This document shows positions 1 through 64,000 of a DNA stretch of 64,000 nucleotides, piece after piece. The notes under the pieces are model-generated. The model was not told the DNA's origin, searched no databases, and saw only the letters and a list, made by a program, of their open reading frames with translations. Every line of letters starts with the position of its first letter. Within the stretch, counting starts at the first letter, position 1. The position numbers were made by a program, and so were the translations under genes. Origin of the DNA: an uncultured Candidatus Saccharibacteria bacterium (GTDB taxonomy: Bacteria > Patescibacteriota > CPR2 > UBA1875 > CAIMLA01); contig CAZCRI010000003.1 in the NCBI GenBank assembly GCA_964501135.1, forward strand, positions 18,654 through 82,653, given 5' to 3'.

Positions 1-96
1 TGGAACCGACACCCCAAGCCAAGTGGTGGTGAATTACATATTATGATGACTAAATACCGCGGAAGCCCTCAGGCAACGCGTAAAAAGAGTCTTTTT

Positions 97-236
97 TGAA
101 TACTTTTTGTGACGATAGACAAAAAGTATTACGGAAGTGCCTTGCTTTAGCAAGGAAGGGAAAGCTGTTCTCGATTAACTCAAATAATATTGAGAGAGAT
201 TCCAGCCTTCGCTGGAATGACGGGAGGGTGATAAGT
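97..236 (+). promoter_or_regulatory. Composite upstream element (hairpin H1 100-129, hairpin H2 140-155, hairpin+AATGACGGGAGGG motif 202-228) ahead of topA
   Basis: Perfect 11-bp stem atactttttgt/acaaaaagtat; ccttgc-ttta-gcaagg stem; ccagc-cttc-gctgg followed by aatgacgggaggg. Same module order recurs at 15627-15718 and 21260-21366. Confidence 0.4.
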
Positions 237-312
237 ATTGAATAAAACTTTTATACAAAGTTTTTAAACATTTGACACCACCCACTTTACCCGGTACCAT
301 TAGTCCTTAGTT

Positions 313-2472
313 ATGAAACTTGTAATTGTAGAGTCTCCCGCAAAGGGAAAGACAATAGAGAAATATCTCGGACCGGGCCACAAAGTGATGGCCTCTTTTG
401 GCCATGTCCGTGATTTACCGAAAAGCAACAAGGACGCCGTAGATGTAGAACACGGCTTCAAACCAAAGTACATTATGACTCCCAGGGGCAGCAAAACCGT
501 CCGGGAACTCCGAGCCGCCGCCGCAGGAGCCGACAAAGTATTACTCGCTACCGACCCGGATCGTGAAGGGGAAGCGATTTCTTGGCATCTTGCCGAAGTG
601 CTAAAGCTTAAAGATAAAGATTACGACCGCATCGAATTTCACGAGATTACCAAGGGAGCCGTAGAGAAGGCGGCTGCCAATCCTCGCAAGATAAACATGG
701 ACCTCGTGGACGCACAGCAGGCAAGACGTATTCTAGACCGCTTGGTCGGGTATGATCTTTCTGGTGTAATCTGGAAGAAAGTCCGCTACGGTCTCTCTGC
801 CGGACGGGTACAATCCCCAGCTCTACGCATCATTATGGAACGAGAACGTGAGATTCGAGCCTTCATCTCCGAGGATTTTTGGACCCTAACTGCAGAAACC
901 AAAACTTCCAAAAATGCGCCTCTCTCCCTGACTTGTACAGAGGAACCGAGAAGCAAAGAGCGTCTGGACGAGATAGAAAAGGTAGCAAAGGCCGGTGACT
1001 GGAAGGTATCTAAGGTCAGTAGTAGCGAAGCCAAGCGTGCCCCCAAGGCACCATTTACCACCTCTACCTTGCAACAAACTGCTAGTACTAGACTGGGGTT
1101 TTCGCCATCTCGTACCATGTCTGTAGCTCAGAAACTTTACGAAGCGGGTCTAATTAGCTATATGCGTACCGATAGTACCAATCTCTCCGAGACCGCCATA
1201 GGCCAGATAAAGGAAGTGGTTACCAATAAATACGGCAAGGAATTCCTCTCTCCTCATGTTTATAAAACCAATAGCAAGAATGCTCAGGAAGCCCATGAAG
1301 CGATTCGTCCAACCAACTTTGAACACGAACACGCCGGCCACAACGAGGAGCAAAAGAAACTTTACCAGTTGATCTGGGCACGTACTGTCGCTAGCCAGAT
1401 GGCAGACGCCAAAATGCTCCGCAGCAAGATTACTGCCACATATACTACAGATAAACAGATGCCGACCTTCACTGCCAATGGTAGTCTGATGCAATTTCCA
1501 GGTTGGCTTCTTGCCGATCCTGCAGCAAAGGGAGAGGAAGTAATGCTGCCCGAGGTTACAGAAGGGGAACCACTAACACTCATTGACTTTATTACATTAG
1601 CTAAGCAGACCGAGCCACCATCCCGCTACACCGAGGCTGGCCTGATCAAGGAGCTTGAGAAACGCGGTATCGGTCGTCCTAGTACCTATGCCAGCATTAT
1701 GAAAACTCTTGAGGATCGCGGATATGTAACCAAAGAAGGGCGAACGCTCTTCCCAACAGATACTGGAGATGTCGTCAGCTCATTCCTCGAGAAATACTTT
1801 GCCGAATACATCAGCGACACCTTTACCGCCGAAATGGAGGACGAACTCGACCTTATCTCCAACGGCCAGGCAAAATACGCGCAAATTCTTTCTGATTTCT
1901 ATGGCTTCTTCCGCGAGAAGGTAAAAGAAGAAACTAAGCGTCCGGCAGAACCAGTACCAGCAGATCTACAGTACAAGTGTCCAACTTGCGGAAGCGATAT
2001 GATCATAAAGCTCGGAAAAAATGGTAAGTTTATGAGCTGTTCTCGATTTCCAGAGTGCGAGGGAGCCCTCACTATGGAAGGGCGCGAGATGGAAGGACCC
2101 AAAGAAATAGGGGAATCCTGCCCCGAGTGCGGTGGTGCCCTGATAGAGCGTGAGGGAAAGTATGGAAAGTTTATCTCCTGCAGCAATTATCCAAAATGTA
2201 AATATATCCGCAAAGACGAAAACGAAGAAAAGGCTGGCGGTACAGGCGTCGCCTGTCCAAAATGTAAAAAGGGCGAGATGACAGAAAAACGAGGACGTTT
2301 CGGTGTTTTCTACTCGTGCAATAATTATCCAAAATGTAAGTATGCCATCAAAGCCAAACCTACAGGTAATACCTGTAAAATCTGTGGCTCACTGATGATG
2401 GAAGGAACCAAAACGATCCCAGAGCGCTGCTCGGACAAGGAATGTCCGGGTCACAATCCACATAAGGCTTAA
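313..2472 (+). CDS. topA: DNA topoisomerase I with C-terminal Cys4 zinc-ribbon repeats
   Basis: N-terminal TOPRIM start MKLVIVESPAKGKTIEKYLG; multiple CxxC...CxxC zinc ribbons at the C-terminus; 719 aa. Confidence 0.95.
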   Translation: MKLVIVESPAKGKTIEKYLGPGHKVMASFGHVRDLPKSNKDAVDVEHGFKPKYIMTPRGSKTVRELRAAAAGADKVLLATDPDREGEAISWHLAEVLKLKDKDYDRIEFHEITKGAVEKAAANPRKINMDLVDAQQARRILDRLVGYDLSGVIWKKVRYGLSAGRVQSPALRIIMEREREIRAFISEDFWTLTAETKTSKNAPLSLTCTEEPRSKERLDEIEKVAKAGDWKVSKVSSSEAKRAPKAPFTTSTLQQTASTRLGFSPSRTMSVAQKLYEAGLISYMRTDSTNLSETAIGQIKEVVTNKYGKEFLSPHVYKTNSKNAQEAHEAIRPTNFEHEHAGHNEEQKKLYQLIWARTVASQMADAKMLRSKITATYTTDKQMPTFTANGSLMQFPGWLLADPAAKGEEVMLPEVTEGEPLTLIDFITLAKQTEPPSRYTEAGLIKELEKRGIGRPSTYASIMKTLEDRGYVTKEGRTLFPTDTGDVVSSFLEKYFAEYISDTFTAEMEDELDLISNGQAKYAQILSDFYGFFREKVKEETKRPAEPVPADLQYKCPTCGSDMIIKLGKNGKFMSCSRFPECEGALTMEGREMEGPKEIGESCPECGGALIEREGKYGKFISCSNYPKCKYIRKDENEEKAGGTGVACPKCKKGEMTEKRGRFGVFYSCNNYPKCKYAIKAKPTGNTCKICGSLMMEGTKTIPERCSDKECPGHNPHKA

Positions 2473-2473
2473 C

Positions 2474-2854
2474 ATGAGTAAACCCAAGGAAATATCGTAC
2501 GGATTCAAGATACCCGAAGCCAGCCTCTGGGCACTTGATGTCCCCACCGAAGCAGTTAGCATCGATGAGATTTCATACAATCTAGATATTCCATATTTGG
2601 AACACGAAGGTACCGACGACTGGAATATGAGCATTACCTCGCTGTTAGCAAATTTTAATAACGAACCACATCATGCCGCTCAAGTAGAAAGAGCCAATCT
2701 CGACTACCCGATAGAGTTATACCTATTTGATGGCCGTTGGATTATACTAGATGGAGTCCACAGGCTTACAAAAGCGATTCGCCTAGGAAGAACACAAATC
2801 AAAGCACGACGAATCCCGCAATTAGAAATCGACCGCTTACTCTCTACTTTATAG
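2474..2854 (+). CDS. Hypothetical protein, possible ParB/Srx-like fold (ILDGVHRL...A..LG motif)
   Basis: ATG overlaps topA stop region (translational coupling); C-terminal DGxHR-type motif reminiscent of ParB-like nuclease/sulfiredoxin superfamily; weak. Confidence 0.4.
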   Translation: MSKPKEISYGFKIPEASLWALDVPTEAVSIDEISYNLDIPYLEHEGTDDWNMSITSLLANFNNEPHHAAQVERANLDYPIELYLFDGRWIILDGVHRLTKAIRLGRTQIKARRIPQLEIDRLLSTL

Positions 2855-2885
2855 CAATAAATTTTGAGATTATTAGGAGGACACC

Positions 2886-2984
2886 ATGGCAAAAGGACAG
2901 AATTCACAGAAGAATGTGAAGAAACCCAAGAAAGCAAAGAAGCCAAAGGGCGTACAGGTAACATCGAGTATTACCCCTAGCTAG
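2886..2984 (+). CDS. Small lysine-rich peptide (32 aa) MAKGQNSQKNVKKPKKAKKPKGVQV...
   Basis: Strong RBS aggagg 6 nt upstream of ATG; below ORF-track length cutoff; highly basic. Confidence 0.25.
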   Translation: MAKGQNSQKNVKKPKKAKKPKGVQVTSSITPS

Positions 2985-2985
2985 C

Positions 2986-3204
2986 ATGGACTACAAGAAA
3001 GTATTTTTTACACTTCTTACGACGGTGCTTTTTGTGCTGCTTATTATTGGCGGTTATTTACTAACGAAACAGCAAACCGAGAGGAAGGCTACCCCTTCGG
3101 ACGGTGGTGTCGCTTGTACCATGGAGGCAAGAGTCTGTCCCGACGGCAGCTATGTCAGTCGCAGTGGTCCAAAGTGTGAATTTGCAGCCTGCCCGATGAA
3201 ATAA
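2986..3204 (+). CDS. Small membrane-anchored Cys-rich protein (72 aa, 4 Cys)
   Basis: N-terminal hydrophobic helix then CTMEARVCPDGSY...CEFAACP; no recognised family. Confidence 0.35.
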   Translation: MDYKKVFFTLLTTVLFVLLIIGGYLLTKQQTERKATPSDGGVACTMEARVCPDGSYVSRSGPKCEFAACPMK

Positions 3205-3221
3205 TTAGACGTAAACCACGA

Positions 3222-3268
3222 AAAAACCCACTGCCGGGTAGGTCCTTTCGGATCCACTCAGAAGTGGG
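3222..3268. terminator. Bidirectional stem-loop/terminator between small ORF and sigma factor gene
   Basis: cccactgccgggtaggtcctttcggatccactcagaagtggg; on minus strand followed by tttttt run. Confidence 0.5.
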
Positions 3269-3877
3269 TCAGTTTATCTGCATCTGTATTGCAAGCTTTC
3301 GCTTGGCGCGCTGCAGTGCGTTGTCGACGGCTTTGGGGTGTGACCCCAGTTCGAGAGCGATCTCTACGTAGGAGCGCCCGTTGTAGAACAAGCGCAGGCT
3401 GCTCGCCTCAAACTTCGAAAGAGACGCCGCAAGCCCCTGGCACACCGCCTCGTGCGAGAGTGCTGCCAGACAGACCTCTTCAGCCGAAACAGATGCCTCG
3501 TCGCAGAACACATCTAACAGTGTCCGGTCGCCGTCGCTGGTCATGTCAACGGTACGACTCAGAGAGACATACCCGTTGAGCGGACTGTGCTTCTTACGCA
3601 TAGCCTGCTTCACGGCGGATATGAGATGACGAGAAACACAGAGCTCAGCGAAGCTATGGAACGACGCACCCTTCGAAGGGTCGTAGTCCCAGATCGCTTT
3701 GCAGAGACCGATGTTTCCCTCCTGGACGACATCATCTCGACCTGCTCCTGCCAAGAAGTAGGAACGCGCCCTGGAACGAATCATCGGGCGGTAACGACGG
3801 AAGAGCTCGTCGTAGGCTGATTGGTCGCCCTTACGGGCGGCCACAACCAGCTGAGGATCTGCCTTTTGTGTGTGCAT
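3269..3877 (-). CDS. Sigma-70 family sigma factor, SigH (Spo0H)-like; high-GC (~62%) gene
   Basis: Region 2 (DDVVQEGNIGLCKAI), FAELCVSRHLISAVK, LNGYVSLS...DRTLLDVF and region 4 HTH; resembles Bacillus SigH by memory; strong RBS gggggga before ATG; GC far above neighbouring genes. Confidence 0.85.
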   Translation of the reverse strand: MHTQKADPQLVVAARKGDQSAYDELFRRYRPMIRSRARSYFLAGAGRDDVVQEGNIGLCKAIWDYDPSKGASFHSFAELCVSRHLISAVKQAMRKKHSPLNGYVSLSRTVDMTSDGDRTLLDVFCDEASVSAEEVCLAALSHEAVCQGLAASLSKFEASSLRLFYNGRSYVEIALELGSHPKAVDNALQRAKRKLAIQMQIN

Positions 3878-3932
3878 TTTGTCTCCCCCCGAGACGTCGA
3901 ACTTGCTTTTGCGGGTACAACTTGTCGAGCAA

Positions 3933-3961
3933 GATTATATACCATTTATACCTCCGTGTCA
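3933..3961 (-). promoter_or_regulatory. Consensus sigma-70 type promoter TTGACA-N17-TATAAT for the SigH-like gene
   Basis: Minus strand: ttgaca(3956-3961) 17-nt spacer tataat(3933-3938). Confidence 0.5.
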
Positions 3962-3980
3962 AGATTAATATACCCCAGGC

Positions 3981-4014
3981 AACATTCTAACATTCTATAG
4001 AATGTTAGAATGTT
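3981..4014. promoter_or_regulatory. Perfect palindrome copy 1: aacattctaacattcta|tagaatgttagaatgtt = (ACATTCTA)x2 then (TAGAATGT)x2; abuts -35 (ttgaca 4016-4021) of ArsR-like gene
   Basis: Exact reverse-complement symmetry read directly; identical 32-bp core at 4327-4358 and 8224-8255. Confidence 0.85.
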
Positions 4015-4052
4015 GTTGACAAGAGTCAGTGTACAAGACGTAAGATAAACCC

Positions 4053-4325
4053 ATGGGGAAATCTCCGAAACAACTAGAACGTTATTGTAAAGGGATAGCA
4101 AATCACCACCGCATCAGCATCCTTAATCTTATTCACGACGAACCGGGAATATGCGTGGAAGACATATCAAAGAAACTGGAGACAAGTTACAAGACTGTGG
4201 CCATTCACACTCAAAAACTAGTCCAAGCAGGGCTAGTAAACAAACGCTATATGGGAAAGGAGATGACGCAGGTACTATCTCCCTACGGCGAAACTTTCTA
4301 CAAATTTCTACAATCAATAAAGTAA
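4053..4325 (+). CDS. ArsR/SmtB-family winged-helix transcriptional regulator (90 aa)
   Basis: HHRISILNLIHDEPGICVEDISKKLETSYKTVAIHTQKLVQAGLV is a typical ArsR HTH; flanked on both sides by the 32-bp palindrome. Confidence 0.75.
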   Translation: MGKSPKQLERYCKGIANHHRISILNLIHDEPGICVEDISKKLETSYKTVAIHTQKLVQAGLVNKRYMGKEMTQVLSPYGETFYKFLQSIK

Positions 4326-4326
4326 T

Positions 4327-4358
4327 ACATTCTAACATTCTATAGAATGTTAGAATGT
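4327..4358. promoter_or_regulatory. Perfect 32-bp palindrome copy 2 (between ArsR-like gene stop and rarA start)
   Basis: acattctaacattctatagaatgttagaatgt exact. Confidence 0.85.
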
Positions 4359-4369
4359 ATATGAGAGAC

Positions 4370-5674
4370 ATGGAAAAGAAAAGTATATTTAATTTAAATG
4401 ATGCTCATAAACCGTTAGCGGAGAGGATGCGTCCTACGGACTTTGCCCATTTCTTTGGGCAAGGGGAAATTGTTGGAGAGGGAACGCTGCTACGCCAGAT
4501 CATCGAGAATGACAGCCTCGGGTCGATTATCCTCTGGGGACCTCCTGGAACCGGCAAAACTACCTTGGCACGAATTATTGCCAACCAGACCAAAAGTCAC
4601 TTCGAGGAATTCAGTGCCGTCACAAGCGGGATTGCCGACCTGAGACGGGTGGTAAAGGAAGCCCGCGAACGCCGCGAACTCTATCAGCAAAAGACGGTAC
4701 TTTTTGTTGACGAGATTCATCGTTTTAGCAAAAGTCAGCAAGACGGCTTCTTGCCCCATATTGAGAACGGCACTATAGTCCTCATTGGTGCCACTACCGA
4801 AAATCCAGGGTTCGAGATCAACTCCGCCATCATGTCTCGTTCCAAACTCTTTGAACTAAAGCCTCTTACCGAGGATGATATCAAAAATATCATCAAGCTT
4901 GCCCTCAAGGATAAAGTCAGCGGACTCGGTGAGCGAAAACTTACGATAGAAAAGAAAGCCCTAGACCAGTTAGCCGCCTTCTCGGCAGGGGATGCCCGTG
5001 TAGCCCTAAACTCGCTCGAGATCGCCACCAAGGCAAAACTTTTGAACAACAAAATTACTCAAGAAATGGTAGAACAAGCCCTGAGCAAACGCTTTGTCAG
5101 TGCCTACAAAGGTGGCGCTAATCACTATGACATTATCAGTGCATTTATCAAGTCAATGCGCGGCAGCGACCCTGACGCAGCTATCTACTGGCTCGCCAGG
5201 ATGATCGAGGGCGGGGAAGACCCCAAGTTTATTGCTCGCCGTATGCTCGTCTTTGCCTCCGAAGATATCGGCAATGCCGCACCAATGGCACTGGTCCTTG
5301 CCAACGCTACCTTTGAGGCCGTCACCAAGATTGGTCTCCCCGAGGCTCGAATCAATCTTGCCCAATGCGTAACCTATCTCGCAAGCGCTCCCAAATCCAA
5401 TGCCTCATACCTAGCAATCGATAAGGCGCTAGGCGATGTGCGCAAGGAAACCTTTAGCGGGGTCCCGAAGCACATTGTGAATGCGCCAACAGCTTTTGAT
5501 AAAAGTCAAGGAAAATCATCTGGGTATAAGTATCCTCATGATTACCCGGGCCACTATGTAAACCAGGAATATCTACCACCAGAACTTATAAATAAAAAGT
5601 ACTACTTACCTACCGAGAACGGGGGAGAAGCCGAGATTAAGACTCGCCTTGCTAAGCTAAAAGATAAAAAGTAA
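4370..5674 (+). CDS. rarA: Replication-associated recombination protein A (AAA+ ATPase RarA/MgsA)
   Basis: Walker A GPPGTGKTTLARIIA, Walker B LFVDEIHRF, C-terminal MgsA domain; ORF track starts at 4355 but ATG 4370 (MEKK) has better spacing from gagaga. Confidence 0.9.
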   Translation: MEKKSIFNLNDAHKPLAERMRPTDFAHFFGQGEIVGEGTLLRQIIENDSLGSIILWGPPGTGKTTLARIIANQTKSHFEEFSAVTSGIADLRRVVKEARERRELYQQKTVLFVDEIHRFSKSQQDGFLPHIENGTIVLIGATTENPGFEINSAIMSRSKLFELKPLTEDDIKNIIKLALKDKVSGLGERKLTIEKKALDQLAAFSAGDARVALNSLEIATKAKLLNNKITQEMVEQALSKRFVSAYKGGANHYDIISAFIKSMRGSDPDAAIYWLARMIEGGEDPKFIARRMLVFASEDIGNAAPMALVLANATFEAVTKIGLPEARINLAQCVTYLASAPKSNASYLAIDKALGDVRKETFSGVPKHIVNAPTAFDKSQGKSSGYKYPHDYPGHYVNQEYLPPELINKKYYLPTENGGEAEIKTRLAKLKDKK

Positions 5675-5715
5675 AATACCAGGAGAGCAAACCTCTAATT
5701 TAGAATGGAGACGAT

Positions 5716-7533
5716 ATGTCAGAGATAGCCGAAATCGAGCGACCCCACGGACTAGAAGACAGCACAGAAAACCATCTAGAAGATAGCGAAATTACAGAAA
5801 CTCTTAAGCCTAGAAGCTACGTAGACTCCGATGGTACAGAGAGACAAATCTACACACTAAAGAGCAAAGACGGCAAACCCGTAGAGGTAGTATTCTACTC
5901 TCCAGAGGAGATTCCATTCAACGGTGACGTAGTTTCAGATAAGCACGTCATGATACTGGGCGAACAGCCTAAATGGCGCTCCAAGAAAGAGTGGGATACT
6001 TTTGGGCACAACATCGCAACTGAATCTCTAGGGGGAGTCAATAGCCCCTCTATGAGCCATCAAACAGAGCGGGTTCTTGAAGGTAACGGCTTAATTTTTG
6101 CCGAGTCAAACCCTACGGCGATTCTAGACTTGGCAATGATACTGACAGGGGATTCAAGCAAAGAAGATCAAAATGATCGACGAAACGCCCATCTCAAGAT
6201 AATCACCCCTAGAGCACAAGAGATGATGGACAAAATCATCGCGTGTAAGCTATATGACTCGAACGGCAAAAGAAGAAATGCTAGCAGTTATGAAGGTGAG
6301 GTACTAACCTTGCTCGCCCTGGCTGGTAATAACGAGGCTCAGGAGATACTTGACCGCAGTTACGAGCTGATGCAAAAACAGGATGCCGAAACCGAAGCAG
6401 AATTACAAGATCAAATCGCAGAAATGGGGGAGCGCAACAAAGACTCTGAAGATATGAAGATAGAAGATCTAGTTGCTGTTCATGCCACCCGATATTTACC
6501 AAAAACAATCAGTGGTACCCCGACCATTCGTACCACCTTTGATGCTACGGGCTGGGAAGTTCCACGCGACACCGTTCATTTCTCCCTGAACCATCACGTC
6601 GCTGGTCATATGTATGGTAGCTGGGATGGAGCTCCCTACGTCGTGATATCTTCCCTGGGGGATATGATGGAGACCAATGGCAAACCAGCCTCTCTTAACA
6701 CCGTAGATACTTACTTTGAGGCCACTCCTGGTACAGGGGTGAAACTCCCTGAAAGCACCTGGATAGCTAAGCCAGGAATACTGGCAGAAGGTGAAATCGT
6801 TGCGTTCGATGACGAGAAACAAGAGCTTGTATACAAAAACGAACGAATAAATGCAGCCGATATTGCCAAGCTTTACGAATCTCTCGGCTACGACGAAAAA
6901 CAATGGTTCGAATGGACCGTCCTCGACAGGCTTACTGCCGACCTTAGCCAATATGAAGAATGGTGGCGTATCCATGTCACACAAGAACAAAGCGACCGTG
7001 TTTATGAATATCGAAAAGCTGAGGGTTCGGGTCAAGAAACGACTTTGGCATTCGTTGAATTGGGTGTCGATGAAGCAGTGCGAAAAATCTGTGAAGAGAA
7101 GTTTGGGGTAGTACTCTCGGACAAAGACTTCGCTACTTTATGCAACACCATGCGTTCGTACTTTGCTAGTAAGATAAAAACTTTTGCCATCAACAGTCAG
7201 ATTACCAGAATGGGCTACAAACCAGAGCACGGCGGGATGTGGGCCTGGGGAGACTCCTGGGACGTTACTGGCTCTACCGCAAAGTTAGGTGGTGAGATTG
7301 GAGTTCCCGTAATGGCACACTCCGGCACTATCAATTCCGATATGGAAAGCTATGTACCAAGTGAATTCAGACGAATGAATGCTGAGCCTAGGGCAGACGA
7401 TGATGGTTATGCCCCCGTGAAACCCAAAGACCCTAGAGAAGTGAAAGAAGATGTAAAAACTACTGTTAGGGAAAAGGCTGATAAAATATCACCGCAACTC
7501 CGCCGCGCCCTCTACCTGATGGGGGCGCTCTAG
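5716..7533 (+). CDS. Large hypothetical protein (605 aa), acidic N-terminus, no recognisable domain
   Basis: RBS ggaga before ATG; long uninterrupted ORF at native GC; no motif recognised. Confidence 0.6.
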   Translation: MSEIAEIERPHGLEDSTENHLEDSEITETLKPRSYVDSDGTERQIYTLKSKDGKPVEVVFYSPEEIPFNGDVVSDKHVMILGEQPKWRSKKEWDTFGHNIATESLGGVNSPSMSHQTERVLEGNGLIFAESNPTAILDLAMILTGDSSKEDQNDRRNAHLKIITPRAQEMMDKIIACKLYDSNGKRRNASSYEGEVLTLLALAGNNEAQEILDRSYELMQKQDAETEAELQDQIAEMGERNKDSEDMKIEDLVAVHATRYLPKTISGTPTIRTTFDATGWEVPRDTVHFSLNHHVAGHMYGSWDGAPYVVISSLGDMMETNGKPASLNTVDTYFEATPGTGVKLPESTWIAKPGILAEGEIVAFDDEKQELVYKNERINAADIAKLYESLGYDEKQWFEWTVLDRLTADLSQYEEWWRIHVTQEQSDRVYEYRKAEGSGQETTLAFVELGVDEAVRKICEEKFGVVLSDKDFATLCNTMRSYFASKIKTFAINSQITRMGYKPEHGGMWAWGDSWDVTGSTAKLGGEIGVPVMAHSGTINSDMESYVPSEFRRMNAEPRADDDGYAPVKPKDPREVKEDVKTTVREKADKISPQLRRALYLMGAL

Positions 7534-7555
7534 GCAAATTCTCTATACTATAAAA

Positions 7556-7591
7556 TACCTAGTGTGGTTATTACCACACTAGGTATTTTTG
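7556..7591 (+). terminator. Rho-independent terminator after 605-aa gene
   Basis: atacctagtgtgg-ttatt-ccacactaggtat followed by ttttt. Confidence 0.6.
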
Positions 7592-7605
7592 AATAAGATT
7601 ATACT

Positions 7606-7634
7606 TGACAATTCTGTCCAAAAGACGTATTATA
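7606..7634 (+). promoter_or_regulatory. Promoter TTGACA-N17-TATTAT for high-GC gene 7698-8087
   Basis: ttgaca 7606-7611, 17-nt spacer, tattat 7629-7634. Confidence 0.45.
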
Positions 7635-7697
7635 TGCTGTCGAAATCATTCGACCTACCGACGAGGTTGCCCAAAGGCAACGAGGGGAGGTGGCTTC

Positions 7698-8087
7698 ATG
7701 CCGCCGATTGCTAGCGAAGAAGAGAAGAGGCAGTACATCGAACTTCTCCTGAAGAACGCTCGTAGACTGGACTACCGGTCTATCCTGCGTTCACCGGAAG
7801 TGAAGCAGGAGTTGAACGGTCAGGAACTGCCGTCCAGTCTTCCGGTCTGGACTATTGCCATCGACGCTGATGACACCTACATCGTCACCGGCCTCGACGC
7901 CAAGGGGCAGGAAGTCGTGAACTTCCTCTACACCATCGGTGGAGAAGAGTACGAACCACGACTCACCACCTTTGTGGCCGCCCAGCTGCTCGTCGAAGGG
8001 GCCATCATCGACCTCATCGTCCAGCACGGCCCTGGCCTCTACTCTGATGTCATCATCGACGAGGTTGTTCAGGACATGGTCGGGTAG
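7698..8087 (+). CDS. Hypothetical protein (130 aa), high-GC island gene
   Basis: RBS gaggggagg then ATG at 7698 (ORF track frame opens at 7605); ~58% GC. Confidence 0.5.
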   Translation: MPPIASEEEKRQYIELLLKNARRLDYRSILRSPEVKQELNGQELPSSLPVWTIAIDADDTYIVTGLDAKGQEVVNFLYTIGGEEYEPRLTTFVAAQLLVEGAIIDLIVQHGPGLYSDVIIDEVVQDMVG

Positions 8088-8223
8088 TCGGCATCCACTC
8101 ACAACAAGGTCCGCCAGGAGAAGGCAGCCAGACCCTCGACTTTACCCGAAGTCCGAGCCACATCACGCCCCGTAGGACGTTCTCAACTCGAGAGCGCCCT
8201 CCGGGGCGCTTTCATGTAAAAAT

Positions 8224-8255
8224 ACATTCTAACATTCTATAGAATGTTAGAATGT
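8224..8255. promoter_or_regulatory. Perfect 32-bp palindrome copy 3 upstream of high-GC membrane protein gene
   Basis: acattctaacattctatagaatgttagaatgt exact. Confidence 0.85.
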
Positions 8256-8413
8256 TGTGCTGAGTAATAATTAAGCTAAGGACGGTAAACCCCTTTACAA
8301 AGGCGGAAAAGGGGAATATAATCTGGCCGTCGAGATTCTTCGACGCACTTTGACTGGTGCTTATATTCGAAACGTGGCCTGGCGGCCACCAAGACCTAAG
8401 GAGGCTGGGCCTA

Positions 8414-8965
8414 ATGAACCCAACTCTTCGTTTGACATGGCGCCTCGCGCCCTATATGTTCTTCGCCCTCGGCGGACTGCTCCTCGTAGCTCTCGAACTC
8501 ACCGTCCTGATCCTGATCGGTGTTCACGGTCTGGATGCACTCACGGTGATCGGAACCATCTATCTGGCGTACGTCTGCAAGATGATCGTCGAGTACATGG
8601 GTGGCAACGTGATCGTCAACGAGCTTGGCGAACGCAACGGAAAACCGATCAAGGTCTTCCGTCCTGGCAAGAAGAACATTCGCTTTCTGAAGAAGCTTGG
8701 CTGGTATCACGACTTGGGGAACTACTATCCCGTACTCGTGAACCCTCGTGAGGGCAAGTTTAGCCTCACCAAGCATCTCTTCATGCTCGAACCTGGCTCG
8801 GAGAAGTTCTCCGACCAGCTCCTCGAAGTAGCAGCCACCAACGCGGTGGCCTACGAGGAAATCGCAAAGAAGGTCCAGACCAGCAAGTACTGCGCTTCAA
8901 GTGATCTGAGAAAGTTCGAGAAGGCGAATGCCATCTCGGAGTCAATCAAGGATATCGTGAAGTAG
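8414..8965 (+). CDS. Hypothetical membrane protein (2 TM N-terminus + soluble C-terminus), high-GC island gene
   Basis: RBS aaggagg then ATG 8414 (MNPTLRL...); hydrophobic segments FFALGGLLLVALELTVLILIGV. Confidence 0.5.
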   Translation: MNPTLRLTWRLAPYMFFALGGLLLVALELTVLILIGVHGLDALTVIGTIYLAYVCKMIVEYMGGNVIVNELGERNGKPIKVFRPGKKNIRFLKKLGWYHDLGNYYPVLVNPREGKFSLTKHLFMLEPGSEKFSDQLLEVAATNAVAYEEIAKKVQTSKYCASSDLRKFEKANAISESIKDIVK

Positions 8966-9048
8966 AACACAACCAGACTACAGACAACAGACAACACAGA
9001 ACATAGTCTGAGAAGAATAGTGAGTGTCCCACACCAGTCAAAGCGCAG

Positions 9049-9088
9049 GGGGCCGACCGCGAACAGCGGCCGGCCCCTTTGCCGTTTT
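9049..9088 (+). terminator. GC-rich rho-independent terminator
   Basis: ggggccgaccgc-gaaca-gcggccggcccc then tttgccgtttt. Confidence 0.6.
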
Positions 9089-9144
9089 ACCTTGTTTTAA
9101 GCACTACTCAAGAGTAGAATGTGGTTATACCAAGGAGAAATTCT

Positions 9145-11250
9145 ATGTCAAACCTTAACCTTAGTGATAACGAAAAACGAGATATTCAAAAATATCTTAC
9201 AGAAAATAAACTGCTCCCAGATAAATACAGGTTTCTTCTTTTTGATTCGACTCGTGAAGTAGAACTTATATGGAATGGCATGTCAGATGATATTGAGAGT
9301 TCAGTATTGCCATTTCAGACAATTGAGCATATTGATGAGCCACGAGATGAAGAGAAGATAAACTCTCAACAAGTGTTATTTGACACCTCGGGAAAACAAA
9401 TCGAAGGATGGTCAAATAAGCTTATCTGGGGCGATAACAAATTTATAATATCCTCACTTAAGAATGGCCCTCTTAGAAAACAGATTGAAGCAGAAGGCGG
9501 ACTAAAGTTAATCTATATAGACCCACCATTTGATGTCGGAGCTGACTTTTCTATGGAGGTAGAAGTTGGAGAGAATAACAGTAAGAATATCTTTACAAAA
9601 AAGCCATCGGTAATTGAAGAGGTCGCATACCGGGACACATGGGGAAAAGGCGCTGACAGCTTCATCTCAATGATATATGAACGACTGAAATTAATGAATG
9701 ATTTATTATCTGAAGACGGAAGTATTTACATACATTGTGACTCACGCGTAAATAGTTATATTCGTCTAATCCTTGACGAAGTGTTTGGAAGAGAAAACTT
9801 TGTAAATGAAATTGCCTGGTGCTACACGAGTGGCGGTGCTGGTAAAACAGCTTTTTCAAAAAAACATGATACGATATACCTCTATTCGAAGGCCAATAAG
9901 CACATTTTTAACATTCAATACTATAAGCGTTATGCCCTAATTCAAGAAGGGGAAGAAGTAGGTTTTGATCCTAGGATACAGTACTATAAAGATGAAAAGG
10001 GGAGAAGTTATCGTTTAAATCTTACTCTTGACTGGTGGAGCGACATTGGAATTGTTTCACCAAATAGCAACACAGAAAGGACGGACTATCCAACACAAAA
10101 GCCAGAGGGCTTACTTCAGAGAATAATTGAGACTTCATCAAATAAGGGCGATTTAGTAGCCGACTTTTTCTGTGGTTCAGGTACAACATTGGCAGTAGCA
10201 GAAAAACTGGGTCGTAAATGGATTGGTTCTGATCTTGGACGGTTTTCAATTCACACCACTCGTAAACGAATGATTGGCGTGCAACGAGAACTAAAAAATG
10301 CCGGGACAGACTTTAGACCATTTGAGATACTTAATATCGGTAAATACGAGAGGGAAAAGTACCTCGGTATTAACGATAGTTTGCGCGATGAAGAAAAACG
10401 AATGCAAAGAGAAAATAAGGAACGCGAATTTATCAAACTCATTCTTTCAGCCTATAAAGCCGAGGCTGTAAATTCCTTTAATAATTTCGTTGGGAAGAAG
10501 CGAGATAGGCTGGTAGCCGTGGGGTCAATTGATACGCCAGTAACAAATGACTTTCTGGAGAATATAATTATTGAGTGCAAAGAAAAGCATATTACAAAAG
10601 TAGACATTCTCGGATTTGACTATGAAATGGGCCTGGACTTTGAAACAACAAAGAAGCTAGGTATTGATGTTCAGTTTAAGGTCATACCTCGAGAAGTATT
10701 TGATAAAAGAGCAATAGAAAGAGGGCAAGTAAAGTTCTATGATGTTGCTTACATTGAAGTTAAACCCATTATCAAGGGCAGAGGAAATGAAAAAGAGGTA
10801 GCAATTGAACTAACCGACTTTAGCGTTTTTTACAATCAGGATAATACCGGAGAGGTTGAGGAAAAATTACAGGCCGGCGGCAGTAAAATTGTTATTGAAA
10901 ATGGACAGGTTATTAAAATTTTCAAGGATAAACAAAGCGGTATAGTAGAACGTGAAACTCTCACGAAGAAATGGACAGACTGGATTGATTATTGGTCTGT
11001 TGACTTTGAATTTGAAAGCAAGAAAGAACTTATCAACATCGCAGATCCCGCAACTGGTAGGGAGGAAAAGAAGTGGACTGGTAATTACATTTTTGAAAAT
11101 GAATGGCAATCCTTTAGAACTAAAAAAAACAGAAACTTAGAGTTAACATCTGCATATAAAATTACGTCGAAGGGTAAAATGAAAATTGCTATCAAGGTAA
11201 TTGATATTTTCGGTAACGATACCACCAAGGTAATTGAGGTGAATGTATGA
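9145..11250 (+). CDS. mod: Type III restriction-modification methyltransferase (Mod), beta-class N6A/N4C MTase
   Basis: Motif IV DPPF (IYIDPPFDV) precedes motif I FCGSGTT (ADFFCGSGTTLAVAEKLGRKWIGSD) with TRD between, the Type III Mod order; RBS aaggaga before ATG 9145; low GC (~37%). Confidence 0.8.
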   Translation: MSNLNLSDNEKRDIQKYLTENKLLPDKYRFLLFDSTREVELIWNGMSDDIESSVLPFQTIEHIDEPRDEEKINSQQVLFDTSGKQIEGWSNKLIWGDNKFIISSLKNGPLRKQIEAEGGLKLIYIDPPFDVGADFSMEVEVGENNSKNIFTKKPSVIEEVAYRDTWGKGADSFISMIYERLKLMNDLLSEDGSIYIHCDSRVNSYIRLILDEVFGRENFVNEIAWCYTSGGAGKTAFSKKHDTIYLYSKANKHIFNIQYYKRYALIQEGEEVGFDPRIQYYKDEKGRSYRLNLTLDWWSDIGIVSPNSNTERTDYPTQKPEGLLQRIIETSSNKGDLVADFFCGSGTTLAVAEKLGRKWIGSDLGRFSIHTTRKRMIGVQRELKNAGTDFRPFEILNIGKYEREKYLGINDSLRDEEKRMQRENKEREFIKLILSAYKAEAVNSFNNFVGKKRDRLVAVGSIDTPVTNDFLENIIIECKEKHITKVDILGFDYEMGLDFETTKKLGIDVQFKVIPREVFDKRAIERGQVKFYDVAYIEVKPIIKGRGNEKEVAIELTDFSVFYNQDNTGEVEEKLQAGGSKIVIENGQVIKIFKDKQSGIVERETLTKKWTDWIDYWSVDFEFESKKELINIADPATGREEKKWTGNYIFENEWQSFRTKKNRNLELTSAYKITSKGKMKIAIKVIDIFGNDTTKVIEVNV

Positions 11251-11804
11251 GCCAGCAATTCATTCCTTTTAGCCATGAGGACATAGAACTAAAAAATGCC
11301 TTGGTCGGTAAAGCAAGGGAATTAAGGAGCTCTGAAGATCTTGGTGCACAACTTTCATCGGCACTAATTTACGCAAGTATTACTGAGTATTTAGCCGAGA
11401 ACTTGTTAGCCAACTTAAGATACCTTGTTTATCGCTCCTCCTATGTTGACTTTGCCGGAATAATATTTATTGATGAGAGAAAGAAGACAAATAAGGCACA
11501 AAAGCAAACACTCGGAGACTCCAAGAACAACCTTGGAAAATACAGTTTCCCAGATAAGCCAGATATTATGGCGGTATTAGAGGAGATAAATAAATCAAGG
11601 AATAATCTATTCCACAATCTCGCCAAAGTTAAAGAGTCGGAATTGCATAAGATAGATACAGACATCAAATGTATACAGAATAATACAGAAGAATTTATTG
11701 AAAAAGTAAATGTACTTTATGCTGGTTTGCAGAAATTGGTAATACCAGAGGCGCCCCAAGTGCCGACTGATACTAAGGAGGGAAAAGAAAATGGCACTGC
11801 ATAA
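11247..11804 (+). CDS. Hypothetical 185-aa protein inserted between mod and res (overlaps both)
   Basis: ATGA overlap with mod stop and 14-nt overlap with res start; no motif recognised. Confidence 0.6.
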   Translation: MSQQFIPFSHEDIELKNALVGKARELRSSEDLGAQLSSALIYASITEYLAENLLANLRYLVYRSSYVDFAGIIFIDERKKTNKAQKQTLGDSKNNLGKYSFPDKPDIMAVLEEINKSRNNLFHNLAKVKESELHKIDTDIKCIQNNTEEFIEKVNVLYAGLQKLVIPEAPQVPTDTKEGKENGTA

Positions 11805-14472
11805 AGATTTTCCTAAGGACAAATTTCAAATACTCGACCCAGCGATTAGATGGTTTCCGGCTGAGGAGGATTTACGTAAGGATGGCTACGAAAAACTCCT
11901 GCCGCCTTTCGTACCTGAGTTAAGGGAAAGAGTAGCGGAGTGGCGTAAGGATCACTATGAGGGTGCTAGTAAGACCTCAAAGGCACTTCTAAGCTGGTGG
12001 TTTAAGGAGCCCCATACTATTTATGGCAAAGATGGTACAAGTATAGCTTTTCAATACTATTTTGCACAAAGAGAAGCCGTAGAAACAATCATCTGGTTAT
12101 ATGAAACGGAAAAAGTAGAGGGTAAATACGATTTAATAAAGTTTGACAAACTGGGACGGGTCAGTCCTAATATGTTTAGTGAAGAGTGGCTACGCTTTGT
12201 TATTAAGATGGCAACAGGTAGTGGCAAGACAAAAGTTATGAGTTTGCTTCTCGCCTGGTCTTACTTTCACAAGCTTTATGAAGAAGGGTCCCAGCTTTCC
12301 AAGAACTTCTTGCTCATAACGCCAAATATCATTGTTCTAGACAGGATTAAAAATGACTTTGTAGGTCTCAAGATATTCTACGAAGACCCAATTCTCCCAG
12401 ACAATGGCTACCATGGTCAAAACTGGCAAGATGATTTTCAGTTAAAGCTTCATCTACAGGATGAGGTTGGTGCTATTTCTAAATCTGGAAACATCTTTCT
12501 AACAAACATACACAGAGTGTATGAAGGAAGCATCAACGAGGCTAGTGCTGATGATGTTGATGTATCAAATTATTTTATGGGCAGTAAGGTGACAGGCAAA
12601 ACTAATGACTCAAAGGTAGATTTGGGTGAAATAGTAAGAGATATTGATGAGCTTATGATAATCAATGATGAAGCGCATCATATCCATGATCCGAATATGG
12701 CTTGGTCAAAGTCAATTGAAGATATTCATAACAAACTTCTACAAAAAGGTGGCAAACTTGCCTTGCAAATTGATGTTACCGCGACGCCAAAAAACAATCG
12801 TGGAGAGATTTTTGTTCAGACCGTAACTGACTACCCACTGGTTGAGGCCATCCACCAGGGTGTTGTCAAAAATCCAGTTTTGCCAGATCTTGCTAGCCAG
12901 GCAAAGTTACAAGAAAAACAAAGCTCAATTTTTTCTGAAAAGTATGAAGACTACATCCGACTTGGTGTAGAAGAGTGGGCCAAAACCTATAAAGAACTTG
13001 AACCGACAGGCAAGAAATCGATCTTGTTCATAATGACTGACGATACCAAGAACTGTGATGACGTAGCTGAGTTTTTAGAGAGGAGCTACGCACAACTCAA
13101 AGGGGCTGTTTTAACAATTCACACTAACCAAAGTGGTGAAATATCAGAGACAGTCTCAGGGAAGAAAGAAAAAGAATTACAAGAACTTCGTAAAAAGGCA
13201 AATGAGATAGATAGTCTTGAGAGTCCGTATAGGGTTATCGTTTCGGTACTTATGCTAAAAGAAGGTTGGGATGTAAAGAACGTAACAACTATCGTGGGGT
13301 TGCGACCATATGGTTCAGACTCAAAAATTCTCCCCGAACAAACTCTCGGTCGCGGTCTTCGTAGAATGTATTTTGGACAAGATGTTGAGGAATACGTGAG
13401 CGTCATCGGTACACCTGCATTTATGGAGTTTGTAGAGTCAATCAAGGCTGAAGGTGTTGAGTTAGAAAAGAGAAGAATGGATCGTTCAGGCACTCCGATT
13501 ACACCGACTGTTATTGAGGTTGATACCGCAAATGTCAAAAAGGATATTGATAATCTAGATATTGAGCTGCCAGTTCTTACTCCGAGAATACAGAGAGAAT
13601 ACAAAAATCTGAATCTTTTGAGTGTTGATAAATTCAAACACAAAAGAATCAAAATAAAACAGTTCTCAGAGGAAGAGAAAAAAGAGATTGTTTTCAAGGA
13701 AATAATTGAAGACAAGTTACATCATACAACAGTCCTGAATAGTTCTATTGAACCTAACTATCAAAGTGTAGTTGGATTCTTTGTTCAACGAATTATGAAA
13801 GAACTAAGGTTGTTCGGTTGCTACGATATACTTTTTGGTAAAGTAAAGGTGTTTATAACTCACGACTTATTTGAAAAGGAAGTTGATCTAAACGACTCCA
13901 ATATTCTGAGAAACCTGTCTGAATTAGAGGCAGTCAAAACAATAGTTGAGACATTCAAAAAGGAAATAAATGACCTGACAGTACAGGATGTTGGTGATAC
14001 TGAAATAAAGAATTATCTCAAAGTAAGTAGCGCGAGACCTTTCGTTGTTACTGATGCTAAATATCTTCTACCGAAGAAAAGCGTATTCAATAAGATAGTT
14101 GGAGATAGTGATTTTGAGCTGGAATTTGCAGATTTTCTTGAGAGAGCTGATGATGTTATTTCATTTGCGAAGAACTACCTAGAAATTCACTTCAAGATTG
14201 ACTATAAAAATGCAAGCGGAGCAATTTCCAGCTATTACCCAGATTTCTTTGTCAAAACAGATAATAAGACGGTCTATATTGTAGAAACTAAGGGACGAGA
14301 AGATCTAGACGATATAGAGAAAATTAAGAGATTGGCACAATGGTGTGAAGACGCAACTGAAAGACAAAAGAAGATAGAATACAAGATGCTTTACGTGAAG
14401 CAAGACGAATGGGAGAGATATAGACCAAGTAAATTCACCGAGTTGATTACTAGTATTGGAATGAAGCCATGA
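11791..14472 (+). CDS. res: Type III restriction enzyme Res subunit (SF2 helicase + C-terminal PD-(D/E)xK nuclease)
   Basis: Walker A MATGSGKTKVM, DEAH box IINDEAHHIHD, helicase motif VI-like region, C-terminal YYPDFFV...VYIVETKGRED nuclease motif. Confidence 0.8.
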   Translation: MALHKDFPKDKFQILDPAIRWFPAEEDLRKDGYEKLLPPFVPELRERVAEWRKDHYEGASKTSKALLSWWFKEPHTIYGKDGTSIAFQYYFAQREAVETIIWLYETEKVEGKYDLIKFDKLGRVSPNMFSEEWLRFVIKMATGSGKTKVMSLLLAWSYFHKLYEEGSQLSKNFLLITPNIIVLDRIKNDFVGLKIFYEDPILPDNGYHGQNWQDDFQLKLHLQDEVGAISKSGNIFLTNIHRVYEGSINEASADDVDVSNYFMGSKVTGKTNDSKVDLGEIVRDIDELMIINDEAHHIHDPNMAWSKSIEDIHNKLLQKGGKLALQIDVTATPKNNRGEIFVQTVTDYPLVEAIHQGVVKNPVLPDLASQAKLQEKQSSIFSEKYEDYIRLGVEEWAKTYKELEPTGKKSILFIMTDDTKNCDDVAEFLERSYAQLKGAVLTIHTNQSGEISETVSGKKEKELQELRKKANEIDSLESPYRVIVSVLMLKEGWDVKNVTTIVGLRPYGSDSKILPEQTLGRGLRRMYFGQDVEEYVSVIGTPAFMEFVESIKAEGVELEKRRMDRSGTPITPTVIEVDTANVKKDIDNLDIELPVLTPRIQREYKNLNLLSVDKFKHKRIKIKQFSEEEKKEIVFKEIIEDKLHHTTVLNSSIEPNYQSVVGFFVQRIMKELRLFGCYDILFGKVKVFITHDLFEKEVDLNDSNILRNLSELEAVKTIVETFKKEINDLTVQDVGDTEIKNYLKVSSARPFVVTDAKYLLPKKSVFNKIVGDSDFELEFADFLERADDVISFAKNYLEIHFKIDYKNASGAISSYYPDFFVKTDNKTVYIVETKGREDLDDIEKIKRLAQWCEDATERQKKIEYKMLYVKQDEWERYRPSKFTELITSIGMKP

Positions 14473-15317
14473 ACTGGACTCCCATAATTGAAGCCGTCTA
14501 TACCGCACTCCGTGTCGGGGCTATCATCCTGCCGCTATTTTTGGTTGTTGACTTTCTAAACCACAAATATGGAAACGACATCGAGAATATTCTACGCAAG
14601 TCCCGCAAGTTCATGCCTATCGTCGGCGCCCTCCTCGGCATCTTACCGGGATGCAACGTGGCGGTAGTTACGGCCATCTTCTTTACTGAGGGCATTGCCT
14701 CACTGGGAACCTTGGTCGCGGTACTTATCGCCAAATCGGACGAAGCGCTTTACGTATTCTTACCCCTAGGGTTCAAGTCTTTCTTACCGATATTACTCGC
14801 TAAGCTAGTACTAGCTATTCTTGCTGGATATCTCATAGATTTCCTACCAAAGATGAAAATGCGCGCTGCCAAACTAGAAACCGATATCGAATTCTGCTGC
14901 GCCCAGCATCCACACCACGACGGTAGAAAAGGGGAGATCGTCCACGCCATCAAGCACACCGTTCGTGTAATGCTGATCGTTTTTGTTACCCTAGCACTCT
15001 TCAACTACGTCCAAGATACCTACGGCACCGGTTTCCTGACTGATTTCTTTGGTCACATACGAATACTAGAGCCGATTATTGCCGCCTTTGCCGGACTAAT
15101 ACCGGGCTGTGGCACCAGTATCGCTATCGCAACACTATATGTACAAAAAGTGATTACCTTTGGCGCTGCGGTTGCAGGCCTCTCCACAGCGAGTGGGGAA
15201 GTGTTTGTCGTTCTGGCTGCACGCGGAGTAAAACCAAAGTATCTAGTAACGATTGCGGCGATACTAGTAATCATCAGCTCCATAGCTGGCATTGCGCTTG
15301 ATTTAATCATCAAATAA
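14469..15317 (+). CDS. Integral membrane protein with internal duplication (two LPGC(N/G) motifs), putative permease; translationally coupled to res
   Basis: ATGA overlap with res stop; ~8 hydrophobic helices; ILPGCNVAV and LIPGCGTSIA repeats. Confidence 0.6.
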   Translation: MNWTPIIEAVYTALRVGAIILPLFLVVDFLNHKYGNDIENILRKSRKFMPIVGALLGILPGCNVAVVTAIFFTEGIASLGTLVAVLIAKSDEALYVFLPLGFKSFLPILLAKLVLAILAGYLIDFLPKMKMRAAKLETDIEFCCAQHPHHDGRKGEIVHAIKHTVRVMLIVFVTLALFNYVQDTYGTGFLTDFFGHIRILEPIIAAFAGLIPGCGTSIAIATLYVQKVITFGAAVAGLSTASGEVFVVLAARGVKPKYLVTIAAILVIISSIAGIALDLIIK

Positions 15318-15339
15318 GCACTAATTATTTTTACATTTA

Positions 15340-15508
15340 CCACTTTTGGCAGCAAAAGTGGTGCAAAACTGCCGACTCCTTGCAAAATCGCAAGTGTTGC
15401 TTCTAACTCACTCGTTCTTAAATGACAAAACTCGTAATGCTCAAACATTGTCTTTTAAGATGCTCGCTCGGGTCGTCGCGCGCTGTATTTTGCAGGTCGC
15501 GGAAAGAA
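15340..15508 (+). repeat. ~170-bp repeat R1 (conserved ends, variable middle); inverted partner at 21073-21254
   Basis: ccacttttggcagcaaaagtgg hairpin, tgcaaaactgccgactccttgcaaaatcgc and ctcgggtcgtcgc.cgctgtattttgcaggtcgcggaaagaa shared with reverse complement of 21073-21254. Confidence 0.8.
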
Positions 15509-15626
15509 GAGTGACCTTAAACTCTCATGGATTTGTCTAATTCAGTACACTAACTCTGATTTAAGTTGATGCTGAATAGCCACTGCGAAGGTCCGCAGAC
15601 CGCCGCATTTATAATGTCTTTTTGGA

Positions 15627-15718
15627 TACTTTTGTGACTACGGACAAAAGTATCGGCTAAGCCTTGCTTTAGCAAGGCAAAGAAGAATAGTTTGCTTTAC
15701 CATGGTCGCAATGCAGCA
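15627..15718 (+). promoter_or_regulatory. H1-H2-M composite element copy B (H1 15627-15654, H2 15662-15679, degenerate M ~15701-15718)
   Basis: atacttttgt-gactacgg-acaaaagtat (stem shortened on both arms relative to copy at 100-129, i.e. compensatory); gccttgctttagcaaggc. Confidence 0.45.
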
Positions 15719-15751
15719 CAAGACATACTATTTAAATGTGTTATAAAATCG

Positions 15752-15780
15752 TTGACGTACCACGCCTTTTGTGCTATAAT
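15752..15780 (+). promoter_or_regulatory. Promoter TTGACG-N17-TATAAT for gene 15791
   Basis: ttgacg 15752-15757, spacer 17, tataat 15775-15780. Confidence 0.5.
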
Positions 15781-15790
15781 TGCACTGTAA

Positions 15791-16873
15791 ATGAAAACAG
15801 CAAACCCACAAAAAACAAATATGAAGGGCCAAAAACTCGACGTAAATGCAGAAGTTGAGTTTATTTTTGCTGCTCCAAAGCTAAAAAAAGAGCGCGACCA
15901 AGCTGTCATTACTGATCGCTTTGGGCTTACTGGAGCCAAACCAAAGACCCTAGAGGAAATTGGTAAGGCCCTGGGGATTACCCGTGAGCGCGTGCGACAG
16001 ATCGAGAAAAATACCCTCAAGAAGCTCTCTGACTTTGTTGCTACCGACCTGAGAGGTCAGGAGATTTCTTCGGTTATTCTGGGCGCTATCAAGAGCGAAG
16101 GCGGCGTAGTCCGTGCCACAACCCTAGATAACGACATCCTCGGTGAGAACGCCAGTGCCAAGGCCAAGCACCAGCTTAGCTTTATCGTGGCCTGCTCTAC
16201 CGACATTTCACTATACACAGAGAGCAATCACGCTCATCGCAGCTACTTCATGGCGCCTCTTGCCTCACCAGTAATTGATAAGGTGCTAAAAGAAGCCGTT
16301 TCTATCCTAAAGAGTGAAGATAAGCCAGTAGAAGAGAAGGCACTAGTTGCGAAGATTCGCAAAGCTGTCTCGGATCTAGAGCCCAAGACTATTGTCGCTA
16401 TCATCGCTATCAGTAAGGTAATATTGCGTACTGAGTCGGGTCACCTCGGTCTCTCTCATTGGCGCGACATCAACCCAAAGAGCATCAAGGACAAGACCTA
16501 TTACATTCTAAAGAAACACAACAAGCCACTGCACTATACCGACATCGCTGATCACATTCAGAACTTTGGCGGTAAAGAGAAACATGTCACCAAGCAAGCG
16601 GTACACAACGAGTTGATTCGTGACGAACGTTTTGTCCTGATTGGCCGTGGTATCTACGCACTCTCTGAGTGGGGATACGCCTCTGGTGTTGTTGAGGAAG
16701 TAATCGAAACCGTCCTGATCGAGGCCGGACGCCCAATGCACAAAGACGACATTATCGATGAAGTTCTAAAGCGTCGCATGGTAAAAGAAACAACTATTTT
16801 ACTAAATCTACAAAAAAAGCGCTTCAAAAGGGTAGCGAGAGCAACGTATACTGTATCTAACGGGAGGGAATAA
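15791..16873 (+). CDS. Sigma-70 region-4 (HTH) domain protein with ~280-aa C-terminal extension
   Basis: [27 protein letters not shown] matches the sigma-70 region 4.2 signature; the remainder is unrecognised. Confidence 0.6.
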
Positions 16874-19800
16874 GTGCTGATTCAAGATATTAGCCTGGCG
16901 ATACTCGGCGGAATGTGGTCCGTCGTGGTTTGGACATGGTGGATAGTAGTGCCGATACTTGGCTACTTCACCTGGAAGAACTACAAAAAAGCAGAGTATG
17001 TTGAGGCGATTGAAACAGTCGTTCTCTCGATTAAAATCCCTAAGAATAACGAAAAAGGTCCGATAGCTGCCGAGATGATGCTAGCGGCGCTTCATGGTAT
17101 CTTGCATCCAAAAAGCCAGCAAAAGAAGGGGACTAGTGTACAAGAGCACCTGAGTTTCGAGATTGTCTCGACCCTCAATGCGATTGAATTCTTTGTTTGG
17201 GTACCGACACACCTAAAGGACTTCGTAGAAGGCCAGGTATACGCCCAGTATCCAACCGCCGAGATTACTACTGTTAGTGACTATTCACTCGATATCGATA
17301 TTGACGATGATAAAGTAGACGACGCCGTCGTCGGCACCGAGCTGGTACTGACGAAGGACGAGATTTATCCGATCAAGACCTTTCTGAACTTTGACGTCGA
17401 CCCACTGGCCGGCATTACAGGTATGCTTTCGAAAATTGAGCAAAAGAGTGAACAGGTCTGGATTCAGATTCTCGCCAAGCCTGTCGATGACGAATGGCGT
17501 GATGGCTCACTAGGGCACATTGCGAGCAAAAAGGGTGGGGCTGGCAGTGCTGATACCTGGGTGCATAAGCTAATCGATATTTTGATTATGCCCCTGCAGG
17601 TAATACCATACATGATCAATGCGATCATTTCGCCAATGACACCAGAACAGAAGAAGAAGCAGGAAGAAAAAGAGAAGAAGGAGAAGGAGAAGAAGGAGAA
17701 GGAAGCTCCGAAGCTCTCTCATTCTGAAGAAACTGAACTCTCTGCGATCGAAGAGAAGGCCAATAAGCTTGGGTACAAAGTAATTATCCGTATCTGTTAC
17801 CTCGCCAAAAGCCCTGAGAAAGCCAAGGAGCGCATCCAGGCCGTGATTGGTGCCTTCAAACAATTCAATACTACTAACCTCAATGGTTTTCAGGGGAGCG
17901 GCCTCTACACCGGACAAGACTTCTTGGACGCTTACCGTGCTCGTCTTTTCAATAATCACGGCTACACTCTAAATATCGAGGAACTCGCGAGCCTCTACCA
18001 CTTACCACACGTTTCAGTAGAAACCCCGAATATCCTCTGGACCTCATCTAAAAAGGGCGAGCCACCAAGCAGCTTGCACATTATTGACTCCGAAGACACT
18101 GTCGATAAAGAGCTCACACCGATGGGAACCACTACCTTCCGTAACGGACAGCGTACCTTTGGTATCACTAGAGACGACCGCCGTAGACATATGTACATCA
18201 TCGGTAAGAGTGGTGTCGGTAAATCACGTATGATGGCAAATCTTGCTATCAACGACATCATTAATGGTGAGGGTGTCGCCGTAGTCGACCCACATGGTGA
18301 GCTTATCGAGCTGATCATGAAATACATTCCAAAGGAACGTATCGACGACGTGATTTATCTGAACCCAGCTGACAAAGATTTTCCGATTGGTTTTAATCCC
18401 CTGGAATCTCCAGAGGGAATGCGTGAAGAGACCGCCAAGGGCTTTATCTCGGTACTCAAACGTATGTTTGGGTATTCGTGGGGTCCTCGTTTGGAATACG
18501 TCCTAAACCACACTGTACTGGCTCTCTCTGAGGTAGAAGGCTCAACGATGCTCGGCATCGTCCGTCTCCTGACCGACAAGGGCTATCGCAAGCGCATCGT
18601 CGAGCAAGTTACCGACCCGGTAGTGCAGATGTTCTGGCTCAAGGAATTCTCGACCTATAACGACAAGATGGCCACCGAAACTGTAGCTCCTATCCTAAAC
18701 AAGGTAGGACAATTTACGGCTTCGGCGATAATTCGTAACATCGTCGGCCAGCCGAAGAGTAGTATCGACTTTTCGGAAATAATGAATACCGGAAAGATAC
18801 TTCTCGTGGACCTCTCTACCGGTAAGATAGGGGAGGTAAACTCCGAACTGCTGGGCTCCCTGATCATTACCAAGCTGCAGCTTGCTGCGATGCAACGTGC
18901 CTACATCCCCGAGGAAGAGCGCAAAGACTTCTACCTCTACGTCGACGAATTCCAGAACTTTGCTACTGACTCCTTTGCGACGATTCTCTCAGAAGCCCGT
19001 AAGTATCGCTTGTCCCTCTGCGTGGCCAATCAGTACATTGCTCAGATGGAAGAAACTGTACGCGACGCTGTCTTTGGTAACGTCGGTACTCTCGTCTCTT
19101 TCCGCGTTGGCGCCACTGATGCCTCTTACCTCGAGAAAGAGTTTGAACCAGTATTTACCCAGAACGACCTGATCAACCTCGATAACCGACACATGTATCT
19201 AAATATGCTGATCAACGGCGTTACGAGTATACCTTTCTCAGCGATGTCCCTAAATACACCAGAGATGAAAGAAGATTGCTCGGCGATTGTAAAGGCCGTC
19301 TCGCGCGAGAAATACGGCAAGAAGCGTGAACTGGTCGAGGATGAGGTAAAACACTGGTACAACGTGGACTCAGTAGTTGCTGGTATCAACGCCAACGAGA
19401 AGGACGACCCAATTGTGACCAAACCAAAGCCTACCATTGTTCGTGAAAAATCTGAGCAGGGGAGTACCCCTAGCCAGCCACTACGAGAAAAGAAAGAAAC
19501 TAATATTAATCCCCCTGCCAGCAAGACCACCGAGAGTCCAAAGAAGAGTGACCTTCAGCTCGCCATAATTGCAAATACTAAAAAATCTGGGAAAGCAGCC
19601 GACAAACCTATGACCGAGAAACAAAAAGTAATCGCCGAGCTCGAGAAGAGTGCGGACTACATCGTGCGCCACAAGGACAAGGACGACAAGTACGTCTTTT
19701 TGCCAAACCACAAACCAGAAGGAGTGATTCCTGACAAGCGTGGCCGCCAAAAGGGCAACAACTACAAGAAGAATGGCCAAAAGATCTACGAAGTAAAGAT

Positions 19801-20449
19801 TAGTATGTACGAACCCAAAGAACATGATCTCTTTGGCGATGGTCGTGCTCCTGATGTCTGGGTAGGTACGGCTGCAGAAATGATCGACCAGTTACAGGCT
19901 ATCGGTGCTGGCCTAGGTGGTGGCAGCAAATTCCTCGGCGTCGAGGACCACACAGATACTCCCGCTATCCTAGAAGCGCTCCTTGCAAAGCAGAAAACCG
20001 CATCTACAGAGAAGGCTCGTGAGACGATTGCGGATAAAATCGGGGTAGATACACTATCTAGCCTCAAGAAGGCCGTCAGCGTGCCCGAAAAACCCGTAGA
20101 AGCGGTCAAGGAACCTACTCCAGAGGCAGTAAAAGAAGAAACCAAAACCCCTGAGGTCGAGGTGGCTCCTGAAAAGCCAGCTGCACCCGAGAAAACTGAA
20201 ATAAAAGAAACAACAAAACCCAAAGAACCCGTAGCTGCCGAACCAGTAGGGAAGAGCCTCGAAGAGATCAAGGACGTCCTGCTCTCTGTCTCCCATCCTA
20301 AAGAGCACCCTATTTACCGTGAAAAGGTCGAGAAGCAGATCACCCCAGAGGACTTTCATAACCTTAAAACAATTGAGCCACACGAACGAATCAGGGTGGT
20401 GACCAAAGAACTGAAGCCAGGGGAGACAGTTCACCTAACAAAACCATAA
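16874..20449 (+). CDS. Membrane-anchored VirD4/TraD-like (type IV coupling protein family) P-loop ATPase with long K/E/P-rich C-terminal tail
   Basis: N-terminal TM helices; Walker A IIGKSGVGKSRMMAN and DPHGE (HerA/DUF87-like); FYLYVDEFQNFAT (TraG-D_C type Walker B); low-complexity KEKKEKEKKEKE and PEKP repeats. Confidence 0.65.
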   Translation: MLIQDISLAILGGMWSVVVWTWWIVVPILGYFTWKNYKKAEYVEAIETVVLSIKIPKNNEKGPIAAEMMLAALHGILHPKSQQKKGTSVQEHLSFEIVSTLNAIEFFVWVPTHLKDFVEGQVYAQYPTAEITTVSDYSLDIDIDDDKVDDAVVGTELVLTKDEIYPIKTFLNFDVDPLAGITGMLSKIEQKSEQVWIQILAKPVDDEWRDGSLGHIASKKGGAGSADTWVHKLIDILIMPLQVIPYMINAIISPMTPEQKKKQEEKEKKEKEKKEKEAPKLSHSEETELSAIEEKANKLGYKVIIRICYLAKSPEKAKERIQAVIGAFKQFNTTNLNGFQGSGLYTGQDFLDAYRARLFNNHGYTLNIEELASLYHLPHVSVETPNILWTSSKKGEPPSSLHIIDSEDTVDKELTPMGTTTFRNGQRTFGITRDDRRRHMYIIGKSGVGKSRMMANLAINDIINGEGVAVVDPHGELIELIMKYIPKERIDDVIYLNPADKDFPIGFNPLESPEGMREETAKGFISVLKRMFGYSWGPRLEYVLNHTVLALSEVEGSTMLGIVRLLTDKGYRKRIVEQVTDPVVQMFWLKEFSTYNDKMATETVAPILNKVGQFTASAIIRNIVGQPKSSIDFSEIMNTGKILLVDLSTGKIGEVNSELLGSLIITKLQLAAMQRAYIPEEERKDFYLYVDEFQNFATDSFATILSEARKYRLSLCVANQYIAQMEETVRDAVFGNVGTLVSFRVGATDASYLEKEFEPVFTQNDLINLDNRHMYLNMLINGVTSIPFSAMSLNTPEMKEDCSAIVKAVSREKYGKKRELVEDEVKHWYNVDSVVAGINANEKDDPIVTKPKPTIVREKSEQGSTPSQPLREKKETNINPPASKTTESPKKSDLQLAIIANTKKSGKAADKPMTEKQKVIAELEKSADYIVRHKDKDDKYVFLPNHKPEGVIPDKRGRQKGNNYKKNGQKIYEVKISMYEPKEHDLFGDGRAPDVWVGTAAEMIDQLQAIGAGLGGGSKFLGVEDHTDTPAILEALLAKQKTASTEKARETIADKIGVDTLSSLKKAVSVPEKPVEAVKEPTPEAVKEETKTPEVEVAPEKPAAPEKTEIKETTKPKEPVAAEPVGKSLEEIKDVLLSVSHPKEHPIYREKVEKQITPEDFHNLKTIEPHERIRVVTKELKPGETVHLTKP

Positions 20450-20470
20450 TTTGCAACTGATGCAATCTTT

Positions 20471-20499
20471 ACAGCCCATACCAAATGGGCTGTAATTTT
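20471..20499 (+). terminator. Rho-independent terminator after 1191-aa gene
   Basis: acagcccat-accaa-atgggctgt then aattttg. Confidence 0.6.
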
Positions 20500-21072
20500 G
20501 GCTAAAACAGGCCCGAGCCGGGAGGCCTAATATTTAGGAATATTTAGATATATATCAAAACAAGGGGGTCTACGCTGAGGGAGCGGAAGGTCCCGGAGAA
20601 AAGATATATTATGAGTATTTACTTAGTTTCTTTGCTGCTTACTGGCCTGTCATCTCGGCGATTGATATTGTGTCGCACAATATATCTTGGACGACATTGC
20701 GCATTCTGAGATTCCCGGGTGTAGTTGGTCATCCAAAAGGAGTTTTAAACGTACATTTTCCCTATATATAGGCACAAACCGCGGGTCTAGCTTCCCAAAT
20801 TTGGGCCGCTTGGTCTGGTCAATATGATTTGTAGAACCTGTAAAAGACAGCCAAATAATCTGGCTGGAATCTGACGATCATTTGCAATTAATACTTAGTT
20901 TCCGCTCGCCTACCAAGAGTTTGAAACGAGACTGAATAAGATAATAATTAATTAACATTTAATATAATATTAGTTAATTCTTTTGCTCACTTGCCCACTC
21001 CCCCAGGTCTCCCCCAATAATCGGAAAATAGATTGCCGCGTCACTACGCTCCTCGCAATGACGTAGGGGTGT

Positions 21073-21254
21073 TTCTTTCCGCGACCTGCAAAATACAGCG
21101 AGCGACGACCCGAGTGACTATCATAAAAAATAATGTTTGACCCCGACGCTACCGTCGGGAGAGTTTTGCTTTTTATGAAGGAACGAAGTAGGAGTGACAC
21201 TAGCGATTTTGCAAGGAGTCGGCAGTTTTGCACCACTTTTGCTGTCAAAAGTGG
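21073..21254 (-). repeat. Repeat R2, inverted copy of R1
   Basis: Ends near-identical to R1 in reverse complement; middle ~80 bp diverged. Confidence 0.8.
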
Positions 21255-21259
21255 TAAGG

Positions 21260-21366
21260 ATTTGTGACTACGGACAAAATTACTAACGTGTTGAGAAAGA
21301 GATCCTGAAACAAGTTCAGGATGGCGTGTAGGTGAGATTGCCGCGCTTCGCTCGCAATGACGAGGG
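21260..21366 (+). promoter_or_regulatory. H1-H2-M composite element copy C (H1 21260-21280, H2 21302-21322, M 21343-21366)
   Basis: atttgt-gactacgg-acaaaat; atcctgaa-acaag-ttcaggat; gcgcttcgctcgcaatgacgaggg. Confidence 0.4.
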
Positions 21367-21453
21367 CTATGGACGAGATTCCTCCACTACCTACTCGTGC
21401 CGAGGCTAGTTCGGGCTGGCTGGCTTGCGACCAGGAATGACAGAAGAATAGGA

Positions 21454-22296
21454 TTACTTATAAAAGATGCGATTAGCAATCCGGAGATCGATATACTCCA
21501 GCTTACTCCCACTACTCTTGGCATCAGCCAACACTCGCTTAAGACTGACCACCTCACCCTTGGCGCTACGGCTTGTATCAAAGTATACATACCAGCCCTG
21601 GTCGGTCGTAACCTTAAGGTCGCTAATGATATCCATAATCTCGTAGCGGACTTGCTTGGCACCAGTCTCTGGAAAGAGGCTCTGCAGGTCCTTGTAGAAG
21701 ACCACCGAAGCTTGTGGCAAGACTTTATCGCCCACTCGGACAGGAAGGTTCTTGGTATCAACAAAGACCGGCAGCGCGGCGTATTTATCCTGATAATTGG
21801 CCCAGATGTAGCCAAGATCATCTACAAGATACTTGTGGTCTAGCGTTTGCCAGACAAGCAGGGGACTCTTCTCTACTATCTCCACTCGGACAGCATGCTG
21901 CCCCAGCCTAGTTACGGAGATATTATCTACCCCGGTCACCTTCTTTAGCCGGCCCGAAAGGCCAAAGATTCCATAAGTAATAATATTATTATCCAGAAAT
22001 GTCTTGCCGTTCTCCGCGGCCCTCGTGAGCTCTCCCCTATTTACGAATTTCGTGGCCGAGAACTCGACCTTGGTAACGCCAAAAATCCCTGAGATGAATA
22101 CTAGGTAGATCAGCGCACCGAGGAGCAAAACAAAAAGAAGCGGGTACCAAATACCCTTACTGCTTCGCCTCTCCTTTACTTCTTCGGTCCGGGAATAGAT
22201 CGAAGGCTGCCTGAGCCTTCGGGCGCTTGCTGGCCTATTCAGTTTCCTTAATCTTTTCCTCAGGGGTTTCCTCCTCCACCTTTGTCTCTTGAGCAA
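21454..22296 (-). CDS. ftsQ: Cell division protein FtsQ/DivIB-like (POTRA)
   Basis: Basic N-terminus, single TM, periplasmic domain; position immediately downstream of murG in the dcw cluster. Confidence 0.65.
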   Translation of the reverse strand: MLKRQRWRRKPLRKRLRKLNRPASARRLRQPSIYSRTEEVKERRSSKGIWYPLLFVLLLGALIYLVFISGIFGVTKVEFSATKFVNRGELTRAAENGKTFLDNNIITYGIFGLSGRLKKVTGVDNISVTRLGQHAVRVEIVEKSPLLVWQTLDHKYLVDDLGYIWANYQDKYAALPVFVDTKNLPVRVGDKVLPQASVVFYKDLQSLFPETGAKQVRYEIMDIISDLKVTTDQGWYVYFDTSRSAKGEVVSLKRVLADAKSSGSKLEYIDLRIANRIFYK

Positions 22297-23434
22297 AACT
22301 GGTACCTAAGTCATAAACAATGTCGGCCACAGCACCGGCAGCCTCTGGTGAAGCTAGCTTGGATAGTTTGGCGGCAAGACCAGCACGTTCCTCGGGGTTT
22401 TCAAAAAGATAGTCTATCTTTCGTTCTAGAATGCGTGGCGTCAGACTTTCCTGAAGGACAAGCATTGCAGCGCCCATACGCGAGAGGATTTTGGCGTTGG
22501 AAACCTGATGGCCATTTGCCGATGAAGCCAGTGGAATCAGAATCGCTGCCTTCTCGAGAGCGGCAATCTCGGCAATAACATTGTTCCCCGCCCTAGAAAT
22601 CACCAGATCAGAAACTGCAAGAGCATCCTTGAGATTCCCAGAAAGGAAGTTGTAAAGATGATAATTTGCAGCCAGTTCTGGTGCAAGCTTGCTGGCCTGG
22701 AAACCGAGCCAATCATAATCACGCTCGCCGGAAACATGAATAATCTGATACTTGGCAAGCAGCTTGGCAAGCGATTCGGAAACTACCTGATTGATCACGA
22801 GGGAGCCCTGACTACCGCCAATAACAAAAAGAATTGGAAGTTTGTCGTGCAGGCGAAATTCGGTCATCGCGCGCTCTTTGCTACCATCGTAAATATCGTT
22901 ACGGACAGGATTGCCAGTATATACAAGTTTTTCCTTCTCTACCTCAGTATATGACTTTAGCGGATATGAAACACAGACCTTGTCGGCCCTCTTGGCCAAA
23001 ATCTTGTTGGAAAGCCCCATGACGCTATCTGATTCGTGGACCACAACCGGATAACCTAGAGAGTGCGCCGCTAAACCTACAGGCAAACTAACATAGCCGC
23101 CCTTGGTAAAGACAACATCAGGGTCGAACTCGGCAACGATTTCCTTTGCCTCAAAGTATCCACGAACAAAACGAAAAAAGTCGACAATGTTTTTGTACAA
23201 AGTAGTTGGGTCGATAATGTTGAGCCAAGTAGCCGCATGATAACGCCGAAATTTGCCCGCACTAATGCCGACGTACTTAAGCCCTGTCTGAGGGATAATC
23301 TTACTCTCCAAGCCTTCCTTGGATCCTATATATAAAAGCTCTACTGTACTATCTAGCTTTTGCAGTTCTACGACGACCGCGAGAACCGGCGAAATATGAC
23401 CACCAGTTCCACCGCCCGAGACGACTATTCGCAT
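22235..23434 (-). CDS. murG: MurG, UDP-GlcNAc:lipid I N-acetylglucosaminyltransferase
   Basis: MRIVVSGGGTGGHISP N-terminal glycine loop; GT28 architecture; start probably at MRIVV rather than ORF-track Met at 23455. Confidence 0.9.
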   Translation of the reverse strand: MRIVVSGGGTGGHISPVLAVVVELQKLDSTVELLYIGSKEGLESKIIPQTGLKYVGISAGKFRRYHAATWLNIIDPTTLYKNIVDFFRFVRGYFEAKEIVAEFDPDVVFTKGGYVSLPVGLAAHSLGYPVVVHESDSVMGLSNKILAKRADKVCVSYPLKSYTEVEKEKLVYTGNPVRNDIYDGSKERAMTEFRLHDKLPILFVIGGSQGSLVINQVVSESLAKLLAKYQIIHVSGERDYDWLGFQASKLAPELAANYHLYNFLSGNLKDALAVSDLVISRAGNNVIAEIAALEKAAILIPLASSANGHQVSNAKILSRMGAAMLVLQESLTPRILERKIDYLFENPEERAGLAAKLSKLASPEAAGAVADIVYDLGTSFAQETKVEEETPEEKIKETE

Positions 23435-24578
23435 CCATTCCTCCTTGTTCAACATGTCTTGAAATACTCAGTAGTATACCGCAAGCAAATAAAATCATTA
23501 CCAGCGATGTCCCACCATAGCTGATAAATGGTAATGGAACCCCTGTGAGTGGCATCAGGCTCAGGATTGCGAGGATATTGATAAAGGCCTGAGCAATAAT
23601 CCAGGTAGTGATTCCAGTTGCCATCAGGCGCGAGAAAGTATCTGGTGCGCCCTTTGCTATTTTATATCCCCTGACCCCAAAAAGCAAAAAGACTACCACG
23701 ACGAGTCCGGCCCGGATAAGACCGAGCTCTTCGGAAATTACGGCAAAGATAGAGTCTGTGGCGGCCTCGGGGAGATAGTTAAACTTCTGGCGACTACGAC
23801 CAAAACCCAGGCCAGTAAGGCCCCCGGTTCCAATTGCCAGTAAGGCCTGGGAGATTTGATAACCGGCGCCGCTCTTGTCGAGATCCGGATGAAGAAAGGT
23901 TGTAAGCCTAGCTAAACGATATGGGGCTAATGCAATGAGACCAGCCACCACCGCAAACCCTGCTCCAATACCTGCAAAAATGTGCCGCATACGCGCTCCC
24001 GCAACAAAGAACATTACAGCGGCGCTAATTACAATAACCGAGGTTGTTCCCATATCGGGCTGTAGCAATACAAGGAACGCCACTGACCCCACTATTGCTG
24101 CAAAGGGTAAAACCCCTTTGTATAAATCCTTGATATCCTCACCTTTCCTCTCTAACCAGTAGGCCAGAAAAATGATCAAAGACAGCTTCATGGACTCCGA
24201 CGGCTGGAAGGTCGTAAACCCTAGGTTGATCCAACGCGAAGCTCCGTTGTGAGCAAAACCAATTCCGGGCAACATTACTGCCACTAGTAATATTAGATTC
24301 GCTATGAAGAATATTGGCGCAATTCGTTTCCAAAAGCTGTAGTGGATTCTAGATATGATATATAAGGCGATGAGGCCAACTGCTGCCCAAGAAAGCTGTG
24401 AAAAAAAGTAGTAGTTCTCCCTGCCAAGGCCAGTTTTGCTCATTACAACCGAGGCCGAAGAAATCATGATTAGTCCAAAAACGAGGAGGGCGGAAATCAG
24501 TAAAATCAATAAATAATCAGGGCGACCAGTCCCTCCACTCTCACGTCCTTCTTTGATTTTACTTCTTGTCAGTGCCAT
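23349..24578 (-). CDS. ftsW: SEDS-family peptidoglycan glycosyltransferase FtsW
   Basis: 10-TM SEDS pattern; dcw-cluster position between mraY and murG. Confidence 0.85.
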   Translation of the reverse strand: MALTRSKIKEGRESGGTGRPDYLLILLISALLVFGLIMISSASVVMSKTGLGRENYYFFSQLSWAAVGLIALYIISRIHYSFWKRIAPIFFIANLILLVAVMLPGIGFAHNGASRWINLGFTTFQPSESMKLSLIIFLAYWLERKGEDIKDLYKGVLPFAAIVGSVAFLVLLQPDMGTTSVIVISAAVMFFVAGARMRHIFAGIGAGFAVVAGLIALAPYRLARLTTFLHPDLDKSGAGYQISQALLAIGTGGLTGLGFGRSRQKFNYLPEAATDSIFAVISEELGLIRAGLVVVVFLLFGVRGYKIAKGAPDTFSRLMATGITTWIIAQAFINILAILSLMPLTGVPLPFISYGGTSLVMILFACGILLSISRHVEQGGMDANSRLGRWNWWSYFAGSRGRRRTAKAR

Positions 24579-25637
24579 TTATCTTGGGCCGCTCCCCATG
24601 AGAGCTACGACGACGCCCATAAAGGCCGAGATAGCACCGATTATCCAGAAACGCATAGTTACCTTGGTCTCGGGCCAGCCCATAGCCTCAAAGTGATGAT
24701 GAATTGGTGCTGAATGAAAAACTTTTTTGCCATGACGCAATTTCTTGGAGGCAATCTGAATGATATCCGAGAGCGTCTCGACGACAAAGACAGAACCAAT
24801 AATCGGGAGCACAAGAGCGGTATTGGTCAGCATAGCGACCACGCCAAGGGTAGCGCCCAGGGCGACCGCACCGGTATCTCCCATAAAGAAACGGGCCGGA
24901 TAAACGTTGAACCAGGTATAAGCAAGTACCGCACCCATGACGGTGCCACAAAAGGCGGCGATACCGAAGTTGCCCTGGAAGAAAGCAATAATCGCATAAG
25001 CACCAAAGGCAGCAGAGAGTAATCCACCAGAAAGACCGTCCAATCCGTCGGTGATGTTGACCGCACTAGCAGTGGAAACCACAACCAAGATAAAGAGCGG
25101 GATGTAGAGCCAGCCGATGCTGAGATCCCCCACCATCGGAATATGCACCACGTTCCAACCAAGTTTCACATAAAACCACCAAGAACCTAGAGCAGCAAAG
25201 GCGGTAAGCCAGGAGAATTTTACCTTTGCCCGAAGGCCAGCGATACCGCCAACGGAATTGATATTGATATAGTCATCGATAAGCCCGAGTAAGCCGACCG
25301 AAATGAGAGTAAAAAGCGGTAGCCAAGTCTGGGCTTTATCAAAATTGAAGAAAAGCGTAATGATACCGACTACGCCCCAGATAATCATTCCGGCCATTGT
25401 CGGGATGTTGCGCTTGTGCTTCTCTGCATGGAGACTGCTATAAACCGTGGCCGCTTCGTTGTTCTTGCCCATCGATGTTTCGCGAGGCTGTTTCCACCAC
25501 TTAAATTTGTAGGCAAAATAGGTAAATATCGGGGTTACGAGAAGCGCAAAGATAAAGCTCACCGAGGTAAAACTAAGGATTCGGACTAGCTGGGGAATAA
25601 TCGCCTGCTCGTTGAAAGAAATTGCGGAATTAATCAT
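24579..25637 (-). CDS. mraY: Phospho-N-acetylmuramoyl-pentapeptide transferase MraY
   Basis: Polytopic membrane protein with the usual MraY conserved blocks (DDYIN..., HHHFE). Confidence 0.9.
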   Translation of the reverse strand: MINSAISFNEQAIIPQLVRILSFTSVSFIFALLVTPIFTYFAYKFKWWKQPRETSMGKNNEAATVYSSLHAEKHKRNIPTMAGMIIWGVVGIITLFFNFDKAQTWLPLFTLISVGLLGLIDDYININSVGGIAGLRAKVKFSWLTAFAALGSWWFYVKLGWNVVHIPMVGDLSIGWLYIPLFILVVVSTASAVNITDGLDGLSGGLLSAAFGAYAIIAFFQGNFGIAAFCGTVMGAVLAYTWFNVYPARFFMGDTGAVALGATLGVVAMLTNTALVLPIIGSVFVVETLSDIIQIASKKLRHGKKVFHSAPIHHHFEAMGWPETKVTMRFWIIGAISAFMGVVVALMGSGPR

Positions 25638-25690
25638 CTAGTTTTCTCCATTTTCATAAATATTCTCGCACAAATAAGCACAATTTACTA

Positions 25691-27424
25691 TTAGTTTACC
25701 GGCTCGGTCGGCGGGATTTGATAATACTTGAGAAGGAAGTCAAGCATCTGCCCCACGACTGGCGCCGCGGTACTCTCTGCCCAATCAACCCCCTTGGGGT
25801 TGTCGATTTTAGCCAGGACAACAAAGTTTGCGTCTGGGGCTACTGGGAAGCCAATAAAGGTACCGATGTTCTTACCGTCCTCGTAGCCAGTACCGTCGGC
25901 CTTAATCACCTGTGCCGTCCCAGTTTTGCCTGCAATCTTATATCCCTTTACTGCCGCTTGTTTCCCGTGACCTTTGATCACAACATTGCGGAGCATTTCT
26001 TTCATATCGGCCGAGGCGGACTTGGAAATTACCTGGCGAACTTCCTTGGGGGCAGTCTTGGTTTCCTTGCCGGTAGGGCTCACTGTCTTATCGACGATAT
26101 ATGGCTTCATCATTTTGCCGTCGTTTGCAATTACAGCATAGCTGACCAACATTTGTAGTGGCGTCATGGAGATACTTTGCCCGAAACTCATGGTGGCATA
26201 GCCGTGTTCGTTGAGCTCATCTGGCTCGTAGACACGTCCCTTGGCCTCGCCATCAAACTCTATCCCGGTCTTCTCACCAAAGCCAAATTTCTTGATGTAT
26301 TCGTAAAATAAGTTCTTCCCCAGCTTCTGTTCCACATATGTCGTGCCGGTATTAAGCGACTGCTCGAGAACATAGCTCATGGTCTGGAGTCCGTGAGCCT
26401 TGAGGTCGGAATTCTTGATGGAATTACCGTTTAAGACCACGGAACCGGTATCGGTATAGGTGTCGGTTGGCTTTATCTTGCCTGCATCTTCGCCCGCTGC
26501 CAGCGTCACTGCCTTGAACACCGATCCCGACTCGTAAACATCGGTAACCGCACGGTTTTTGAAGGCGGTGTAGTCCTTGACTTCTGTATATTTGTTGGGG
26601 TCAAAGGTTGGCGCGTTCGCCATCGCCAAAATCTTACCATTAGTCTTGTCCATGACAATCACCGAACCGCCATCGGCAGAGAATTTCTTTACCGTTTCGG
26701 CCAGGTACTTCTCGGCGGTTCCCTGAATATACCGGTCAATCGTAAGGTAGATACTACTGCCATCTACCGCCGGCTTGGAACCTTTATCAGCAAAGGCGAT
26801 TTTGATTCCGTTAGAGTCAGTCTCTTCGTTCAGATAACCGTTTTGGCCCTTCAGAATGTCGTTGTAGCGACCTTCGATGCCATAATTGCCATCGCCTTCA
26901 TTGTTTACAAAGCCCAAAACCGAGGCCGCAAGGGTATTTTCGGGGAAGATCTGCCAATTCTCGGCCTGAAAACCGACTCCTTTGAGCTTTAGCGCCTTTA
27001 GGGCGTCACCTTCGGCTTTCGTAAGTTTGTGTTTTACCACCAAATACATCGATTTGGGATCCCACTTTGCCTCTATCTCCTCTCGCTTGACGCCAAGAAC
27101 CGAAACTAGTGAGGTCAGGACCTTTTCTTTATCTTCTACTTCCTTGGGGCTAATATAAACCAAATCTAGGGTTTGGCTGCTGGCAAGCAAAAACGGCGAC
27201 CCCGAGAGCGTATCGGTAGCATAGACACTCCCCCTTTTGGCAAAGATAGTATCTTTCATCGAGTGCTGTGAGGTGGCCAAGGCCACGTACTGGTCTCGGT
27301 CTACAACCTGAACATAGAAAAGTCGGACCAAAATTACTGACGTTAGGATAACAAAAATAGAAACCACGAGTGGTATTCTATCGATATTGGTTGTTTGGCG
27401 ACTCTTGTATCTTTTCATTTTCAC
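25691..27424 (-). CDS. ftsI: Penicillin-binding protein (class B transpeptidase, FtsI/PBP2 type)
   Basis: N-terminal TM, SxxK (SVFK), KTGT (AGKTGTAQV) motifs. Confidence 0.85.
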   Translation of the reverse strand: MKMKRYKSRQTTNIDRIPLVVSIFVILTSVILVRLFYVQVVDRDQYVALATSQHSMKDTIFAKRGSVYATDTLSGSPFLLASSQTLDLVYISPKEVEDKEKVLTSLVSVLGVKREEIEAKWDPKSMYLVVKHKLTKAEGDALKALKLKGVGFQAENWQIFPENTLAASVLGFVNNEGDGNYGIEGRYNDILKGQNGYLNEETDSNGIKIAFADKGSKPAVDGSSIYLTIDRYIQGTAEKYLAETVKKFSADGGSVIVMDKTNGKILAMANAPTFDPNKYTEVKDYTAFKNRAVTDVYESGSVFKAVTLAAGEDAGKIKPTDTYTDTGSVVLNGNSIKNSDLKAHGLQTMSYVLEQSLNTGTTYVEQKLGKNLFYEYIKKFGFGEKTGIEFDGEAKGRVYEPDELNEHGYATMSFGQSISMTPLQMLVSYAVIANDGKMMKPYIVDKTVSPTGKETKTAPKEVRQVISKSASADMKEMLRNVVIKGHGKQAAVKGYKIAGKTGTAQVIKADGTGYEDGKNIGTFIGFPVAPDANFVVLAKIDNPKGVDWAESTAAPVVGQMLDFLLKYYQIPPTEPVN

Positions 27425-27469
27425 TTACCGTAACTCGTATTATACAGGAGCGGCTGCTTGTAAGTCGAT

Positions 27470-27811
27470 TTATTTGATATTTACCGCCACGTTTGTATTT
27501 GCTGGGACATAATTGATTTTTGAAACTGGAACCATCCCAGATTTGGCAATCCCGGCATCAAGATTCTGGATTGACTGAAGCCTGGAAGCCTCGATCTGGA
27601 GTCTCTCGTTGTCTAGCCTAAGCTCTTGCTGCACACGTTCTAGTTTGGCAATATCATAGCCACTGGTGGCCATCTTGTTTGACTGCGACAGATATAAAAG
27701 TCCCAACACAAAGGTTAGGGCAACCACAGAGATCACAACGCCCATACGTGATAGTTTGAAGGTCGGTTTGAATTCCTTCCTAAACTTACGTCTTTTTGCG
27801 CGATCTCTCAT
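27470..27811 (-). CDS. ftsL: FtsL-like small bitopic division protein (coiled coil)
   Basis: Basic N-terminus, single TM, heptad-rich C-terminus; sits between rsmH and ftsI. Confidence 0.5.
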   Translation of the reverse strand: MRDRAKRRKFRKEFKPTFKLSRMGVVISVVALTFVLGLLYLSQSNKMATSGYDIAKLERVQQELRLDNERLQIEASRLQSIQNLDAGIAKSGMVPVSKINYVPANTNVAVNIK

Positions 27812-27851
27812 TTGTGTTCCCCTCCCCTATTTGTTTGTTTTTGCTATTTTA

Positions 27852-28781
27852 TTAAATCTTTTCGATAATTCTGAGTTTGGCACTTCGGCTGCGTGGATTT
27901 GTTGCCAGCTCTTCCTCGGTTGCCACGATTGGCTTCTTGGTAATTACCACCCCGTCTGCTTCCTTGCCGCAGATACACTTGGGAAAATCTGGTGGACAGG
28001 TGCATGGGTTGGCCCGTTCTCGCATGAAATCTTTGACAATTCTATCCTCGAGCGAATGAAAACTGATTACTGCGAGCCTAGCTCCAGGTTGTAGCAGCTC
28101 CATCGCCTTGGGCAGAAACTCTCGAAGGACCCCTAGTTCGTCATTTACGACGATTCGGAGCGCCTGGAAAGTCTTGGTCGCAGGGTTTACCCGCTCTGGC
28201 CAAAATCTTCGTGGTATCGCTGCGGATACAATTTCAGCTAGCTCTTTGGTGGTTTCAATGTACTTTTGGTCTCTTGCTTCAGTGATTCTAGTTGCGATCC
28301 GGTAAGCGAATTTCTCTTCCCCGTACTCGCTGATGACTCTTGCCATCTCGTCTGTATCCCACTCGTTCACAATACTTGCTGCGGTAAGTGGATTTTCCTT
28401 GCTCATTCGCATATCTAGTGGTCCGTCTTCTTTGAATGAGAAGCCTCTTTCGGCTTCATCAAGCTGATAGCTCGAAACCCCGATATCTGCAAGAATTCCC
28501 CCGTCTACAGGCATCTCCTGGGCCGCTTGCGCAATCTCGGTGTAGTTGCCGAGATAAGGCATAAAACGCTCTCCGAAGGGCTGTAAACGCTTTGCAGCGT
28601 AGTCTAGGGCGGTTGCATCCTGATCAATTCCGATTAACCGTCCGTCTGGACCCGTAAGCTCCAAGATTTTCTCGCTGTGTCCCCCAAAACCGAGGGTTGC
28701 GTCGATAAAATTCTTATCACTTGTAGGTCTAAGACCGTGAATTACTTCTTGTAAAAGAACTGGAATGTGTGGGCTGTTCAT
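27852..28781 (-). CDS. rsmH: 16S rRNA (cytosine1402-N4)-methyltransferase RsmH (MraW)
   Basis: SAM-binding DATLGFGGHS; start at MNSPHIPVL with RBS aggaga. Confidence 0.9.
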   Translation of the reverse strand: MNSPHIPVLLQEVIHGLRPTSDKNFIDATLGFGGHSEKILELTGPDGRLIGIDQDATALDYAAKRLQPFGERFMPYLGNYTEIAQAAQEMPVDGGILADIGVSSYQLDEAERGFSFKEDGPLDMRMSKENPLTAASIVNEWDTDEMARVISEYGEEKFAYRIATRITEARDQKYIETTKELAEIVSAAIPRRFWPERVNPATKTFQALRIVVNDELGVLREFLPKAMELLQPGARLAVISFHSLEDRIVKDFMRERANPCTCPPDFPKCICGKEADGVVITKKPIVATEEELATNPRSRSAKLRIIEKI

Positions 28782-28954
28782 CTTTTTCTCTCCTGTGAGC
28801 AAGTAGCTAGCAGTCAGTTGAGCAAGTAGTGCTCGTGACTTTACGTAGAAATTTAGTTGGGCTAAATTTGAGGTGGATGTTATAGATAGAAAGGTGCGTG
28901 CTGGCTGCTAGCTATCTGCTGAGGAGAAAACCGTATTTTACTGTAAAGGTTCGC

Positions 28955-29386
28955 CTAAATACCCAGTTCTTCGGCAATATTGACACTGTCCTTCTCGACT
29001 TGAGATTTGTATACTTCCCAAGCAGCTGGTGCCCAGATCTCGACATGGTCACCAAGGCCAGTAACTACAGTGGCGCCCTCGATACCAGCGTAACCACGAA
29101 GGGCGGCTGGAACGTTGACTCTCCCCTGTTTATCAATCTCTACTGGAAAGGCGCTGGCAAGCATAAAACGAGCGTAAGCACGAGCTTTTGCCTGTGTTAG
29201 GGGCAAACTCATAAGACGCTCTGCCTCAAACTCCCAACCTTCCTTTGTAAATATAGAAAGACAATTATCTAAGCCCTTCGTAACCACAGCCCCTTCTGAG
29301 AGCTGACCACGAAACTTGGCCGGGATAGCTAGCCTTCCTTTGTCGTCTATATTGTGTTGATATTCCCCGATAAACATCCGTATCAC
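28955..29386 (-). CDS. mraZ: Transcriptional regulator MraZ
   Basis: Tandem MraZ/AbrB-fold repeats: MFIGEYQHNIDDKGRLAIPAKFR ... GRVNVPAALR. Confidence 0.9.
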   Translation of the reverse strand: MIRMFIGEYQHNIDDKGRLAIPAKFRGQLSEGAVVTKGLDNCLSIFTKEGWEFEAERLMSLPLTQAKARAYARFMLASAFPVEIDKQGRVNVPAALRGYAGIEGATVVTGLGDHVEIWAPAAWEVYKSQVEKDSVNIAEELGI

Positions 29387-29518
29387 CTCTTTCCCTCGTT
29401 TACCCTAGAAAAATCGTAGAATTTTCTAGGAAAGGAGCAACCGAGCAATGGTGGAGCAAGTTACTTTAGTAAGTTGCGGAACCTGGTCTCGGATTGCGAC
29501 GCGTGGAGTAGGGGGAAA

Positions 29519-29545
29519 ACCCTCCGCTTCCCCACTATTCCCCAC
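29519..29545 (-). promoter_or_regulatory. Putative MraZ operator: direct repeats GTGGGG/GGAGGG with 10-bp periodicity upstream of mraZ
   Basis: Minus strand reads gtgggg-aata-gtgggg-aagc-ggaggg; MraZ is known to bind direct repeats with ~10-nt spacing in other bacteria. Confidence 0.4.
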
Positions 29546-29715
29546 GTGTCACCATTTTATACCACCATATACCACTTGTCTATACTTTTGAGAGATTTTC
29601 CCCCACTGTGCAGCATTTTAGCTTTATTTGCCCTTTGCATGGCTAAAATATAATAAGTAAAATCCCCCACTTGTCGTGCACTTTGTACACTTATCCACAT
29701 AGCAAAAAATTTCAT

Positions 29716-29742
29716 AATAAAAAAGAGCCGCAAGTGCGGCTC
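29716..29742 (-). terminator. Rho-independent terminator after rplA
   Basis: gagccgc-aagt-gcggctc with T-run on minus strand. Confidence 0.6.
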
Positions 29743-29762
29743 TAGTTATGAACAGGGAAAAA

Positions 29763-30611
29763 TTATTTAGTAGCTAGCTTTACGCCAGGTCCCATAGTAG
29801 TTGCAAGCGAGATTCCCTTGATGTAGGTCCCCTTTACACCACTAGGCTTCACACGAACGATAGTGTCGAGTAGTGTGTTGTAATTCTCTACTAGCTTCTC
29901 CTCGTCGAATGATACCTTACCGATGATGAGGTGCATCGTACCAGTCTTGTCGACTTTGTACTCGATCATGCCCTTCTTGATATCGGCAACAACCCTACCT
30001 ACGTTTGGCGTTACAGTGCCAACCTTTGGATTTGGCATCAGACCCTTGGTACCAAGGATTTTACCAATCTTACCAAGTTTTGGCATCATATCTGGAGTGG
30101 CGACTACGATTTCGAAATCGAGCCAACCCTTTTCGATCTTGGCAATAATGTCTTCGCCGCCAACAAAATCAGCGCCCGCATCCTTGGCTTCCTTTTCCTT
30201 CTCACTACCAACAATCGCAAGTACCTTCTTGGTCTTACCTGTGCCGTGGGGAAGAACTAAGCTCCCGCGAACCTGTTGCTCTGAATTTTGAGGATCAACG
30301 TTCAAACGAATGTGAACTTCTACAGAAGAATCAAACTTGGTAACTGCAGTCTTCTTCATAACGTCTACAGCTTCCTCGATGGCATACTCTTTGGTCTTAT
30401 CGACAATACCGACTACAGCGCGGTACTTCTTACCAAAACGCTTTTCGGAATGCTTAAGCTTCTTTTTGTCTGACTTGACAGCAATTTTAGTGCTTTTCTT
30501 TGCTGCAGCCTTCTTTGGCTTCTCTGCGACTACTTCGGCAACAACTTCTGGCTGTACTTCGGTAGCTTCTACGACTTCTTCGGTTTTCTTTGTGGCTTTC
30601 TTCTCTGCCAT
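29763..30611 (-). CDS. rplA: 50S ribosomal protein L1 with ~50-aa K/E/A-rich N-terminal extension
   Basis: Canonical L1 core after extension. Confidence 0.9.
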   Translation of the reverse strand: MAEKKATKKTEEVVEATEVQPEVVAEVVAEKPKKAAAKKSTKIAVKSDKKKLKHSEKRFGKKYRAVVGIVDKTKEYAIEEAVDVMKKTAVTKFDSSVEVHIRLNVDPQNSEQQVRGSLVLPHGTGKTKKVLAIVGSEKEKEAKDAGADFVGGEDIIAKIEKGWLDFEIVVATPDMMPKLGKIGKILGTKGLMPNPKVGTVTPNVGRVVADIKKGMIEYKVDKTGTMHLIIGKVSFDEEKLVENYNTLLDTIVRVKPSGVKGTYIKGISLATTMGPGVKLATK

Positions 30612-30668
30612 GGTATTCTCCTTTGTGGTTCAAACCTCCGACACTATGTCCGGAGTCCCACTATTGGT

Positions 30669-31094
30669 TTATTTTTCTACTTCGATGCCCATGCTACGTG
30701 CAGTTCCGGCAATAACCTTTTCGGCTTGCTCGATGCTGTGTGCATTTAGGTCTTCCATCTTCTTTTCAGCAACTGCGCGCAACTGGTCTTTGGTCATGGT
30801 AGCAACTTTGTCTTTCTTTGAGTTTGCAGAACCCTTGGCTAGACCAATCTCGCTCTTGATAAGAACTGAGGCTGGTGGCTGCTTCATGATAAAGTCAAAT
30901 GTGCGATCCTCGTAGATATTGATAACACAAGGAATCGTAACGCCCATCTTGTCCTTCGTCTTGTCGTTGAACTGAGAACAGAAGTCCATGATGTTTACAC
31001 CTGTAGGCCCGAGAGCCGTTCCGACTGGAGGAGCAGGATTAGCCTGTCCGCCCTTGACTTGAAGTTTTACCTTCTTTGTAATTTTCTTTGCCAT
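30669..31094 (-). CDS. rplK: 50S ribosomal protein L11
   Basis: [25 protein letters not shown] is the typical L11 N-terminus. Confidence 0.95.
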
Positions 31095-31244
31095 TTTATC
31101 TCCTTCGTGGTTTTAGCGAGCGTTTGCTCTCCCACTAACTTTACATTTCTAATTGATATTGAATTCATAAATTGATTTATCTATAACTGTTTCCCGTGCT
31201 GTTTCGAGCTAGTTTCCCGCTTTCGCGGGAATGACGGGAGGGGA

Positions 31245-31787
31245 TTAAATCTTTTTTACTTGTAGACTGTCGAGCTCAACTGGGGTTTCGCGGCCAAACA
31301 TGTTGACCATAACCTTGATCTTACCCTTGTCCTGATCGACATCCTCTACCGCACCATCAAAGCTCTTGAAAGGCCCGTCGATGATACTAACTAGGTCACC
31401 CTTGCGTAGATCAATCTGGAACTTAGGCTCTTCGATACCCATACGACGCTGAATCAGTGAAACCTCAGCATCGCTCATTGGGATTGGAGCAGTACCAGAA
31501 CCGATGAAACCAGTAACCTGAGGCGTGTTGCGTACTACGTACCAACTATCGTCAGTTACAATCATTTCCACCATGACGTAACCTGGGAAGATTCGCTTCT
31601 CGACTGTACGACGACGACCATTCTTGATTTCGATGGTTTTTTCCTTTGGTACAATGACGTCAAAAATCTTGTCCGACATATCGAGAGACTTGATTCTCTG
31701 CTTCAGGTTATCCGCAACTTTCTCTTCGTAACCAGAGTAAGTATGGATAACGTACCAATTTCTACCTTCACTAACCTGCTTTGACAT
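31245..31787 (-). CDS. nusG: Transcription antitermination factor NusG
   Basis: NGN + KOW domains; WYVIHTYSGYE start. Confidence 0.9.
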   Translation of the reverse strand: MSKQVSEGRNWYVIHTYSGYEEKVADNLKQRIKSLDMSDKIFDVIVPKEKTIEIKNGRRRTVEKRIFPGYVMVEMIVTDDSWYVVRNTPQVTGFIGSGTAPIPMSDAEVSLIQRRMGIEEPKFQIDLRKGDLVSIIDGPFKSFDGAVEDVDQDKGKIKVMVNMFGRETPVELDSLQVKKI

Positions 31788-31796
31788 ATGTGGCTC

Positions 31797-32000
31797 CTAT
31801 TTCTTCAACGTTAGTAACTGTGCGAGGCCTTTTTGTAGGCCGAAGTCTGTGAGACCGAGGAAAACCCCGATAACAAGCGACAGTATCAATACTGCCAGGG
31901 TCATTTCGAGAACCTGCTTTCTAGTAGGCCAAACGACCTTCGAAAGCTCGATCCACGACTCTTTGAAATATCCAGTGATTTTACCGAAAAATTTCTTCAT
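31797..32000 (-). CDS. secE: Preprotein translocase subunit SecE
   Basis: Small single-TM protein directly upstream of nusG. Confidence 0.8.
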   Translation of the reverse strand: MKKFFGKITGYFKESWIELSKVVWPTRKQVLEMTLAVLILSLVIGVFLGLTDFGLQKGLAQLLTLKK

Positions 32001-32083
32001 TTTCTCTCCAAAATTCCTTGGATTTTAAAAAAGCCTCTCGGCTTCTAAATACAGTAATATTCTACCTAAAATATACCGTTATG

Positions 32084-33349
32084 TCAATCACTTTGAGGTG
32101 CCGGATTTAAGACTACTGAAGATTTCTGCACTACTGGGTTTGTGCCTTCATTCAGTCTCTCGTCTAATTCTGAAATAACCTCGCCAATTTGTTCAATGAC
32201 ACCAACAACAAGAGCATTCCCCATACAAAAAAATCTGAATTTCTCAGGCATACCAGTATTTGTCCAGTTGGCTGGAAACCCATTTATCTTTTCCGCCTCA
32301 ACAGGAGTTAATGTTCTAATCCCGTCTTTATCCTCTACGTAATGAGTACTACGATTAATGCTCGACTCCGAGGTCAACATTGTTCTAGCTGGCCTTGTAG
32401 CGGGGTCTGGGAAAACAACTGTCCCTTCTGCATAGTTATAAGTAAATCCATCCTTAGTTGTTCTTACTTCCCTTTTCCCCTCTTTGGTTTTTTTTGCGGC
32501 TGCCAACTGAGAATCCGAGAGGTAATAACGTTCATCAGCGCCTTTTTCAAGAATATCACCCAGCAACGCACGCTTTCCAAAATATACAGGTTCATAGTCT
32601 GACATTTTAACAACTCCAGAAATCATTGAACCAATATTTAGAAACTTCCCAGAATCGTACTTCTCGGAGACTGAAAAAGTATCAGAGAACCTAGCCATAT
32701 CAAAAATGACTTCTTTGCCTTTTAGCTTGTAATTAAACTTACCCTTATAGAGGTGATCTTCTGATAATTCAAAATTACCTCCACTATGTAATTTCAAATT
32801 TCGTTTATAGGCAAAAATGTAAACCCTTCGTCTTCTTTGTACGAAGCCGTAGTCAGCCGCGTTAACAACCATCCACTGAACATCATAACCATTCTTATCA
32901 AGAGACTTCAGAACAATCGCAAAATCTCTTCCTCGCTGTGAGGATGGTGATTTCAATAGCCTATCCACATTTTCCAACAAGATGTATTTTGGATTTCTTT
33001 TTGAAATAATTTTATCAATTTCCCACCAGAGGACGCCCTTTTTCCCTTGAATTCCAGCAGCTTTCGTTCTGGCTACCGAATAATCCTGACAAGGAAATCC
33101 CCCTACCAATAAATCATGCTTTGGCGGATTTTGTGCCAATACCGCGATGTCTTCGTTACTATGGAAGTCCTCTCTAAAGTTCTGTTGATAGCAATCAAAT
33201 GCGTGTTGAGACTTTTTACCTGGCTCCCATTGATTGGCCAAAATTGTCTCAAAAGAGCTACTGGCTGCCTCCAGACCAAGTCGAAAACCACCTACACCCG
33301 CGAAAAGCTCTAATACCTTAATTTTATTGTCTGATTTATTTTTATTCAT
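32084..33349 (-). CDS. DNA (cytosine-5)-methyltransferase
   Basis: Motif I FAGVGGF, motif IV GGFPCQDYS, ENV motif (LLENV). Confidence 0.9.
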   Translation of the reverse strand: MNKNKSDNKIKVLELFAGVGGFRLGLEAASSSFETILANQWEPGKKSQHAFDCYQQNFREDFHSNEDIAVLAQNPPKHDLLVGGFPCQDYSVARTKAAGIQGKKGVLWWEIDKIISKRNPKYILLENVDRLLKSPSSQRGRDFAIVLKSLDKNGYDVQWMVVNAADYGFVQRRRRVYIFAYKRNLKLHSGGNFELSEDHLYKGKFNYKLKGKEVIFDMARFSDTFSVSEKYDSGKFLNIGSMISGVVKMSDYEPVYFGKRALLGDILEKGADERYYLSDSQLAAAKKTKEGKREVRTTKDGFTYNYAEGTVVFPDPATRPARTMLTSESSINRSTHYVEDKDGIRTLTPVEAEKINGFPANWTNTGMPEKFRFFCMGNALVVGVIEQIGEVISELDERLNEGTNPVVQKSSVVLNPAPQSD

Positions 33350-33421
33350 AATTTATCTGTTACTATTATAAGTGTAACAAAGGTTCAAGTAAAGATCAAT
33401 CTTTAAAGAATGGAGTAAAAC

Positions 33422-34036
33422 ATGGAATATACTGTTTATTCACATCGCCACGGGTTAGCTGTAGCGCTTTCAGAGGAAGATAATCGAAGGCTCTGGACTG
33501 AGATTCTCGAATCGCTCGACTCTATAAGCGAGGAGGATATTATTAACTCTTTTCAAAACACCGCCAGAAAGACCAAGAGCATTTCCGATACGATAAACAA
33601 GCTTATTGACGAGCGCATGGTGGCAAAGAACTGGCATAGACAAAGTGAAATATTCAAAGACTCACATTACAAGAGTGAATCATACCGCCTAGATTTTGCA
33701 AAAGGAAACTATTCAGTAGAGGTCGCCTTTAATCACTCACAAGTCGCCCCGTGGAATCTAATAAAACCCGTACTAGCAAGTGAGCTTAATCACGTTGAGA
33801 AAGAAATTCAAACAGACATCGGGGTCATAATCTGTGCAACTCACGACATGCAGAAAGCCGGCGGATTTGATAATGCCATCGGAACGGCAGAAAAATACCT
33901 TGGCCTACTAAAGCCAATGTACAATATGCTAACCACTCCTACCATCATAATTGCCCTAGAGAAACCCAAATCTTTCAAAATAGCCCAAACAAAAAACAAC
34001 ATTCAAAGGTTTGATGCTGTTATTGAAAGAATTTAA
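33422..34036 (+). CDS. Putative Type II restriction endonuclease (divergent partner of the C5-MTase)
   Basis: Divergently transcribed 72 bp from the MTase start; possible D...E-x-E-like segment RLDFAKGNYSVEVAF; family not recognised. Confidence 0.35.
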   Translation: MEYTVYSHRHGLAVALSEEDNRRLWTEILESLDSISEEDIINSFQNTARKTKSISDTINKLIDERMVAKNWHRQSEIFKDSHYKSESYRLDFAKGNYSVEVAFNHSQVAPWNLIKPVLASELNHVEKEIQTDIGVIICATHDMQKAGGFDNAIGTAEKYLGLLKPMYNMLTTPTIIIALEKPKSFKIAQTKNNIQRFDAVIERI

Positions 34037-34428
34037 GTTCTCTTACCTTCTAGATATTCTTCAATTACTGGGACGATGTTGGGCGCAGAGTCTGTAGGTA
34101 AATGACGAACATCAAACCAGTCCCACTCTCGGATATCTGCCCCCGGAGTAATCTCCCCTTTTCTGGTAGATAAGTAGTGGATGAGTATTACGACTTTATC
34201 GGGCATATCTATCATCATTGGCTTTAGCGGCCGAATAAGATCTACAGCAAGGCCCATCTCTTCCATGACTTCGCGCTTGGCAACCTCCTCGAGCGAGATG
34301 TCGGTCTGCTCTGCCCTACCACCGACAAACTTCCAAAAGGCATCGTCACCGTGTTTGTTGAGGAGTACCTTCCCGTTCTCGATGATTACCGGGCCGGAAG
34401 CAATAATAATAGGTTTAGTAGATTTCAT
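34033..34428 (-). CDS. NUDIX hydrolase
   Basis: Nudix box GGRAEQTDISLEEVAKREVMEEMGL. Confidence 0.8.
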   Translation of the reverse strand: MKSTKPIIIASGPVIIENGKVLLNKHGDDAFWKFVGGRAEQTDISLEEVAKREVMEEMGLAVDLIRPLKPMMIDMPDKVVILIHYLSTRKGEITPGADIREWDWFDVRHLPTDSAPNIVPVIEEYLEGKRT

Positions 34429-34477
34429 GAATATATTTTAACATAAATAAAATAACCCTGATTATTCATGGTTATTT

Positions 34478-34551
34478 TGGCAGGGGCGGAAGGAATCGAA
34501 CCCTCAATAAAGGTTTTGGAGACCTTCGTTATACCGTTTAACTACGCCCCT
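34478..34551 (-). tRNA. tRNA-Trp (anticodon CCA)
   Basis: Cloverleaf parsed by hand: acceptor aggggcg/cgcccct, anticodon stem aaggt/acctt, loop ctCCAaa, T-loop ttcgatt, 3' CCA encoded. Confidence 0.85.
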
Positions 34552-34577
34552 TCAAAGCCCACTTCGGGGCTTACATA

Positions 34578-34748
34578 TTATTTAGTTTCTTTGTGCAGTG
34601 TGTGAACGTGTTCGCGCTTACAGAACTTCTTGATTTCCAAGCGAGCTGTAGTGTTACGAGTGTTTTTTGTAGTAGCGTAATTACGCTCCTTACATTCAGT
34701 ACACTCAAGTGTAATCACTGGACGAATGTCTTTTTTCTTAGTTGCCAT
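34578..34748 (-). CDS. rpmG: 50S ribosomal protein L33
   Basis: [32 protein letters not shown]...; only the C-terminal 56 codons of ORF-track entry 34578-35006 are real. Confidence 0.9.
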
Positions 34749-34768
34749 TTGATCTCCTAATCTTTCTA

Positions 34769-34844
34769 TGGAGCCCACCACCAGGATTGAACTGGTGACC
34801 TCATCCTTACCATGGATGCGCTCTACCGACTGAGCTAGGTGGGC
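34769..34844 (-). tRNA. tRNA-Thr (anticodon GGT)
   Basis: Acceptor gcccacc/ggtgggc, D-arm agctcagtcggtagagc, anticodon stem catcc/ggatg with loop atGGTaa, T-loop ttcaatc, CCA encoded. Confidence 0.85.
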
Positions 34845-34870
34845 GCAAATCGGCTTAATAATAATTAATA

Positions 34871-34956
34871 TGGTGGGGAGTGAGGGATTCGAACCCCCGA
34901 AGGCGTATGCCAACAGATTTACAGTCTGCTCCGTTTGACCGCTTCGGTAACTCCCC
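34871..34956 (-). tRNA. tRNA-Tyr (anticodon GTA), type II with long variable arm
   Basis: Acceptor ggggagt/actcccc, anticodon loop ctGTAaa, long variable arm, T-loop ttcgaatcc, CCA encoded; 86 nt. Confidence 0.85.
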
Positions 34957-35161
34957 ACGTCGTCGGAATCCGCTAACGTATTTTGATGCCACCGCTTCAG
35001 TAGCACCTATCTACTTTCGCGATTCCTCCTCTTTCGACAAAACCCAGGTTTTGTCGAGTAACCATCGAAAAGCGTTAGATTTTCGATGGAAAGGAAGAAT
35101 AACGAGAAGCCAAAGTGGTTTTATTTTGTAAAACTGCGACGGCTGTCAGTTTATTCTGACG

Positions 35162-35236
35162 TGGAGCCGCCTGTCGGACTTGAACCGACGACCGACTGTT
35201 TACAAAACAGTTGCTCTACCACTGAGCTAAGGCGGC
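35162..35236 (-). tRNA. tRNA-Thr (anticodon TGT)
   Basis: Acceptor gccgcct/aggcggc, D-arm agctcagtggtagagc, anticodon stem actgt/acagt with loop ttTGTaa, T-loop ttcaagtcc, CCA encoded. Confidence 0.8.
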
Positions 35237-35314
35237 GTAATAAAAAGAGACGTCTGGAGGCCTCTTTGAACCAGAATATTATAACAAAAAGAGAGGCAAA
35301 GGTCAACGAAAGCG

Positions 35315-36043
35315 TTAGCTTTGGTCTAGTCTTGCGAGTTTACGATGCGCTTCTAGGTTTGCCGGCTCAAGCTCTACTATCTTCTCCAGAGCTTTCTTTG
35401 CCTCTGACTTATCGTCTGCTGCGAGTGCTGCGGTAACTAAAGCATTCAAGTAACCCATATTCTCTGGCTCTAGATCGACTGCGCTTGCGAGGGCACTTAC
35501 CTGTCGCTTTATATTGCCAGCCTTCTCTGCCGCCAGCGCCAGATTGATATAACGGTGTGGGACGTGCGTATCCAGAGCTACAGCATGTTCGTAAGCCGTC
35601 ACTGCTTCGTCATATTTCTTGAGCTGCATCAACGCCATACCGAGGCTAGTGAGAGCGGTATCGTTTGTTGGCTCGAATTCAATTACCTTTTTTAGTGCTT
35701 CTGCAGCACCCTCGAATTCGCTCTGCTCGAGATAGAGATTACCAAGCCCGAGATAGGCATTGACGTTCTTGTGGTCCTTTACCAGGATGGCAAGGTATTT
35801 CTTCTCCGCTTGTTTGAAACGATTACCTCGAACCAGCTTGTTTGCTTCCTTGATGATACCTTTGTGCTCTCTTTCAGCTTTTTTTTCTGTCTTCTCGGTG
35901 TCGAGAACCTCCTGAATACGCTCCCCGATCTTCTTTACTTCACGTTTTTGACCCAAGATAATTTCGGTATCGTTTCCGGTACCCTTGATCGCAAAATATA
36001 AAACCGCCCCACCAATTACAAGTAACAAGATGTAAGAGATCAT
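35315..36043 (-). CDS. Membrane-anchored TPR-repeat protein
   Basis: N-terminal TM then repeated A..Y..G / LGNLYLEQSEFEGAAEALKKVIEFEP TPR units. Confidence 0.7.
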   Translation of the reverse strand: MISYILLLVIGGAVLYFAIKGTGNDTEIILGQKREVKKIGERIQEVLDTEKTEKKAEREHKGIIKEANKLVRGNRFKQAEKKYLAILVKDHKNVNAYLGLGNLYLEQSEFEGAAEALKKVIEFEPTNDTALTSLGMALMQLKKYDEAVTAYEHAVALDTHVPHRYINLALAAEKAGNIKRQVSALASAVDLEPENMGYLNALVTAALAADDKSEAKKALEKIVELEPANLEAHRKLARLDQS

Positions 36044-36699
36044 TTTACTCTCCTTGCCACCGGTTTATTCCCTGCTTCATAGGCGAGGCAGCACATTAGT
36101 CTGCCGCACATACCGGTTACTTTACTGGCGTTTACGTTATTTTCATATTGATCTCTAGCCATATCCATAGTGACACTCTCAGTACGGGTAAGAAAACGCT
36201 TACAACAAACTGGCTGACCACAAATCCCGTAGCCATCAAGTAATTTCGCCTCGTCCCTAGGACCGATCTGGCGCATCATGACGCCCTTTTTCCACTCCCG
36301 GGAAAGCTCACGGATCAGGTCGCGGAAGTCTACCCTGGCATCTGCCGTAAAGTAACAAACTACTTTTTCACCATCAAAGGAAAGCTCGGTTCGTACCGGC
36401 TTCATCACAAGAGATCCGGCAAGAACGGCTTCTTTGAAACGGTCAAAATATTCTGCGCCACCCTCGATCATGCGATTGTATCGATCGATATCTTTCTCAT
36501 CTGCGACGCGGATAATCTCCTTCACGTCCTCTTCATTCTCTGGCTTAATCTCCTTGTTGAGATAAACTACCCGGCCAATCTCCTTGCCTTGCGCTGTCTC
36601 GACCAAAACCCAATCATTAAGCTCCGGCTTGGCTACGCCTGGCTTGAAATCATATATTCTAACTGCAGAATTAAACTGCACACCAACAACTTTTAACAT
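36040..36699 (-). CDS. PSP1/YaaT-family protein (RicT-like)
   Basis: C-terminal Cys cluster CGQPVCCKRF...MCGRLMCCLAYE typical of PSP1 domain; follows holB as in many bacteria. Confidence 0.75.
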   Translation of the reverse strand: MLKVVGVQFNSAVRIYDFKPGVAKPELNDWVLVETAQGKEIGRVVYLNKEIKPENEEDVKEIIRVADEKDIDRYNRMIEGGAEYFDRFKEAVLAGSLVMKPVRTELSFDGEKVVCYFTADARVDFRDLIRELSREWKKGVMMRQIGPRDEAKLLDGYGICGQPVCCKRFLTRTESVTMDMARDQYENNVNASKVTGMCGRLMCCLAYEAGNKPVARRVK

Positions 36700-37610
36700 T
36701 AGATACTCCTCAATAAAACTGATTCGAAAACTAGCTTTGGATTAATATTTTTTCTTAGTAATTCGTCCCCTGCTGCAAGTGCATCTAGCGCGGAAACGAT
36801 GTCAGTAAGTTCACTCTCCTTTTTTTGCAGCTCAGTTGCTAGCAAAATCCTGCGAATAGTTGCTGAAATAGCTGGAATCTGATCCCTGAGCCCTTCCTTG
36901 ACCGAGGCTAGCTTGGCTGCTAGAAAGAGTTTATCCACGATACTATCTGAGCGGAAAACACGGAGGAAATTCTCTCCTTCGCGAATCTGAGCATTGGCAT
37001 CTACCTCAGTCTCACTGAGTCCGACTGCCATCCCGACGCGTCCAGCAGCTACAATCGAGAGGTCCTTGGCCCGCTCCTTCTTTACCCCTAATTCCTGATT
37101 CAGGTATTCAAAAACTACCTTGTCGGAAACTGGCCCAAAATTCACTTGTCTGGTGCGTGAAACAATCGTAGGAAGCAAGGTAGCCTTATTCTCGGTCGTC
37201 ATAATGATTACCGTATTGTCCTTTGGCTCCTCTAGCGTCTTTAGAAACGAATTGAGCGCTTGGACGGTAAGATCCTGGACGTGAGTAATGACCGCCACAC
37301 GATATTTGGACTGGTATGGCATCATGGCAAGCTGCCTAGTAATTTCACGAACCTCTTCGACCCCAGCTCCGGTACTAGAGAGAAAGTGGAGATCTGGATG
37401 CGACATAGAAGCTACCAGGTGGCAACTCGGACAATCACACTCCTCCTTCGCCTCTAGCTTGCAAAGTAGTGTGCGTGCCATCTCGACTGCAAAAGTGGTT
37501 TTGCCCACCGATACCGGCCCGGAAAACAAATAGGCATGGCTGAAAGTCTCGTTCTTTAAAGAATCCGAGAGAATTTTCTGGGCTTTTTCGTTGCCGATAA
37601 TCGCTTTCAT
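36699..37610 (-). CDS. holB: DNA polymerase III delta-prime subunit
   Basis: AAA+ P-loop GPVSVGKTTFAVEMARTLLC and Zn-module-like CDCPSCH. Confidence 0.85.
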   Translation of the reverse strand: MKAIIGNEKAQKILSDSLKNETFSHAYLFSGPVSVGKTTFAVEMARTLLCKLEAKEECDCPSCHLVASMSHPDLHFLSSTGAGVEEVREITRQLAMMPYQSKYRVAVITHVQDLTVQALNSFLKTLEEPKDNTVIIMTTENKATLLPTIVSRTRQVNFGPVSDKVVFEYLNQELGVKKERAKDLSIVAAGRVGMAVGLSETEVDANAQIREGENFLRVFRSDSIVDKLFLAAKLASVKEGLRDQIPAISATIRRILLATELQKKESELTDIVSALDALAAGDELLRKNINPKLVFESVLLRSI

Positions 37611-37643
37611 GTTCCGTTATTATACACGGAATGAGGCCTTTTC

Positions 37644-38495
37644 TCAATCTTCGAGCGTGCTCAGAATGCTCGTAAGTTCCACAGGCAACGGTGAGATAAA
37701 TTCCTGTCTTTTGCCTGTTTTGGGACTTGTAATAGTGAGGCTATACGCGTGAAGAAAAACTCGTGATTGCTCCTTGCCGCCGTAGCGCAGATCGCCGTAG
37801 AGTGGATGTCCGATAGAGGAAAAGTGAGTTCTGATCTGATGAGTCCTACCTGTCTTAGGCATAGCGTCCAAAAGGGTCCACTCCTGATATCTCTTTATCA
37901 CGGTAAAGTCTGTAACGGCTCCGCGACCTTCATGAACTGGAATAATCTTACCTCGCGCATTTAGGCTACGCCCCAGGCTGATGTCGATGGAACCCTGATT
38001 TTCGGCCACAATTCCGCTGGCTAGTGCCTTGTACACCTTCTTTACTTTGCGGTCATGGAATTGTTTCTTTAGATTCTCTGCCGCCTTCTCAGTCTTCGCA
38101 AGTACCATTACACCGGAAGTTCCCTTGTCGAGGCGATGAACCACAAATACCGGTTGCGGTAAAAGTTCAAAAACGGTGAGGTCCTTCTCGCCCGGTGCTG
38201 GGTGAGTAGTAATGCCAGATGGTTTATCGATTACGATAATCTCTGAGTCTTGGTAGAGCACAGGAATGTCAGTAACCTGCTCATTCCTGATGAGTTTATG
38301 GCATACTACTGTATCACCAGCTATTACCTTCCGGTTACTCTTTGCCACTTCCCCATTCACCGTAATCTGTCCGGCAGCAGCTAGTTTCTGAGCAGCACTA
38401 CGAGTAATTTCACATTTTTCGGCCACAAAAATATCTAGGCGCTTCCCAGAATTTGCCGTATCTACTAATATGTCTTGTACAATATTTTTATTCAA
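37644..38495 (-). CDS. RluA-family pseudouridine synthase with N-terminal S4 domain (RluD-like)
   Basis: Catalytic HRLDKGTSGVMVLAKT motif. Confidence 0.85.
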   Translation of the reverse strand: MNKNIVQDILVDTANSGKRLDIFVAEKCEITRSAAQKLAAAGQITVNGEVAKSNRKVIAGDTVVCHKLIRNEQVTDIPVLYQDSEIIVIDKPSGITTHPAPGEKDLTVFELLPQPVFVVHRLDKGTSGVMVLAKTEKAAENLKKQFHDRKVKKVYKALASGIVAENQGSIDISLGRSLNARGKIIPVHEGRGAVTDFTVIKRYQEWTLLDAMPKTGRTHQIRTHFSSIGHPLYGDLRYGGKEQSRVFLHAYSLTITSPKTGKRQEFISPLPVELTSILSTLED

Positions 38496-39461
38496 TTATC
38501 CGACCAAGTCGGCAACGCCTTCTAGCTGTGTGCGGTTGCCCATCACAATTAGTTTATCACCCTGATGTAATAGTTCGGTTCCTAACGGATTAATCTTGGT
38601 CTTTCCGTCCTTCTGATTTATCGCTAGGATAGTCACACCTGTTCGATCTCGAGAAATTGCTCCGGCAATTGTTTTGCCAATAAGGAATGAGGTCTTTGGA
38701 ATCTCTATCTCCTCTACCTCTAGTTCATCATGTCGAGAATCGACAATAACATCCAGAAAGTCGAGAACCCCTGGGCGCAGAGCCATAGTGGCCATGTGAT
38801 AACCACCGATCTGATAAGGTGTCGCTACTCTGTTGGCACCACCTTTTTCGAATTTCGGAATATTCTCTTCGTAATTTGCTCTGGCTACAATGTAAAGCTC
38901 TGTATTTAGGGAGCGCGCCGTCAGTGTAACAAAGAGGTTGTCGGTGTCCTCACCAAGACAAGTGATAAGCGCCTTGGCCTTCTCGATTCCAACCTTGGTC
39001 AAGCTCTCTTCCATTGTAGGGTCAGCACAAACCGCGTTGTAACCCTTGTCGGTCGCCTTCTTCACCTCTCGCTGATCTCTATCGATAATGACAAAGGCAG
39101 CCTTGTCGTGAGAAAGCTCGTCCGCAACCTGTGTACCGACTCTTCCGTATCCGCAAACTATGTAGTGACCTTCCATTTTGTTCACATTCTTCATAATTTT
39201 GTTCTTCCTCCTGCTCTCCTTAAATTGCCCGCCCATAAAGTAGTCGGCAGCGAGCCTCAGCAAATACGCTACGACTATGTAGCTGCCAATAATTAATATT
39301 ATTGATAAAATTTGTTCCCAAACGGGGTCATCGACGCCATGCAGGAAATGGCTGAGTAAGATGATGGCTGTAGAGTAAAAAGCCCGCCATGGGGTCTCGC
39401 CACCAACTACCATAAAGCCAAGCATGCCAAAAGTAAGCATCCCGCCCAACACCAAAAGCAT
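38496..39461 (-). CDS. Potassium channel protein with TrkA-N/TrkA-C (RCK) domains
   Basis: Two N-terminal TM helices; Rossmann YIVCGYGRVGTQVADEL. Confidence 0.75.
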   Translation of the reverse strand: MLLVLGGMLTFGMLGFMVVGGETPWRAFYSTAIILLSHFLHGVDDPVWEQILSIILIIGSYIVVAYLLRLAADYFMGGQFKESRRKNKIMKNVNKMEGHYIVCGYGRVGTQVADELSHDKAAFVIIDRDQREVKKATDKGYNAVCADPTMEESLTKVGIEKAKALITCLGEDTDNLFVTLTARSLNTELYIVARANYEENIPKFEKGGANRVATPYQIGGYHMATMALRPGVLDFLDVIVDSRHDELEVEEIEIPKTSFLIGKTIAGAISRDRTGVTILAINQKDGKTKINPLGTELLHQGDKLIVMGNRTQLEGVADLVG

Positions 39462-39551
39462 CTTCCTTAAAGCATTATTCTCGTTCAGTTGTTCCCTCCT
39501 GTGTAATTAGATAATAACATATAGCTGCTGCCAAGTTAAGCATGAATATTT

Positions 39552-39580
39552 AACAAAAAAGCCCCCGCAAGGGGGCTTTT
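39552..39580 (-). terminator. Bidirectional rho-independent terminator downstream of rpsI
   Basis: aaaaaagcccccgcaagggggcttttt. Confidence 0.7.
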
Positions 39581-39590
39581 TATAATATAC

Positions 39591-39995
39591 TTAACGTTTT
39601 GAGAACTGAGGAGCTTTACGGGCTCTCTTGAGACCTGGTTTCTTACGCTCCTTCTCACGAGGATCGCGAGTGAGATAGCCTACCTTACGCAATGTAGTTT
39701 TGTTCTCTTCATCGAGCTCAACTAGGGCACGAGCAACGCCGAGACGAACTGCCTCTGACTGTGCTGCCTTACCACCGCCTGTAGCGATAGCACTTATCGA
39801 AAACTTCTCGATGTTACCTGTAAGTGTAAGCGGCGCATAGACGGCGTCTACGAGGTTCTTATCACCAAAGTAATCTTCTACACTCTTACCGTTTACGGTA
39901 GAAGCGCTTTTCTTTTGAATAAGGCGAACACGAACGGTAGCTTCCTTGCGTCGGCCTAGTCCAAAAAAGTATTTTTCTGCTGCTTTTTCTGCCAT
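39591..39995 (-). CDS. rpsI: 30S ribosomal protein S9
   Basis: C-terminal ...KRARKAPQFSKR. Confidence 0.95.
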   Translation of the reverse strand: MAEKAAEKYFFGLGRRKEATVRVRLIQKKSASTVNGKSVEDYFGDKNLVDAVYAPLTLTGNIEKFSISAIATGGGKAAQSEAVRLGVARALVELDEENKTTLRKVGYLTRDPREKERKKPGLKRARKAPQFSKR

Positions 39996-40004
39996 ATCTG
40001 TCCC

Positions 40005-40439
40005 CTAACCCTGAATCTTTAATACTTCAGGCTTCTGAGCTGTATGGTCGTGCTCTGCACCTGGAAATAATTTCATTTTTGCAATAATCTCTGAAGCTAA
40101 ACGGTTCTTTGGTAGCATACCCTTAACTGCCTCATAAACTACCTTGCGAGAATCCTTGGCAAGCACCTCTTCGAGGCTAAGCTCACGCATGCCTCCAGGA
40201 AAACCACTGTAGTTGTAATATTTCTTCGCAAGAAGTTTGTTGCCAGTTACGGCTACCTTGTCGGTGTTGATTACGATTACATAATCACCGCAATCTACGC
40301 TTGGAGAAAAGTTTGCCTTGTTCTTACCACGAAGTACGTCTGCAATAACAACAGCAAGTCTTCCGAGAGTAGCACCAGAGGCGTCGACAATAAACCACTT
40401 CTTTGTAATGTCTGCTGGTTTTGTTACATGAGTTTTCAT
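40005..40439 (-). CDS. rplM: 50S ribosomal protein L13
   Basis: Sequence family match. Confidence 0.95.
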   Translation of the reverse strand: MKTHVTKPADITKKWFIVDASGATLGRLAVVIADVLRGKNKANFSPSVDCGDYVIVINTDKVAVTGNKLLAKKYYNYSGFPGGMRELSLEEVLAKDSRKVVYEAVKGMLPKNRLASEIIAKMKLFPGAEHDHTAQKPEVLKIQG

Positions 40440-40440
40440 A

Positions 40441-40932
40441 CTACTTGTCCTCTTTCTTGGTTGCTACTTTTTTTGCAGCTGGTTTCTTGGTGGCTACCTT
40501 CTTTGCAACAGGAGCAGCTTTTTCAGCTTTCTCGGCCTTTGGCTTGCTAGCAACTACCTTTTTGGTAAGTTTATCAGCATCAACGAGCTCAATGATAGCC
40601 ATTGGAGCGGCATCGCCGGCACGAAAACCTGTTTTTACAATACGGGTGTATCCGCCATTGCGATCCTTGTAGATAAGAGTGATTTCTTTCATAAGCTTCT
40701 GAACCGCATTCTCGCCGTATAGGTAAGCGCTAAGCTTACGTACTGCAGCAAGGTCGCCCTTCTTAGCTACGGTAATCAATTTCTCAACAATTGGCTGAAC
40801 TTCTTTTGCCTTAGGCGTAGTAGTTTTTACCTTTTCAAAGAGAATTACTGAAGTTGCAAGACCGCGCATCAGAGCTTTGCGCTGAGCGGATTTTCGGCCT
40901 AATTTTCTTGTGCTATAACTGTGTCTATGCAT
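40441..40932 (-). CDS. rplQ: 50S ribosomal protein L17 with K/A-rich C-terminal extension
   Basis: MHRHSYSTRKLGRKSAQRKALMRGL. Confidence 0.9.
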   Translation of the reverse strand: MHRHSYSTRKLGRKSAQRKALMRGLATSVILFEKVKTTTPKAKEVQPIVEKLITVAKKGDLAAVRKLSAYLYGENAVQKLMKEITLIYKDRNGGYTRIVKTGFRAGDAAPMAIIELVDADKLTKKVVASKPKAEKAEKAAPVAKKVATKKPAAKKVATKKEDK

Positions 40933-40934
40933 AA

Positions 40935-41864
40935 CTACTCGCTAAGTCCCTCGAACCCAAGCTCTACGAGCTTGTCTTTTACTTCATCGTAAGCCTTGCT
41001 TCCAAAACCCTTGAGAGTCTTTAGCTCACCGTCGGTAAGCTTTAGGATGTCGGCTACGGTCTTAATATCATTATTCAAAAGTGCATTTGTAGTGCGTGGA
41101 GAAAGATTAACTTCCTCGATTAGGATGTCGGCACCTTCTTCGTTGCTTACGACTTCTTCGCAATTACCGCGAGCTGTAACGTCCTTACCAGCAAGAACCA
41201 TGAAGTGGTCTACTAGAATCTCAGATGCCTGAGCAACAGCCTCTGAAGGTGTAATAACCCCATTGGTTTCAACTTCGATAATAAGCTTATCTAGGTCGGT
41301 CATCTGTCCAACACGAGTACTCTCAACGTTGTAACGAACACGACGGATTGGGCTATAAAGTGCGTCTACAGCGATAACGCCGATGCCGAGCTTGCCGCCA
41401 TCACGCTTCTCTACTGGGACATAACCACGACCCTTCTCGATATAAACTTCGAGCTCGAGTTTAGCAGATTTGCCATCTAGAGTAGCAATTACCTGTTCTG
41501 GGTTTGTGATTTCAATATCAGCATTCTTCTCAAATGACTTTGCTGTAACAACACCGTCACCAGAAGCAACTAGCTTAAGGGCAACAATTTCATCAGAAAA
41601 AGATTTAACGCTAAGCTTCTTTAAGTTAAGGATAATCTCAACTACATCTTCTTTGACGTTCTTTAGTGTGCTGAACTCGTGGTTTGCACCCTCAATCTTA
41701 ACGCCAGTAACTGCAGCGCCTGGTAAACTTGATAGGATTACGCGACGAAGCGAATTTCCTAAAGTCATACCATATCCAGGGAAAAGTGGTTCGATGCTAA
41801 ATGTAGCAACGTTGCCTTCTTCGTGGATGGTCTTTAATTCTGGTAAATGGATTTCATACAACAT
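40935..41864 (-). CDS. rpoA: DNA-directed RNA polymerase alpha subunit
   Basis: N-terminal dimerisation domain and C-terminal CTD. Confidence 0.95.
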   Translation of the reverse strand: MLYEIHLPELKTIHEEGNVATFSIEPLFPGYGMTLGNSLRRVILSSLPGAAVTGVKIEGANHEFSTLKNVKEDVVEIILNLKKLSVKSFSDEIVALKLVASGDGVVTAKSFEKNADIEITNPEQVIATLDGKSAKLELEVYIEKGRGYVPVEKRDGGKLGIGVIAVDALYSPIRRVRYNVESTRVGQMTDLDKLIIEVETNGVITPSEAVAQASEILVDHFMVLAGKDVTARGNCEEVVSNEEGADILIEEVNLSPRTTNALLNNDIKTVADILKLTDGELKTLKGFGSKAYDEVKDKLVELGFEGLSE

Positions 41865-41894
41865 GTTAGTGCTCCTTAAGTACTTAGGATTACT

Positions 41895-42530
41895 TTATTT
41901 CGAATACAATTCAACGATTAGCTGTTCATTGATCTCAGGATCAAGTTCGCTACGTGCTGGGATAGATAATACTTCACCGGTAATCTTTTTGGCGTCTAGT
42001 TTGAGCCAGCTTGGAGTAGAAGCCTTGGCAACAAGTGCAGGTAAAACTTCTTTATAGAATTTGCCGTTTGTGCTCTCTTTGATAAACTCGATTTTGTCTC
42101 CGACACGTACCTGATAAGAAGGAATGTTTACTTTCTTACCGTTTACTGTGAAGTGATCGTGGTTTACAAGCTGTCTAGACATACTACGTGAAGGAGCGAA
42201 ACCGAGACGATAAACTACATTGTCAAGCCTTGTCTCTAGGAGTTGGAGAAGAATTTCACCAGTAACACCTTGCTTGCGATCGGCCTTTTCGAAATAATTA
42301 CGGAACTGGGTTTCCAGTACGCCATAAATTCGTTTAACCTTCTGCTTCTCGCGTAGCTGGAACAAGTAGTCACTTGGTTTCCCGCGTCTGCGGCTAAGAC
42401 CGTGCTGACCAGGAGCGTAGTTACGCTTAATCATGGTACACTTTGGACCTTCGCATTTTTCGCCCTTAAGCATAAGTTTTACGCCTTCGCGGCGACATTG
42501 TCTACATTTTGCTGTTAAAATTCTTGCCAT
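41895..42530 (-). CDS. rpsD: 30S ribosomal protein S4
   Basis: MARILTAKCRQCRREGVKL. Confidence 0.95.
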   Translation of the reverse strand: MARILTAKCRQCRREGVKLMLKGEKCEGPKCTMIKRNYAPGQHGLSRRRGKPSDYLFQLREKQKVKRIYGVLETQFRNYFEKADRKQGVTGEILLQLLETRLDNVVYRLGFAPSRSMSRQLVNHDHFTVNGKKVNIPSYQVRVGDKIEFIKESTNGKFYKEVLPALVAKASTPSWLKLDAKKITGEVLSIPARSELDPEINEQLIVELYSK

Positions 42531-42559
42531 ATAACTCTACTCTTCTTATAAAATAATTA

Positions 42560-42943
42560 TTAAACTCTACGAGCCTTTGGAGGGCGGCATCCATTATGTG
42601 GAATTGGAGTAACGTCCTTGATTGATGAAACATAGATACCAGAGGCATTGAAAGCACGCACTGCAGAGTCACGGCCAGAACCGATACCCTTAACAAAAAC
42701 CTCTACCTTCTCTAGGCCATAAGCTTTTGCCTTTTCGATAGCGGTTTCAGCGGCAATCTGCGCTGCATAAGGTGTGGACTTGCGAGAACCCTTGAAGCCA
42801 GAAGCTCCAGCGGTTGCCCAAGAGATTACCCCACCATCTTTATCAGAAATAGTGATGATAGTATTGTTAAAAGTAGCCTGGATATGTACTTGTCCGTGCG
42901 CTACTACCTTCTTGATTTTCTTTTTCTTGACTACTTTTGCCAT
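42560..42943 (-). CDS. rpsK: 30S ribosomal protein S11
   Basis: Family match. Confidence 0.95.
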
Positions 42944-42989
42944 AATTCTCTTTGTTGTTATAAGTTTATAAAAATACTATTGTTGTGAC

Positions 42990-43373
42990 TTAAGTCTTCG
43001 AGACTTTCTTCTTTCCGCTACCCATAGTGACTCTCTTGCCACGTTTGGTGCGGGAATTCGTCTTGGTGCGCTGACCATTTACTGGTAGACCAAGTTTGTG
43101 ACGGATACCACGGTATGAAAGAATTTCCTTGAGACGGCTGATGTTCTGAGTTACTTCGCGGCGTAGGTCACCCTCTACCTTGTAGTTTTTCTCAAGAATT
43201 TCACGAATTCGATTCAATTCAGTCTCAGTAAGGTCCTTTACGCGAACATCTGGACTGACATTTGCCTGAACCAAGATCTTCTGACTACGGGTAAGCCCGA
43301 TACCATAAATATAAGTAAGAGCAATCTCTACTCTTTTGTCGGTTGGAATATTTACACCTGAGATTCTAGCCAA
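42990..43373 (-). CDS. rpsM: 30S ribosomal protein S13
   Basis: [26 protein letters not shown]. Confidence 0.95.
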
Positions 43374-43382
43374 GACTAACTC

Positions 43383-43499
43383 CTAATTACCCTGACGCTG
43401 TTTGTGTTTTGGATTTTCACAAATCACACGTACAACGCCTTCGCGCTTAATGACTTTACATTTCATACAAATTTTCTTTACAGATGGACGTACTTTCAT
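43383..43499 (-). CDS. rpmJ: 50S ribosomal protein L36
   Basis: Hand translation [38 protein letters not shown] (below ORF-track cutoff). Confidence 0.9.
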
Positions 43500-43500
43500 A

Positions 43501-43728
43501 CTATTTTTCCTTGTGTCTATAAACTACTCTACCCTTCGAGAGATCATATGGTGTCATCTCGATTGTGACTTTGTCCCCTGGCAGGATCTTAATGTAGTGC
43601 ATTCTCATTTTTCCTGAAATATGCGCTAAAATAACATGCCCGTTCTCTAGCTCTACCCGAAACATTGCGTTCGGAAGGGTCTCAAGGACGGTTCCTGTCA
43701 GTTCAATTACTTCCTTTGTTTCACTCAT
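43501..43728 (-). CDS. infA: Translation initiation factor IF-1
   Basis: S1-like fold; ...[35 protein letters not shown]. Confidence 0.95.
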
Positions 43729-43983
43729 TACTGTTTACTATGTCCTTCTCGTGACAGTTATAAATTATACACATCTTGGGGCCTTTTGACAAGAGTTTTG
43801 TGAGACTATTTGTGATTTCAACGCATTTATATATCTATGTCTATTGCTTGTCGTTCTAAAACTCATAATTTTGGCTGTAAATTGCGCTAACTTCGTCGAG
43901 ATACAGGAATATCCCTTCTTATTTGTCACAATTTTCGCTCAAAATTCTGAGTTTTATAATCGACATGAAATCACTCACAGTCT

Positions 43984-45294
43984 CTAGAACTCGTCATAAC
44001 TTCTCGTGATAAGCTGCGCATCGAGCTGATTCTTGATCTCAATGGCTACACCAACCACGATTAACACCCCCGTGCCGCCTACTGTCAGATTGGCGTCACC
44101 AGTGAGTGGTTTTAAGGCAAATGGAAGTACCGCTATAAGCGATAGGAACATGGCACCCCAAAGAGTAATGCGGTTGATCATGAAATTTAGATACTTCTCG
44201 GTCTGAGTTCCTGGACGAATACCAGGAATAAATCCCCCTTGCTTCTGTAGATTCTCGGCTACTTCGTTTGGTTTAAAGTAGATAAAAGTAGAAAAGAAAG
44301 TAAAGGTAAATACCAGGAGGAAGAGTGCTACAGCGTAAGGGTTCGTGCTTGGAGCAAAAGTGGTCTGTATCCATTTGGCGCTACTAGCAATCCAGGCCGT
44401 CTTTGCACTCGAGAGAAATCCAATCATTGAAGGCACATTCATAAATGCGCTCGCGAAAATAATTGGGATAACACCGGACATATTGAGACGAAGTGGCAAA
44501 AAGGTGTCGATGCCACCGTAAAGCTTGTCACCACGCATCTTCTTGGCGTAAGAAATAGGAAGTTTACGCAGGGCTTCTGTAATGAGGACGATAAGTCCGA
44601 TAACTACGATAGCAAGGACCGCGACCACCAGAATTTTGACCAACTCTGTACTCTGAAACTCACCGACGAAGAGTTTCTGAATTTGCTGACCAATGGTTTG
44701 TGGCAACCGTGCAATAATACCGGCAAAAATAATCATACTAATACCGTTACCGATACCCTTTTCGGTAATTAGCTCACCAAGCCACATCAGAAGCATAGTA
44801 CCAGCAGTAATACTAGTAAGCATTACCGACCACTGCCAGATACTAAGATTGTTTAGGAACGTCATGTTAGCACCACTACTGGCGCTTTGTAGTAAACGAA
44901 TCATTCCAAATCCCTCAACTAGAGCGATAGGAATCGCGATTAGGCGGGAATATTGATTGATTTTATTGCGCCCCTGCTCCCCTTCTTTGGACAGACTCTC
45001 GAAACTAGGCACGATAATAGTAAGCAATTGCATAATAATCGATGCTGTAATGTATGGTCCAACGGCAAGCATCGCGATTGAAAACCGACTAATACTTCCA
45101 CCCGAGAAGATATCCAGAAAAGAAAGTACAGCATTACTAGAGAAGGTTGTGGAAAGGAATTGACGTACTAGCGCTGGATCTGGACCCGGAATTGGGATAT
45201 GCGAAATAACACGATAGACAAGAAGTAGACCCATAACATAGGCGATTTTCTTGAGCAGATCGCGACTCGCAAATATTTTCTTTAAGTAGCCCAT
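43984..45294 (-). CDS. secY: Preprotein translocase SecY
   Basis: 10-TM SecY pattern. Confidence 0.95.
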   Translation of the reverse strand: MGYLKKIFASRDLLKKIAYVMGLLLVYRVISHIPIPGPDPALVRQFLSTTFSSNAVLSFLDIFSGGSISRFSIAMLAVGPYITASIIMQLLTIIVPSFESLSKEGEQGRNKINQYSRLIAIPIALVEGFGMIRLLQSASSGANMTFLNNLSIWQWSVMLTSITAGTMLLMWLGELITEKGIGNGISMIIFAGIIARLPQTIGQQIQKLFVGEFQSTELVKILVVAVLAIVVIGLIVLITEALRKLPISYAKKMRGDKLYGGIDTFLPLRLNMSGVIPIIFASAFMNVPSMIGFLSSAKTAWIASSAKWIQTTFAPSTNPYAVALFLLVFTFTFFSTFIYFKPNEVAENLQKQGGFIPGIRPGTQTEKYLNFMINRITLWGAMFLSLIAVLPFALKPLTGDANLTVGGTGVLIVVGVAIEIKNQLDAQLITRSYDEF

Positions 45295-45323
45295 CAGATA
45301 TCCCCCTTCCTCGTAATCGAGGT

Positions 45324-45782
45324 TTAGTTTTTATCAGTAGTGGCTTTTTCGGCAACCTTTTCGGTCTTCTTGACCGGAGCGGCAACTGCACGGGCAGCTT
45401 CACTCATCTTATCTAGTTCAAAAATAAGCTCGTTGGTGTATTTGGTGCTATGAACAACTTTATAGCCAGCACGAACGTTGGCAATCATACCTTCAGCAAC
45501 TAGGGTCTCGACAGTAACTTTGCTCCCCTTTTTCAAGTGATTAAACTTGTCTAATGGCAAAGTAGTTGCCTTGGCAGTAAGAGCCTTAAAGCCAGGCTTT
45601 TTCGGTACGCGCTGAGCAAGTGGAAGCTGACCACCCTCGAAACCTGGGCGAATCTTCTTACCAGTTCTTGAGAGCTGACCCTTGGTACCACGACCAGCGG
45701 TCTTACCCTTACCAGAACCAATACCGCGACCTACGCGCTTATTGTCTTGTTTGATGTTTCCAAAAAGTGATTCTAATTTCAT
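45324..45782 (-). CDS. rplO: 50S ribosomal protein L15
   Basis: Family match; no L30 gene between rpsE and rplO. Confidence 0.9.
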
Positions 45783-46366
45783 TACTTGGCCTCCTCGACG
45801 ACTTCGTGTCGAGATCCCGACTGTGACGTCGGGGCAGTTATTACATCTACTACAACCTTCTCGACTTTCGTCTTTGAAGAAACTGGTGTAGCTTTTAGGT
45901 CTTTAAGTGCCAAAATAGTGGCATAAGCATTGTTGATTTTGGAGTTTGAACCAATCATCTTGGATAGGATATCGCGGATACCAGCAGCTTCCAGCACAGC
46001 ACGAACGGCTCCACCGGCGATAACTCCAGTACCTTCAGAGGCTGGTTTTAAGAAAACATAGGCACCGCCCTTACGAGCTGAAAGCTCATGAGCAATGGTG
46101 GTACCATTTAGGTTTACTTCGATCATGTCACGTTTTGCACGTGCTACAGCTTTTTGGACTGCAGTCATGACTTCATTACCTTTGTCTACACCGACTCCAA
46201 CTTTACCCTTTTTGTTTCCGACAACTACTGTTGCACGGAAGCGCAGTCTACGACCACCCTTTACAACGCGAGTAACACGGTCGATAGAAACTACCTTTTC
46301 CTCGAACTCTGGTGCTTCACCGAATTCCTGGTTCTTTCTGTCTCTTGGATTTGTATCTCTCATCAT
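45782..46366 (-). CDS. rpsE: 30S ribosomal protein S5 (N-terminal extension)
   Basis: Family match. Confidence 0.9.
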
Positions 46367-46371
46367 AACTC

Positions 46372-46719
46372 CTAAAATTCTAGCCCGTTAGTACGCGCTG
46401 CTTCGGCAAGTGCCTTCACTCTACCGTGATATAGCTTACCACCGCGGTCAAAAACTACTGATTTAACTTTGGCTTTCTTTGCTAGTTCTGCAATCGCAGC
46501 ACCAACAGCCGCAGCTTTTTCGGTTTTTGTACCCTTGGCAGCTAATAGTAAATCACTCGTGTAAGCAATAGTGTTTCCGGATTCGTCGTTAATCACCTGA
46601 GCAATAACGTGCATGTTGCTAACGCTTACGGATAGACGTGGGCGAAGAGCCGTACCGAATACCTTGCTACGAATACGATTTTTGCGACGATCTTTCTTTA
46701 TAAATCTTTCTAGCATCAT
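46372..46719 (-). CDS. rplR: 50S ribosomal protein L18
   Basis: Family match. Confidence 0.9.
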
Positions 46720-46725
46720 AGCTCC

Positions 46726-47262
46726 TTACTTCGCACCCGTCTTACCAGCTTTGCGTCTGATAGTCTCGGTTACATATTTAACACCCTTACCTTTGTAAGG
46801 TTCTGGCTTTCGAAATGCGCGGATTTCTGCTGAAGTCTGACCAACAAGTTGTTTGTCGACGCCAGATACAGTAACAATGTTTTTCTCTACAGCGATGGTA
46901 ATGCCAGCTGGGGCAATAAACTCGATTGGGTGAGAATAACCAAGGTTTAGAGTAAGCTTAGAACCAGAAACTGCGGCACGATAACCGATACCGTTGATCT
47001 CTAGTTCTTTCTTAAAGCCCTCAGAAACCCCGACAACCATGTTGTTGATTAGAGTTCGAACCAAGCCATAAAGCTCAGCGCTGGTAGGATCTTCGACAGT
47101 CTTTGTAACTAAAAGTGTATTTTCGTTCTGAGCAACAGCAATCTTGTCGCTAAACTCATATGAAAGCTCGCCCTTAGAGCCTGTAACTTTGATGTTCTGT
47201 CCGTTTATTTCGACAGAAACACCGCTTGGTAATGTGATTGGTAATCTTCCTATTCTTGACAT
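46726..47262 (-). CDS. rplF: 50S ribosomal protein L6
   Basis: Family match. Confidence 0.95.
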   Translation of the reverse strand: MSRIGRLPITLPSGVSVEINGQNIKVTGSKGELSYEFSDKIAVAQNENTLLVTKTVEDPTSAELYGLVRTLINNMVVGVSEGFKKELEINGIGYRAAVSGSKLTLNLGYSHPIEFIAPAGITIAVEKNIVTVSGVDKQLVGQTSAEIRAFRKPEPYKGKGVKYVTETIRRKAGKTGAK

Positions 47263-47271
47263 ATTACTCTC

Positions 47272-47649
47272 CTACCAAACTTTACAGATTAATTCGCCAC
47301 CGAGACCGAGTTTCTTGGCTGATTTACCGCTCATAACACCTTTTGAGGTAGAGATAATGACCAAACCATGACCCTGAAGAACTCGTGGAATCTCTTCCTT
47401 GCCGACGTAAACACGACGACCAGGCTTTGATACACGGACCAATTTCTTGGTATCTGTGCCAGCGATATTCGCGAGGATAGTTGCGCCGCTGTTCTCAAGT
47501 GAAAATTCACCGATATAACCTTCAGTTTTTAAGACCTTTAAGATCTCGATTTTTAGCTTTGATGCAGGAATAACAACGCTTTCCTTGTGCACCATTCGTG
47601 CATTTCGGATACGTGTCAGCATATCTGCAATTGGATCTGTTGTTGCCAT
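47272..47649 (-). CDS. rpsH: 30S ribosomal protein S8
   Basis: [17 protein letters not shown]. Confidence 0.95.
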
Positions 47650-47660
47650 AATGTTACTCC

Positions 47661-47846
47661 TTACCAGCTTGATTTGGTTACACCAGGGATTTCTCCCTTG
47701 CTTGCCAGTTCTCTAAAACAGATACGACACATGTCGAATTTGCGCAGATATCCGTGTGGACGACCACATAGTGCACAACGGGTGTAAGATCTGCTTGAAA
47801 ACTTAGGCGTTTTCTTTGCTTTTGCGATTAATGATTTCTTTGCCAT
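47661..47846 (-). CDS. rpsZ: 30S ribosomal protein S14 type Z (zinc-binding)
   Basis: [23 protein letters not shown]. Confidence 0.9.
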
Positions 47847-47855
47847 CTCTATCCT

Positions 47856-48395
47856 CTAATCCTTAAATGGAAAACCAAGTTTAGTCAGTAGGGCCTTGCC
47901 TTCAGCGTCGGTTTTTGCGCTGGTTGCAACGTTTACCTGTAATCCAAAGGTGTTTACTGCTTCTTCGAAGCTAATCTCTGGGAACACACCATACTCTTTG
48001 ATACCAAGTGAGTAATTACCGTGTCCATCGAAAGCGTTACCTTTGATACCGCGGAAGTCACGAACGCGAGGTAAGGTGACGTTTACTAGACGATCTAGAA
48101 ACTCATACATACGCTCGCCGCGTAGAGTGACGCTTGCGCCAATGTTCATGCCTTCACGAATCTTGAAACCAGCGATAGACTTACGAGCCTTGTTGATAAC
48201 GGGTGCTTGACCTGCAATCTTGGTAAGACCAGCGATTACTGGATCAAGGGCCTTGGAATCAGCAGATGCTCGGCCAACGCCAGCGTTAATTACTACCTTG
48301 GTAACTTTTGGAATCATGTTGACGTTCTTATAACCGAACTCGGTCTGAAGAAGAGCGGCAACCTTTTCTTTGTATAAATCTTTCATTCTTGCCAT
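47856..48395 (-). CDS. rplE: 50S ribosomal protein L5
   Basis: Family match. Confidence 0.95.
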   Translation of the reverse strand: MARMKDLYKEKVAALLQTEFGYKNVNMIPKVTKVVINAGVGRASADSKALDPVIAGLTKIAGQAPVINKARKSIAGFKIREGMNIGASVTLRGERMYEFLDRLVNVTLPRVRDFRGIKGNAFDGHGNYSLGIKEYGVFPEISFEEAVNTFGLQVNVATSAKTDAEGKALLTKLGFPFKD

Positions 48396-48398
48396 CTC

Positions 48399-48713
48399 TT
48401 ACTCCTTCACAATCGCTTGGCATTTCTTGCACAAACGTGCTTTCTTGCCGTCTTTAGCGATACTATAACCGATACGGGTTGGCTTGCCACATTTAGGACA
48501 AACGAGGGCTACGTTGGAAAGCGAGAGCGGCTTTGCAATCTCGAGGATTCCACCAGCAGCGTTCTTCTTGCTTGGCTTTACGGCCTTCTTGACTAGATTA
48601 ATCCCAGCAACGATAACCTTGTTATCACGAACGAGGACCTTGCTAACTTCACCAGTCTTACCCTTGTCTTTACCGGCAGTAATGTATACTTTGTCGTTTT
48701 TTAGAATCTTCAT
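48399..48713 (-). CDS. rplX: 50S ribosomal protein L24
   Basis: KOW domain. Confidence 0.9.
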   Translation of the reverse strand: MKILKNDKVYITAGKDKGKTGEVSKVLVRDNKVIVAGINLVKKAVKPSKKNAAGGILEIAKPLSLSNVALVCPKCGKPTRIGYSIAKDGKKARLCKKCQAIVKE

Positions 48714-48721
48714 ATTCGTTC

Positions 48722-49090
48722 CTACAATACTTCTGGCGCTAGGGAAACAATCTTCATATAGCCCTTCTCACGAAGTTCGCGAGCTACTGGGCCGAAGATA
48801 CGAGTACCTCTAGGCTGATTATTCTTGTCAATCAGGACTACAGCGTTGTCATCAAATTTGATGGTGCTGCCGTCTTTGCGGATAAAATCTTTACTAATGC
48901 GGACTACCACTGCCTTTGCAACTTCTTTCTTCTTAGCGTTACCGCCTGGAAGAGCAGACTTTACGGAACAAGTGATAATGTCGCCGAGACTTGCGTAGCG
49001 TCTCTTGGAGCCACCGAGAACCTTGATGCAAAGAACTTCTTTCGCGCCAGTGTTGTCAGCAACTTTTAATCTTGTCATATGCTGAATCAT
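48722..49090 (-). CDS. rplN: 50S ribosomal protein L14
   Basis: [18 protein letters not shown]. Confidence 0.95.
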
Positions 49091-49091
49091 C

Positions 49092-49343
49092 TTATTTCTC
49101 CAAATCCTTCTCTGTCAGGACTTTCACAAGTGACCAACGTTTGGTCGCAGACAATGGACGAGATTCTTCAATCACAACCATGTCCCCTGCTTTGGCTATA
49201 CCAGCCTCGTCATGAGCAGCAAACTTAGTAGAAACGCTATACTTTTTCTTGTAAAGCGGGTGTTCTTTGACACGATCAACGAGAACGACGATAGTCTTCT
49301 CCATCTTGTCTGAAACAACCTTACCTGTTAGTGTTCTTTTCAT
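49092..49343 (-). CDS. rpsQ: 30S ribosomal protein S17
   Basis: Start at internal [10 protein letters not shown]; ORF-track N-terminal extension probably spurious. Confidence 0.85.
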
Positions 49344-49344
49344 C

Positions 49345-49563
49345 TTACTTCTCCCCCGTCTGCTTCTCTGCTTCGAAGATCTCGCGTTCACGGAGAACAG
49401 TCTTGATCTGAGCAATGAGCTTTCGGCTTTTTGCAACCTCGCTCACATTTGTGAGCTCTCTACCAGCGATAGCGAAACGATCCTTTAGGAGCTTAGCTTC
49501 TGTATCGGCTAGCAATTTCTGTAGGCTTTTTAGGTCCTTTTCTACTAGTTCTTTAGCTTTCAT
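49345..49563 (-). CDS. rpmC: 50S ribosomal protein L29
   Basis: Family match. Confidence 0.9.
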
Positions 49564-49984
49564 CGCTCTCTCCTTGGGAATCTTTCACAATAATCTTGGT
49601 TTTGATTGGTAACTTATGTTTTGCGAGACGTAATGCTTCGCGGGCAATCTCTGGTGACACACCATCCATCTCGAAGAGGATTCTTCCTGGCTTCACAACT
49701 GCTGCGTAGTGGTCGATATTACCTTTACCACTTCCCATGCGAACTTCGTTTGGTTTCTTGGTGATTGGCTTGTCTGGGAAAATACGGATCCAGATCTTAC
49801 CACCACGTTTGATATAACGAGTCATTGCACGACGAGCAGCTTCGATCTGACGTGAGGTAACCCAGGCTGGCTCTAGAGCCTTGATGGCGTACTTACCAAA
49901 GTCGATGTTGGTTCCTCTGCCAGCCTTGCCGGTCTGAGGATTTTTCTGCATCTTTCGATACTTGGTCTTCTTAGGCTGTAACAT
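49553..49984 (-). CDS. rplP: 50S ribosomal protein L16
   Basis: [11 protein letters not shown] start. Confidence 0.9.
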
Positions 49985-50636
49985 CAGTAGCCTCCGATTT
50001 CTTCTTCTTTTCAATCATGCCAGTGAAAACCCAAACCTTGACCCCGATAATTCCGTAAGTGGTCTTGGCACGGCTAGTTGCATATTTGATATCAGCATCA
50101 ATAGTAGCTAGTGGGATCTTGCCCTTGATTACGAACTCAGAACGAGCGATTTCGGCACCGTTCAAACGTCCGCCAACCATGATCTTGACACCCTTAACGC
50201 CGGCACGTTGTGCCTTCTCTACTGCCTGACGCATTGCGCGCTTGAAAGCGATACGGCGTTCTAGCTGCTGTGCGATGTTATCGGCAATAATCTGAGCATT
50301 GGTATCTGGATTCTTAACTTCGAAGACGTTGATGTCTTTGATCTTACCGGTTGTAAGCTTGGCAAGTTTAGTCTTGAGCTCAGTAGCTCCGGCTCCGCCG
50401 CGTCCGATGACAACACCTGGTTTTGCGGTATGGATACTAATGCTAACCTGATTGGCATTACGCTCAATCTCAACATTAGCGATACCAGCGCGCATTCCAA
50501 GCTCTTTTAAGATGAAACGACGAATCATAATATCTTCATGCAGAAGTTTTGCGTAGTCACGTTTGGAAAACCAGCGTGAGGTCCAGTTCTTGCTTACCTG
50601 AAGACGGAAACTGATTGGATTTACTTTATGTCCCAT
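49971..50636 (-). CDS. rpsC: 30S ribosomal protein S3
   Basis: [12 protein letters not shown]. Confidence 0.95.
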
Positions 50637-51052
50637 TACTTGACCTCCTCTGGAGTAGCTTTGACAGCTTTCTTCACTTCTTTAGCTTCAGCCTTGGCTG
50701 CCTTCTTTACTTCTTTTGCCTCAGCTCCAGAAACCACGACAATAATGTGGCTGGTGCGCTTTAGAAGCGGTGAAGCCATACCCTTGGAACGTGGGCGGAA
50801 ACGCTTTAGGCTTGGACCTTGATCAACTGTAAGCTTGGTAATTACTAGCTCTTCACGAACTAGACCAAAATTGTTGACTGCGTTTGAAACTGCCGAGTTG
50901 ATAGCTTTACTAATGATCCCAGCGGCTTTCTTTGGAGTGAACTTGAGGGTAGTCATCGCAGAAACTGCATTCTGACCACGAACAATATCAGCAACCAATC
51001 GTGCTTTCTTTGGGGAGATACGAATATATTTCTCTACTGCGCGTACTTCCAT
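50636..51052 (-). CDS. rplV: 50S ribosomal protein L22 with K/A/E-rich C-terminal extension
   Basis: Family match. Confidence 0.9.
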   Translation of the reverse strand: MEVRAVEKYIRISPKKARLVADIVRGQNAVSAMTTLKFTPKKAAGIISKAINSAVSNAVNNFGLVREELVITKLTVDQGPSLKRFRPRSKGMASPLLKRTSHIIVVVSGAEAKEVKKAAKAEAKEVKKAVKATPEEVK

Positions 51053-51324
51053 TACTTCTTCCCCTTCGCGAGCTTACCACCGTGACCACGGAACTTACGT
51101 GTTGGTGAAAATTCACCGAGACGATGACCTACCATGTTTTCAGAAACGAAAACTGGTGTGTGCTCTTTGCCGTTATGAACCGCAAAAGTGTGGCCTACAA
51201 ACTCAGGAATGATGACAGCGGCACGAGACCAGGTCTTGATAACCTTTTTGTCGTTCCCGAGAGCATCAACCTTACGCACGAGGCGTTCGTCTATATATGG
51301 ACCTTTTTTCAGTGATCTAGACAT
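51052..51324 (-). CDS. rpsS: 30S ribosomal protein S19
   Basis: [12 protein letters not shown]. Confidence 0.95.
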
Positions 51325-51333
51325 CTTTACCCC

Positions 51334-52173
51334 TTACCTTCGGCCCTTTTTGCGGCCTTTAACAATATACTTACTTGATAATTTCTTCTTATTTCTAGTC
51401 TTTAGACCGAGTGCCTTAGCACCCCAAGGTGTCTTTGGTCCGCCCATTAGAGCGATTGAAGTACCACCTTCACCACCACCGTGTGGATGGTCTACTGGAT
51501 TCATAGCCTTACCACGGACAGAAGGACGGAAACCCATGTGACGAGTACGTCCGGCCTTACCTACCTTGATGTTGCTATGATCAGAATTTGAGACAGTACC
51601 GATAGAGGCACCACAATTCTCTGAAACTAAACGGATTTCACCAGAAGGCAACTTAATCTGAACCATGCCAGCCTCTTTCGCCATAATCTGAGCCTTGGTA
51701 CCAGCCGAGCGAGCGAGCTGTGCGCCCTTACCAGGCTGCATCTCTACTGCGTAGACGATAGTACCAACTGGAATGTCGCGAAGAACCTTGCGGTTTCCTG
51801 TGCGGATTTCAGCATCTTCACCGAAGGCAAGCTTGGCGCCAACCGTAACTCCAGTAGGAGCCACGATGTAGGCCTTTTTGCCATCTTCTTTGGTGACTAG
51901 AGCGATACGAGCGGAACGATTTGGATCGTACTCGATAGATTCCACAGTAACAGTTGTGTTTCCAAGCATCTTTAGGTCGATTAGACGATAAAGACGTTTG
52001 ACGCCACCACCACGATGACGAACGGTAATCTTGCCCTGAGAGTTACGACCGGCTTGGCTTTTTAAGCCAAATGTCAGTGACTTCTCGGGACTTTTCTTTG
52101 TAATATCGGCAAAATCGTCGACGGACATGCCGCGTCTTGCGTTGCTAGTTGGTTTTACTAATCTGATACCCAT
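51334..52173 (-). CDS. rplB: 50S ribosomal protein L2
   Basis: Family match. Confidence 0.95.
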   Translation of the reverse strand: MGIRLVKPTSNARRGMSVDDFADITKKSPEKSLTFGLKSQAGRNSQGKITVRHRGGGVKRLYRLIDLKMLGNTTVTVESIEYDPNRSARIALVTKEDGKKAYIVAPTGVTVGAKLAFGEDAEIRTGNRKVLRDIPVGTIVYAVEMQPGKGAQLARSAGTKAQIMAKEAGMVQIKLPSGEIRLVSENCGASIGTVSNSDHSNIKVGKAGRTRHMGFRPSVRGKAMNPVDHPHGGGEGGTSIALMGGPKTPWGAKALGLKTRNKKKLSSKYIVKGRKKGRR

Positions 52174-52175
52174 CT

Positions 52176-52460
52176 CTAAATTCCCTTAAAGTCCTCTATC
52201 GTTTCACCCTTTTTGATGGTAACGATAGCCTTTTTAAAATCACTTCTCTTGCCGAAAGATTTACCAAATTTCTTAATCTTACCAGCGATAATAACGGTAT
52301 TGACGGCAGTAACATGTACCGAGAATGCCTTCTCTACAGCCTGGGCGATTTCGGTTTTTGTAGCGTCGATGTCGACTACAAATACGTACTTGCCTAGGTC
52401 AGCAGAAGCAAAGCTCTTCTCTGAAATTACTGGTCTTTTTAGGACGCTTAACTGTTTCAT
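52176..52460 (-). CDS. rplW: 50S ribosomal protein L23
   Basis: Family match. Confidence 0.9.
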   Translation of the reverse strand: MKQLSVLKRPVISEKSFASADLGKYVFVVDIDATKTEIAQAVEKAFSVHVTAVNTVIIAGKIKKFGKSFGKRSDFKKAIVTIKKGETIEDFKGI

Positions 52461-53077
52461 TATTTGGCCCCCAATACTTCGTTTGTCTTCTCTAGAGCGT
52501 CAGCGACAAATACCATCGTGTCGGACCAAAGAATGTCATAAACGTTTAGGTTACGGTAATCACATACGCGGACGTTTGAAAGATTACGTGATACTAGGAT
52601 TGCCTGTTCGGTGAGGCCAGTCATAACGACAAGCTTCTTGCCAGTGGCAATCTTCTCGATTGCAAGGGCGAAATCCTTGGTCTTTGTAAACTCAAACTTA
52701 TCTAGAACTACAGAGCTGTCCTTGCGAGTAGCAAGAGCAGAAAGTACCGCTCCTGAACGTTTCTTCTTAAGAACCTTAAGAGTGAAGTTCTGAATCCCCG
52801 TAGGTCCGAAAGTTGTACCACCACCACGCCATAGCGGGTTACGGATAGAACCAGTACGAGCGCGGCCAGTACCCTTCTGAGCGTAAGGTTTCTTACCACC
52901 ACCAGAGACTTCGGCACGTGTCTTTACCTTGGCGCTAGCGGCACGGCGTGCAGCAAGCTGTGCGGTAACAACTTCGTGAATCAGTGCTGGATTTACTGGT
53001 GCATCAAATAAAGTGACTTTTACGTCCTTATCTGCCTGTTTTGTGCCTTTTGTATCGTATACTGCAATCTTCATCAT
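52460..53077 (-). CDS. rplD: 50S ribosomal protein L4
   Basis: Family match. Confidence 0.95.
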   Translation of the reverse strand: MMKIAVYDTKGTKQADKDVKVTLFDAPVNPALIHEVVTAQLAARRAASAKVKTRAEVSGGGKKPYAQKGTGRARTGSIRNPLWRGGGTTFGPTGIQNFTLKVLKKKRSGAVLSALATRKDSSVVLDKFEFTKTKDFALAIEKIATGKKLVVMTGLTEQAILVSRNLSNVRVCDYRNLNVYDILWSDTMVFVADALEKTNEVLGAK

Positions 53078-53700
53078 TAACCTCTCAGCACCACAATCCC
53101 CTTGCGTGGTCCTGGAATAGCACCCTTGATCGCAAGTGTATTGTTTTCTTTATCGATACTAATAATTTCTAGGTTCTTTACAGTCACCTTCTCGGCACCC
53201 ATGTGGCCTGCCATACGCATGCCCTTCATAACGTGCTGAGGATAACCTGCACCAATAGATCCTGGTGCGCGATAGTTGTGTGAGCCATGTGTCTTTGGTC
53301 CAGTTGTAAAGTTGTGACGCTTTACAGTACCTGCAAAACCTTTACCCTTGGAAGTACCAGTAGCAGCAAGGAGCTGGCCAACCTCAAAAGTGTCAACGCT
53401 AATAACGTCGCCAACCTTGATAGTTACCGCTTCTTCACCTTCTGGAGCAACCTCTACGAGATCAAACTCGCGAAGTACTTTTGGCACTGCGCCAGAGCTC
53501 TTGACGTGCCCAGCCAGTGGCTTGTTGATACGTTTGTCCAAGCCAAAACCGAGCTGAACAGCGCTATAGCCGTCAACTTCTGGTGTTTTCACCTGAACAA
53601 CAGTACAAGGACCCGCTTCTACGACGGTCACAGGCACAACAGTACCCTTCTCGTCAAAGATGTGAGTCATTCCGATTTTTTTACCGATCAATGCCTTCAT
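53077..53700 (-). CDS. rplC: 50S ribosomal protein L3
   Basis: Family match. Confidence 0.95.
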   Translation of the reverse strand: MKALIGKKIGMTHIFDEKGTVVPVTVVEAGPCTVVQVKTPEVDGYSAVQLGFGLDKRINKPLAGHVKSSGAVPKVLREFDLVEVAPEGEEAVTIKVGDVISVDTFEVGQLLAATGTSKGKGFAGTVKRHNFTTGPKTHGSHNYRAPGSIGAGYPQHVMKGMRMAGHMGAEKVTVKNLEIISIDKENNTLAIKGAIPGPRKGIVVLRG

Positions 53701-53820
53701 TGTTCATCCTTTTTACTCAATAAAATACTTTTCGACAGACAAACAGTTTCTGCGGGCGTTCGTGCAGACTTGTTCATCCCCCGATGGTTTTTTGCGAATA
53801 TATCTTTTTACGCAAGAACA

Positions 53821-53849
53821 ATTGTATATAAAATATGGGTAAATGTCAA
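53821..53849 (-). promoter_or_regulatory. Consensus promoter TTGACA-N17-TACAAT at the edge of the high-GC insertion, reading into rplC
   Basis: Minus strand: ttgaca (53844-53849), 17-nt spacer, tacaat (53821-53826). Confidence 0.5.
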
Positions 53850-53863
53850 CTATTTTGGTCGAC

Positions 53864-53892
53864 GTGGGCAGCGGGGTTTCCCCGCCGCCCAC
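53864..53892. other. GC-rich stem-loop (gtgggcagcgggg-tttc-ccccgccgcccac) flanked by gtcgac repeats, 3' of island gene 53913-54236
   Basis: 13-bp stem with one mismatch; no clear U-tract. Confidence 0.5.
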
Positions 53893-53912
53893 GGTCGTCG
53901 ACGTTGACGCGT

Positions 53913-54236
53913 CTAGTGGCCCTCGGCCTGCTCCTTACGAGCCCTGTCGATTCGGATAGCCTCCTCGTAGTTGTAGACCGACTTGAGTCGCTTGAAGCCC
54001 TCAGGATTCTCGCGATCAAGTTCCTGCCAAGTTGCGAGGTCCATGCCCCGAAGGGCAAAGATGGTCTCGCGAGCCCGTGTCGCGTCTCCCCACAGATCAG
54101 GTTCGAGCTCGACCGCCTGTTCGACAAGAGTGTCGAGAGTCACCTCGGGGCACCCCTGCTTCCCAGGGATAGCGTACCTCGGTCCCTGACGAATGAAGAA
54201 CAACATCTGAGCATAGAACTGGTCGATTTCGTTCAC
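53913..54236 (-). CDS. Hypothetical protein (107 aa), high-GC insertion between rpsJ and rplC
   Basis: ~56% GC ORF in an operon position that is normally rpsJ directly followed by rplC. Confidence 0.5.
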   Translation of the reverse strand: MNEIDQFYAQMLFFIRQGPRYAIPGKQGCPEVTLDTLVEQAVELEPDLWGDATRARETIFALRGMDLATWQELDRENPEGFKRLKSVYNYEEAIRIDRARKEQAEGH

Positions 54237-54269
54237 TGCATCACCTTCCTCTTTGGCTTCATGGCTATG

Positions 54270-54800
54270 CTAGAAGAGCTCGCCCTGGCCGTCACCGGCA
54301 CCCGTAAGCTTCTGGAACTTGGCCTTCGCTCTCGCTTCTTCCTTGGCCTTCTTCTCGGCCTTCATAGCCCTGTCAGCAGCCATAATCGCCGCTGTGTCGA
54401 GAACGTTCGCCTCGGCACGTGCAAAGATGGCAGACAACTCTGAAGTAGACAACGAGCCGATGGCACGAGAACGGAACTCAACGAGCCGATACTGGCTAGG
54501 CGCCAGCATATCAACGTCGATTCCGTAGTCCATACGCAACTTGGCAGCAATCAGGTGACCGTAATTACGGTCAACAGTATCTCCGTGGTTGTCCTTGAGC
54601 CAGGCATTCTTCTGTTCGACACTGACTACAAAACTCACACGGTATTTGGACCTGCCAAGCACCTCGAACTCAGCCACCCAGGGGCAGTTCGGGCGCTTAA
54701 CTCCAGCTTCTTGCTCTGTAAGCAAAGCTGTCACTGAGACCACCCCTTCCAGGGTACTATTTGACGTCAACGAACACCACTTCACGGTGTGAAGCGACAC
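54270..54800 (-). CDS. Hypothetical protein (up to 176 aa; true start may be internal GTG after ggaagggg), high-GC insertion, K/A/E-rich C-terminus
   Basis: High GC; no motif recognised. Confidence 0.45.
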   Translation of the reverse strand: MSLHTVKWCSLTSNSTLEGVVSVTALLTEQEAGVKRPNCPWVAEFEVLGRSKYRVSFVVSVEQKNAWLKDNHGDTVDRNYGHLIAAKLRMDYGIDVDMLAPSQYRLVEFRSRAIGSLSTSELSAIFARAEANVLDTAAIMAADRAMKAEKKAKEEARAKAKFQKLTGAGDGQGELF

Positions 54801-55259
54801 TATAATTTAATACTAAATTGCCATTTTGTCAATAATCTGACCTTCTCCTCTCCCCGAAAAATCGCCCGGGCTCGCAGCCCCGACTATCCTCGAATGCTAG
54901 AAATTATTGCAAGTTTACTCAGCAAAATTTCGTACAGGGCGTTCTGGGTTCGATTTTTCTTGAACTTTGGGATACCTTTCTTTTAAGAGAAAGGTATCAA
55001 GAAACGTAGTATTAAGATTCCCTTCTTCAAGGGAATGACAGGAAAATGGGGCACAAAGAAATCCTGTCCGATGATTCCGACTGGACGAATATTGGACTCG
55101 TCGGAGAATCAAATTCAAGATGCCAGGAGAAAGGCTGGGTTCCTGGCTTACGACCAGGAATGACAATACCAGTAATCAAAAGGAGCCCCCAGGGGCCCCC
55201 TTTTGATAGTTATTACCCCGACGTTCGTCGGGATCTCGCAAAAGCAATCCGCCTTTGCT

Positions 55260-55580
55260 TTACATCTTGATTTCGATGTCTACTCCGGCTGGAAGTGAAA
55301 GACTCATCAAACTATCTACTGTCTTCGCAGTGAAGTCAGTAATGTCGATCAGGCGCTTGTGCACCCGCATCTCGAACTGTTCACGTGCGTTCTTATTGAC
55401 GTTGCTAGCACGGTTTACGGTGATAGGAGTTCTATCGGTTGGTAGTGGGATTGGTCCTGCTACCTTCGCACCGCTGCGTACTGCAGTCTCAATAATCTGC
55501 GTTGTCGACTGGTCAATAATCTTGTTATCGTAAGCCTTCAGTTTGATTCGGATTCTCTGTTTTTCGTTTTTCTCAGCCAT
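55260..55580 (-). CDS. rpsJ: 30S ribosomal protein S10
   Basis: Start at [18 protein letters not shown] (internal to ORF-track entry). Confidence 0.95.
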
Positions 55581-55629
55581 ATGTCTCCTTCTAGTTCCCA
55601 GGGTCACATTGCCCTGCTATCTATAAGTT

Positions 55630-55665
55630 TTAGTTTATTATAAGATCCCCGCTTGCGCGGGGATC
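55630..55665 (-). terminator. Stem-loop/terminator after tuf
   Basis: gatccccgc-ttgc-gcggggatc followed on minus strand by ttataataaac. Confidence 0.5.
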
Positions 55666-55674
55666 TGTGTGAAT

Positions 55675-56850
55675 CTATTTGTTGATCTTGGTAACTACAC
55701 CAGCGCCAACTGTACGGCCACCTTCGCGGATAGCGAAGCGAAGACCTTCCTCGATAGCGATTGGCTGGATAAGCTTAACGGCCATCTTGACGTTATCGCC
55801 AGGCATAACCATTTCGCCTTCGAACTCGATCTCACCAGTTACATCAGTTGTACGGATGTAGAACTGAGGCTTGTAACCCTTGAAGAAAGGAGTGTGACGT
55901 CCGCCTTCTTCTTTGGTAAGAACGTATACTTCAGCGTCGAACTCAGTATGAGGTGTAATAGAACCAGACTTAGCTAGAACCATTCCGCGCTCAATATCAT
56001 TCTTTTCAATACCGCGTAGTAGTAGGCCAGCATTGTCACCAGCTTGTCCCTGCTCGAGCTGCTTTTTAAACATCTCGATACCAGTAACAACGGTCTTGCG
56101 AGTAGGTTTGATACCAATGATTTCTACTTCGTCGTTGATCTTAACAACACCACGGTCGATACGACCAGTAGCAACTGTACCACGTCCCTTGATAGAGAAA
56201 ACGTCTTCTACAGCCATCATGAAAGGCTTGTCAGTATCACGAGTAGGCTCTGGAATGTATTCATCAAGAGCGTTCATAAGCTCCATGATTGACTCTTCGT
56301 ACTTAGCATCGCCTTCAAGCGCCTTAAGAGCTGAACCACGAATGATAGGTGTGTTGTCACCATCATATTTGTACTTAGTAAGAAGTTCACGAATTTCCAT
56401 CTCAACAAGGTCAAGCATCTCTGCATCATCAACCATGTCGCATTTGTTCATGTAAACAACGATTTGTGGAACACCAACCTGGTAAGCAAGTAGGATGTGC
56501 TCACGAGTCTGTGGCATAGGACCGTCAGTAGCAGCCACAACCAAGATAGCGCCGTCCATCTGTGCAGCACCAGTGATCATGTTCTTTACGTAGTCGGCAT
56601 GTCCAGGACAGTCAACGTGCGCATAGTGACGCTTGTCTGTCTCATACTCTTGATGAGAAGTAGCAATAGTAATACCGCGCTCGCGCTCTTCTGGAGCGTT
56701 GTCGATGTCGGCAAACTTTCTAGCAGTAGCTAGGCCTTTCTTTGCTAGTACAGATGTAATAGCAGCTGTCAGGGTTGTCTTACCATGGTCAACGTGTCCG
56801 ATAGTACCAACGTTTACATGGGGCTTGTCTCTCTTATAAACTTCAGCCAT
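55675..56850 (-). CDS. tuf: Elongation factor Tu
   Basis: [27 protein letters not shown] motifs. Confidence 0.97.
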
Positions 56851-57132
56851 TTGGTCTCCTTGTAAGTTTTTACTTTGTTAATTTTGTTTAATATTCTTGG
56901 TAATACACTTTAAATCCCCCGCGTCCTTCGTGACGTGGCGGATATGTATTCATTTGGCCTACAAATATTACTATATATCACTACTTTGTGCAAGTATTTA
57001 ATAGTGAAAGTTCATAAAATTTGTAATGCCATAAGGTCTATAACGTAGAAGGCCGCGTGCCCGCCTCCTCGTCTGCTTTCGCAGAGAAGTGCGGACCCAC
57101 GGCCCAGAAGGAATTCGTCACCTTCGCTGCGC

Positions 57133-57672
57133 CTAAGCGCTTGGAGAGTGACCACTGTTGGCGAGACGCTCACCTATGGCAAGGTAGAGCACACAGGCGA
57201 GCACGATGAAGGCAGTAACCACAAGCGAGCCGGGCCAAACGGCGAGCGGTGTCCAAAGCAGCCACCGTGGAGCATGGTAACCGACTACTGCCAGTACAGC
57301 GAGGTACTCGACGAAGAGCACTACAGCCGTTACCAGCTTCCAGTGCTCGATTGACGAAAGGACCAAGCCCAACACTGCATACCAGAAGTCGCTGGGATGC
57401 ATCCTCGAACGCGACGCTCTGGAGCCGGCCGTGCGCGGCATCGTGTTGTAGACTCCGCTCTTGTGGCAAGCCACGTTGGAGCAGTGCGGACACTGCCCAG
57501 TAGACTTCTGCCAGAAGCACTGGAAACCACCAGACCACAGAAGGTAAGCGACCAGGGAGACGCCTCCCACAACCGCAAGCGCGAGCAGCGCTACTCCGAA
57601 GACAGCCAGTCTCTCGACCGCATCTCCGAAGAGAACGAGCATCGTCGTGATGCCAACCGTGTCGCTGTTCAT
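57133..57672 (-). CDS. Hypothetical polytopic membrane protein with CPHC motif, high-GC island between fusA and tuf
   Basis: ~62% GC; 4-5 hydrophobic helices; overlaps upstream ORF by ATGA. Confidence 0.5.
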   Translation of the reverse strand: MNSDTVGITTMLVLFGDAVERLAVFGVALLALAVVGGVSLVAYLLWSGGFQCFWQKSTGQCPHCSNVACHKSGVYNTMPRTAGSRASRSRMHPSDFWYAVLGLVLSSIEHWKLVTAVVLFVEYLAVLAVVGYHAPRWLLWTPLAVWPGSLVVTAFIVLACVLYLAIGERLANSGHSPSA

Positions 57673-57929
57673 GACATCCCCAATTCAGTAGGTCTCGGGC
57701 CAAAATCGGCGATGTTTACGACAACGTCCCCTACCTGCAGGTCATGAACCGAATCCTCTTCGGTCACAACCAGAGGCTGTGTGCACAACTGGTAGTTGCG
57801 CTTGTCGGTCTTACCGAGCTGCTCCACCAGCCCACGAGAGTAATCGAGCGTGACAGATGTCGCCAGCGGCGGAAGCTCCTCGGTTGATATCGCCCTACCT
57901 CCCGGCAGGGAGACAATGACTTTACTCAT
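57669..57929 (-). CDS. Hypothetical protein (86 aa; ORF-track alternative 57669-58058), high-GC island
   Basis: RBS ggggggttgacc then ATG at 57929 (MSKVIVSLPGG...). Confidence 0.4.
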   Translation of the reverse strand: MSKVIVSLPGGRAISTEELPPLATSVTLDYSRGLVEQLGKTDKRNYQLCTQPLVVTEEDSVHDLQVGDVVVNIADFGPRPTELGMS

Positions 57930-57949
57930 GGTCAACCCCCCATCTGGCG

Positions 57950-58087
57950 TTAGGCGCCCTCGTCGTTGCCCAACTGAACCGGCAGCAATCCACTCTCGAC
58001 CAGAACCCACAGGCCCCAAGCTGCGAAGCAGACCAAGTAGACCACGGCGGTCCACCACAGGTCACTCAACTTCTTCTTCATATTCAT
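57950..58087 (-). CDS. Possible 45-aa single-TM peptide (MNMKKKLSDLWWTAVVYLVCFAAWGLWVLV...)
   Basis: Hand translation; sits directly downstream of promoter P2; overlaps alternative long ORF so only one of the two can be real. Confidence 0.3.
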   Translation of the reverse strand: MNMKKKLSDLWWTAVVYLVCFAAWGLWVLVESGLLPVQLGNDEGA

Positions 58088-58147
58088 CCCCTCGTCTCTT
58101 CAAGGTGCACGCCGTAAGGCGCATGCACCTTTGGCTTCAATGGCGGT

Positions 58148-58176
58148 ATTATATGCCGAATGGTGGCTAAAATCAA
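58148..58176 (-). promoter_or_regulatory. Promoter P2 TTGATT-N17-TATAAT inside high-GC island
   Basis: Minus strand ttgatt (58171-58176) 17-nt spacer tataat (58148-58153); core ggtattatatgccgaa duplicated at 59150-59166. Confidence 0.5.
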
Positions 58177-58249
58177 GGAAAACGAAAAGGCCACGAACCG
58201 CATGGCCTTCCCGAACTATTGCGAGAAATGCTATTGCGTGTCGTGGCCT

Positions 58250-58570
58250 CTATGTGTACCTCTGGCAGGCAAGGCAGACCCTGAAACCGAAGTCCTTGAC
58301 CAGGATGTTCATCACAGCCTCGTCGACCAGGAAGCATGCCGAGTTTGTAGAGTCACGCCGGCGTTCGGCGTAAATCTCGGCGAATTCTGCACGAAACTCG
58401 TCGAAGTCGACAAGGTCACGGCAGACAAGAACCCGGCAGTTGTTGTAGTAACGTCCGCATGCTGAGTGTGTCCACTCCCTGTCACGCCTTGCGATGTGCA
58501 GTACCTTGGAGCCATCGATTACGACGTACCAGGGCTTCTCACCAGACCTGAGCCGAAAGCTCCTACCCAT
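58250..58570 (-). CDS. Hypothetical protein (106 aa, Cys-rich), high-GC island
   Basis: High GC ORF; no motif recognised. Confidence 0.4.
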   Translation of the reverse strand: MGRSFRLRSGEKPWYVVIDGSKVLHIARRDREWTHSACGRYYNNCRVLVCRDLVDFDEFRAEFAEIYAERRRDSTNSACFLVDEAVMNILVKDFGFRVCLACQRYT

Positions 58571-58596
58571 CAGTTTCCTCCGCTCATGTCGTAACC

Positions 58597-58845
58597 CTAG
58601 CCGAGATCTTCAGCTGCCGTGATAACCTTGGCCAGTACGGAAGCGAGGTTCTTCGCGTCGCTGAGGTCGAGGGTCTGGTACCCTGACGTCGAAGCGTCTA
58701 CCAGGCTCTTGGTCCAGATGCGAACCCTCGGCTCGTCCCCCTTCTTCTCACCAGGATTCGCCATGGCATCGAAAACAGGTGCCTTGATGCACGATTCGAT
58801 CGTAGTACCATCGGCATCCAAGTGCCAAGTATTACCTCTACTCAT
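58597..58845 (-). CDS. Hypothetical protein (82 aa), high-GC island
   Basis: High GC ORF. Confidence 0.4.
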   Translation of the reverse strand: MSRGNTWHLDADGTTIESCIKAPVFDAMANPGEKKGDEPRVRIWTKSLVDASTSGYQTLDLSDAKNLASVLAKVITAAEDLG

Positions 58846-58860
58846 AGTCTTACACCTCCT

Positions 58861-59109
58861 CTACCAGTCTCGCTGATGCTCAGGTACACCACATGCCGCT
58901 AACCAACAGTATCGCACTGCTCGATAGCCGAGATATATGGGTATCCACGAGAGGATAGCCAATCCCTCCTTCCAATTCGGCAGATCCTTCGGCGCCCCCT
59001 CGCTGAAAACAACCCAAAGTAGGGCAACGGCGCCGATCAGCCACAGCAGACCGATGGCCGCGAAAGGAGCAATCTGGACAAACTGGAACAACGTCATCGT
59101 AGACCCCAA
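58861..59109 (-). CDS. Hypothetical small membrane protein (82 aa; may start at second ATG 59097)
   Basis: Two hydrophobic helices; downstream of promoter P1. Confidence 0.45.
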   Translation of the reverse strand: MGSTMTLFQFVQIAPFAAIGLLWLIGAVALLWVVFSEGAPKDLPNWKEGLAILSWIPIYLGYRAVRYCWLAACGVPEHQRDW

Positions 59110-59156
59110 TCTATGGTACGCGCCGCCAGGCGCTTTATACCTGACTTTGTGCCGGT

Positions 59157-59185
59157 ATTATATGCCGAAAACCGGCAATAATCAA
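59157..59185 (-). promoter_or_regulatory. Promoter P1 TTGATT-N17-TATAAT inside high-GC island
   Basis: Minus strand ttgatt (59180-59185) 17-nt spacer tataat (59157-59162). Confidence 0.5.
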
Positions 59186-59316
59186 CGTTTTTAACGCCAA
59201 TTTGCCCTGTGGCGCGTCTACAGCCCCTAGAACACACGATTAATATGACGCGTCTAAAATACGACCACCTAAATACTCCTTGCTTCAGCAAGGGAAGAAA
59301 CGAGATTAGTACCAAT

Positions 59317-59345
59317 CAAAAAGACCTCATTACTGAGGTCTTTTT
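59317..59345 (-). terminator. Rho-independent terminator after fusA
   Basis: aaaaagacctcattactgaggtctttttg. Confidence 0.75.
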
Positions 59346-59370
59346 GTATACAAGAGTTGTACAATCTACT

Positions 59371-61491
59371 TTATTCTGCCTGTTTCTTACCGCGCTTAGC
59401 GATAATTTCCTGGGCAACATTTCCTGGTACTTCCTCGTAGTGATCAAACTCCATAGTACTAGTACCACGACCTTGAGTCATCGAGCGAAGGTTGGTAGCA
59501 TAACCAAACATCTCAGCAAGTGGGACGAAAGCATCTACAATCTTGGCGTTACCACGATCTGACATCTGCTGAATGCGTCCACGCTTTGAGTTTAGGTCAC
59601 CCATAATATCACCCATATACTCTTCTGGTACGGTAACTTCTACCTTCATGATAGGCTCAAGGATGATAGGAGTAGCCTTGCGTACACCTTCCTGAAGCGC
59701 CATGGAACCGGCAATTTTGAAGGCCATTTCGTTCGAGTCAACCTCGTGAAATGAACCGTCATAAAGAGTAACCTTGACGTCAACTACTGGATAACCAGCG
59801 ATAACACCATTGTCGAGAGCTTCCTTGATACCGTTTTGTACCGGGTTGATATATTCTTTTGGAATCGCGCCACCAACAATCTTGTTAATAAACTCAAATC
59901 CTAGACCTTCTTCGTTAGGCTCAATCTCAATCCAAACATGACCATACTGACCACGTCCACCAGACTGACGAACAAACTTACCTTCTTGTTTTACCTTGCC
60001 CTTGATAGACTCACGATAAGCAACCTGAGGTTTACCAACATTTGCCTCGACCTTGAACTCTCGCTTCATACGATCTACAAGGATATCTAGGTGAAGCTCA
60101 CCCATACCAGCGATAATGGTCTGACCAACTTCTTCGTCCGTATGTACACGGAAAGTAGGATCTTCTTCTGCAAGACGTGCAAGTGCCATGCCCATCTTAT
60201 CTTGGTCGGCTTTTGTCTTAGGCTCTATAGCAATCTCGATAACTGGCTCTGGGAATGTAATATTCTCAAGCTTGATTGGATGTGCTACATCGCAAAGAGT
60301 ATCGCCAGTAGTGGTCTTACCAAGACCAACAGCGGCTGCAATATCACCTGAATAAACTTCACTTAGCTCTTCTCTGTGATTTGCGTGCATCTGTACGATA
60401 CGACCGATACGCTCCTTGCTACCAGTAGTGGCATTTAGGACGTATGAACCCTTCTGTAGAACACCACGATATACACGGAAGAAGATAAGCTTACCAACGA
60501 AAGGGTCTGCGGCTACCTTGAAAGCAAGGGCTGCAAATGGCTCATCGTCAGTAGCTGAGATCGCGAGATCATCACCAGTCTTCTCATCGACAGCGTGTGC
60601 TGGAATAACATCAAGTGGTGATGGTAGATAGTCGATGATAGCATCTACAAGTATAGAAACGATTACACCACGACCATCTCCGCCCAAATATGGATAGAAA
60701 TTACCAGAAACTGTCGCTTTACGGACTAGTTTTTTCAACTCTTCAGCAGTAAATGTTCCACCTGCAAGGTATTTTTCCATAGCATCATCGTCATATTCGA
60801 CGACTTTTTCGATAAGCTCTTCACGGTACTTCTCTACCTTGTCCATCATATCTGCAGGAACCTCGACTTCTTCGAGCTTCTTGTCAGTATACTCTTTGTA
60901 CATATAGGCTTTCATCTCGATAAGATCGACGGCACCCTTGATAGTCTGCTCATGACCGATCGGTAAGAAAATAGGATATGCATTTTTAGATAGTCTATCG
61001 CGAACAGAGTCGAGAGTCTTATAAAAGTCTCCACCTGTCTGGTTGATCTTGTTGGCGAAAAACATACGAGGAACGCTGTATTTGTCAGCCTGACGCCATA
61101 CTGTCTCAGACTGTGGCTCTACGCCCATCTTGCCATCCAAAATAACGACAGCACCGTCTAGTACACGCAAAGAACGCTCTACTTCTACAGTAAAGTCCAC
61201 GTGACCAGGAGTGTCGATGATATTGATACGGTGTTTTTTCCAGAAACAAGTAGTAGCAGCGGAAGTAATCGTGATACCACGCTCTTGTTCTTGCTCCATC
61301 CAGTCCATAGTTGCGGCACCTTCATGCACTTCACCGATCTTGTGAACACGTCCTGAGATATACAAGATACCTTCTGTGACAGTGGTCTTACCTGCATCGA
61401 TGTGCGCAATAGTACCAATATTTCTAGTTTTTTCGAGTGAATATTCTCTAGGCATATAGTTAAGCTCCAATTTCCAAGTACCAAATTCCAA
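59371..61491 (-). CDS. fusA: Elongation factor G
   Basis: [21 protein letters not shown] motifs; 706 aa. Confidence 0.97.
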
Positions 61492-61566
61492 ATAATTTCG
61501 CGGATTTTAGTATTGGAACTTAGGTATTTATTTGTTATTTGTCGTTTGATATTTGCAATTTATCAA

Positions 61567-62043
61567 TTAGTAACGAGCAAAGTGAGCAAAAGCCTTGTTG
61601 GCTTCGGCCATACGGTGAGTATCTTCCTTTTTCTTCATGGCGATACCAATGCTGTTGTAAGCATCAACTAGCTCAAGGGCGAGTGCCTTTGAGAAGTCCA
61701 TACCCTTACGGTTGCGGGCAGCATCACGAATCCAGCTGAAGCCGTAGTGCATACGACGATCACCCTTTACTTCCATCGGTACCTGGTATGTAGCACCACC
61801 GATGCGGCGTGATTTTACCTGAACTACCGGTGAAACGTTCTTGATGGCGGTTTCGAAGATTTCCAAAGCTGGCTTACCCAGCTTCTTCTCGGCTTCTTCC
61901 ATTGCTCCGTATACTAGGTTCTGAGCAAGACTCTTCTTGCCGTCGAGCATTACCTTGTTGATAAATTTGGACACGATTACGCTACCATACTTTGCGTCTG
62001 GTAACAGGATTCTTTTTTCTACTTTTCTAGGATCTCTTGGCAT
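61567..62043 (-). CDS. rpsG: 30S ribosomal protein S7
   Basis: Family match. Confidence 0.95.
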   Translation of the reverse strand: MPRDPRKVEKRILLPDAKYGSVIVSKFINKVMLDGKKSLAQNLVYGAMEEAEKKLGKPALEIFETAIKNVSPVVQVKSRRIGGATYQVPMEVKGDRRMHYGFSWIRDAARNRKGMDFSKALALELVDAYNSIGIAMKKKEDTHRMAEANKAFAHFARY

Positions 62044-62150
62044 ACTTCTCCTTCGTAAGAGTCAGGATTTGCCCTGCTCTCGATGAATACTTTAGCTGCT
62101 CTCTACCCAGGTGGAGCAGCTAATAGCACTGCATTTATTTATAATTTGTA

Positions 62151-62558
<408 letters not shown>

Positions 62559-62599
62559 ATTTTCCCTTTTCCTTTGAAAATCTTATAGATTTTAACAAA

Positions 62600-64000
62600 T
62601 TATTTGTTCTTTTGCAATGATTGAGCAAAGCCCGTTCCGGCTGGAATCAGCTTACCAATAATCACATTCTCTTTAAGACCTTTGAGTTCGTCGACCTTAC
62701 CGGCTACTGCGGCGCTAATAAGTACTCTGCTAGTTTCCTGGAAGGAAGCTGCAGAGAGGAAGCTATCGGTTGTGATAGAAACCTTGGTAATCGAGAGGAG
62801 AAGGTTTGTAAATTCAGCAATCTTCTTTTTCTCTTTCTTTGTCTTGTTGTTCGTACGCTGCATTGCAGAACGAGAAACAATTTCACCAGCGATAAAGTTG
62901 GTATCATTTGCCTCGTCAATGCGGCAGCGTGAGAACATCTGACGGATAATAATTTCGATGTGCTTGTCATTGATCGTCTGACCCTGAGAAGCATATGTCT
63001 GCTGAACTTCAGTCATGATGTAACGTTCTACTGCGTTCTCACCCATAAGCTTCAGCGCATCCTGTAGATTCCATGAACCTTCAGTAATTTGGTGACCAAC
63101 CTCTACTGTGTCACCATCTTTGACGTAAACACCTACCTGCTGAGGAACTTCGTAGCTCTTGATTTCAGCATCGCGGACTACGCGAAGGGTACCATCTTTG
63201 ATCTTAACGATACCGGCATTCTTTGCCTTTACAGGCTTCTTACCGTCCTTGGTAGCGAGAACGTCCTTCATCTCGACCTTCTGATTGTTCTTGACCTCTG
63301 GTGTTAGACCAGTCATGTCATAAACATCTTCGGAAAGTACATCTGAAACAATGTCGATCTTGTGCTTACCGTTAGCGTTGGTGATCACAATCTTACCCGA
63401 AATTTCGGCTAGAATTGCCTGACCCTTTGGCTGACGAGCTTCGAAAAGCTCTTCTACACGAGGCAGACCCTGTGTGATGTCAACGCCAGCAATACCACCA
63501 GCATGGAAGGTTCTCATCGTTAGCTGTGTACCAGGCTCACCGATAGATTGTGCGGCGATAATACCGACAGCTTCACCGAGAGCGATCAAACCACCACGTG
63601 CTAAGTCGGAACCATAACAGTGTTGGCAGATTCCCCACTCTGACTCACAGGTGAGTGCAGAACGGATCGTAACTTCAGTAATCTGAGCGACATCAAGCTT
63701 GGCAAATTCATCAGTGCCGATAAGCGTACCCTTCTTGAGGATAATCTCACCAGTTTTCTCGTCCACTGCGTCTTTGGCAAGCACACGGCTGATAACGCGA
63801 GCCGAGAAATCTTCACCAATTTTCTTAGATTCAGTCTTGGTGATGACAGTACCATTCTTGGTACCACAATCCTTCTCGGTAACAACAACTTCCTGGGAAA
63901 CGTCTACCAAACGACGTGTCAGGTATCCAGAGTCGGAAGTCTTAAGCGCGGTATCGGAAAGACCCTTACGTGCGCCGTGAGTTGATGAGAAGTATTCTAG
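62600..64000 (-). CDS. rpoC: DNA-directed RNA polymerase beta-prime subunit, C-terminal part (5' end outside window)
   Basis: Frame stays open to the window edge: ...EYFSSTHGARKGLSDTALKTSDSGYLTRRLVDVSQE... Confidence 0.9.
   Translation of the reverse strand, partial: LEYFSSTHGARKGLSDTALKTSDSGYLTRRLVDVSQEVVVTEKDCGTKNGTVITKTESKKIGEDFSARVISRVLAKDAVDEKTGEIILKKGTLIGTDEFAKLDVAQITEVTIRSALTCESEWGICQHCYGSDLARGGLIALGEAVGIIAAQSIGEPGTQLTMRTFHAGGIAGVDITQGLPRVEELFEARQPKGQAILAEISGKIVITNANGKHKIDIVSDVLSEDVYDMTGLTPEVKNNQKVEMKDVLATKDGKKPVKAKNAGIVKIKDGTLRVVRDAEIKSYEVPQQVGVYVKDGDTVEVGHQITEGSWNLQDALKLMGENAVERYIMTEVQQTYASQGQTINDKHIEIIIRQMFSRCRIDEANDTNFIAGEIVSRSAMQRTNNKTKKEKKKIAEFTNLLLSITKVSITTDSFLSAASFQETSRVLISAAVAGKVDELKGLKENVIIGKLIPAGTGFAQSLQKNK

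Follow-up and report, generated by a model that had tools for sequence, protein, structure and literature searches.

Among relatives of a Type III-like R-M gene pair, the junction between mod and res is a precise and fast-changing slot, and the 185-aa gene found between the two in the DNA analyzed here (X) is one of its many interchangeable cargo genes. The product of X is a HEPN-fold protein and putative RNase. The explanation that we favor as a whole, at slightly better than even confidence, is that positions 9145-14472 hold a three-gene operon, mod-X-res, which was acquired horizontally, went in immediately 5' of a native arsP gene and may provide a layered defence of DNA restriction and a co-expressed abortive-infection RNase. 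The window, i.e. the whole stretch of 64,000 nt that was analyzed, stems from an uncultured Candidatus Saccharibacteria bacterium (GTDB lineage Bacteria; Patescibacteriota; CPR2; UBA1875; CAIMLA01) and covers forward-strand positions 18,654-82,653 of contig CAZCRI010000003.1 in assembly GCA_964501135.1.

The ORF list and a check of the sequence bore out the coordinates originally given for the four co-oriented ORFs (Table 1). Their overlaps were likewise found as predicted: ATGA is shared by the mod stop and the X start (11247-11250), a second ATGA joins the end of res to the start codon of the membrane gene (14469-14472), and X overlaps res by 14 nt (11791-11804). Within the latter overlap the TAA stop codon of X is supplied by the conserved 5' end of res. 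The whole block had been described as AT-rich with approximately 37% GC, which holds for mod (0.373), X (0.378) and res (0.384) but not for the membrane gene (0.484), which resembles the host background (0.46 over the window). The GC content drops along the window from 0.53 at 8-9 kb to 0.39 at 9-14 kb, and the proposed horizontal acquisition of the block is supported. The hairpin 5' of mod probably terminates transcription of the preceding gene and marks the left border of the low-GC island; likeness to related R-M loci begins at the mod start codon and not before. The mod ORF opens at a GTG (9121), but alignments with relatives begin at residue 1-6 of the protein starting at ATG 9145.

Table 1. 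Features of the mod-X-res locus and its borders, in window positions.
Feature	Position	Strand	Basis
Hairpin, GC-rich, then T-rich tract	9047..9089	+	Read from sequence; absent from consensus-scan list
RBS AAGGAG, 7 nt 5' of mod ATG 9145	9132..9137	+	Read from sequence
mod, Type III-like beta-class DNA methyltransferase, 701 aa	9145..11250	+	Pfam, PADLOC, PDB matches, motifs
X, 185-aa HEPN-superfamily protein, cargo of mod/res slot	11247..11804	+	Dyad R118/H123 (RNNLFH)
res, Type III-like restriction subunit, 893 aa	11791..14472	+	Pfam, PADLOC, NCBIfam, motifs
arsP, ArsP_2/arsenic_eff-family membrane transporter, ATG overlapping res stop	14469..15317	+	NCBIfam, Pfam, GC, empty site

The assignment of mod and res to a Type III-like pair was confirmed, and both genes are intact with their catalytic motifs present rather than pseudogenes. 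Mod belongs to the beta class, as DPPF126 lies ahead of FCGSG342, and matches Pfam N6_N4_Mtase (4.4e-43) and PADLOC MTase_III (1.5e-118); its PDB sequence matches include EcoP15I Mod (1e-13). A hypervariable TRD-like segment (aa 226-325) occupies the classical position between motifs IV and I. The C-terminus of Mod, noted before as unusually long, is indeed long but not peculiar to this locus: a region of 330 aa, for which a PDB sequence search gave no match, is conserved family-wide (0.6-0.8 identity, 64 relatives). Res combines the expected SF2 helicase (GSGKT143, DEAH293, TATP330, QTLGR517) with a C-terminal PD-ExK nuclease (PD817...ETK834). It matches Pfam ResIII (1.2e-17) and, in its C-terminal part, RE_endonuc (3e-6) and Tn7_TnsA-like_N (5e-6), while the match to PADLOC REase_III (1e-22) is limited to the helicase part and that to the NCBIfam BPTD_3080 restriction endonuclease family (3.5e-85, 286.7 bits) stays below the cut-off of 800. 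None of the solved structures, EcoP15I Res included, was matched by Res in a PDB sequence search at E<=0.01.

For X the original prediction had reported no recognisable motif, and this does not hold: RNNLFH (R118-x4-H123) is an Rx4-6H motif of the HEPN type, in which the R is usually followed by a polar residue. In 88 sequences of the X family with 19-85% identity no residue is invariant except R118 and H123, and all full-length homologues retain the motif. The activity characteristic of the superfamily is that of a metal-independent endoribonuclease. The AF2 model (pLDDT 93.8) consists of a single domain, an all-alpha up-down helical bundle of HEPN type. The weak profile matches of X cluster in the HEPN superfamily as well (LA2681, Csx1/CARF-HEPN, Csm6_HEPN, HepT, RiboL-PSP, DUF3644, RNase 2-5A), with CARF_HEPN/Csx1 as the best PADLOC match (1e-4). 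No curated HEPN profile reached its threshold, the best being Pfam HEPN_LA2681 (E 0.055, 13 bits, cut-off 27), and a profile search of the 88 family members gave sub-threshold matches only, to six HEPN families; we thus place X in the HEPN superfamily but in no named family. Pfam gave no match of X to DUF4145 (PF13643), profile searches found no P-loop or ABC-ATPase domain in it, and the minimal nucleotidyltransferase partner of HEPN-MNT pairs is absent beside X, the neighbors being Mod and Res. The ORF is a real gene and not a spurious frame, as a dN/dS of 0.044 against an 84%-identical homologue indicates purifying selection. The family comprises 128 cluster representatives at E<=1e-3, and we found no earlier description of it in the literature.

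In species-representative genomes 565 relatives were detected, and the 80 that were retained are 65-89% identical in Res. The hosts of the Mod/Res family are mostly Patescibacteria MAGs, with further members in DPANN, Bdellovibrionales, Planctomycetales and on rhizobial plasmids; most of these hosts are uncultured. Among 68 related loci the position between mod and res was empty in 20, held a short non-coding gap in 3 and was occupied by co-oriented genes in 45. Filled slots contain one to four such genes, which are unrelated to one another, and their position is invariably exact, from the mod stop to the res ATG. If the window and two further loci (L006, L090) are included, ATGA overlaps the mod stop in 18 of 49 filled loci, and in a further 26 the ATG lies within 15 nt. 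The cargo of the 45 filled loci falls into 47 BLASTP clusters with 36 singletons, or 48 and 37 if X is counted (ORFs of at least 70 aa).

Annotated cargo includes NYN+KTSC, DUF4145, HEPN_Apea, an HTH-M78 and DUF4411/PIN pair, Schlafen AlbA_2+HATPase_c_4, AriA/OLD/GajA-like ABC ATPases, a STAND-like ATPase, the proteases ClpP and trypsin, as well as DUF3800, Bro-N and WYL. Judged from these annotations, nearly all of the identifiable cargo is of the defence or abortive-infection type. Approximately half of the scanned cargo ORFs, which represent nearly every substantial cluster, carry no Pfam or PADLOC annotation. The exchange of cargo is evident in L090: its Res shares 94% identity with the Res of the window, yet its slot holds a HEPN gene of the DUF4145 family that overlaps mod and res in the same way but is unrelated to X, without BLASTP similarity. 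Other nearest-neighbor pairs with Res proteins 93-95% identical differ in their cargo as well, and the mod and res ends flanking the slot show strong conservation of their DNA. About a third of the relatives have an empty slot, which indicates that Mod-Res does not need X, and the earlier notion of a variant defence system proved too narrow for a gene that is interchangeable cargo. We found no description of a cargo slot in Type III mod/res loci in the literature.

The order mod-X-res recurs in relatives, namely L006 (X 84% identical) and L093 (46%), while L098 holds mod and an X homologue with 40% identity followed by NYN and Fic genes, without res. Further members of the X family stand alone outside R-M loci (L001, L005, L007, L008, L095). 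These are 40-57% identical to X and lie in unrelated contexts without a conserved partner gene, in L095 for example between dnaKJ and a deaminase gene. On a tree of the homologues solo and R-M-embedded members are interspersed, which argues that X is independent of Mod/Res and that their coupling may be mere co-transfer.

We propose the following mechanism. In a first layer Mod would methylate the host DNA, and Mod/Res would cut incoming unmodified DNA. X would be translated from the mod/res transcript by translational coupling and be present as a latent RNase, probably a dimer, acting through the R118/H123 dyad. If an infection evades restriction, X may in a second layer cleave cellular or phage RNA, so that growth stops. 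The RNase activity, the latency with its trigger and any physical coupling to Mod/Res are steps that we infer. Given the solo homologues, we consider it less likely that Mod/Res restrains X in a strictly PrrC-like manner than that X is an effector which detects infection on its own and gains from being co-expressed and co-transferred with the R-M genes.

A different reading, which we regard as possible though rather unlikely, takes X and the rest of the cargo for selfish or abortive-infection genes that act autonomously and do not interact functionally with Mod/Res. They would have used the conserved 3' end of mod and 5' end of res as homology arms for recombination and borrowed the operon promoter. 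The strong conservation of both ends at the DNA level fits this route, as do the turnover of cargo between nearly identical Res proteins, the mutually unrelated cargo families, the solo homologues without a common partner and the mixed tree. The single exact position, the single orientation and the usual translational coupling of the cargo, on the other hand, suggest selection for co-expression. The cargo as far as identifiable is also not random but almost all of defence or Abi type, and similar families in BREX and R-M loci were interpreted as back-up effectors (PMC3710099, PMC12839542). Most predictions are common to this reading and to a layered defence, and functional synergy is the sole difference.

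A strict guardian of the PrrC type appears improbable to us. X would then be held inactive by Mod/Res, perhaps on the conserved C-terminal domain of Mod, until phage anti-restriction proteins disable Mod/Res and free X to cleave tRNA or other RNA. This is in agreement with the position of X inside the operon, where its start and stop codons overlap the adjacent genes, and with the homologues found again beside the Mod family in L006, L093 and L098, the last without res. The nuclease fold of PrrC is a HEPN fold, and R-M-embedded HEPN proteins were proposed to act likewise (PMC3710099); Ronin and EcoR22I are R-M-like modules able to kill the cell when inhibited (10.1101/2023.04.06.535777). X as a single domain of 185 aa nevertheless lacks the regulatory ABC-ATPase domain of PrrC, its solo homologues occur without any R-M system, and one Mod/Res surface restraining more than 40 unrelated cargo families is hard to envisage.

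We give similarly little credence to the mod/res junction as a dedicated plug-in site, where Mod/Res would serve as a common sensor of infection or anti-restriction that licenses whichever effector is plugged in (HEPN, NYN, Schlafen, OLD, PIN, a protease or one of the many unannotated cargo proteins), perhaps via the conserved 330-aa C-terminal domain of Mod. If this were true, the slot would represent a modular immunity of one guard with many interchangeable executioners, concentrated in the tiny genomes of Patescibacteria, and the unannotated cargo families would be new abortive-infection effectors.

That X is a non-catalytic accessory or regulatory R-M subunit, which for example controls how the enzyme is assembled or when, after transfer, restriction sets in relative to methylation, is very unlikely. 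X is tightly coupled in translation between both R-M subunits, and non-catalytic binders exist among HEPN domains (PMC3710099), but about a third of the close relatives have nothing in the slot, the nearest Res relative has an unrelated gene there, and X homologues are found solo. The Rx4H dyad, invariant across the family, points to catalysis instead.

The membrane gene was originally counted as a fourth component. Its product contains PGC twice (residues 60 and 212), in line with the duplicated LPGC noted before, and matches arsenic-transporter profiles above their curated cut-offs: NCBIfam arsenic_eff NF037962 with 183 bits (cut-off 100) and Pfam ArsP_2 PF11449 with 115 bits (cut-off 32.5; E = 5e-33). 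In the syntenic loci L099 and L100 arsP and the genes 3' of it, a HARE-HTH gene and an ATPase gene, are kept while mod-X-res is missing, and homology to the window restarts at 14460, 9 nt 5' of the arsP ATG. From this empty site we regard arsP as a native flanking gene and not as a fourth component. A length of 282 aa is likewise found in most of the nearest arsP homologues, which are 64-89% identical, and this suggests a native start codon. A four-gene variant defence system, in which a translationally coupled membrane effector joins mod, X and res, can be dismissed almost entirely in spite of the ATGA shared with the res stop, since besides the family match, the native start and the empty site the gene differs in GC from mod, X and res (0.37-0.38) and is absent 3' of res in 80 of 80 related loci.

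The analysis turns a formerly unknown gene into a putative RNase toxin that can be tested through two candidate residues, and takes an apparent fourth component out of the system. The slot itself represents a cheap hunting ground of high specificity for new abortive-infection effectors. Being compact, the locus also lends itself to the question whether the functions of R-M enzymes and suicide effectors are linked or the two only travel together, and its hosts are organisms with a very small genome, about whose immune repertoire little is known.

Compared to the classical Type III systems EcoP15I and EcoP1I, the locus keeps the order mod then res, the beta-class methyltransferase with a central TRD and a Res with SF2 and PD-ExK parts; the plain two-gene form is found in 20 of the 68 relatives. 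The conserved 330-aa C-terminus of Mod and the cargo slot between the genes are additional here. Type III enzymes characteristically use ATP to cut DNA some 25-27 bp from asymmetric sites, for which two unmethylated sites in inverse orientation are required, and their Mod hemimethylates the DNA. EcoR22I is a Type III system without a separate effector gene between mod and res, unlike the locus of X. Together with Ronin it belongs to the R-M or R-M-like modules coupled to a programmed cell death that anti-restriction proteins trigger (Silas et al., 10.1101/2023.04.06.535777), and the Ronin effector is a membrane protein of 61 aa linked to HsdMS, in contrast to the 185-aa HEPN protein X. HepS (PDB 9oik), a standalone HEPN sensor of abortive infection, has no detectable sequence relationship to X.

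HEPN proteins inside R-M operons are a known theme, with PrrC as an example; a link to such operons exists for at least 16 clades of HEPN proteins, for which a PrrC-like action was proposed (Anantharaman et al. 2013, PMC3710099). The embedded HEPN proteins described there, among them DUF4145, ApeA, AbiJ, AbiU2 and Abi2, are likewise small Rx4-6H proteins within R-M operons and predicted latent RNases forming a second defence line; the X family differs in being uncatalogued and small, in its Type III-like host operon and in the single exact junction between the subunits. PrrC, described together with PARIS as an R-M guardian (PMC12707154), is also encoded between R-M subunit genes (Type Ic EcoprrI), has a nuclease of HEPN fold and is the model of a guardian that acts once restriction is blocked. 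It possesses an N-terminal regulatory ABC-ATPase domain and resides in a Type I hsd locus, whereas X consists of one domain, belongs to a Type III-like operon and has solo relatives.

The mod/res slot as a whole can be likened to the defence hot spots of P2/P4 satellites and to the effectors embedded in BREX loci, which comprise HEPN, PIN, Schlafen and OLD proteins as back-up (PMC12839542). With HEPN, PIN, OLD/TOPRIM and Schlafen proteins, the last fused to a minimal histidine-kinase-like ATPase, in a methylation-based defence operon the BREX repertoire is nearly equal to the one reported here. In place of the BREX core there is a core of two genes, Mod/Res, with one delimited slot that is occupied in approximately two thirds of the loci containing both genes.

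The four co-oriented ORFs of the original prediction are all present, and the overlaps it had described are borne out: ATGA between mod and X, 14 nt between X and res, and again ATGA between res and the membrane gene. The start of mod was set at the ATG because of an AAGGAG site 7 nt upstream and because the alignments of the relatives begin there. The AT-rich character attributed to the whole block holds for mod, X and res, with a GC content of 0.373, 0.378 and 0.384, but not for the membrane gene (0.484; window 0.46), and the AT-rich island therefore comprises three genes only. Similarity between loci of this Mod/Res family begins at the mod ATG and stops at the res stop codon. The Type III-like operon is intact and was acquired as a unit. 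A promoter scan gave counts no higher than the shuffled expectation, and a TTGTTT-17-TAGAAT candidate noted by eye at 9092-9120 scores under the threshold of that scan and is not claimed as a promoter. No specific recombination sites were found at the island boundaries or cargo edges, where the junction alignments show just the conserved 3' coding end of mod and 5' coding end of res. The repeat scan returned only short direct repeats of low identity within the island, the sole long repeat lying downstream of arsP.

Coordinates of the operon and of surrounding features in the window
Feature	Position	Strand	Remarks
Topoisomerase I	313-2472		
ORF	2474-2854		
ORF	3269-3877	-	
ORF	4355-5674		
ORF	5716-7533		605 aa; no Pfam match
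ORF	7605-8087		no Pfam match
ORF	8357-8965		no Pfam match
mod	9145-11250	+	ORF opens at GTG 9121; ATG 9145 preferred start
X	11247-11804	+	185 aa
res	11791-14472	+	893 aa
Membrane gene (arsP)	14469-15317	+	282 aa
Inverted repeat, first arm	15337-15508		
Direct repeat, first copy	15631-15652		22 nt
Sigma70_r4+HARE-HTH protein	15791-16873		
TrwB/TraD/DUF87-type ATPase	16874-20449		1191 aa
Inverted repeat, second arm	21073-21257		
Direct repeat, second copy	21261-21282		22 nt
Four-tRNA cluster	34478-35236	-	Trp-CCA, Thr-GGT, Tyr-GTA, Thr-TGT

In Mod the motif DPPF126 precedes FCGSG342, and Res contains GSGKT143, DEAH293, TATP330, QTLGR517 and PD817...ETK834. The Pfam matches are N6_N4_Mtase for Mod (4e-43) and ResIII for Res (1e-17), the latter with an RE_endonuc/TnsA-like match at the C-terminus, and PADLOC reports MTase_III (1.5e-118) and REase_III (1e-22), respectively. 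The profile searches agree in predicting a Type III-like pair. A sequence search of the PDB with Mod listed EcoP15I Mod among its matches, and the same search with Res or with the C-terminal 321 aa of Mod gave no match. The C-terminal region of Mod is as long as had been claimed but not odd, since it retains an identity of 0.6-0.8 over 64 relatives. The hypervariable stretch in this comparison is located at aa 226-325, the usual position of a beta-class TRD. An unusual TRD at the C-terminus is ruled out, as the region is conserved and the variable segment central. No phase-variable simple repeats were found in mod.

The membrane gene, which had been regarded as a fourth component, encodes an ArsP_2/arsenic_eff-family transporter (NCBIfam, 183 bits at a cut-off of 100). 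Its GC content, the lack of a homologue after res in all 80 related loci, and the empty site on two related contigs (L099/L100) exclude it from the system. These contigs contain an 89%-identical arsP orthologue without mod-X-res and are syntenic with the window (topoisomerase I ... arsP, Sigma70_r4/HARE-HTH gene, TrwB/DUF87-type ATPase), the DNA similarity picking up at 14460, 9 nt upstream of the arsP ATG. The arsP start codon appears to be native, as most of the closest homologues (64-89% identity) are 282 aa long.

The distance from topoisomerase I to mod is about 6.7 kb (window 2300-9050) compared to about 1.9 kb from topA to arsP in L099, which places the R-M operon within a larger variable island. 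The other genes of this island might also be defence-related. Downstream of arsP, a two-segment inverted repeat of roughly 170 nt (86% complementarity over 97 nt, 90% over 68 nt) brackets 5.6 kb with the Sigma70_r4+HARE-HTH and ATPase genes; a copy of the element occurs in L099 (2291-2467), and the predicted RNA folding of its arm is slightly better than that of shuffled sequences (z -2.6). The repeat could be MITE-like or regulatory, or could form the termini of a module that is mobile or can invert. A direct repeat was also observed in this region (see table). The tRNA cluster suggests a chromosomal context; right beside it, at 32-34 kb, the GC content is low (0.39-0.40).

X, the protein encoded between mod and res, contains the motif RNNLFH at residues 118-123. 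Its best Pfam match is weak (HEPN_LA2681, E 0.055), as is that of PADLOC (Csx1/CARF-HEPN, 1e-4 to 1e-2), and sequence and profile searches of the PDB returned coiled-coil noise only. A word-indexed search retrieved only 8 relatives, and when 1.84 billion representatives were scanned in full with an HMM, 128 clusters were obtained at E<=1e-3, nearly all of them consisting of single-domain proteins 150-210 aa in length. Among 88 aligned family members with 19-85% identity to X, R118 and H123 are the only invariant columns. None of the 88 has a Pfam match above threshold; many of their recurrent weak matches are HEPN families (DUF3644, RiboL-PSP-HEPN, LA2681, Csm6_HEPN, HepT, RNase 2-5A), the non-HEPN family DegS, however, is just as frequent among them as the leading HEPN families. 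The predicted fold matches the sacsin HEPN domain (8.9), Csm6 (8.8) and AbiA (8.7), further HI0074, TTHA0636 and SO_3166 and, lower down, HepS and LsoA. Designed helical bundles score in the same range, so that the fold match does not settle the question by itself; fold match and invariant Rx4H dyad together make a convincing case for HEPN, and we file X as a member of the superfamily outside every named family. A divergent DUF4145 protein found no support from Pfam or from BLASTP against the DUF4145 cargo of a close relative. A spurious ORF is ruled out by the confident predicted fold, the 128-cluster family and a dN/dS of 0.044 against the 84%-identical copy in the related locus L006, which indicates strong purifying selection. 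As cargo, X has a HEPN fold and an invariant dyad of the catalytic type, and its gene lies between those of the two subunits, to which it is translationally coupled.

Public contig collections were scanned with an 8-sequence alignment of X (A1). The mod-X-res order recurs in two relatives, as the original prediction had proposed to check: L006 (X 84%, Mod 76%, Res 87% identical to the window) and L093 (46%, 57% and 61%). The slot of L093 (3263-4268) has an extra 85-aa ORF between the X homologue and res with one predicted TM helix, which calls to mind RonA and other small membrane effectors. A further relative (L098, 2847-7936) is rearranged: a mod of the same family lacking the last ~60 aa is followed in order by an X homologue (40% identity), NYN and Fic/DOC, with a ClpP-like SDH protease upstream and no res. 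This may be the remnant of an R-M locus in which the effectors were retained. Solo homologues with 44-57% identity occur in L001-L005, L007, L008/9 (adjoining a Gp49/HTH pair) and L095 (between dnaKJ and a deaminase). All-against-all BLASTP of their neighbours revealed no common partner or antitoxin, and annotated phage and plasmid collections gave no match to X. In the tree of the family, R-M-embedded and solo copies are interspersed.

Species-representative genomes were scanned with Res. The best 80 of 565 relatives (65-89% identity) stem mostly from Patescibacteria MAGs, others from a Pacearchaeota MAG, Bdellovibrionales, Planctomycetales, Omnitrophota and others; relatives with 61% identity reside on Sinorhizobium and Aminobacter plasmids. 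Both genes are present in 68 loci, where the res ATG follows the mod stop codon at a distance of -1 to 6 nt (20 loci), 80-192 nt (3 loci) or 377-2380 nt (45 loci). The long gaps all contain between one and four co-oriented ORFs, placed exactly between the conserved mod end KVIEVNI* and the conserved res start MALHKDFP. If the window, L006 and L090, the locus with the closest Res (94% identity), are added, the cargo starts by ATGA on the mod stop in 18 of 49 filled loci, and in another 26 an ATG occurs within 15 nt.

Counting X, the cargo ORFs with a length of 70 aa or more form 48 BLASTP clusters, 37 of them singletons, and about half of the scanned cluster representatives have no match. Annotated cargo comprises NYN, often with KTSC, DUF6864 or WYL (about 8 loci), Schlafen AlbA_2 with HATPase_c_4 (8 loci), ABC ATPases of the AriA/OLD/GajA type, one with TOPRIM (4 loci), DUF4145 (3 loci, L090 counted), STAND-like ATPase and DUF3800 (2 loci each), and HEPN_Apea, an HTH-M78 + DUF4411/PIN pair, a ClpP-like protease, a trypsin-like protease and Bro-N (1 locus each). 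The identifiable cargo is of the abortive-infection type. A multi-gene cassette recurs in the slots of L013, L017, L044 and L063. It consists of KTSC (70 aa) and NYN (about 260 aa), and DUF6864 or an ORF of 112-192 aa without annotation often comes first; this conserved module may constitute an independent defence system.

L090 has the mod-cargo-res arrangement with identical overlaps, its cargo being a 197-aa DUF4145 protein without BLASTP similarity to X. DNA identity to the window is lost directly after GTATGAGC and regained some 20 nt upstream of the res start codon, and both cargo ORFs share one TAA stop within the conserved 5' end of res. Other nearest neighbours (93-95% Res identity) have a different cargo or an empty slot, from which we conclude that the slot contents are exchanged rapidly; homologous recombination between the conserved ends of the two genes would be the simplest route.

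Regarding a mechanistic aspect, Mod/Res would restrict unmodified DNA by cutting it, and X, as a putative latent RNase, would halt translation as infection proceeds. X itself may sense the infection, by analogy to solo HEPN proteins such as HepS. Alternatively, Mod/Res may restrain X as EcoprrI restrains PrrC, but solo X homologues, relatives with an empty slot and the diversity of the cargo speak against an obligatory restraint. The strict position, orientation and coupling of the cargo argue that co-expression is selected.

Three aspects appear to be new: the X family, which is covered by no curated model, the single exact and rapidly exchanging mod/res slot in a Type III-like family that is widespread and associated mainly with Patescibacteria, and the large unannotated share of its cargo. 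Within an incomplete coverage of the literature, no description of such a slot in Type III systems was found. HEPN genes in R-M operons are well documented, with at least 16 clades interpreted by analogy to PrrC (PMC3710099), and the concept of R-M "guardians" is established (PMC12707154). R-M modules able to drive cell death have been reported with Ronin and EcoR22I (10.1101/2023.04.06.535777). Embedded effectors have also been described for BREX loci, and their repertoire is nearly identical to the slot cargo (PMC12839542).

Follow-up and report, generated by a model that had tools for sequence, protein, structure and literature searches.

The inverted repeats R1 and R2 in the 64-kb window (the whole stretch of DNA analysed) are, on balance, probably diverged copies of a discrete, strongly structured non-coding element of about 175-190 nt, which is found in a narrow clade of Patescibacteria and is apparently under purifying selection. 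This element, referred to as R, is most likely either a structured RNA or a repeat of the ERIC type. To our knowledge, Patescibacteria (CPR) are almost uncharted with respect to non-coding RNAs and repeat elements, and a literature search on CPR repeats, structured RNAs and 6S RNA returned nothing relevant.

R1 (15337-15512) and R2 (21069-21260), both given without strand, are inverted relative to one another and were each delimited by repeat search, blastn and a covariance-model match (15334-15512 at 212 bits for R1; 199.9 bits for R2). The inverted-repeat search returned two pairs of arms, 15337-15433/21161-21257 (97 nt, 86% identity) and 15441-15508/21073-21140 (68 nt, 90% identity), and blastn placed the full-length copies in a single alignment of 185 columns (79% identity including gaps, E = 5e-45; 85% once the indel is excluded), confirming the repeat pair described in the initial annotation. 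The near-identical termini reported there are also present: the perfect hairpin CCACTTTTG-GCAG-CAAAAGTGG lies at the terminus of R1 (15339-15362; ACCACTTTTG-GCAG-CAAAAGTGGT) and of R2 (21232-21255), both unstranded, and the 3' block is shared as described. The divergence attributed to the centre was overstated, as this region is 73% identical and contains a conserved hairpin; its length does differ, by one 13-nt insertion specific to R2. The insertion lies inside a GC-rich mini-hairpin at the tip of the central stem (21142-21159, unstranded; CCCGACG-CTAC-CGTCGGG) and is missing from R1 and from the copies in the two relatives described below. The hairpin end of R1 points to the stop codon of the ArsP_2 gene, with a gap of 22 nt.

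R1 and R2 are the sole copies in the window (blastn, and the covariance model with filters off). The search for R-like copies in relatives that had been proposed for this pair yielded full copies at two loci, L016 (GCA_041738615.1, the closest relative; 10706-10884) and L005 (a more distant relative; 11825-12004), giving four full copies in the available sequence. All four are sharply bounded, and their flanks are unrelated except between R2 and its L016 orthologue. A fifth, partial copy is present in L021, a contig from an assembly of the same strain that breaks off inside R2; R-type repeats can thus break assemblies, and they can also mark the borders of defence islands. All five copies adjoin one and the same gene pair, and the covariance model detected no further copy in the remaining 58 kb of the window or in the sequence of relatives (about 200 kb, from loci that overlap in part).

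In L016, only the R2 orthologue is found, with colinear flanks, the same flanking hairpins and the same orientation, and R1 is missing. L005 contains a single R at the site equivalent to that of R2, again with colinear flanks and in flipped orientation. In L007, L012, and L018 the R2 site contains no R, which indicates that R is an insertion. Most relatives examined lack R: the covariance model detected none in L007 and L012-L014, and none in the partial loci L009 (GCA_964511435.1) and L018. The distribution of R appears to be restricted to a narrow clade of Patescibacteria, judging from the genomes compared.

Between the window and L016, R2 is 91% identical, compared with 59-63% at third codon positions and 61% in a neutral-looking spacer. 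When the window or L016 is compared with L005, R is 87-91% identical and its 66-nt block 97% identical, against 49-52% at third and 83-88% at second codon positions. A 42-nt block, CAGCAAAAGTGGTGCAAAACTGCCGACTCCTTGCAAAATCGC, is unchanged in all four full copies, and R2 and its L016 orthologue, which lie in orthologous flanks, are far better conserved than those flanks. R is thus conserved well above neutral sites, and appears to be under purifying selection. Because an identity of 87-91% is retained where synonymous sites are saturated, and because CPR bacteria have tiny genomes from which DNA without selection is normally lost, R is a credible candidate for a functional RNA or a protein-recognised structure. 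The similarity between genomes could instead be due to a mobile element that has recently spread horizontally. A small protein-coding gene was also considered and ruled out: R contains no conserved open reading frame, indels of 1 and 13 nt break the frames, the invariant blocks contain no synonymous changes, and the open reading frames within R have no Pfam match.

The predicted architecture of R comprises the perfect 10-bp terminal hairpin and a rod of about 150 nt, the latter consisting of a GCAAAAU/AUUUUGC closing helix, an irregular internal zone, and a long central hairpin with a variable tip. RNA fold z-scores were -2.1 and -2.2 for the + and - strands of R1, respectively, and -3.9 for R2. 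The hairpin-plus-rod fold is predicted on both strands for R1, R2, and the L016 copy, and only on the strand matching the + strand of R1 for the L005 copy. Five of the 18 pairs of the central helix have changed on both sides and three show compatible one-sided changes, with 94% of the cells paired; sliding the helix gave no double changes, and 2-10 of the 500 shuffled controls reached the same level. These compensatory changes represent few independent events, because there are only four sequences and most of the changes set R1 apart from the other three. The strand preferences of the helices conflict: the closing helix is better on the + strand of R1 and the outer central stem on the opposite strand, and the helices likewise contradict each other when G-U versus A-C pairs are taken as the strand indicator. 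The openness of the internal zone is predicted to differ among copies and strands, part of it being paired in some folds. One of the two readings offered in the initial annotation, that of paralogous structured elements with a variable domain, has gained from the compensatory changes and the conservation above neutral level; these data are compatible with it, the RNA itself being a prediction.

Transcription of R, its functional strand, and its molecular role are inferred from these comparisons and folds. R would act through its folded form, most likely as RNA, either as a self-contained small RNA or as a structured module on neighbouring transcripts, and its function would be set by the conserved end blocks together with the maintained pairing of the central stem rather than by its orientation relative to neighbouring genes. 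R2 is probably ancestral and would have inserted where the VirD4-like gene and the dcw operon converge, in the spacer between them; R1 would be a paralogue that is older or evolves faster and lies at the right edge of a putative laterally acquired island with restriction-modification and ArsP_2 genes. The inverted layout around two core genes is probably incidental, and the 5.5-kb segment is neither mobile nor invertible. The variable island (8216-15520 on the + strand, about 7.3 kb, with R1 at its right edge) encodes a type III-like restriction-modification system and ArsP_2, stands in place of the Zip gene of L016, and has a GC content of 38-39% over 10-14 kb.

We tentatively suggest that R, and possibly the S element described below, may represent an undescribed class of small structured RNAs in this Patescibacteria lineage. 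In that case, R would be an RNA gene in its own right, about 180 nt long, composed of a rod and a terminal hairpin (perhaps 6S-like), selected as strongly as second codon positions, functional in either orientation, duplicated once here, and located beside the probable replication terminus. Searches against Rfam 15 at the gathering score returned only four tRNAs for the whole window. Scans adjacent to R found no conserved promoter at either end and no canonical terminator tail after its hairpin. R would be a useful seed for a covariance model once more genomes of the clade are available.

It is also possible, although we consider it rather unlikely, that R is a non-autonomous mobile repeat of the MITE, ERIC, REPIN, or IS200/IS605-PATE kind that a transposase encoded elsewhere mobilises in trans, in which case its similarity between genomes would reflect recent spread and its hairpins would serve for transposase recognition. 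The insertion of R relative to more distant relatives, the opposite orientations of R in the same spacer of L005 and of the window and L016, the position of R1 exactly at the edge of the variable island, the abundance of palindromic repeats (H, X, and S) in the spacers, and the break of the same-strain contig within R2 all fit such an element, as do the subterminal hairpins at both ends and the TTAC that precedes the hairpin end in all four copies, although this TTAC may belong to the element itself. Against it stand the small number of copies, all five of them bound to one locus, and the conservation of R2 and its L016 orthologue, which is much better than that of the orthologous flanks around them. 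There are no clean terminal inverted repeats, as the end TTCTTTCCGCGACC... is not the reverse complement of ...CAAAAGTGGTAA, only an internal 7-nt TGCAAAA being common to both, and no direct repeat common to both flanks, i.e. no target-site duplication, was found in any of the four copies. No transposase was detected in the window, including TnpA/RAYT (Y1) and TnpB genes. Exact-block matches were likewise lacking in metagenome, viral, plasmid, and phage collections: an invariant 21-mer and a degenerate 22-mer of R gave no match in metagenome contigs, exact-block scans gave none in viral contigs, R1 had no match in plasmids and phages (blastn in 'distant' mode), and the whole segment had none in plasmids (megablast). 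The exact 3' 20-mer gave only four chance matches in genome contigs, a search in which the L005 and L016 copies differ within the 20-mer.

ERIC/IRU elements of Enterobacteriaceae and Vibrio are imperfect palindromes of about 127 bp. Like them, R is intergenic, occurs in either orientation, has discrete boundaries and forms a long imperfect palindrome that folds to a rod; in both, insertions occur at the tip, the copy number is low to moderate, and conservation across genera is unusually high and accompanied by compensatory changes. Unlike them, R belongs to a different phylum, has no sequence similarity to them, is longer, carries an extra perfect terminal hairpin, and is so far found in only one or two locus-bound copies, and the TA target duplication reported for ERIC is not evident. 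The MITEs Correia/NEMIS (Neisseria) and RUP (Streptococcus), which can occupy the 3' ends of genes and change transcripts, resemble R in being small, non-coding, structured, and inserted in spacers, but R differs from them in the lack of clean terminal inverted repeats, target-site duplications, and an identified parent IS or transposase. Where a MITE would be expected to have many dispersed copies per genome, the count of R is two in the 64-kb window, both at one locus. R shares with IS200/IS605 PATEs and with REP/REPIN elements the subterminal hairpins at both ends, the absence of terminal inverted repeats and duplications, and the TTAC at the hairpin end (4/4 copies), but its end hairpins are unrelated in sequence and its copy number is very low.

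R is unlikely to be a 6S-like RNA, in which a rod with a central bubble would sequester the RNA polymerase holoenzyme and of which the window genome would carry two paralogues, like Bacillus with its 6S-1 and 6S-2. At about 180 nt, R has a size that fits 6S RNA (RF00013 and related families), as does the shape of its predicted rod, in which a closing stem is followed by an irregular zone of about 15 x 15 nt and then by a long terminal stem. Conservation peaks in the end blocks, which pair as the closing stem and border the internal zone, the terminal stem covaries, and orientation independence suits a self-contained gene. However, covariance-model searches of both R regions and S (Rfam cmscan, E<=10) gave nothing credible and no match to a 6S family, the terminal hairpin is foreign to 6S RNA, the bubble is a prediction and is partly paired in some folds, and no promoter was found. 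The narrow distribution of R and its variable presence at the locus, from which it is missing in relatives with 60-71% amino-acid identity, also distinguish it from 6S RNA.

The non-coding tract between the stop codon of the VirD4-like gene and R2 (20450-21068, unstranded) contains conserved elements of its own, none of which is part of R: a hairpin that resembles a terminator (20469-20495), a dif-like palindrome that is invariant (20669-20698), and a conserved AT-rich motif (20949-21015). The tract had been put at about 950 bp, a figure that needs correction, since 623 nt separate the VirD4-like stop codon from R2 and the whole spacer to FtsQ measures 1004 nt. The palindrome sits at a point of convergent gene orientation at which the nucleotide skews switch sign, and R1 and R2 lie inverted on either side of it. 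A protein-bound DNA element of the replication terminus, such as a polar fork barrier or an accessory Xer site with R1 and R2 facing each other across the dif-like site, would fit this arrangement and would account for neither strand being favoured. Such a role is nevertheless very improbable, as L016 and L005 have one copy each in opposite orientations, the dif-like site is kept in more distant relatives that have an apparently normal terminus and no R, and known Ter and Xer sites measure 23-30 bp and are not folded units of 175 bp.

The two genes bracketed by R1 and R2 were described in the initial annotation as encoding a sigma-r4-domain protein and a VirD4-like ATPase, with which the Pfam matches agree. 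The first (15791-16873, + strand; Pfam and conserved synteny) encodes a Sigma70_r4 and HARE-HTH protein, for which 7998 of the 8000 scored candidates were homologues at E<=0.001, and the second (16874-20449, + strand; Pfam) encodes a VirD4/TrwB-like ATPase, whose orthologues are annotated as DUF8128 and which is always paired with the first. The order and orientation of the pair beside FtsQ-MurG-FtsW-MraY are unchanged in L005, L007, L012-L014, and L016, and the pair is also colinear in L009 and L010, the contigs of which stop before FtsQ. The two genes are a core CPR pair that lies outside any mobile unit. The other reading offered earlier, in which R1 and R2 would be terminal inverted repeats bounding a 5.9-kb segment that transposes or inverts, is contradicted by synteny and is the least probable of all, even though inverted repeats of 175-190 bp with 85% identity stand on both sides and homologous recombination between them is physically possible: the pair keeps the same orientation relative to the dcw cluster in all six of the loci listed above, both genes inside belong to the core set and have thousands of orthologues, the segment is present without both repeats (a single R in the closest relative L016 and in L005; none in L007 and L012-L014), and no recombinase or transposase was found among the approximately 37 window open reading frames scanned with Pfam. 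The spacers of the L005-type locus are identical in the four samples that have it, and show no variation and hence are little informative on inversion. The sigma-r4/VirD4-like pair as a mobile or phase-variable cassette was a false lead and is now removed.

The spacers are rich in other small palindromic repeats, namely the H, X, and S elements. A MAFFT alignment of R and S was unconvincing as evidence of homology, and an nhmmer profile of S had no match to R. R and S resemble each other only in architecture and in the terminal hairpin.

The initial annotation reported a pair of inverted repeats, R1 and R2, bracketing a sigma-r4 gene (here 15791-16873, +) and a VirD4-like gene (here 16874-20449, +), and the pair was recovered where it had been placed by both a repeat search and blastn (R1, 15337-15512; R2, 21069-21260, opposite strand). 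The repeat search identified two adjoining pairs of inverted arms in the window, namely 15337-15433/21161-21257 (97 nt, 86% identity) and 15441-15508/21073-21140 (68 nt, 90%), and blastn joined R1 and R2 in a single alignment of 185 columns (79% identity with gaps, E = 5e-45). No third copy was found in the 64-kb window by blastn or by an unfiltered covariance-model search. The hairpin CCACTTTTG-GCAG-CAAAAGTGG and the 3' block agree with their earlier description. The ends are conserved as had been described, but the divergence of the centre was overstated: with the indel left out, identity between the two copies is 85% over their full length, reaching 92-95% in the end blocks and falling to 73% in the centre. 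Their difference in length results from one 13-nt insertion in R2, which forms a small GC hairpin at 21142-21159.

A covariance model of R built from three copies and searched over all sequence fetched (the window and the loci of relatives) detected exactly four full copies (R1, R2, L005:11825-12004, and L016:10706-10884) and, in addition, partial copies at contig ends. The sole R of the closest relative, L016 (GCA_041738615.1; ~82% DNA identity across the locus), is the orthologue of R2, sharing its flanking small hairpins and orientation and lacking the 13-nt insertion. R1 is absent from L016, in which the gene before sigma-r4 encodes a Zip transporter. In relative L005 (74% amino acid identity), one R resides in the spacer equivalent to that of R2, with colinear flanking motifs and in the opposite orientation, and the spacer equivalent to that of R1 is occupied by a different element, S. 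The R2 site of L007, L012, and L018 (60-71% identity) contains no R, and the FtsQ stop codon there directly abuts an AT-rich motif that is conserved, which marks R as an insertion gained within a narrow clade. Exact blocks of R had no match in a metagenome collection (two patterns) or a viral collection (two scans), and blastn yielded none among plasmids and phages; the scan of a genome collection used a single, ill-suited 20-mer and carries no information on the distribution of R. The L021 contig (Logan ERR3839025), which apparently shares its strain of origin with the window (the 267 nt inspected look identical by eye), ends inside R2, at 2151-2196, as would be expected from an assembler meeting the R1/R2 repeat.

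The bracketed genes encode a protein with Sigma70_r4 and HARE-HTH domains and a VirD4/TrwB-like ATPase of the DUF8128 family, and the window is part of a Patescibacteria (CPR) chromosome. The dcw cluster (FtsQ, MurG, FtsW, and MraY) lies to the right of R2 on the minus strand, and beyond it are genes for ribosomal proteins L11 and L1 (by homology to L016), NusG, the S10 ribosomal-protein operon, and EF-Tu. For the sigma-r4 gene, of the 8000 candidates that were scored, 7998 had E<=0.001; the few sources named included Patescibacteria, Saccharimonadales, and candidate division WS5. The order and orientation of the gene pair relative to FtsQ-MurG-FtsW-MraY are identical in L005, L007, L012-L014, and L016, and the pair is colinear in L009 and L010, whose contigs stop short of FtsQ. 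Pfam scans of ~37 ORFs from the window detected no recombinase, integrase, or transposase. The homologue numbers, the conserved synteny, and the absence of any recombinase among the ORFs scanned show that the 5.5-kb segment belongs to the ordinary core chromosome and is not a cassette. A mobile or invertible regulatory cassette, with R1 and R2 as its ends, would be the striking reading, but it is wrong, being contradicted by the synteny, the relatives with a single R, and the lack of a recombinase among the ORFs scanned. A near-consensus promoter (15752-15790; TTGACG-17 nt-TATAAT, with TG), conserved in L005, L012, and L016, ends 11 nt before the annotated sigma-r4 ATG, and mRNA from this predicted promoter would be leaderless or nearly so.

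Between the window and L016, identity is 59-63% at third codon positions, 61% in alignable spacer, and 91% in R2. When either is compared with L005, the values are 49-52% at third positions, 83-88% at second positions, 87-91% in R, and 97% in a 66-nt block of R. All four copies share an invariant 42-nt stretch. R1 is the outlier, showing 82-85% identity to the other three copies overall and 71-73% in the centre; at one end it has derived bases in common with R2, a hint that gene conversion may have occurred within the genome. This pattern must be explained by either purifying selection or recent transfer. Selection is the simpler reading for the R2/L016 pair because the pair sits in orthologous, less conserved flanks, and the element seems to be under selection.

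The predicted fold of R consists of a perfect 10-bp terminal hairpin and a ~150-nt rod with a GCAAAAU/AUUUUGC-containing closing helix, an irregular internal zone, and a long central hairpin. The same fold is predicted on either strand for R1, R2, and the R of L016 and on one strand only for the L005 copy. Single-sequence z-scores of R1 and R2 range from -2.1 to -3.9. In a four-sequence alignment, the central helix contains 18 pairs (94% of cells paired), five of which changed on both sides and three of which show compatible one-sided changes; slid controls gave no double changes, and 2-10 of 500 shuffles equalled the values observed. Most of these changes set R1 apart from the other three copies, and the number of independent events behind them is therefore small. 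G-U pairs of the closing helix fit only the + strand of R1, and those of the outer central stem fit only the other strand. Neither a conserved promoter at either end of R nor a U-tail after its terminal hairpin was found. A protein-coding role was rejected: a frame open in all copies is shifted by 1-nt and 13-nt indels, so that no ORF is conserved, the invariant blocks lack synonymous variation, and the ORFs have no Pfam match.

R1 lies exactly at the right edge of a variable island (8216-15520, ~7.3 kb; GC 38-39% over 10-14 kb) that replaces the Zip gene of L016. The island encodes a type III-like restriction-modification system and ArsP_2 (N6/N4 methylase, 9121-11250; ResIII helicase fused to a TnsA-like endonuclease domain, 11791-14472; ArsP_2, 14469-15317), and L005 carries a different restriction-modification system (MvaI/BcnI and C5 methylase) at this position.

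The evidence fits the other proposal of the initial annotation, in which the two repeats are structured paralogues with a variable domain. We lean towards the view that R represents a new family of folded non-coding elements and is functional, most likely as an RNA; R2 would be its ancestral copy and R1 a second copy associated with the island border. The main rival, with which this reading overlaps, is that R is a non-autonomous mobile repeat, as its insertion history, its flipped orientation in L005, the location of R1 at the island edge, and the repeat-rich spacers would suggest; we consider this rather unlikely, since R has no terminal inverted repeats or target duplication, is locus-bound at very low copy number, and is accompanied by no transposase among the ~37 window ORFs. 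R resembles 6S RNA in predicted shape, which makes a 6S-like RNA conceivable, but covariance models gave no support and this identity is doubtful. A DNA element associated with the replication terminus is very unlikely, given that the terminus features persist in relatives lacking R. In behaviour R is similar to ERIC-type repeats, and the enterobacterial ERIC elements, which present the same RNA/mobile-repeat ambiguity, are its closest analogue; it lacks every feature that defines a classical MITE. No Rfam family matched R, which is best classified as a new family of an already known type, namely the structured intergenic repeats or candidate small RNAs of bacteria. To our knowledge, the non-coding repertoire of Patescibacteria is barely described, and the addition of R to it is of modest interest.

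Several other features were observed in the window. A perfect 32-36-nt palindrome, ACATTCTAACATTCTATAGAATGTTAGAATGT, occurs three times (3980-4015, 4325-4360, and 8224-8258), once at the left border of the island. A second restriction-modification pair (32084-34036; C5 cytosine methylase, 32084-33349, -; BglII-like endonuclease, 33422-34036, +) is located in a GC dip (~40%) adjoining a tRNA cluster (34481-35236). The spacer between the VirD4-like gene and FtsQ contains TGTGTCGCACAATATATCTTGGACGACATT (20669-20698), an imperfect 11+6+11 palindrome that occurs once in the window, matches E. coli dif by eye at ~16 of 28 positions, and has a 24-nt core invariant in six of six relatives. At its position gene orientation converges and both GC and AT skew switch sign. 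The palindrome is a candidate dif site, for chromosome dimer resolution at the replication terminus.

S is a second structured repeat family (~145 nt), made up of a closing helix rich in A/U, internal hairpins, and a terminal hairpin that covaries, with a conserved TTTTCTTGAACTTT linker. Copies were found at 54854-55003 (+) in the window, L005:6351-6489 and 12050-12187, L012/L013:9718-9856, L014:1-97, and L009:3669-3726 (3' module only). S is conserved across relatives at 60% amino acid identity, often upstream of the sigma-r4 gene; it had no match in Rfam and is similar to R in architecture, with no detectable sequence homology. The window copy resides in a ~1.56-kb gap (53701-55259) inside the S10 operon, between rpsJ (S10, 55260-55607) and rplC (L3, 53077-53700), together with REP-like hairpins and two overlapping ORFs without Pfam matches (53835-54443, +; 54270-54800, -). 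The short REP-like hairpins (GAGATT-stem-loop-stem-AATGACG, with variable stems) cluster in long spacers (197-225, 21030-21063, 21296-21328, 21334-21362, 21419-21444, 55013-55042, and 55139-55168), and, compared with L016, several were gained between R2 and FtsQ. A further hairpin, H (GATACTTTTGT-GACTACGG-ACAAAAGTATC), is present in three window copies (99-130, 15625-15654, and 21261-21282) and, in L016, beside R and upstream of the sigma-r4 gene, lying ~10 nt or less after the FtsQ stop codon. The stem of H is similar to the terminal hairpins of R and of S, suggesting a hairpin module common to the three.

Follow-up and report, generated by a model that had tools for sequence, protein, structure and literature searches.

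The window analysed here is a 64,000-nucleotide stretch of contig CAZCRI010000003.1 from an uncultured Candidatus Saccharibacteria bacterium. It carries on the forward strand two adjacent genes, A (positions 15791 to 16873, 360 aa) and B (16874 to 20449, 1191 aa), both ORFs lying where a first-pass annotation had placed them. Gene A is supported by its ORF and translation, Pfam and NCBIfam matches and an AlphaFold2 (AF2) model, and gene B encodes, from its N-terminus onwards, a transmembrane (TM) helix, DUF8128, an ATPase of the TrwB/VirD4 type, a disordered tail and finally a C-terminal motif. As thousands of homologues exist (at least 7998 of A in a database search), the two are real genes rather than chance ORFs. 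A sigma-70-type promoter-like site, TTGACG-17-(TG)TATAAT (15752 to 15780, + strand), a consensus match only, agrees with the consensus at 11 of 12 positions and has the extended -10 TG; with 10 nt between its end and the ATG, A would have a very short leader or none. Direct reading of the sequence places a Shine-Dalgarno-like GGGAGGG for B (16862 to 16868, +) within the last codons of A, the TAA stop of A (16871 to 16873) abuts the GTG start of B (16874), and an intrinsic-terminator-like hairpin, a pattern match only, with an 11-bp stem followed by TTTTGG (20469 to 20501, +), lies 20 nt 3' of the B stop. Read from the DNA, the promoter-like site, the internal ribosome-binding site, the abutting stop and start and the terminator-like hairpin mark A and B as one putative operon.

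Protein A begins with sigma region 4 (the 4.1/4.2 helix-turn-helix; residues 18–85, 15842 to 16045, +), identified by Pfam (Sigma70_r4, residues 34–79, E 4e-14), PDB sequence matches and Foldseek. The best PDB sequence matches were to region 4 of HrdB/SigA (E 1.6e-11), and Foldseek aligned it with sigmaA region 4 at 1.1–2.3 Å rmsd and 40–48% identity. Across the family the recognition helix TRERVRQIE does not vary (R65, E66, R67, R69 and Q70), and it is nearly identical to that of the primary sigma factors, among them SigA, HrdB and RpoD. Unlike these, A has no regions 1–3; Sigma70_r4 is the only sigma region that Pfam found, with no match to region 2 or 3, and A, as had been proposed, falls short of a complete sigma factor. 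The remainder, previously described as an unknown C-terminal domain, consists instead of four tandem winged helices in the AF2 model (pLDDT 91.2). Winged helices 1 and 2 (residues 87–221, 16049 to 16453, +; from AF2 secondary structure) are the least conserved part of A (mean top-residue frequency 0.36–0.43) and winged helices 3 and 4 (residues 232–355, 16484 to 16855, +) the most conserved (0.74–0.76). The latter pair is of the HARE-HTH type found in the RNA polymerase (RNAP) delta subunit: Pfam HARE-HTH matches A in two stretches (E 5.5e-12), and A reaches 43.3 bits with the NCBIfam RNAP-delta model TIGR04567, whose cutoff is 42. A thus has the HARE-HTH fold in common with the delta subunit (RpoE) of Bacillota but lacks its acidic C-terminal tail, and differs from delta and sigma alike in its two additional winged helices and in being encoded with a membrane ATPase.

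For protein B, more than one N-terminal TM helix had been suggested; one confident helix, at about residues 6–34 (16889 to 16975, +), is supported by AF2, which models a helix over residues 2–45, and by hydropathy (above 1.5 in the window's B, with a median family maximum of 2.12), while the family does not keep the second hydrophobic stretch (228–256) as a TM helix. Between the TM helix and the ATPase lies DUF8128 (PF26449; residues 45–400, 17006 to 18073, +), about 350 aa that AF2 models as two alpha/beta sub-domains and a variable amphipathic or charged linker (about 222–282). The PF26449 assignment is precomputed on all B homologues, including the 93%-identical P0001; the local Pfam copy gave no match in this region of the window's B. 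The P-loop ATPase (residues 414–800, 18113 to 19273, +) is of the type IV coupling protein (T4CP; TrwB/VirD4/TraD) type by Pfam and Foldseek. PF10412 (TrwB_AAD_bind), PF12696 (TraG-D_C), PF02534 (T4SS-DNA_transf) and PF01935 (DUF87) all exceed their gathering cutoffs, and the motifs noted earlier are present: GKSGVGKS (444–451; Walker A, G444–S451), DPHGE (472–476) and VDEFQNF (690–696; Walker B, D691–E692). Walker A, Walker B and the other motor and catalytic residues are invariant in 59 homologous sequences. The ATPase superposes on TrwB with a TM score of 0.62–0.68, normalised to TrwB, at 4–6 Å rmsd, and the alignment to the whole of TrwBdeltaN70 covers 413–465 columns. An all-alpha domain (residues 514–639, 18413 to 18790, +) is inserted in the ATPase fold, modelled by AF2 as eight consecutive helices with strands 493–496 and 642–646 on either side. 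NCBIfam equivalog models stay far below cutoff on B (39 vs 250 bits). Residues 831–1130 (19364 to 20263, +) form the low-complexity tail, K/E/A/P-rich by composition and much as first described, whose length and sequence vary between lineages (unaligned or variable alignment columns). Alignment shows that it is followed by a C-terminal motif, ITPEDFHNLKTIEPHERI...KPGETVHL (residues 1131–1191, 20264 to 20446, +), kept in the window's clade, WS5, CPR2 and Howlettbacteria and degenerate in Saccharimonadia.

B shares with the conjugative T4CPs (TrwB of R388, VirD4, TraD, PcfC, Cag-beta, DotL) the P-loop domain with its inserted all-alpha domain, the N-terminal membrane anchor, a small DNA-binding protein encoded alongside, and a long C-terminal tail with a short conserved peptide at its end. 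In TraD such a tail binds TraM. B differs from them in having one TM helix rather than two, in its added DUF8128, in its core chromosomal position and vertical inheritance, and in the want of relaxase, oriT or mating-pair-formation genes nearby; its partner is a sigma region 4/winged-helix protein, whereas the accessory of the conjugative T4CPs is a ribbon-helix-helix protein. Each B subunit has a single TM helix, and no channel partner is recognised, which tells against the motor role proposed below.

The pairing of A and B, anticipated in the first-pass annotation, is conserved: in 63 of 75 GTDB species loci B has A no more than 300 bp upstream, and a 3-kb limit raises this to 70, leaving five in which B has no A upstream. 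The pair recurs in other CPR classes. It is placed between topA and the cell-division (dcw) cluster, and the order DprA-TopA-A-B facing the dcw cluster is also found in WS5, CPR2 and other lineages. A reciprocal search from A covered 19 full-length A loci, with B or its N-domain directly downstream in 13. Among the remaining six, three distant loci (L107, L109 and L110) had no B over at least 2 kb downstream, and three contigs end less than 0.5 kb from A. In Parcubacteria (Yanofskybacteria, Harrisonbacteria and unnamed lineages) the neighbourhood is different, SecD-SecF-A-DUF8128-ATPase (in locus L176 the contig cuts off the genes upstream), and the DUF8128 and ATPase parts of B are two separate genes. 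This arrangement is evidence of gene fission or fusion and of a linkage independent of context. Since B is split there with the order kept, the unit is a module of three parts, A, DUF8128 and ATPase, rather than the two-part pair first envisaged.

Directly upstream of A-B in the window is a type III restriction-modification (R-M) island. With ATPase relatives on plasmids (41% identity to one from Sulfitobacter), four IMG/VR contigs and Bacillus phages, and weak PADLOC matches to mad8 and HerA, it might be taken to mark A-B as the remnant of an integrative conjugative element (ICE), plasmid or phage, or as a defence system, a reading already disfavoured that we consider scarcely credible. The GC content of A-B matches the surrounding genome whereas that of the island does not, the closest relative lacks the island but retains A-B, A-B holds a syntenic place on the chromosome in different CPR classes, and both families are marked in published tables as core and enriched in Patescibacteria (PMC10633639). 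No integrase was found near A-B, and a Pfam scan of 30 window ORFs (most of the larger ones) gave no VirB4, VirB6 or relaxase, in line with the original annotation. A-B is a vertically inherited core operon of Patescibacteria, with no adjacent conjugative element, and not part of an ICE; this core distribution replaces the specialised role in epibiotic host interaction suggested at first.

Full-length relatives of the DUF8128-ATPase part occur in Bacillus and Geobacillus phages that have no A-like gene. The phage family phrog_5156 (phage G gp156, JL, Shanette, PBC5, CP-51, TP-84, 0305phi8-36) has the B-like N-domain and ATPase (HMM E 1.4e-79 over residues 45–825; Foldseek E 2e-46; 21–24% identity). 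In phage G and vB_BceS-M2, both examined, the gene lies among uncharacterised genes without an A-like gene, and in vB_BceS-M2 recombination and replication genes follow just downstream.

A 2025 survey found VirD4-type homologues in 2,918 of 3,035 Patescibacteria genomes (~96%), with only 148 of 5,713 copies near virB4, VirB4 in 2,417 genomes (80%) and only 109 relaxases, and termed the orphan coupling proteins, far from virB4, 'possibly exapted' (PMC12102498). By Pfam architecture and synteny these orphans, and SEML1_0293 and SEML1_0294 of Southlakia epibionticum, belong to the same families as A and B. B could be the missing coupling protein of a type IV secretion system (T4SS) encoded elsewhere in the genome, with A as a substrate-recruiting accessory factor. 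Pfam and fold both place B in the T4CP family, the S. epibionticum T4SS cluster has no recognisable coupling protein (PMC10633639), T4CP genes are often encoded far from virB4 (PMC12102498), and in phage G a VirB-like ATPase adjoins the B-like gene. However, we judge this unlikely. In none of the loci examined was the module linked to T4SS genes. T4CP-like genes also outnumber VirB4 by genome, relaxases are almost absent, the S. epibionticum T4SS cluster is essential whereas the B homologue is not (PMC10633639), and the essential SEML1_0142, a second paralogue of T4CP type, is the better candidate for the role.

In the transposon sequencing (Tn-seq) data for S. epibionticum the A homologue SEML1_0294 is essential and the B homologue SEML1_0293 dispensable, with reads for the latter falling gradually (5817, 2940, 1372) (PMC10633639, Table S1); the two are taken as orthologues of the window genes because the published tables show the same Pfam architecture and synteny. 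A therefore cannot simply be the 'dedicated partner' of B, as it had been called; its main role does not need B, and their adjacency could be regulatory rather than physical. A may accordingly be an essential RNAP-associated transcription factor, a sigma region 4 mimic with a delta-like domain, tied to B only by co-transcription or autoregulation, and B may work alone, for example as a cytoplasmic motor for ComEC-dependent uptake of DNA. Besides the essentiality difference, the -35-contacting residues of primary sigma kept in A and its score above the RNAP-delta cutoff agree with this. S. epibionticum is moreover naturally competent, with ComEC, a ComFC-like protein and DprA and without annotated ComFA, RNAP delta or HelD, and dprA is close upstream in many lineages. 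We nevertheless find it doubtful, as the order of A, DUF8128 and ATPase survives both the change from topA-dcw to secDF and gene fission, more than mere co-regulation would lead one to expect. In addition, A lacks the acidic tail of delta, dprA linkage is absent in Parcubacteria, and fitness does not fall in ComEC mutants but drops about four-fold over the passages in mutants of the B homologue.

Streptomyces TraB and FtsK/SpoIIIE, each a membrane-anchored hexameric DNA pump with a winged-helix DNA-recognition element, bear a conceptual likeness to the module. There the winged helix is fused to an FtsK_SpoIIIE-type motor; here it is a separate protein, and B has no FtsK_SpoIIIE Pfam match. A role in chromosome segregation or cell division, with the winged helices of A directing sequence-specific loading as the FtsK gamma domain does, would suit a membrane-anchored ATPase of the FtsK/HerA superfamily that adjoins the dcw cluster in Saccharimonadia, CPR2 and WS5 and whose homologue has a mild fitness defect. 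Such a role is quite improbable given that S. epibionticum has a canonical, essential FtsK with alpha and gamma domains, that the module and the dcw genes are convergently oriented and not co-transcribed, and that dcw linkage is lost in Parcubacteria.

We tentatively propose, with a little less than even confidence, that A-B is the operon of a Patescibacteria-wide three-part module acting as a T4SS-independent, DNA-handling motor at the membrane that is recruited by A. A would be a cytoplasmic protein binding nucleic acid or RNA polymerase, DUF8128 a membrane-anchored domain holding the ATPase at the cytoplasmic face, and the ATPase a hexameric-type P-loop motor of the TrwB/VirD4 clade that would translocate or remodel DNA (as nucleoprotein). 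A would bring the ATPase to DNA as TraM, TrwA and PcfF do for conjugative coupling proteins, possibly via the conserved C-terminal peptide of B, and would also serve transcription or nucleoid function in an essential capacity that does not require B. Directly observed are the structure of the genes, their domains, the intact catalytic motifs, the triad kept in different CPR neighbourhoods, the fission and fusion of DUF8128 and ATPase, and the lack of linkage to T4SS or relaxase genes. Hexamer formation, the DNA substrate, A-B contact and the direction and purpose of translocation are all points that we infer; a predicted role in DNA uptake or translocation is plausible. In the text and tables of PMC12102498 and PMC10633639, which we searched, there is no mention of the sigma region 4/HARE-HTH gene pairing, and neither DUF8128 as a separable component nor the split Parcubacteria form is described; the three-gene form, with the SecDF-A-DUF8128-ATPase order kept, is new.

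ATPases of the T4CP family can couple proteins too, which counts against the DNA-motor reading.

The 360-aa sigma region 4/winged-helix protein (A; 15791-16873, + strand, ATG start) and the 1191-aa coupling protein-like ATPase (B; 16874-20449, + strand) are encoded end to end, with the GTG start of B abutting the TAA stop of A. A promoter-like site (TTGACG-17-TGnTATAAT, 15752-15780, + strand, 11 of 12 consensus matches) is predicted 10 nt upstream of the ATG of A, a predicted ribosome-binding-type signal (GGGAGGG, 16862-16868, + strand) lies within the 3' end of A, and a predicted terminator-like hairpin (11-bp stem followed by TTTTGG, 20469-20501, + strand) begins 20 nt past the stop of B. 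Four predicted signals, recognised as consensus matches, thus delimit A and B as one putative bicistronic unit. Rfam and tRNA scans of the 15-21.5 kb interval gave no matches. The ∼1 kb between the terminator and ftsQ (20502-21453) holds a single ORF of 92 aa (20970-21248, - strand), also with no Rfam match.

Pfam places Sigma70_r4 at residues 34-79 of A (E 4e-14) and two HARE-HTH stretches elsewhere in the protein (E 5.5e-12), and finds no sigma region 2 or 3. NCBIfam sigma models are confined to residues ∼14-86 and all fall far under their cutoffs; among solved proteins, the closest sequence matches are to region 4 of the primary sigma factors HrdB and SigA (E 1.6e-11). An AlphaFold2 model built from 50 homologues (mean pLDDT 91.2) comprises region 4 (residues 18-85) followed by four winged helices (residues 87-154, 159-221, 232-291 and 301-355). 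By Foldseek, the first domain superposes on sigmaA region 4 at 1.1-2.3 Å with 40-48% identity, and the remainder resembles tandem winged-helix arrays such as those of SelB and UFL1/DDRGK1. The first-pass annotation was right that region 4 is the only sigma region, but the C-terminal domain that it called unknown resolves into this winged-helix array with HARE-HTH matches. Winged helices 3 and 4 are the most conserved part (0.74-0.76), region 4 ranks between (0.60), and winged helices 1 and 2 are poorly conserved; the recognition helix of region 4, TRERVRQIE, is invariant across the A family and, in an alignment, identical to that of E. coli sigma-70.

The RNA polymerase delta model TIGR04567 matches residues 231-304 of A marginally (43.3 bits, cutoff 42). 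A shares the HARE-HTH domain with delta, but lacks the long acidic C-terminal tail of that small (∼170-aa) protein: it has 230 extra N-terminal residues and ends (...TYTVSNGRE) 5 residues past winged helix 4. Compared with sigma-70 factors, it has region 4 without region 2, which serves core binding and -10 recognition. A is therefore neither a sigma factor nor an RNA polymerase delta subunit. Rather, it combines modules that in sigma and delta touch -35 DNA or the beta flap, and RNA polymerase.

The motifs quoted for B in the first-pass annotation are present in its sequence, and B exceeds the Pfam gathering scores of PF10412 (TrwB_AAD_bind, 30.3 bits, cutoff 20.5), PF12696 (TraG-D_C, 26.8 bits, cutoff 22), PF02534 (T4SS-DNA_transf, 23.7 bits, cutoff 20.1) and DUF87. 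Walker A (G444-K450) and the Walker B pair D691/E692 are invariant in 59 B homologues. NCBIfam equivalogs (CD1115, TraD and CedD) reach at best 38-39 bits against cutoffs of 250-650, the best stretch of each type IV coupling protein (T4CP) match falling within the Walker A region. An AlphaFold2 model of residues 1-830 (pLDDT 84.1) shows a long N-terminal helix (residues 2-45), a first α/β domain (48-221), a variable, poorly predicted linker, a second α/β sub-domain (283-375) and an ATPase (414-800), between whose core strands an eight-helix, all-α insert is placed (514-639). The best PDB superposition by Foldseek is TrwB (rmsd 4-6 Å, 17% identity), with 413-465 columns aligned to the whole of TrwBΔN70 (TM 0.62-0.68 normalised to TrwB), followed by Cag-β, DotL and HerA; VirB4/TrwK aligns over ∼900 columns with a TM of only 0.29. 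With hhalign, comparison of the B alignment with pCF10 PcfC (VirD4-like) and PrgJ (VirB4-like), each as a single sequence, gave uninformative probabilities below 10%. The best 50 PDB matches comprise TrwB, VirB4, HerA, Cag-β and DotL; FtsK is not among them, and none of the FtsK-type domains PF01580, PF09397 and PF13491 matches B at E < 0.01 in Pfam. Thus, of the hallmarks of FtsK/SpoIIIE (the FtsK_SpoIIIE motor, the 4TM N-domain and the gamma winged helix), none was matched in B.

B shares with the VirD4/TrwB/TraD T4CPs the P-loop nucleotide-binding domain and the all-α insert within it, but differs in what precedes it. T4CPs carry two transmembrane helices directly before this domain, whereas B has one, followed by the 350-aa DUF8128. 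Several N-terminal transmembrane helices had been proposed for B; AlphaFold2 and hydropathy leave just one that is confident and conserved, the first (approximately residues 6-34). A candidate second helix at residues 228-256 was rejected, since the hydrophobicity that B shows there is not kept in the family (median hydropathy 1.36). PF26449 (DUF8128) is precomputed on all 120 homologues among the matches listed, including one 93% identical to B, and through these homologues residues 45-400 of B probably correspond to DUF8128; the N-domain alone and the tail alone had no match in a Pfam set that does not contain PF26449. Residues 831-1130 form a variable tail rich in K, E, A and P. The last ∼60 residues carry a motif, ITxExFxxLKxIxPHExI...PGExI.F, which is kept in the clade of the window, WS5, CPR2 and Howlettbacteria; Saccharimonadia have a degenerate version of it. 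We considered whether loss of A at the locus tracks loss of this motif and found no signal: locus L064 has a motif-like B end despite A missing there, and its A may lie elsewhere in the genome.

Homologues of A and of B each number in the thousands, and those that are named are nearly all from Patescibacteria. With one genome scanned per GTDB species, B turned up in at least 596 species, the best 80 loci being almost all Saccharimonadia. Among 75 GTDB species loci with at least 1.2 kb of upstream sequence, A is encoded on the strand of B and no more than 300 bp upstream of it in 63, up to 1.6 kb away in a further 6 and at a greater distance in 1; it is absent at the locus in 5. The pairing of the two genes is therefore conserved. 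In L064, L065, L068, L050 and L080, A is missing upstream at the locus, and B stands straight after topA or another gene. An apparent natural A-B fusion (L013, 1340 aa) was traced to a stretch of N in the contig and rejected as an artefact. In two Saccharibacteria genomes (L060, 4819-7365; L076, 5643-8189), a second full-length B paralogue of 848 aa is joined by a 175-aa gene, both immediately upstream of the A-B pair.

The surroundings are core chromosome (topA, mgsA, the dcw cluster, ribosomal protein operons, tuf, fusA and rpoC), with two restriction-modification islands also in the window. Saccharimonadia, WS5, CPR2 and further lineages share the gene order Der-Pth-DprA-TopA-A-B with FtsQ...MraW convergent to it, and the closest relative (GCA_041738615.1, B 93% identical) has the same arrangement with the type III restriction-modification island missing. 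A Pfam scan of 30 ORFs of the 64-kb window, including most of the larger ones, detected no VirB4, VirB6, relaxase or integrase, bearing out the earlier remark that VirB4, VirB6 and relaxase are not nearby, and no T4SS or relaxase genes accompany B in the related loci examined. The first-pass annotation had allowed that an adjacent integrative conjugative element might reduce the pair to one of its parts. Conserved topA-dcw synteny across CPR classes and the same arrangement in the closest relative refute this, and no integrase, relaxase or mating-pair-formation genes lie nearby that would mark an integrative element or plasmid remnant. A mobile-element or defence remnant, which the neighbouring restriction-modification island might suggest, is very improbable; PADLOC gives only generic ATPase and sigma region 4 matches for the pair.

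The pair is in fact a triad that can come apart. A metagenome search from A recovered 19 full-length A loci, with B or its N-domain alone directly downstream in 13; L107, L109 and L110 have at least 2 kb downstream of A with neither. In L101 and L108, the gene after A encodes a 413-486-aa protein consisting of DUF8128 only. A HMMER search with residues 1-400 of B against 1.84 billion representatives gave 2184 matches at E ≤ 1e-3 (264 at E ≤ 1e-30); among the best 150 of the 2184, 40 carry the ATPase in the same protein and 83 stand alone (median 434 aa). The stand-alone forms occur in the order SecD-SecF-A-DUF8128-ATPase, the last three being consecutive separate genes; named examples are from Yanofskybacteria and Harrisonbacteria, both Parcubacteria. 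DUF8128 and the ATPase are fused in Saccharimonadia, CPR2, WS5, Howlettbacteria and Woesebacteria. A C-terminal zf_Tbcl_2 zinc finger (PF23477) is present on the ATPase in three of six loci with a fully called gene (L173, L176 and L178), and is missing from the separate Parcubacteria ATPases of L181 and L182/L183. In the fused B proteins, the last 70 residues are devoid of CxxC pairs, and a short conserved peptide forms the end instead. Fission and fusion of DUF8128 and ATPase, and an A-DUF8128-ATPase order kept in a wholly different neighbourhood, indicate that the three parts are functionally coupled and probably physically coupled as well. We conclude that sigma region 4/winged-helix protein, DUF8128 membrane domain and T4CP-clade ATPase form a vertically inherited CPR core module. 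The module is neither a conjugative element nor genetically linked to the T4SS.

Outside CPR, PHROG family 5156 matches residues 45-825 of B (E 1.4e-79), and full-length homologues by sequence and structure are encoded by phages of Bacillus and Geobacillus (phage G gp156, JL, Shanette, PBC5, CP-51, TP-84 and 0305phi8-36). The B homologue lies just upstream of recombination and replication genes in vB_BceS-M2, and adjoins the VirB-like ATPase gp155 in phage G (L090, 84955-99132). No A-like winged-helix protein was matched in these phages. Certain phage DUF8128-ATPase homologues are misannotated as "lipid A export/MsbA-like". Motor-only relatives occur on four IMG/VR viral contigs (L086-L089), and a soluble stand-alone ATPase of 395 aa, 41% identical to the B motor, is encoded on the Sulfitobacter mediterraneus plasmid NZ_CP081110.1 (99994-101181). 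That alphaproteobacterial gene sits amid recombinase and transposase genes. More distant ATPase relatives are found on Bacillus, Streptomyces, haloarchaeal and Sulfolobus plasmids.

In Southlakia epibionticum, SEML1_0294 adjoins SEML1_0293 downstream of DprA and TopA (PMC10633639, Tables S1 and S2); we equate them with A and B, respectively, by architecture and synteny rather than by alignment. SEML1_0294 has Sigma70_r4 and HARE-HTH and is described as one tri-helical and three winged domains, SEML1_0293 carries PF10412, PF12696 and PF01935, and both are flagged as core and Patescibacteria-enriched (PMC10633639). SEML1_0294 was called essential (input insertions falling from 24 to 1), whereas SEML1_0293 was called non-essential (normalised reads 5817, 2940 and 1372) (PMC10633639). 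That the A homologue is essential and the B homologue dispensable is the main fact lying beyond any simple dedicated-pair model. If A were purely transcriptional, as its polymerase-contacting modules might suggest, B would be an independent DNA-uptake motor; set beside the conserved pairing, this division of roles seems unlikely.

VirD4-type T4CP homologues are reported in 2,918 of 3,035 Patescibacteria genomes (∼96%), VirB4 in 2,417 and relaxases in only 109; just 148 of 5,713 T4CP copies lie near virB4, and the authors remark that t4cp may have been exapted (PMC12102498). In the tables for S. epibionticum, the T4SS cluster SEML1_0006-0019 is essential and has no coupling protein, and a second T4CP-like gene, SEML1_0142, is essential (PMC10633639). 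B could be the coupling protein that this cluster lacks, but with a dispensable B homologue and no T4SS association we regard this, too, as unlikely. B replacing a missing FtsK was rejected, given that a canonical FtsK is present and essential in S. epibionticum (PMC10633639). A role of the module in segregation or division, which its position beside the dcw cluster might invite, is improbable. The text and tables searched of PMC12102498 and PMC10633639 do not describe the A-B pairing or a DUF8128 component, and further literature searches turned up no account of the pairing.

The reading that we favour, tentatively, is that the B ATPase would be a membrane-held motor working on DNA or nucleoprotein, that A would recruit it, by analogy with TrwB-TrwA and TraD-TraM, and that A would additionally hold an essential role of its own. 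A more ambitious version is quite doubtful: the triad would be an unrecognised CPR-specific membrane machine in which A loads a DUF8128-held, T4CP-derived motor with no T4SS channel. Here A, as a sigma region 4 mimic, might recognise either promoter-like DNA or the flap of RNA polymerase; the motor might pump or remodel DNA. The S. epibionticum tables include ComEC, a ComFC-like protein and DprA, with ComFA, RNA polymerase delta and HelD not annotated (PMC10633639). Such a machine could possibly be the missing ComFA-like DNA-import motor in organisms dependent on scavenged nucleic acids. In a more radical variant, A itself would be cargo delivered to the host cell, redirecting host RNA polymerase.

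A very large part of bacterial diversity belongs to the Patescibacteria, in which the majority of lineage-specific core genes are still without an assigned function. The module unites two core, Patescibacteria-enriched families, one of them essential in the sole CPR organism with genome-wide Tn-seq, and the orphan T4CP ATPase, present in ∼96% of CPR genomes, has a sigma region 4/HARE-HTH protein and a DUF8128 domain as its consistent genetic companions. This co-encoding, and its persistence through fission and change of neighbourhood, turns scattered "hypothetical" annotations into one testable unit. It also sets the ATPase apart from the essential T4SS, which bears on epibiont-host exchange of DNA or proteins. 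Since S. epibionticum is genetically tractable, the predictions are directly testable on SEML1_0293/SEML1_0294.

The type III restriction-modification island (9121-14472; GC 0.38 against ∼0.47), absent at the same position in the closest relative, encodes an N6/N4 methylase (9121-11250) and a Res helicase that bears a TnsA-like endonuclease domain (11791-14472), and between them a 185-aa ORF (11247-11804) for which PADLOC gives weak CARF/Csx1-like matches. The second low-GC island (0.40; 32084-34036) encodes a C5 cytosine methylase (32084-33349, - strand) and a BglII-like endonuclease (33422-34036, + strand) and lies next to a four-tRNA cluster (34478-35236). Between mgsA and the type III island, a 605-aa ORF (5716-7533) and smaller ORFs (7605-8087 and 8357-8965) have no Pfam or PADLOC match; GCA_041738615.1 has different genes at this place (an M23 peptidase, an MFS transporter and small ORFs). 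An ECF-type sigma factor (Sigma70_r2 and r4_2; 3269-3877, - strand) is encoded between topA and mgsA and is also found in the closest relative.
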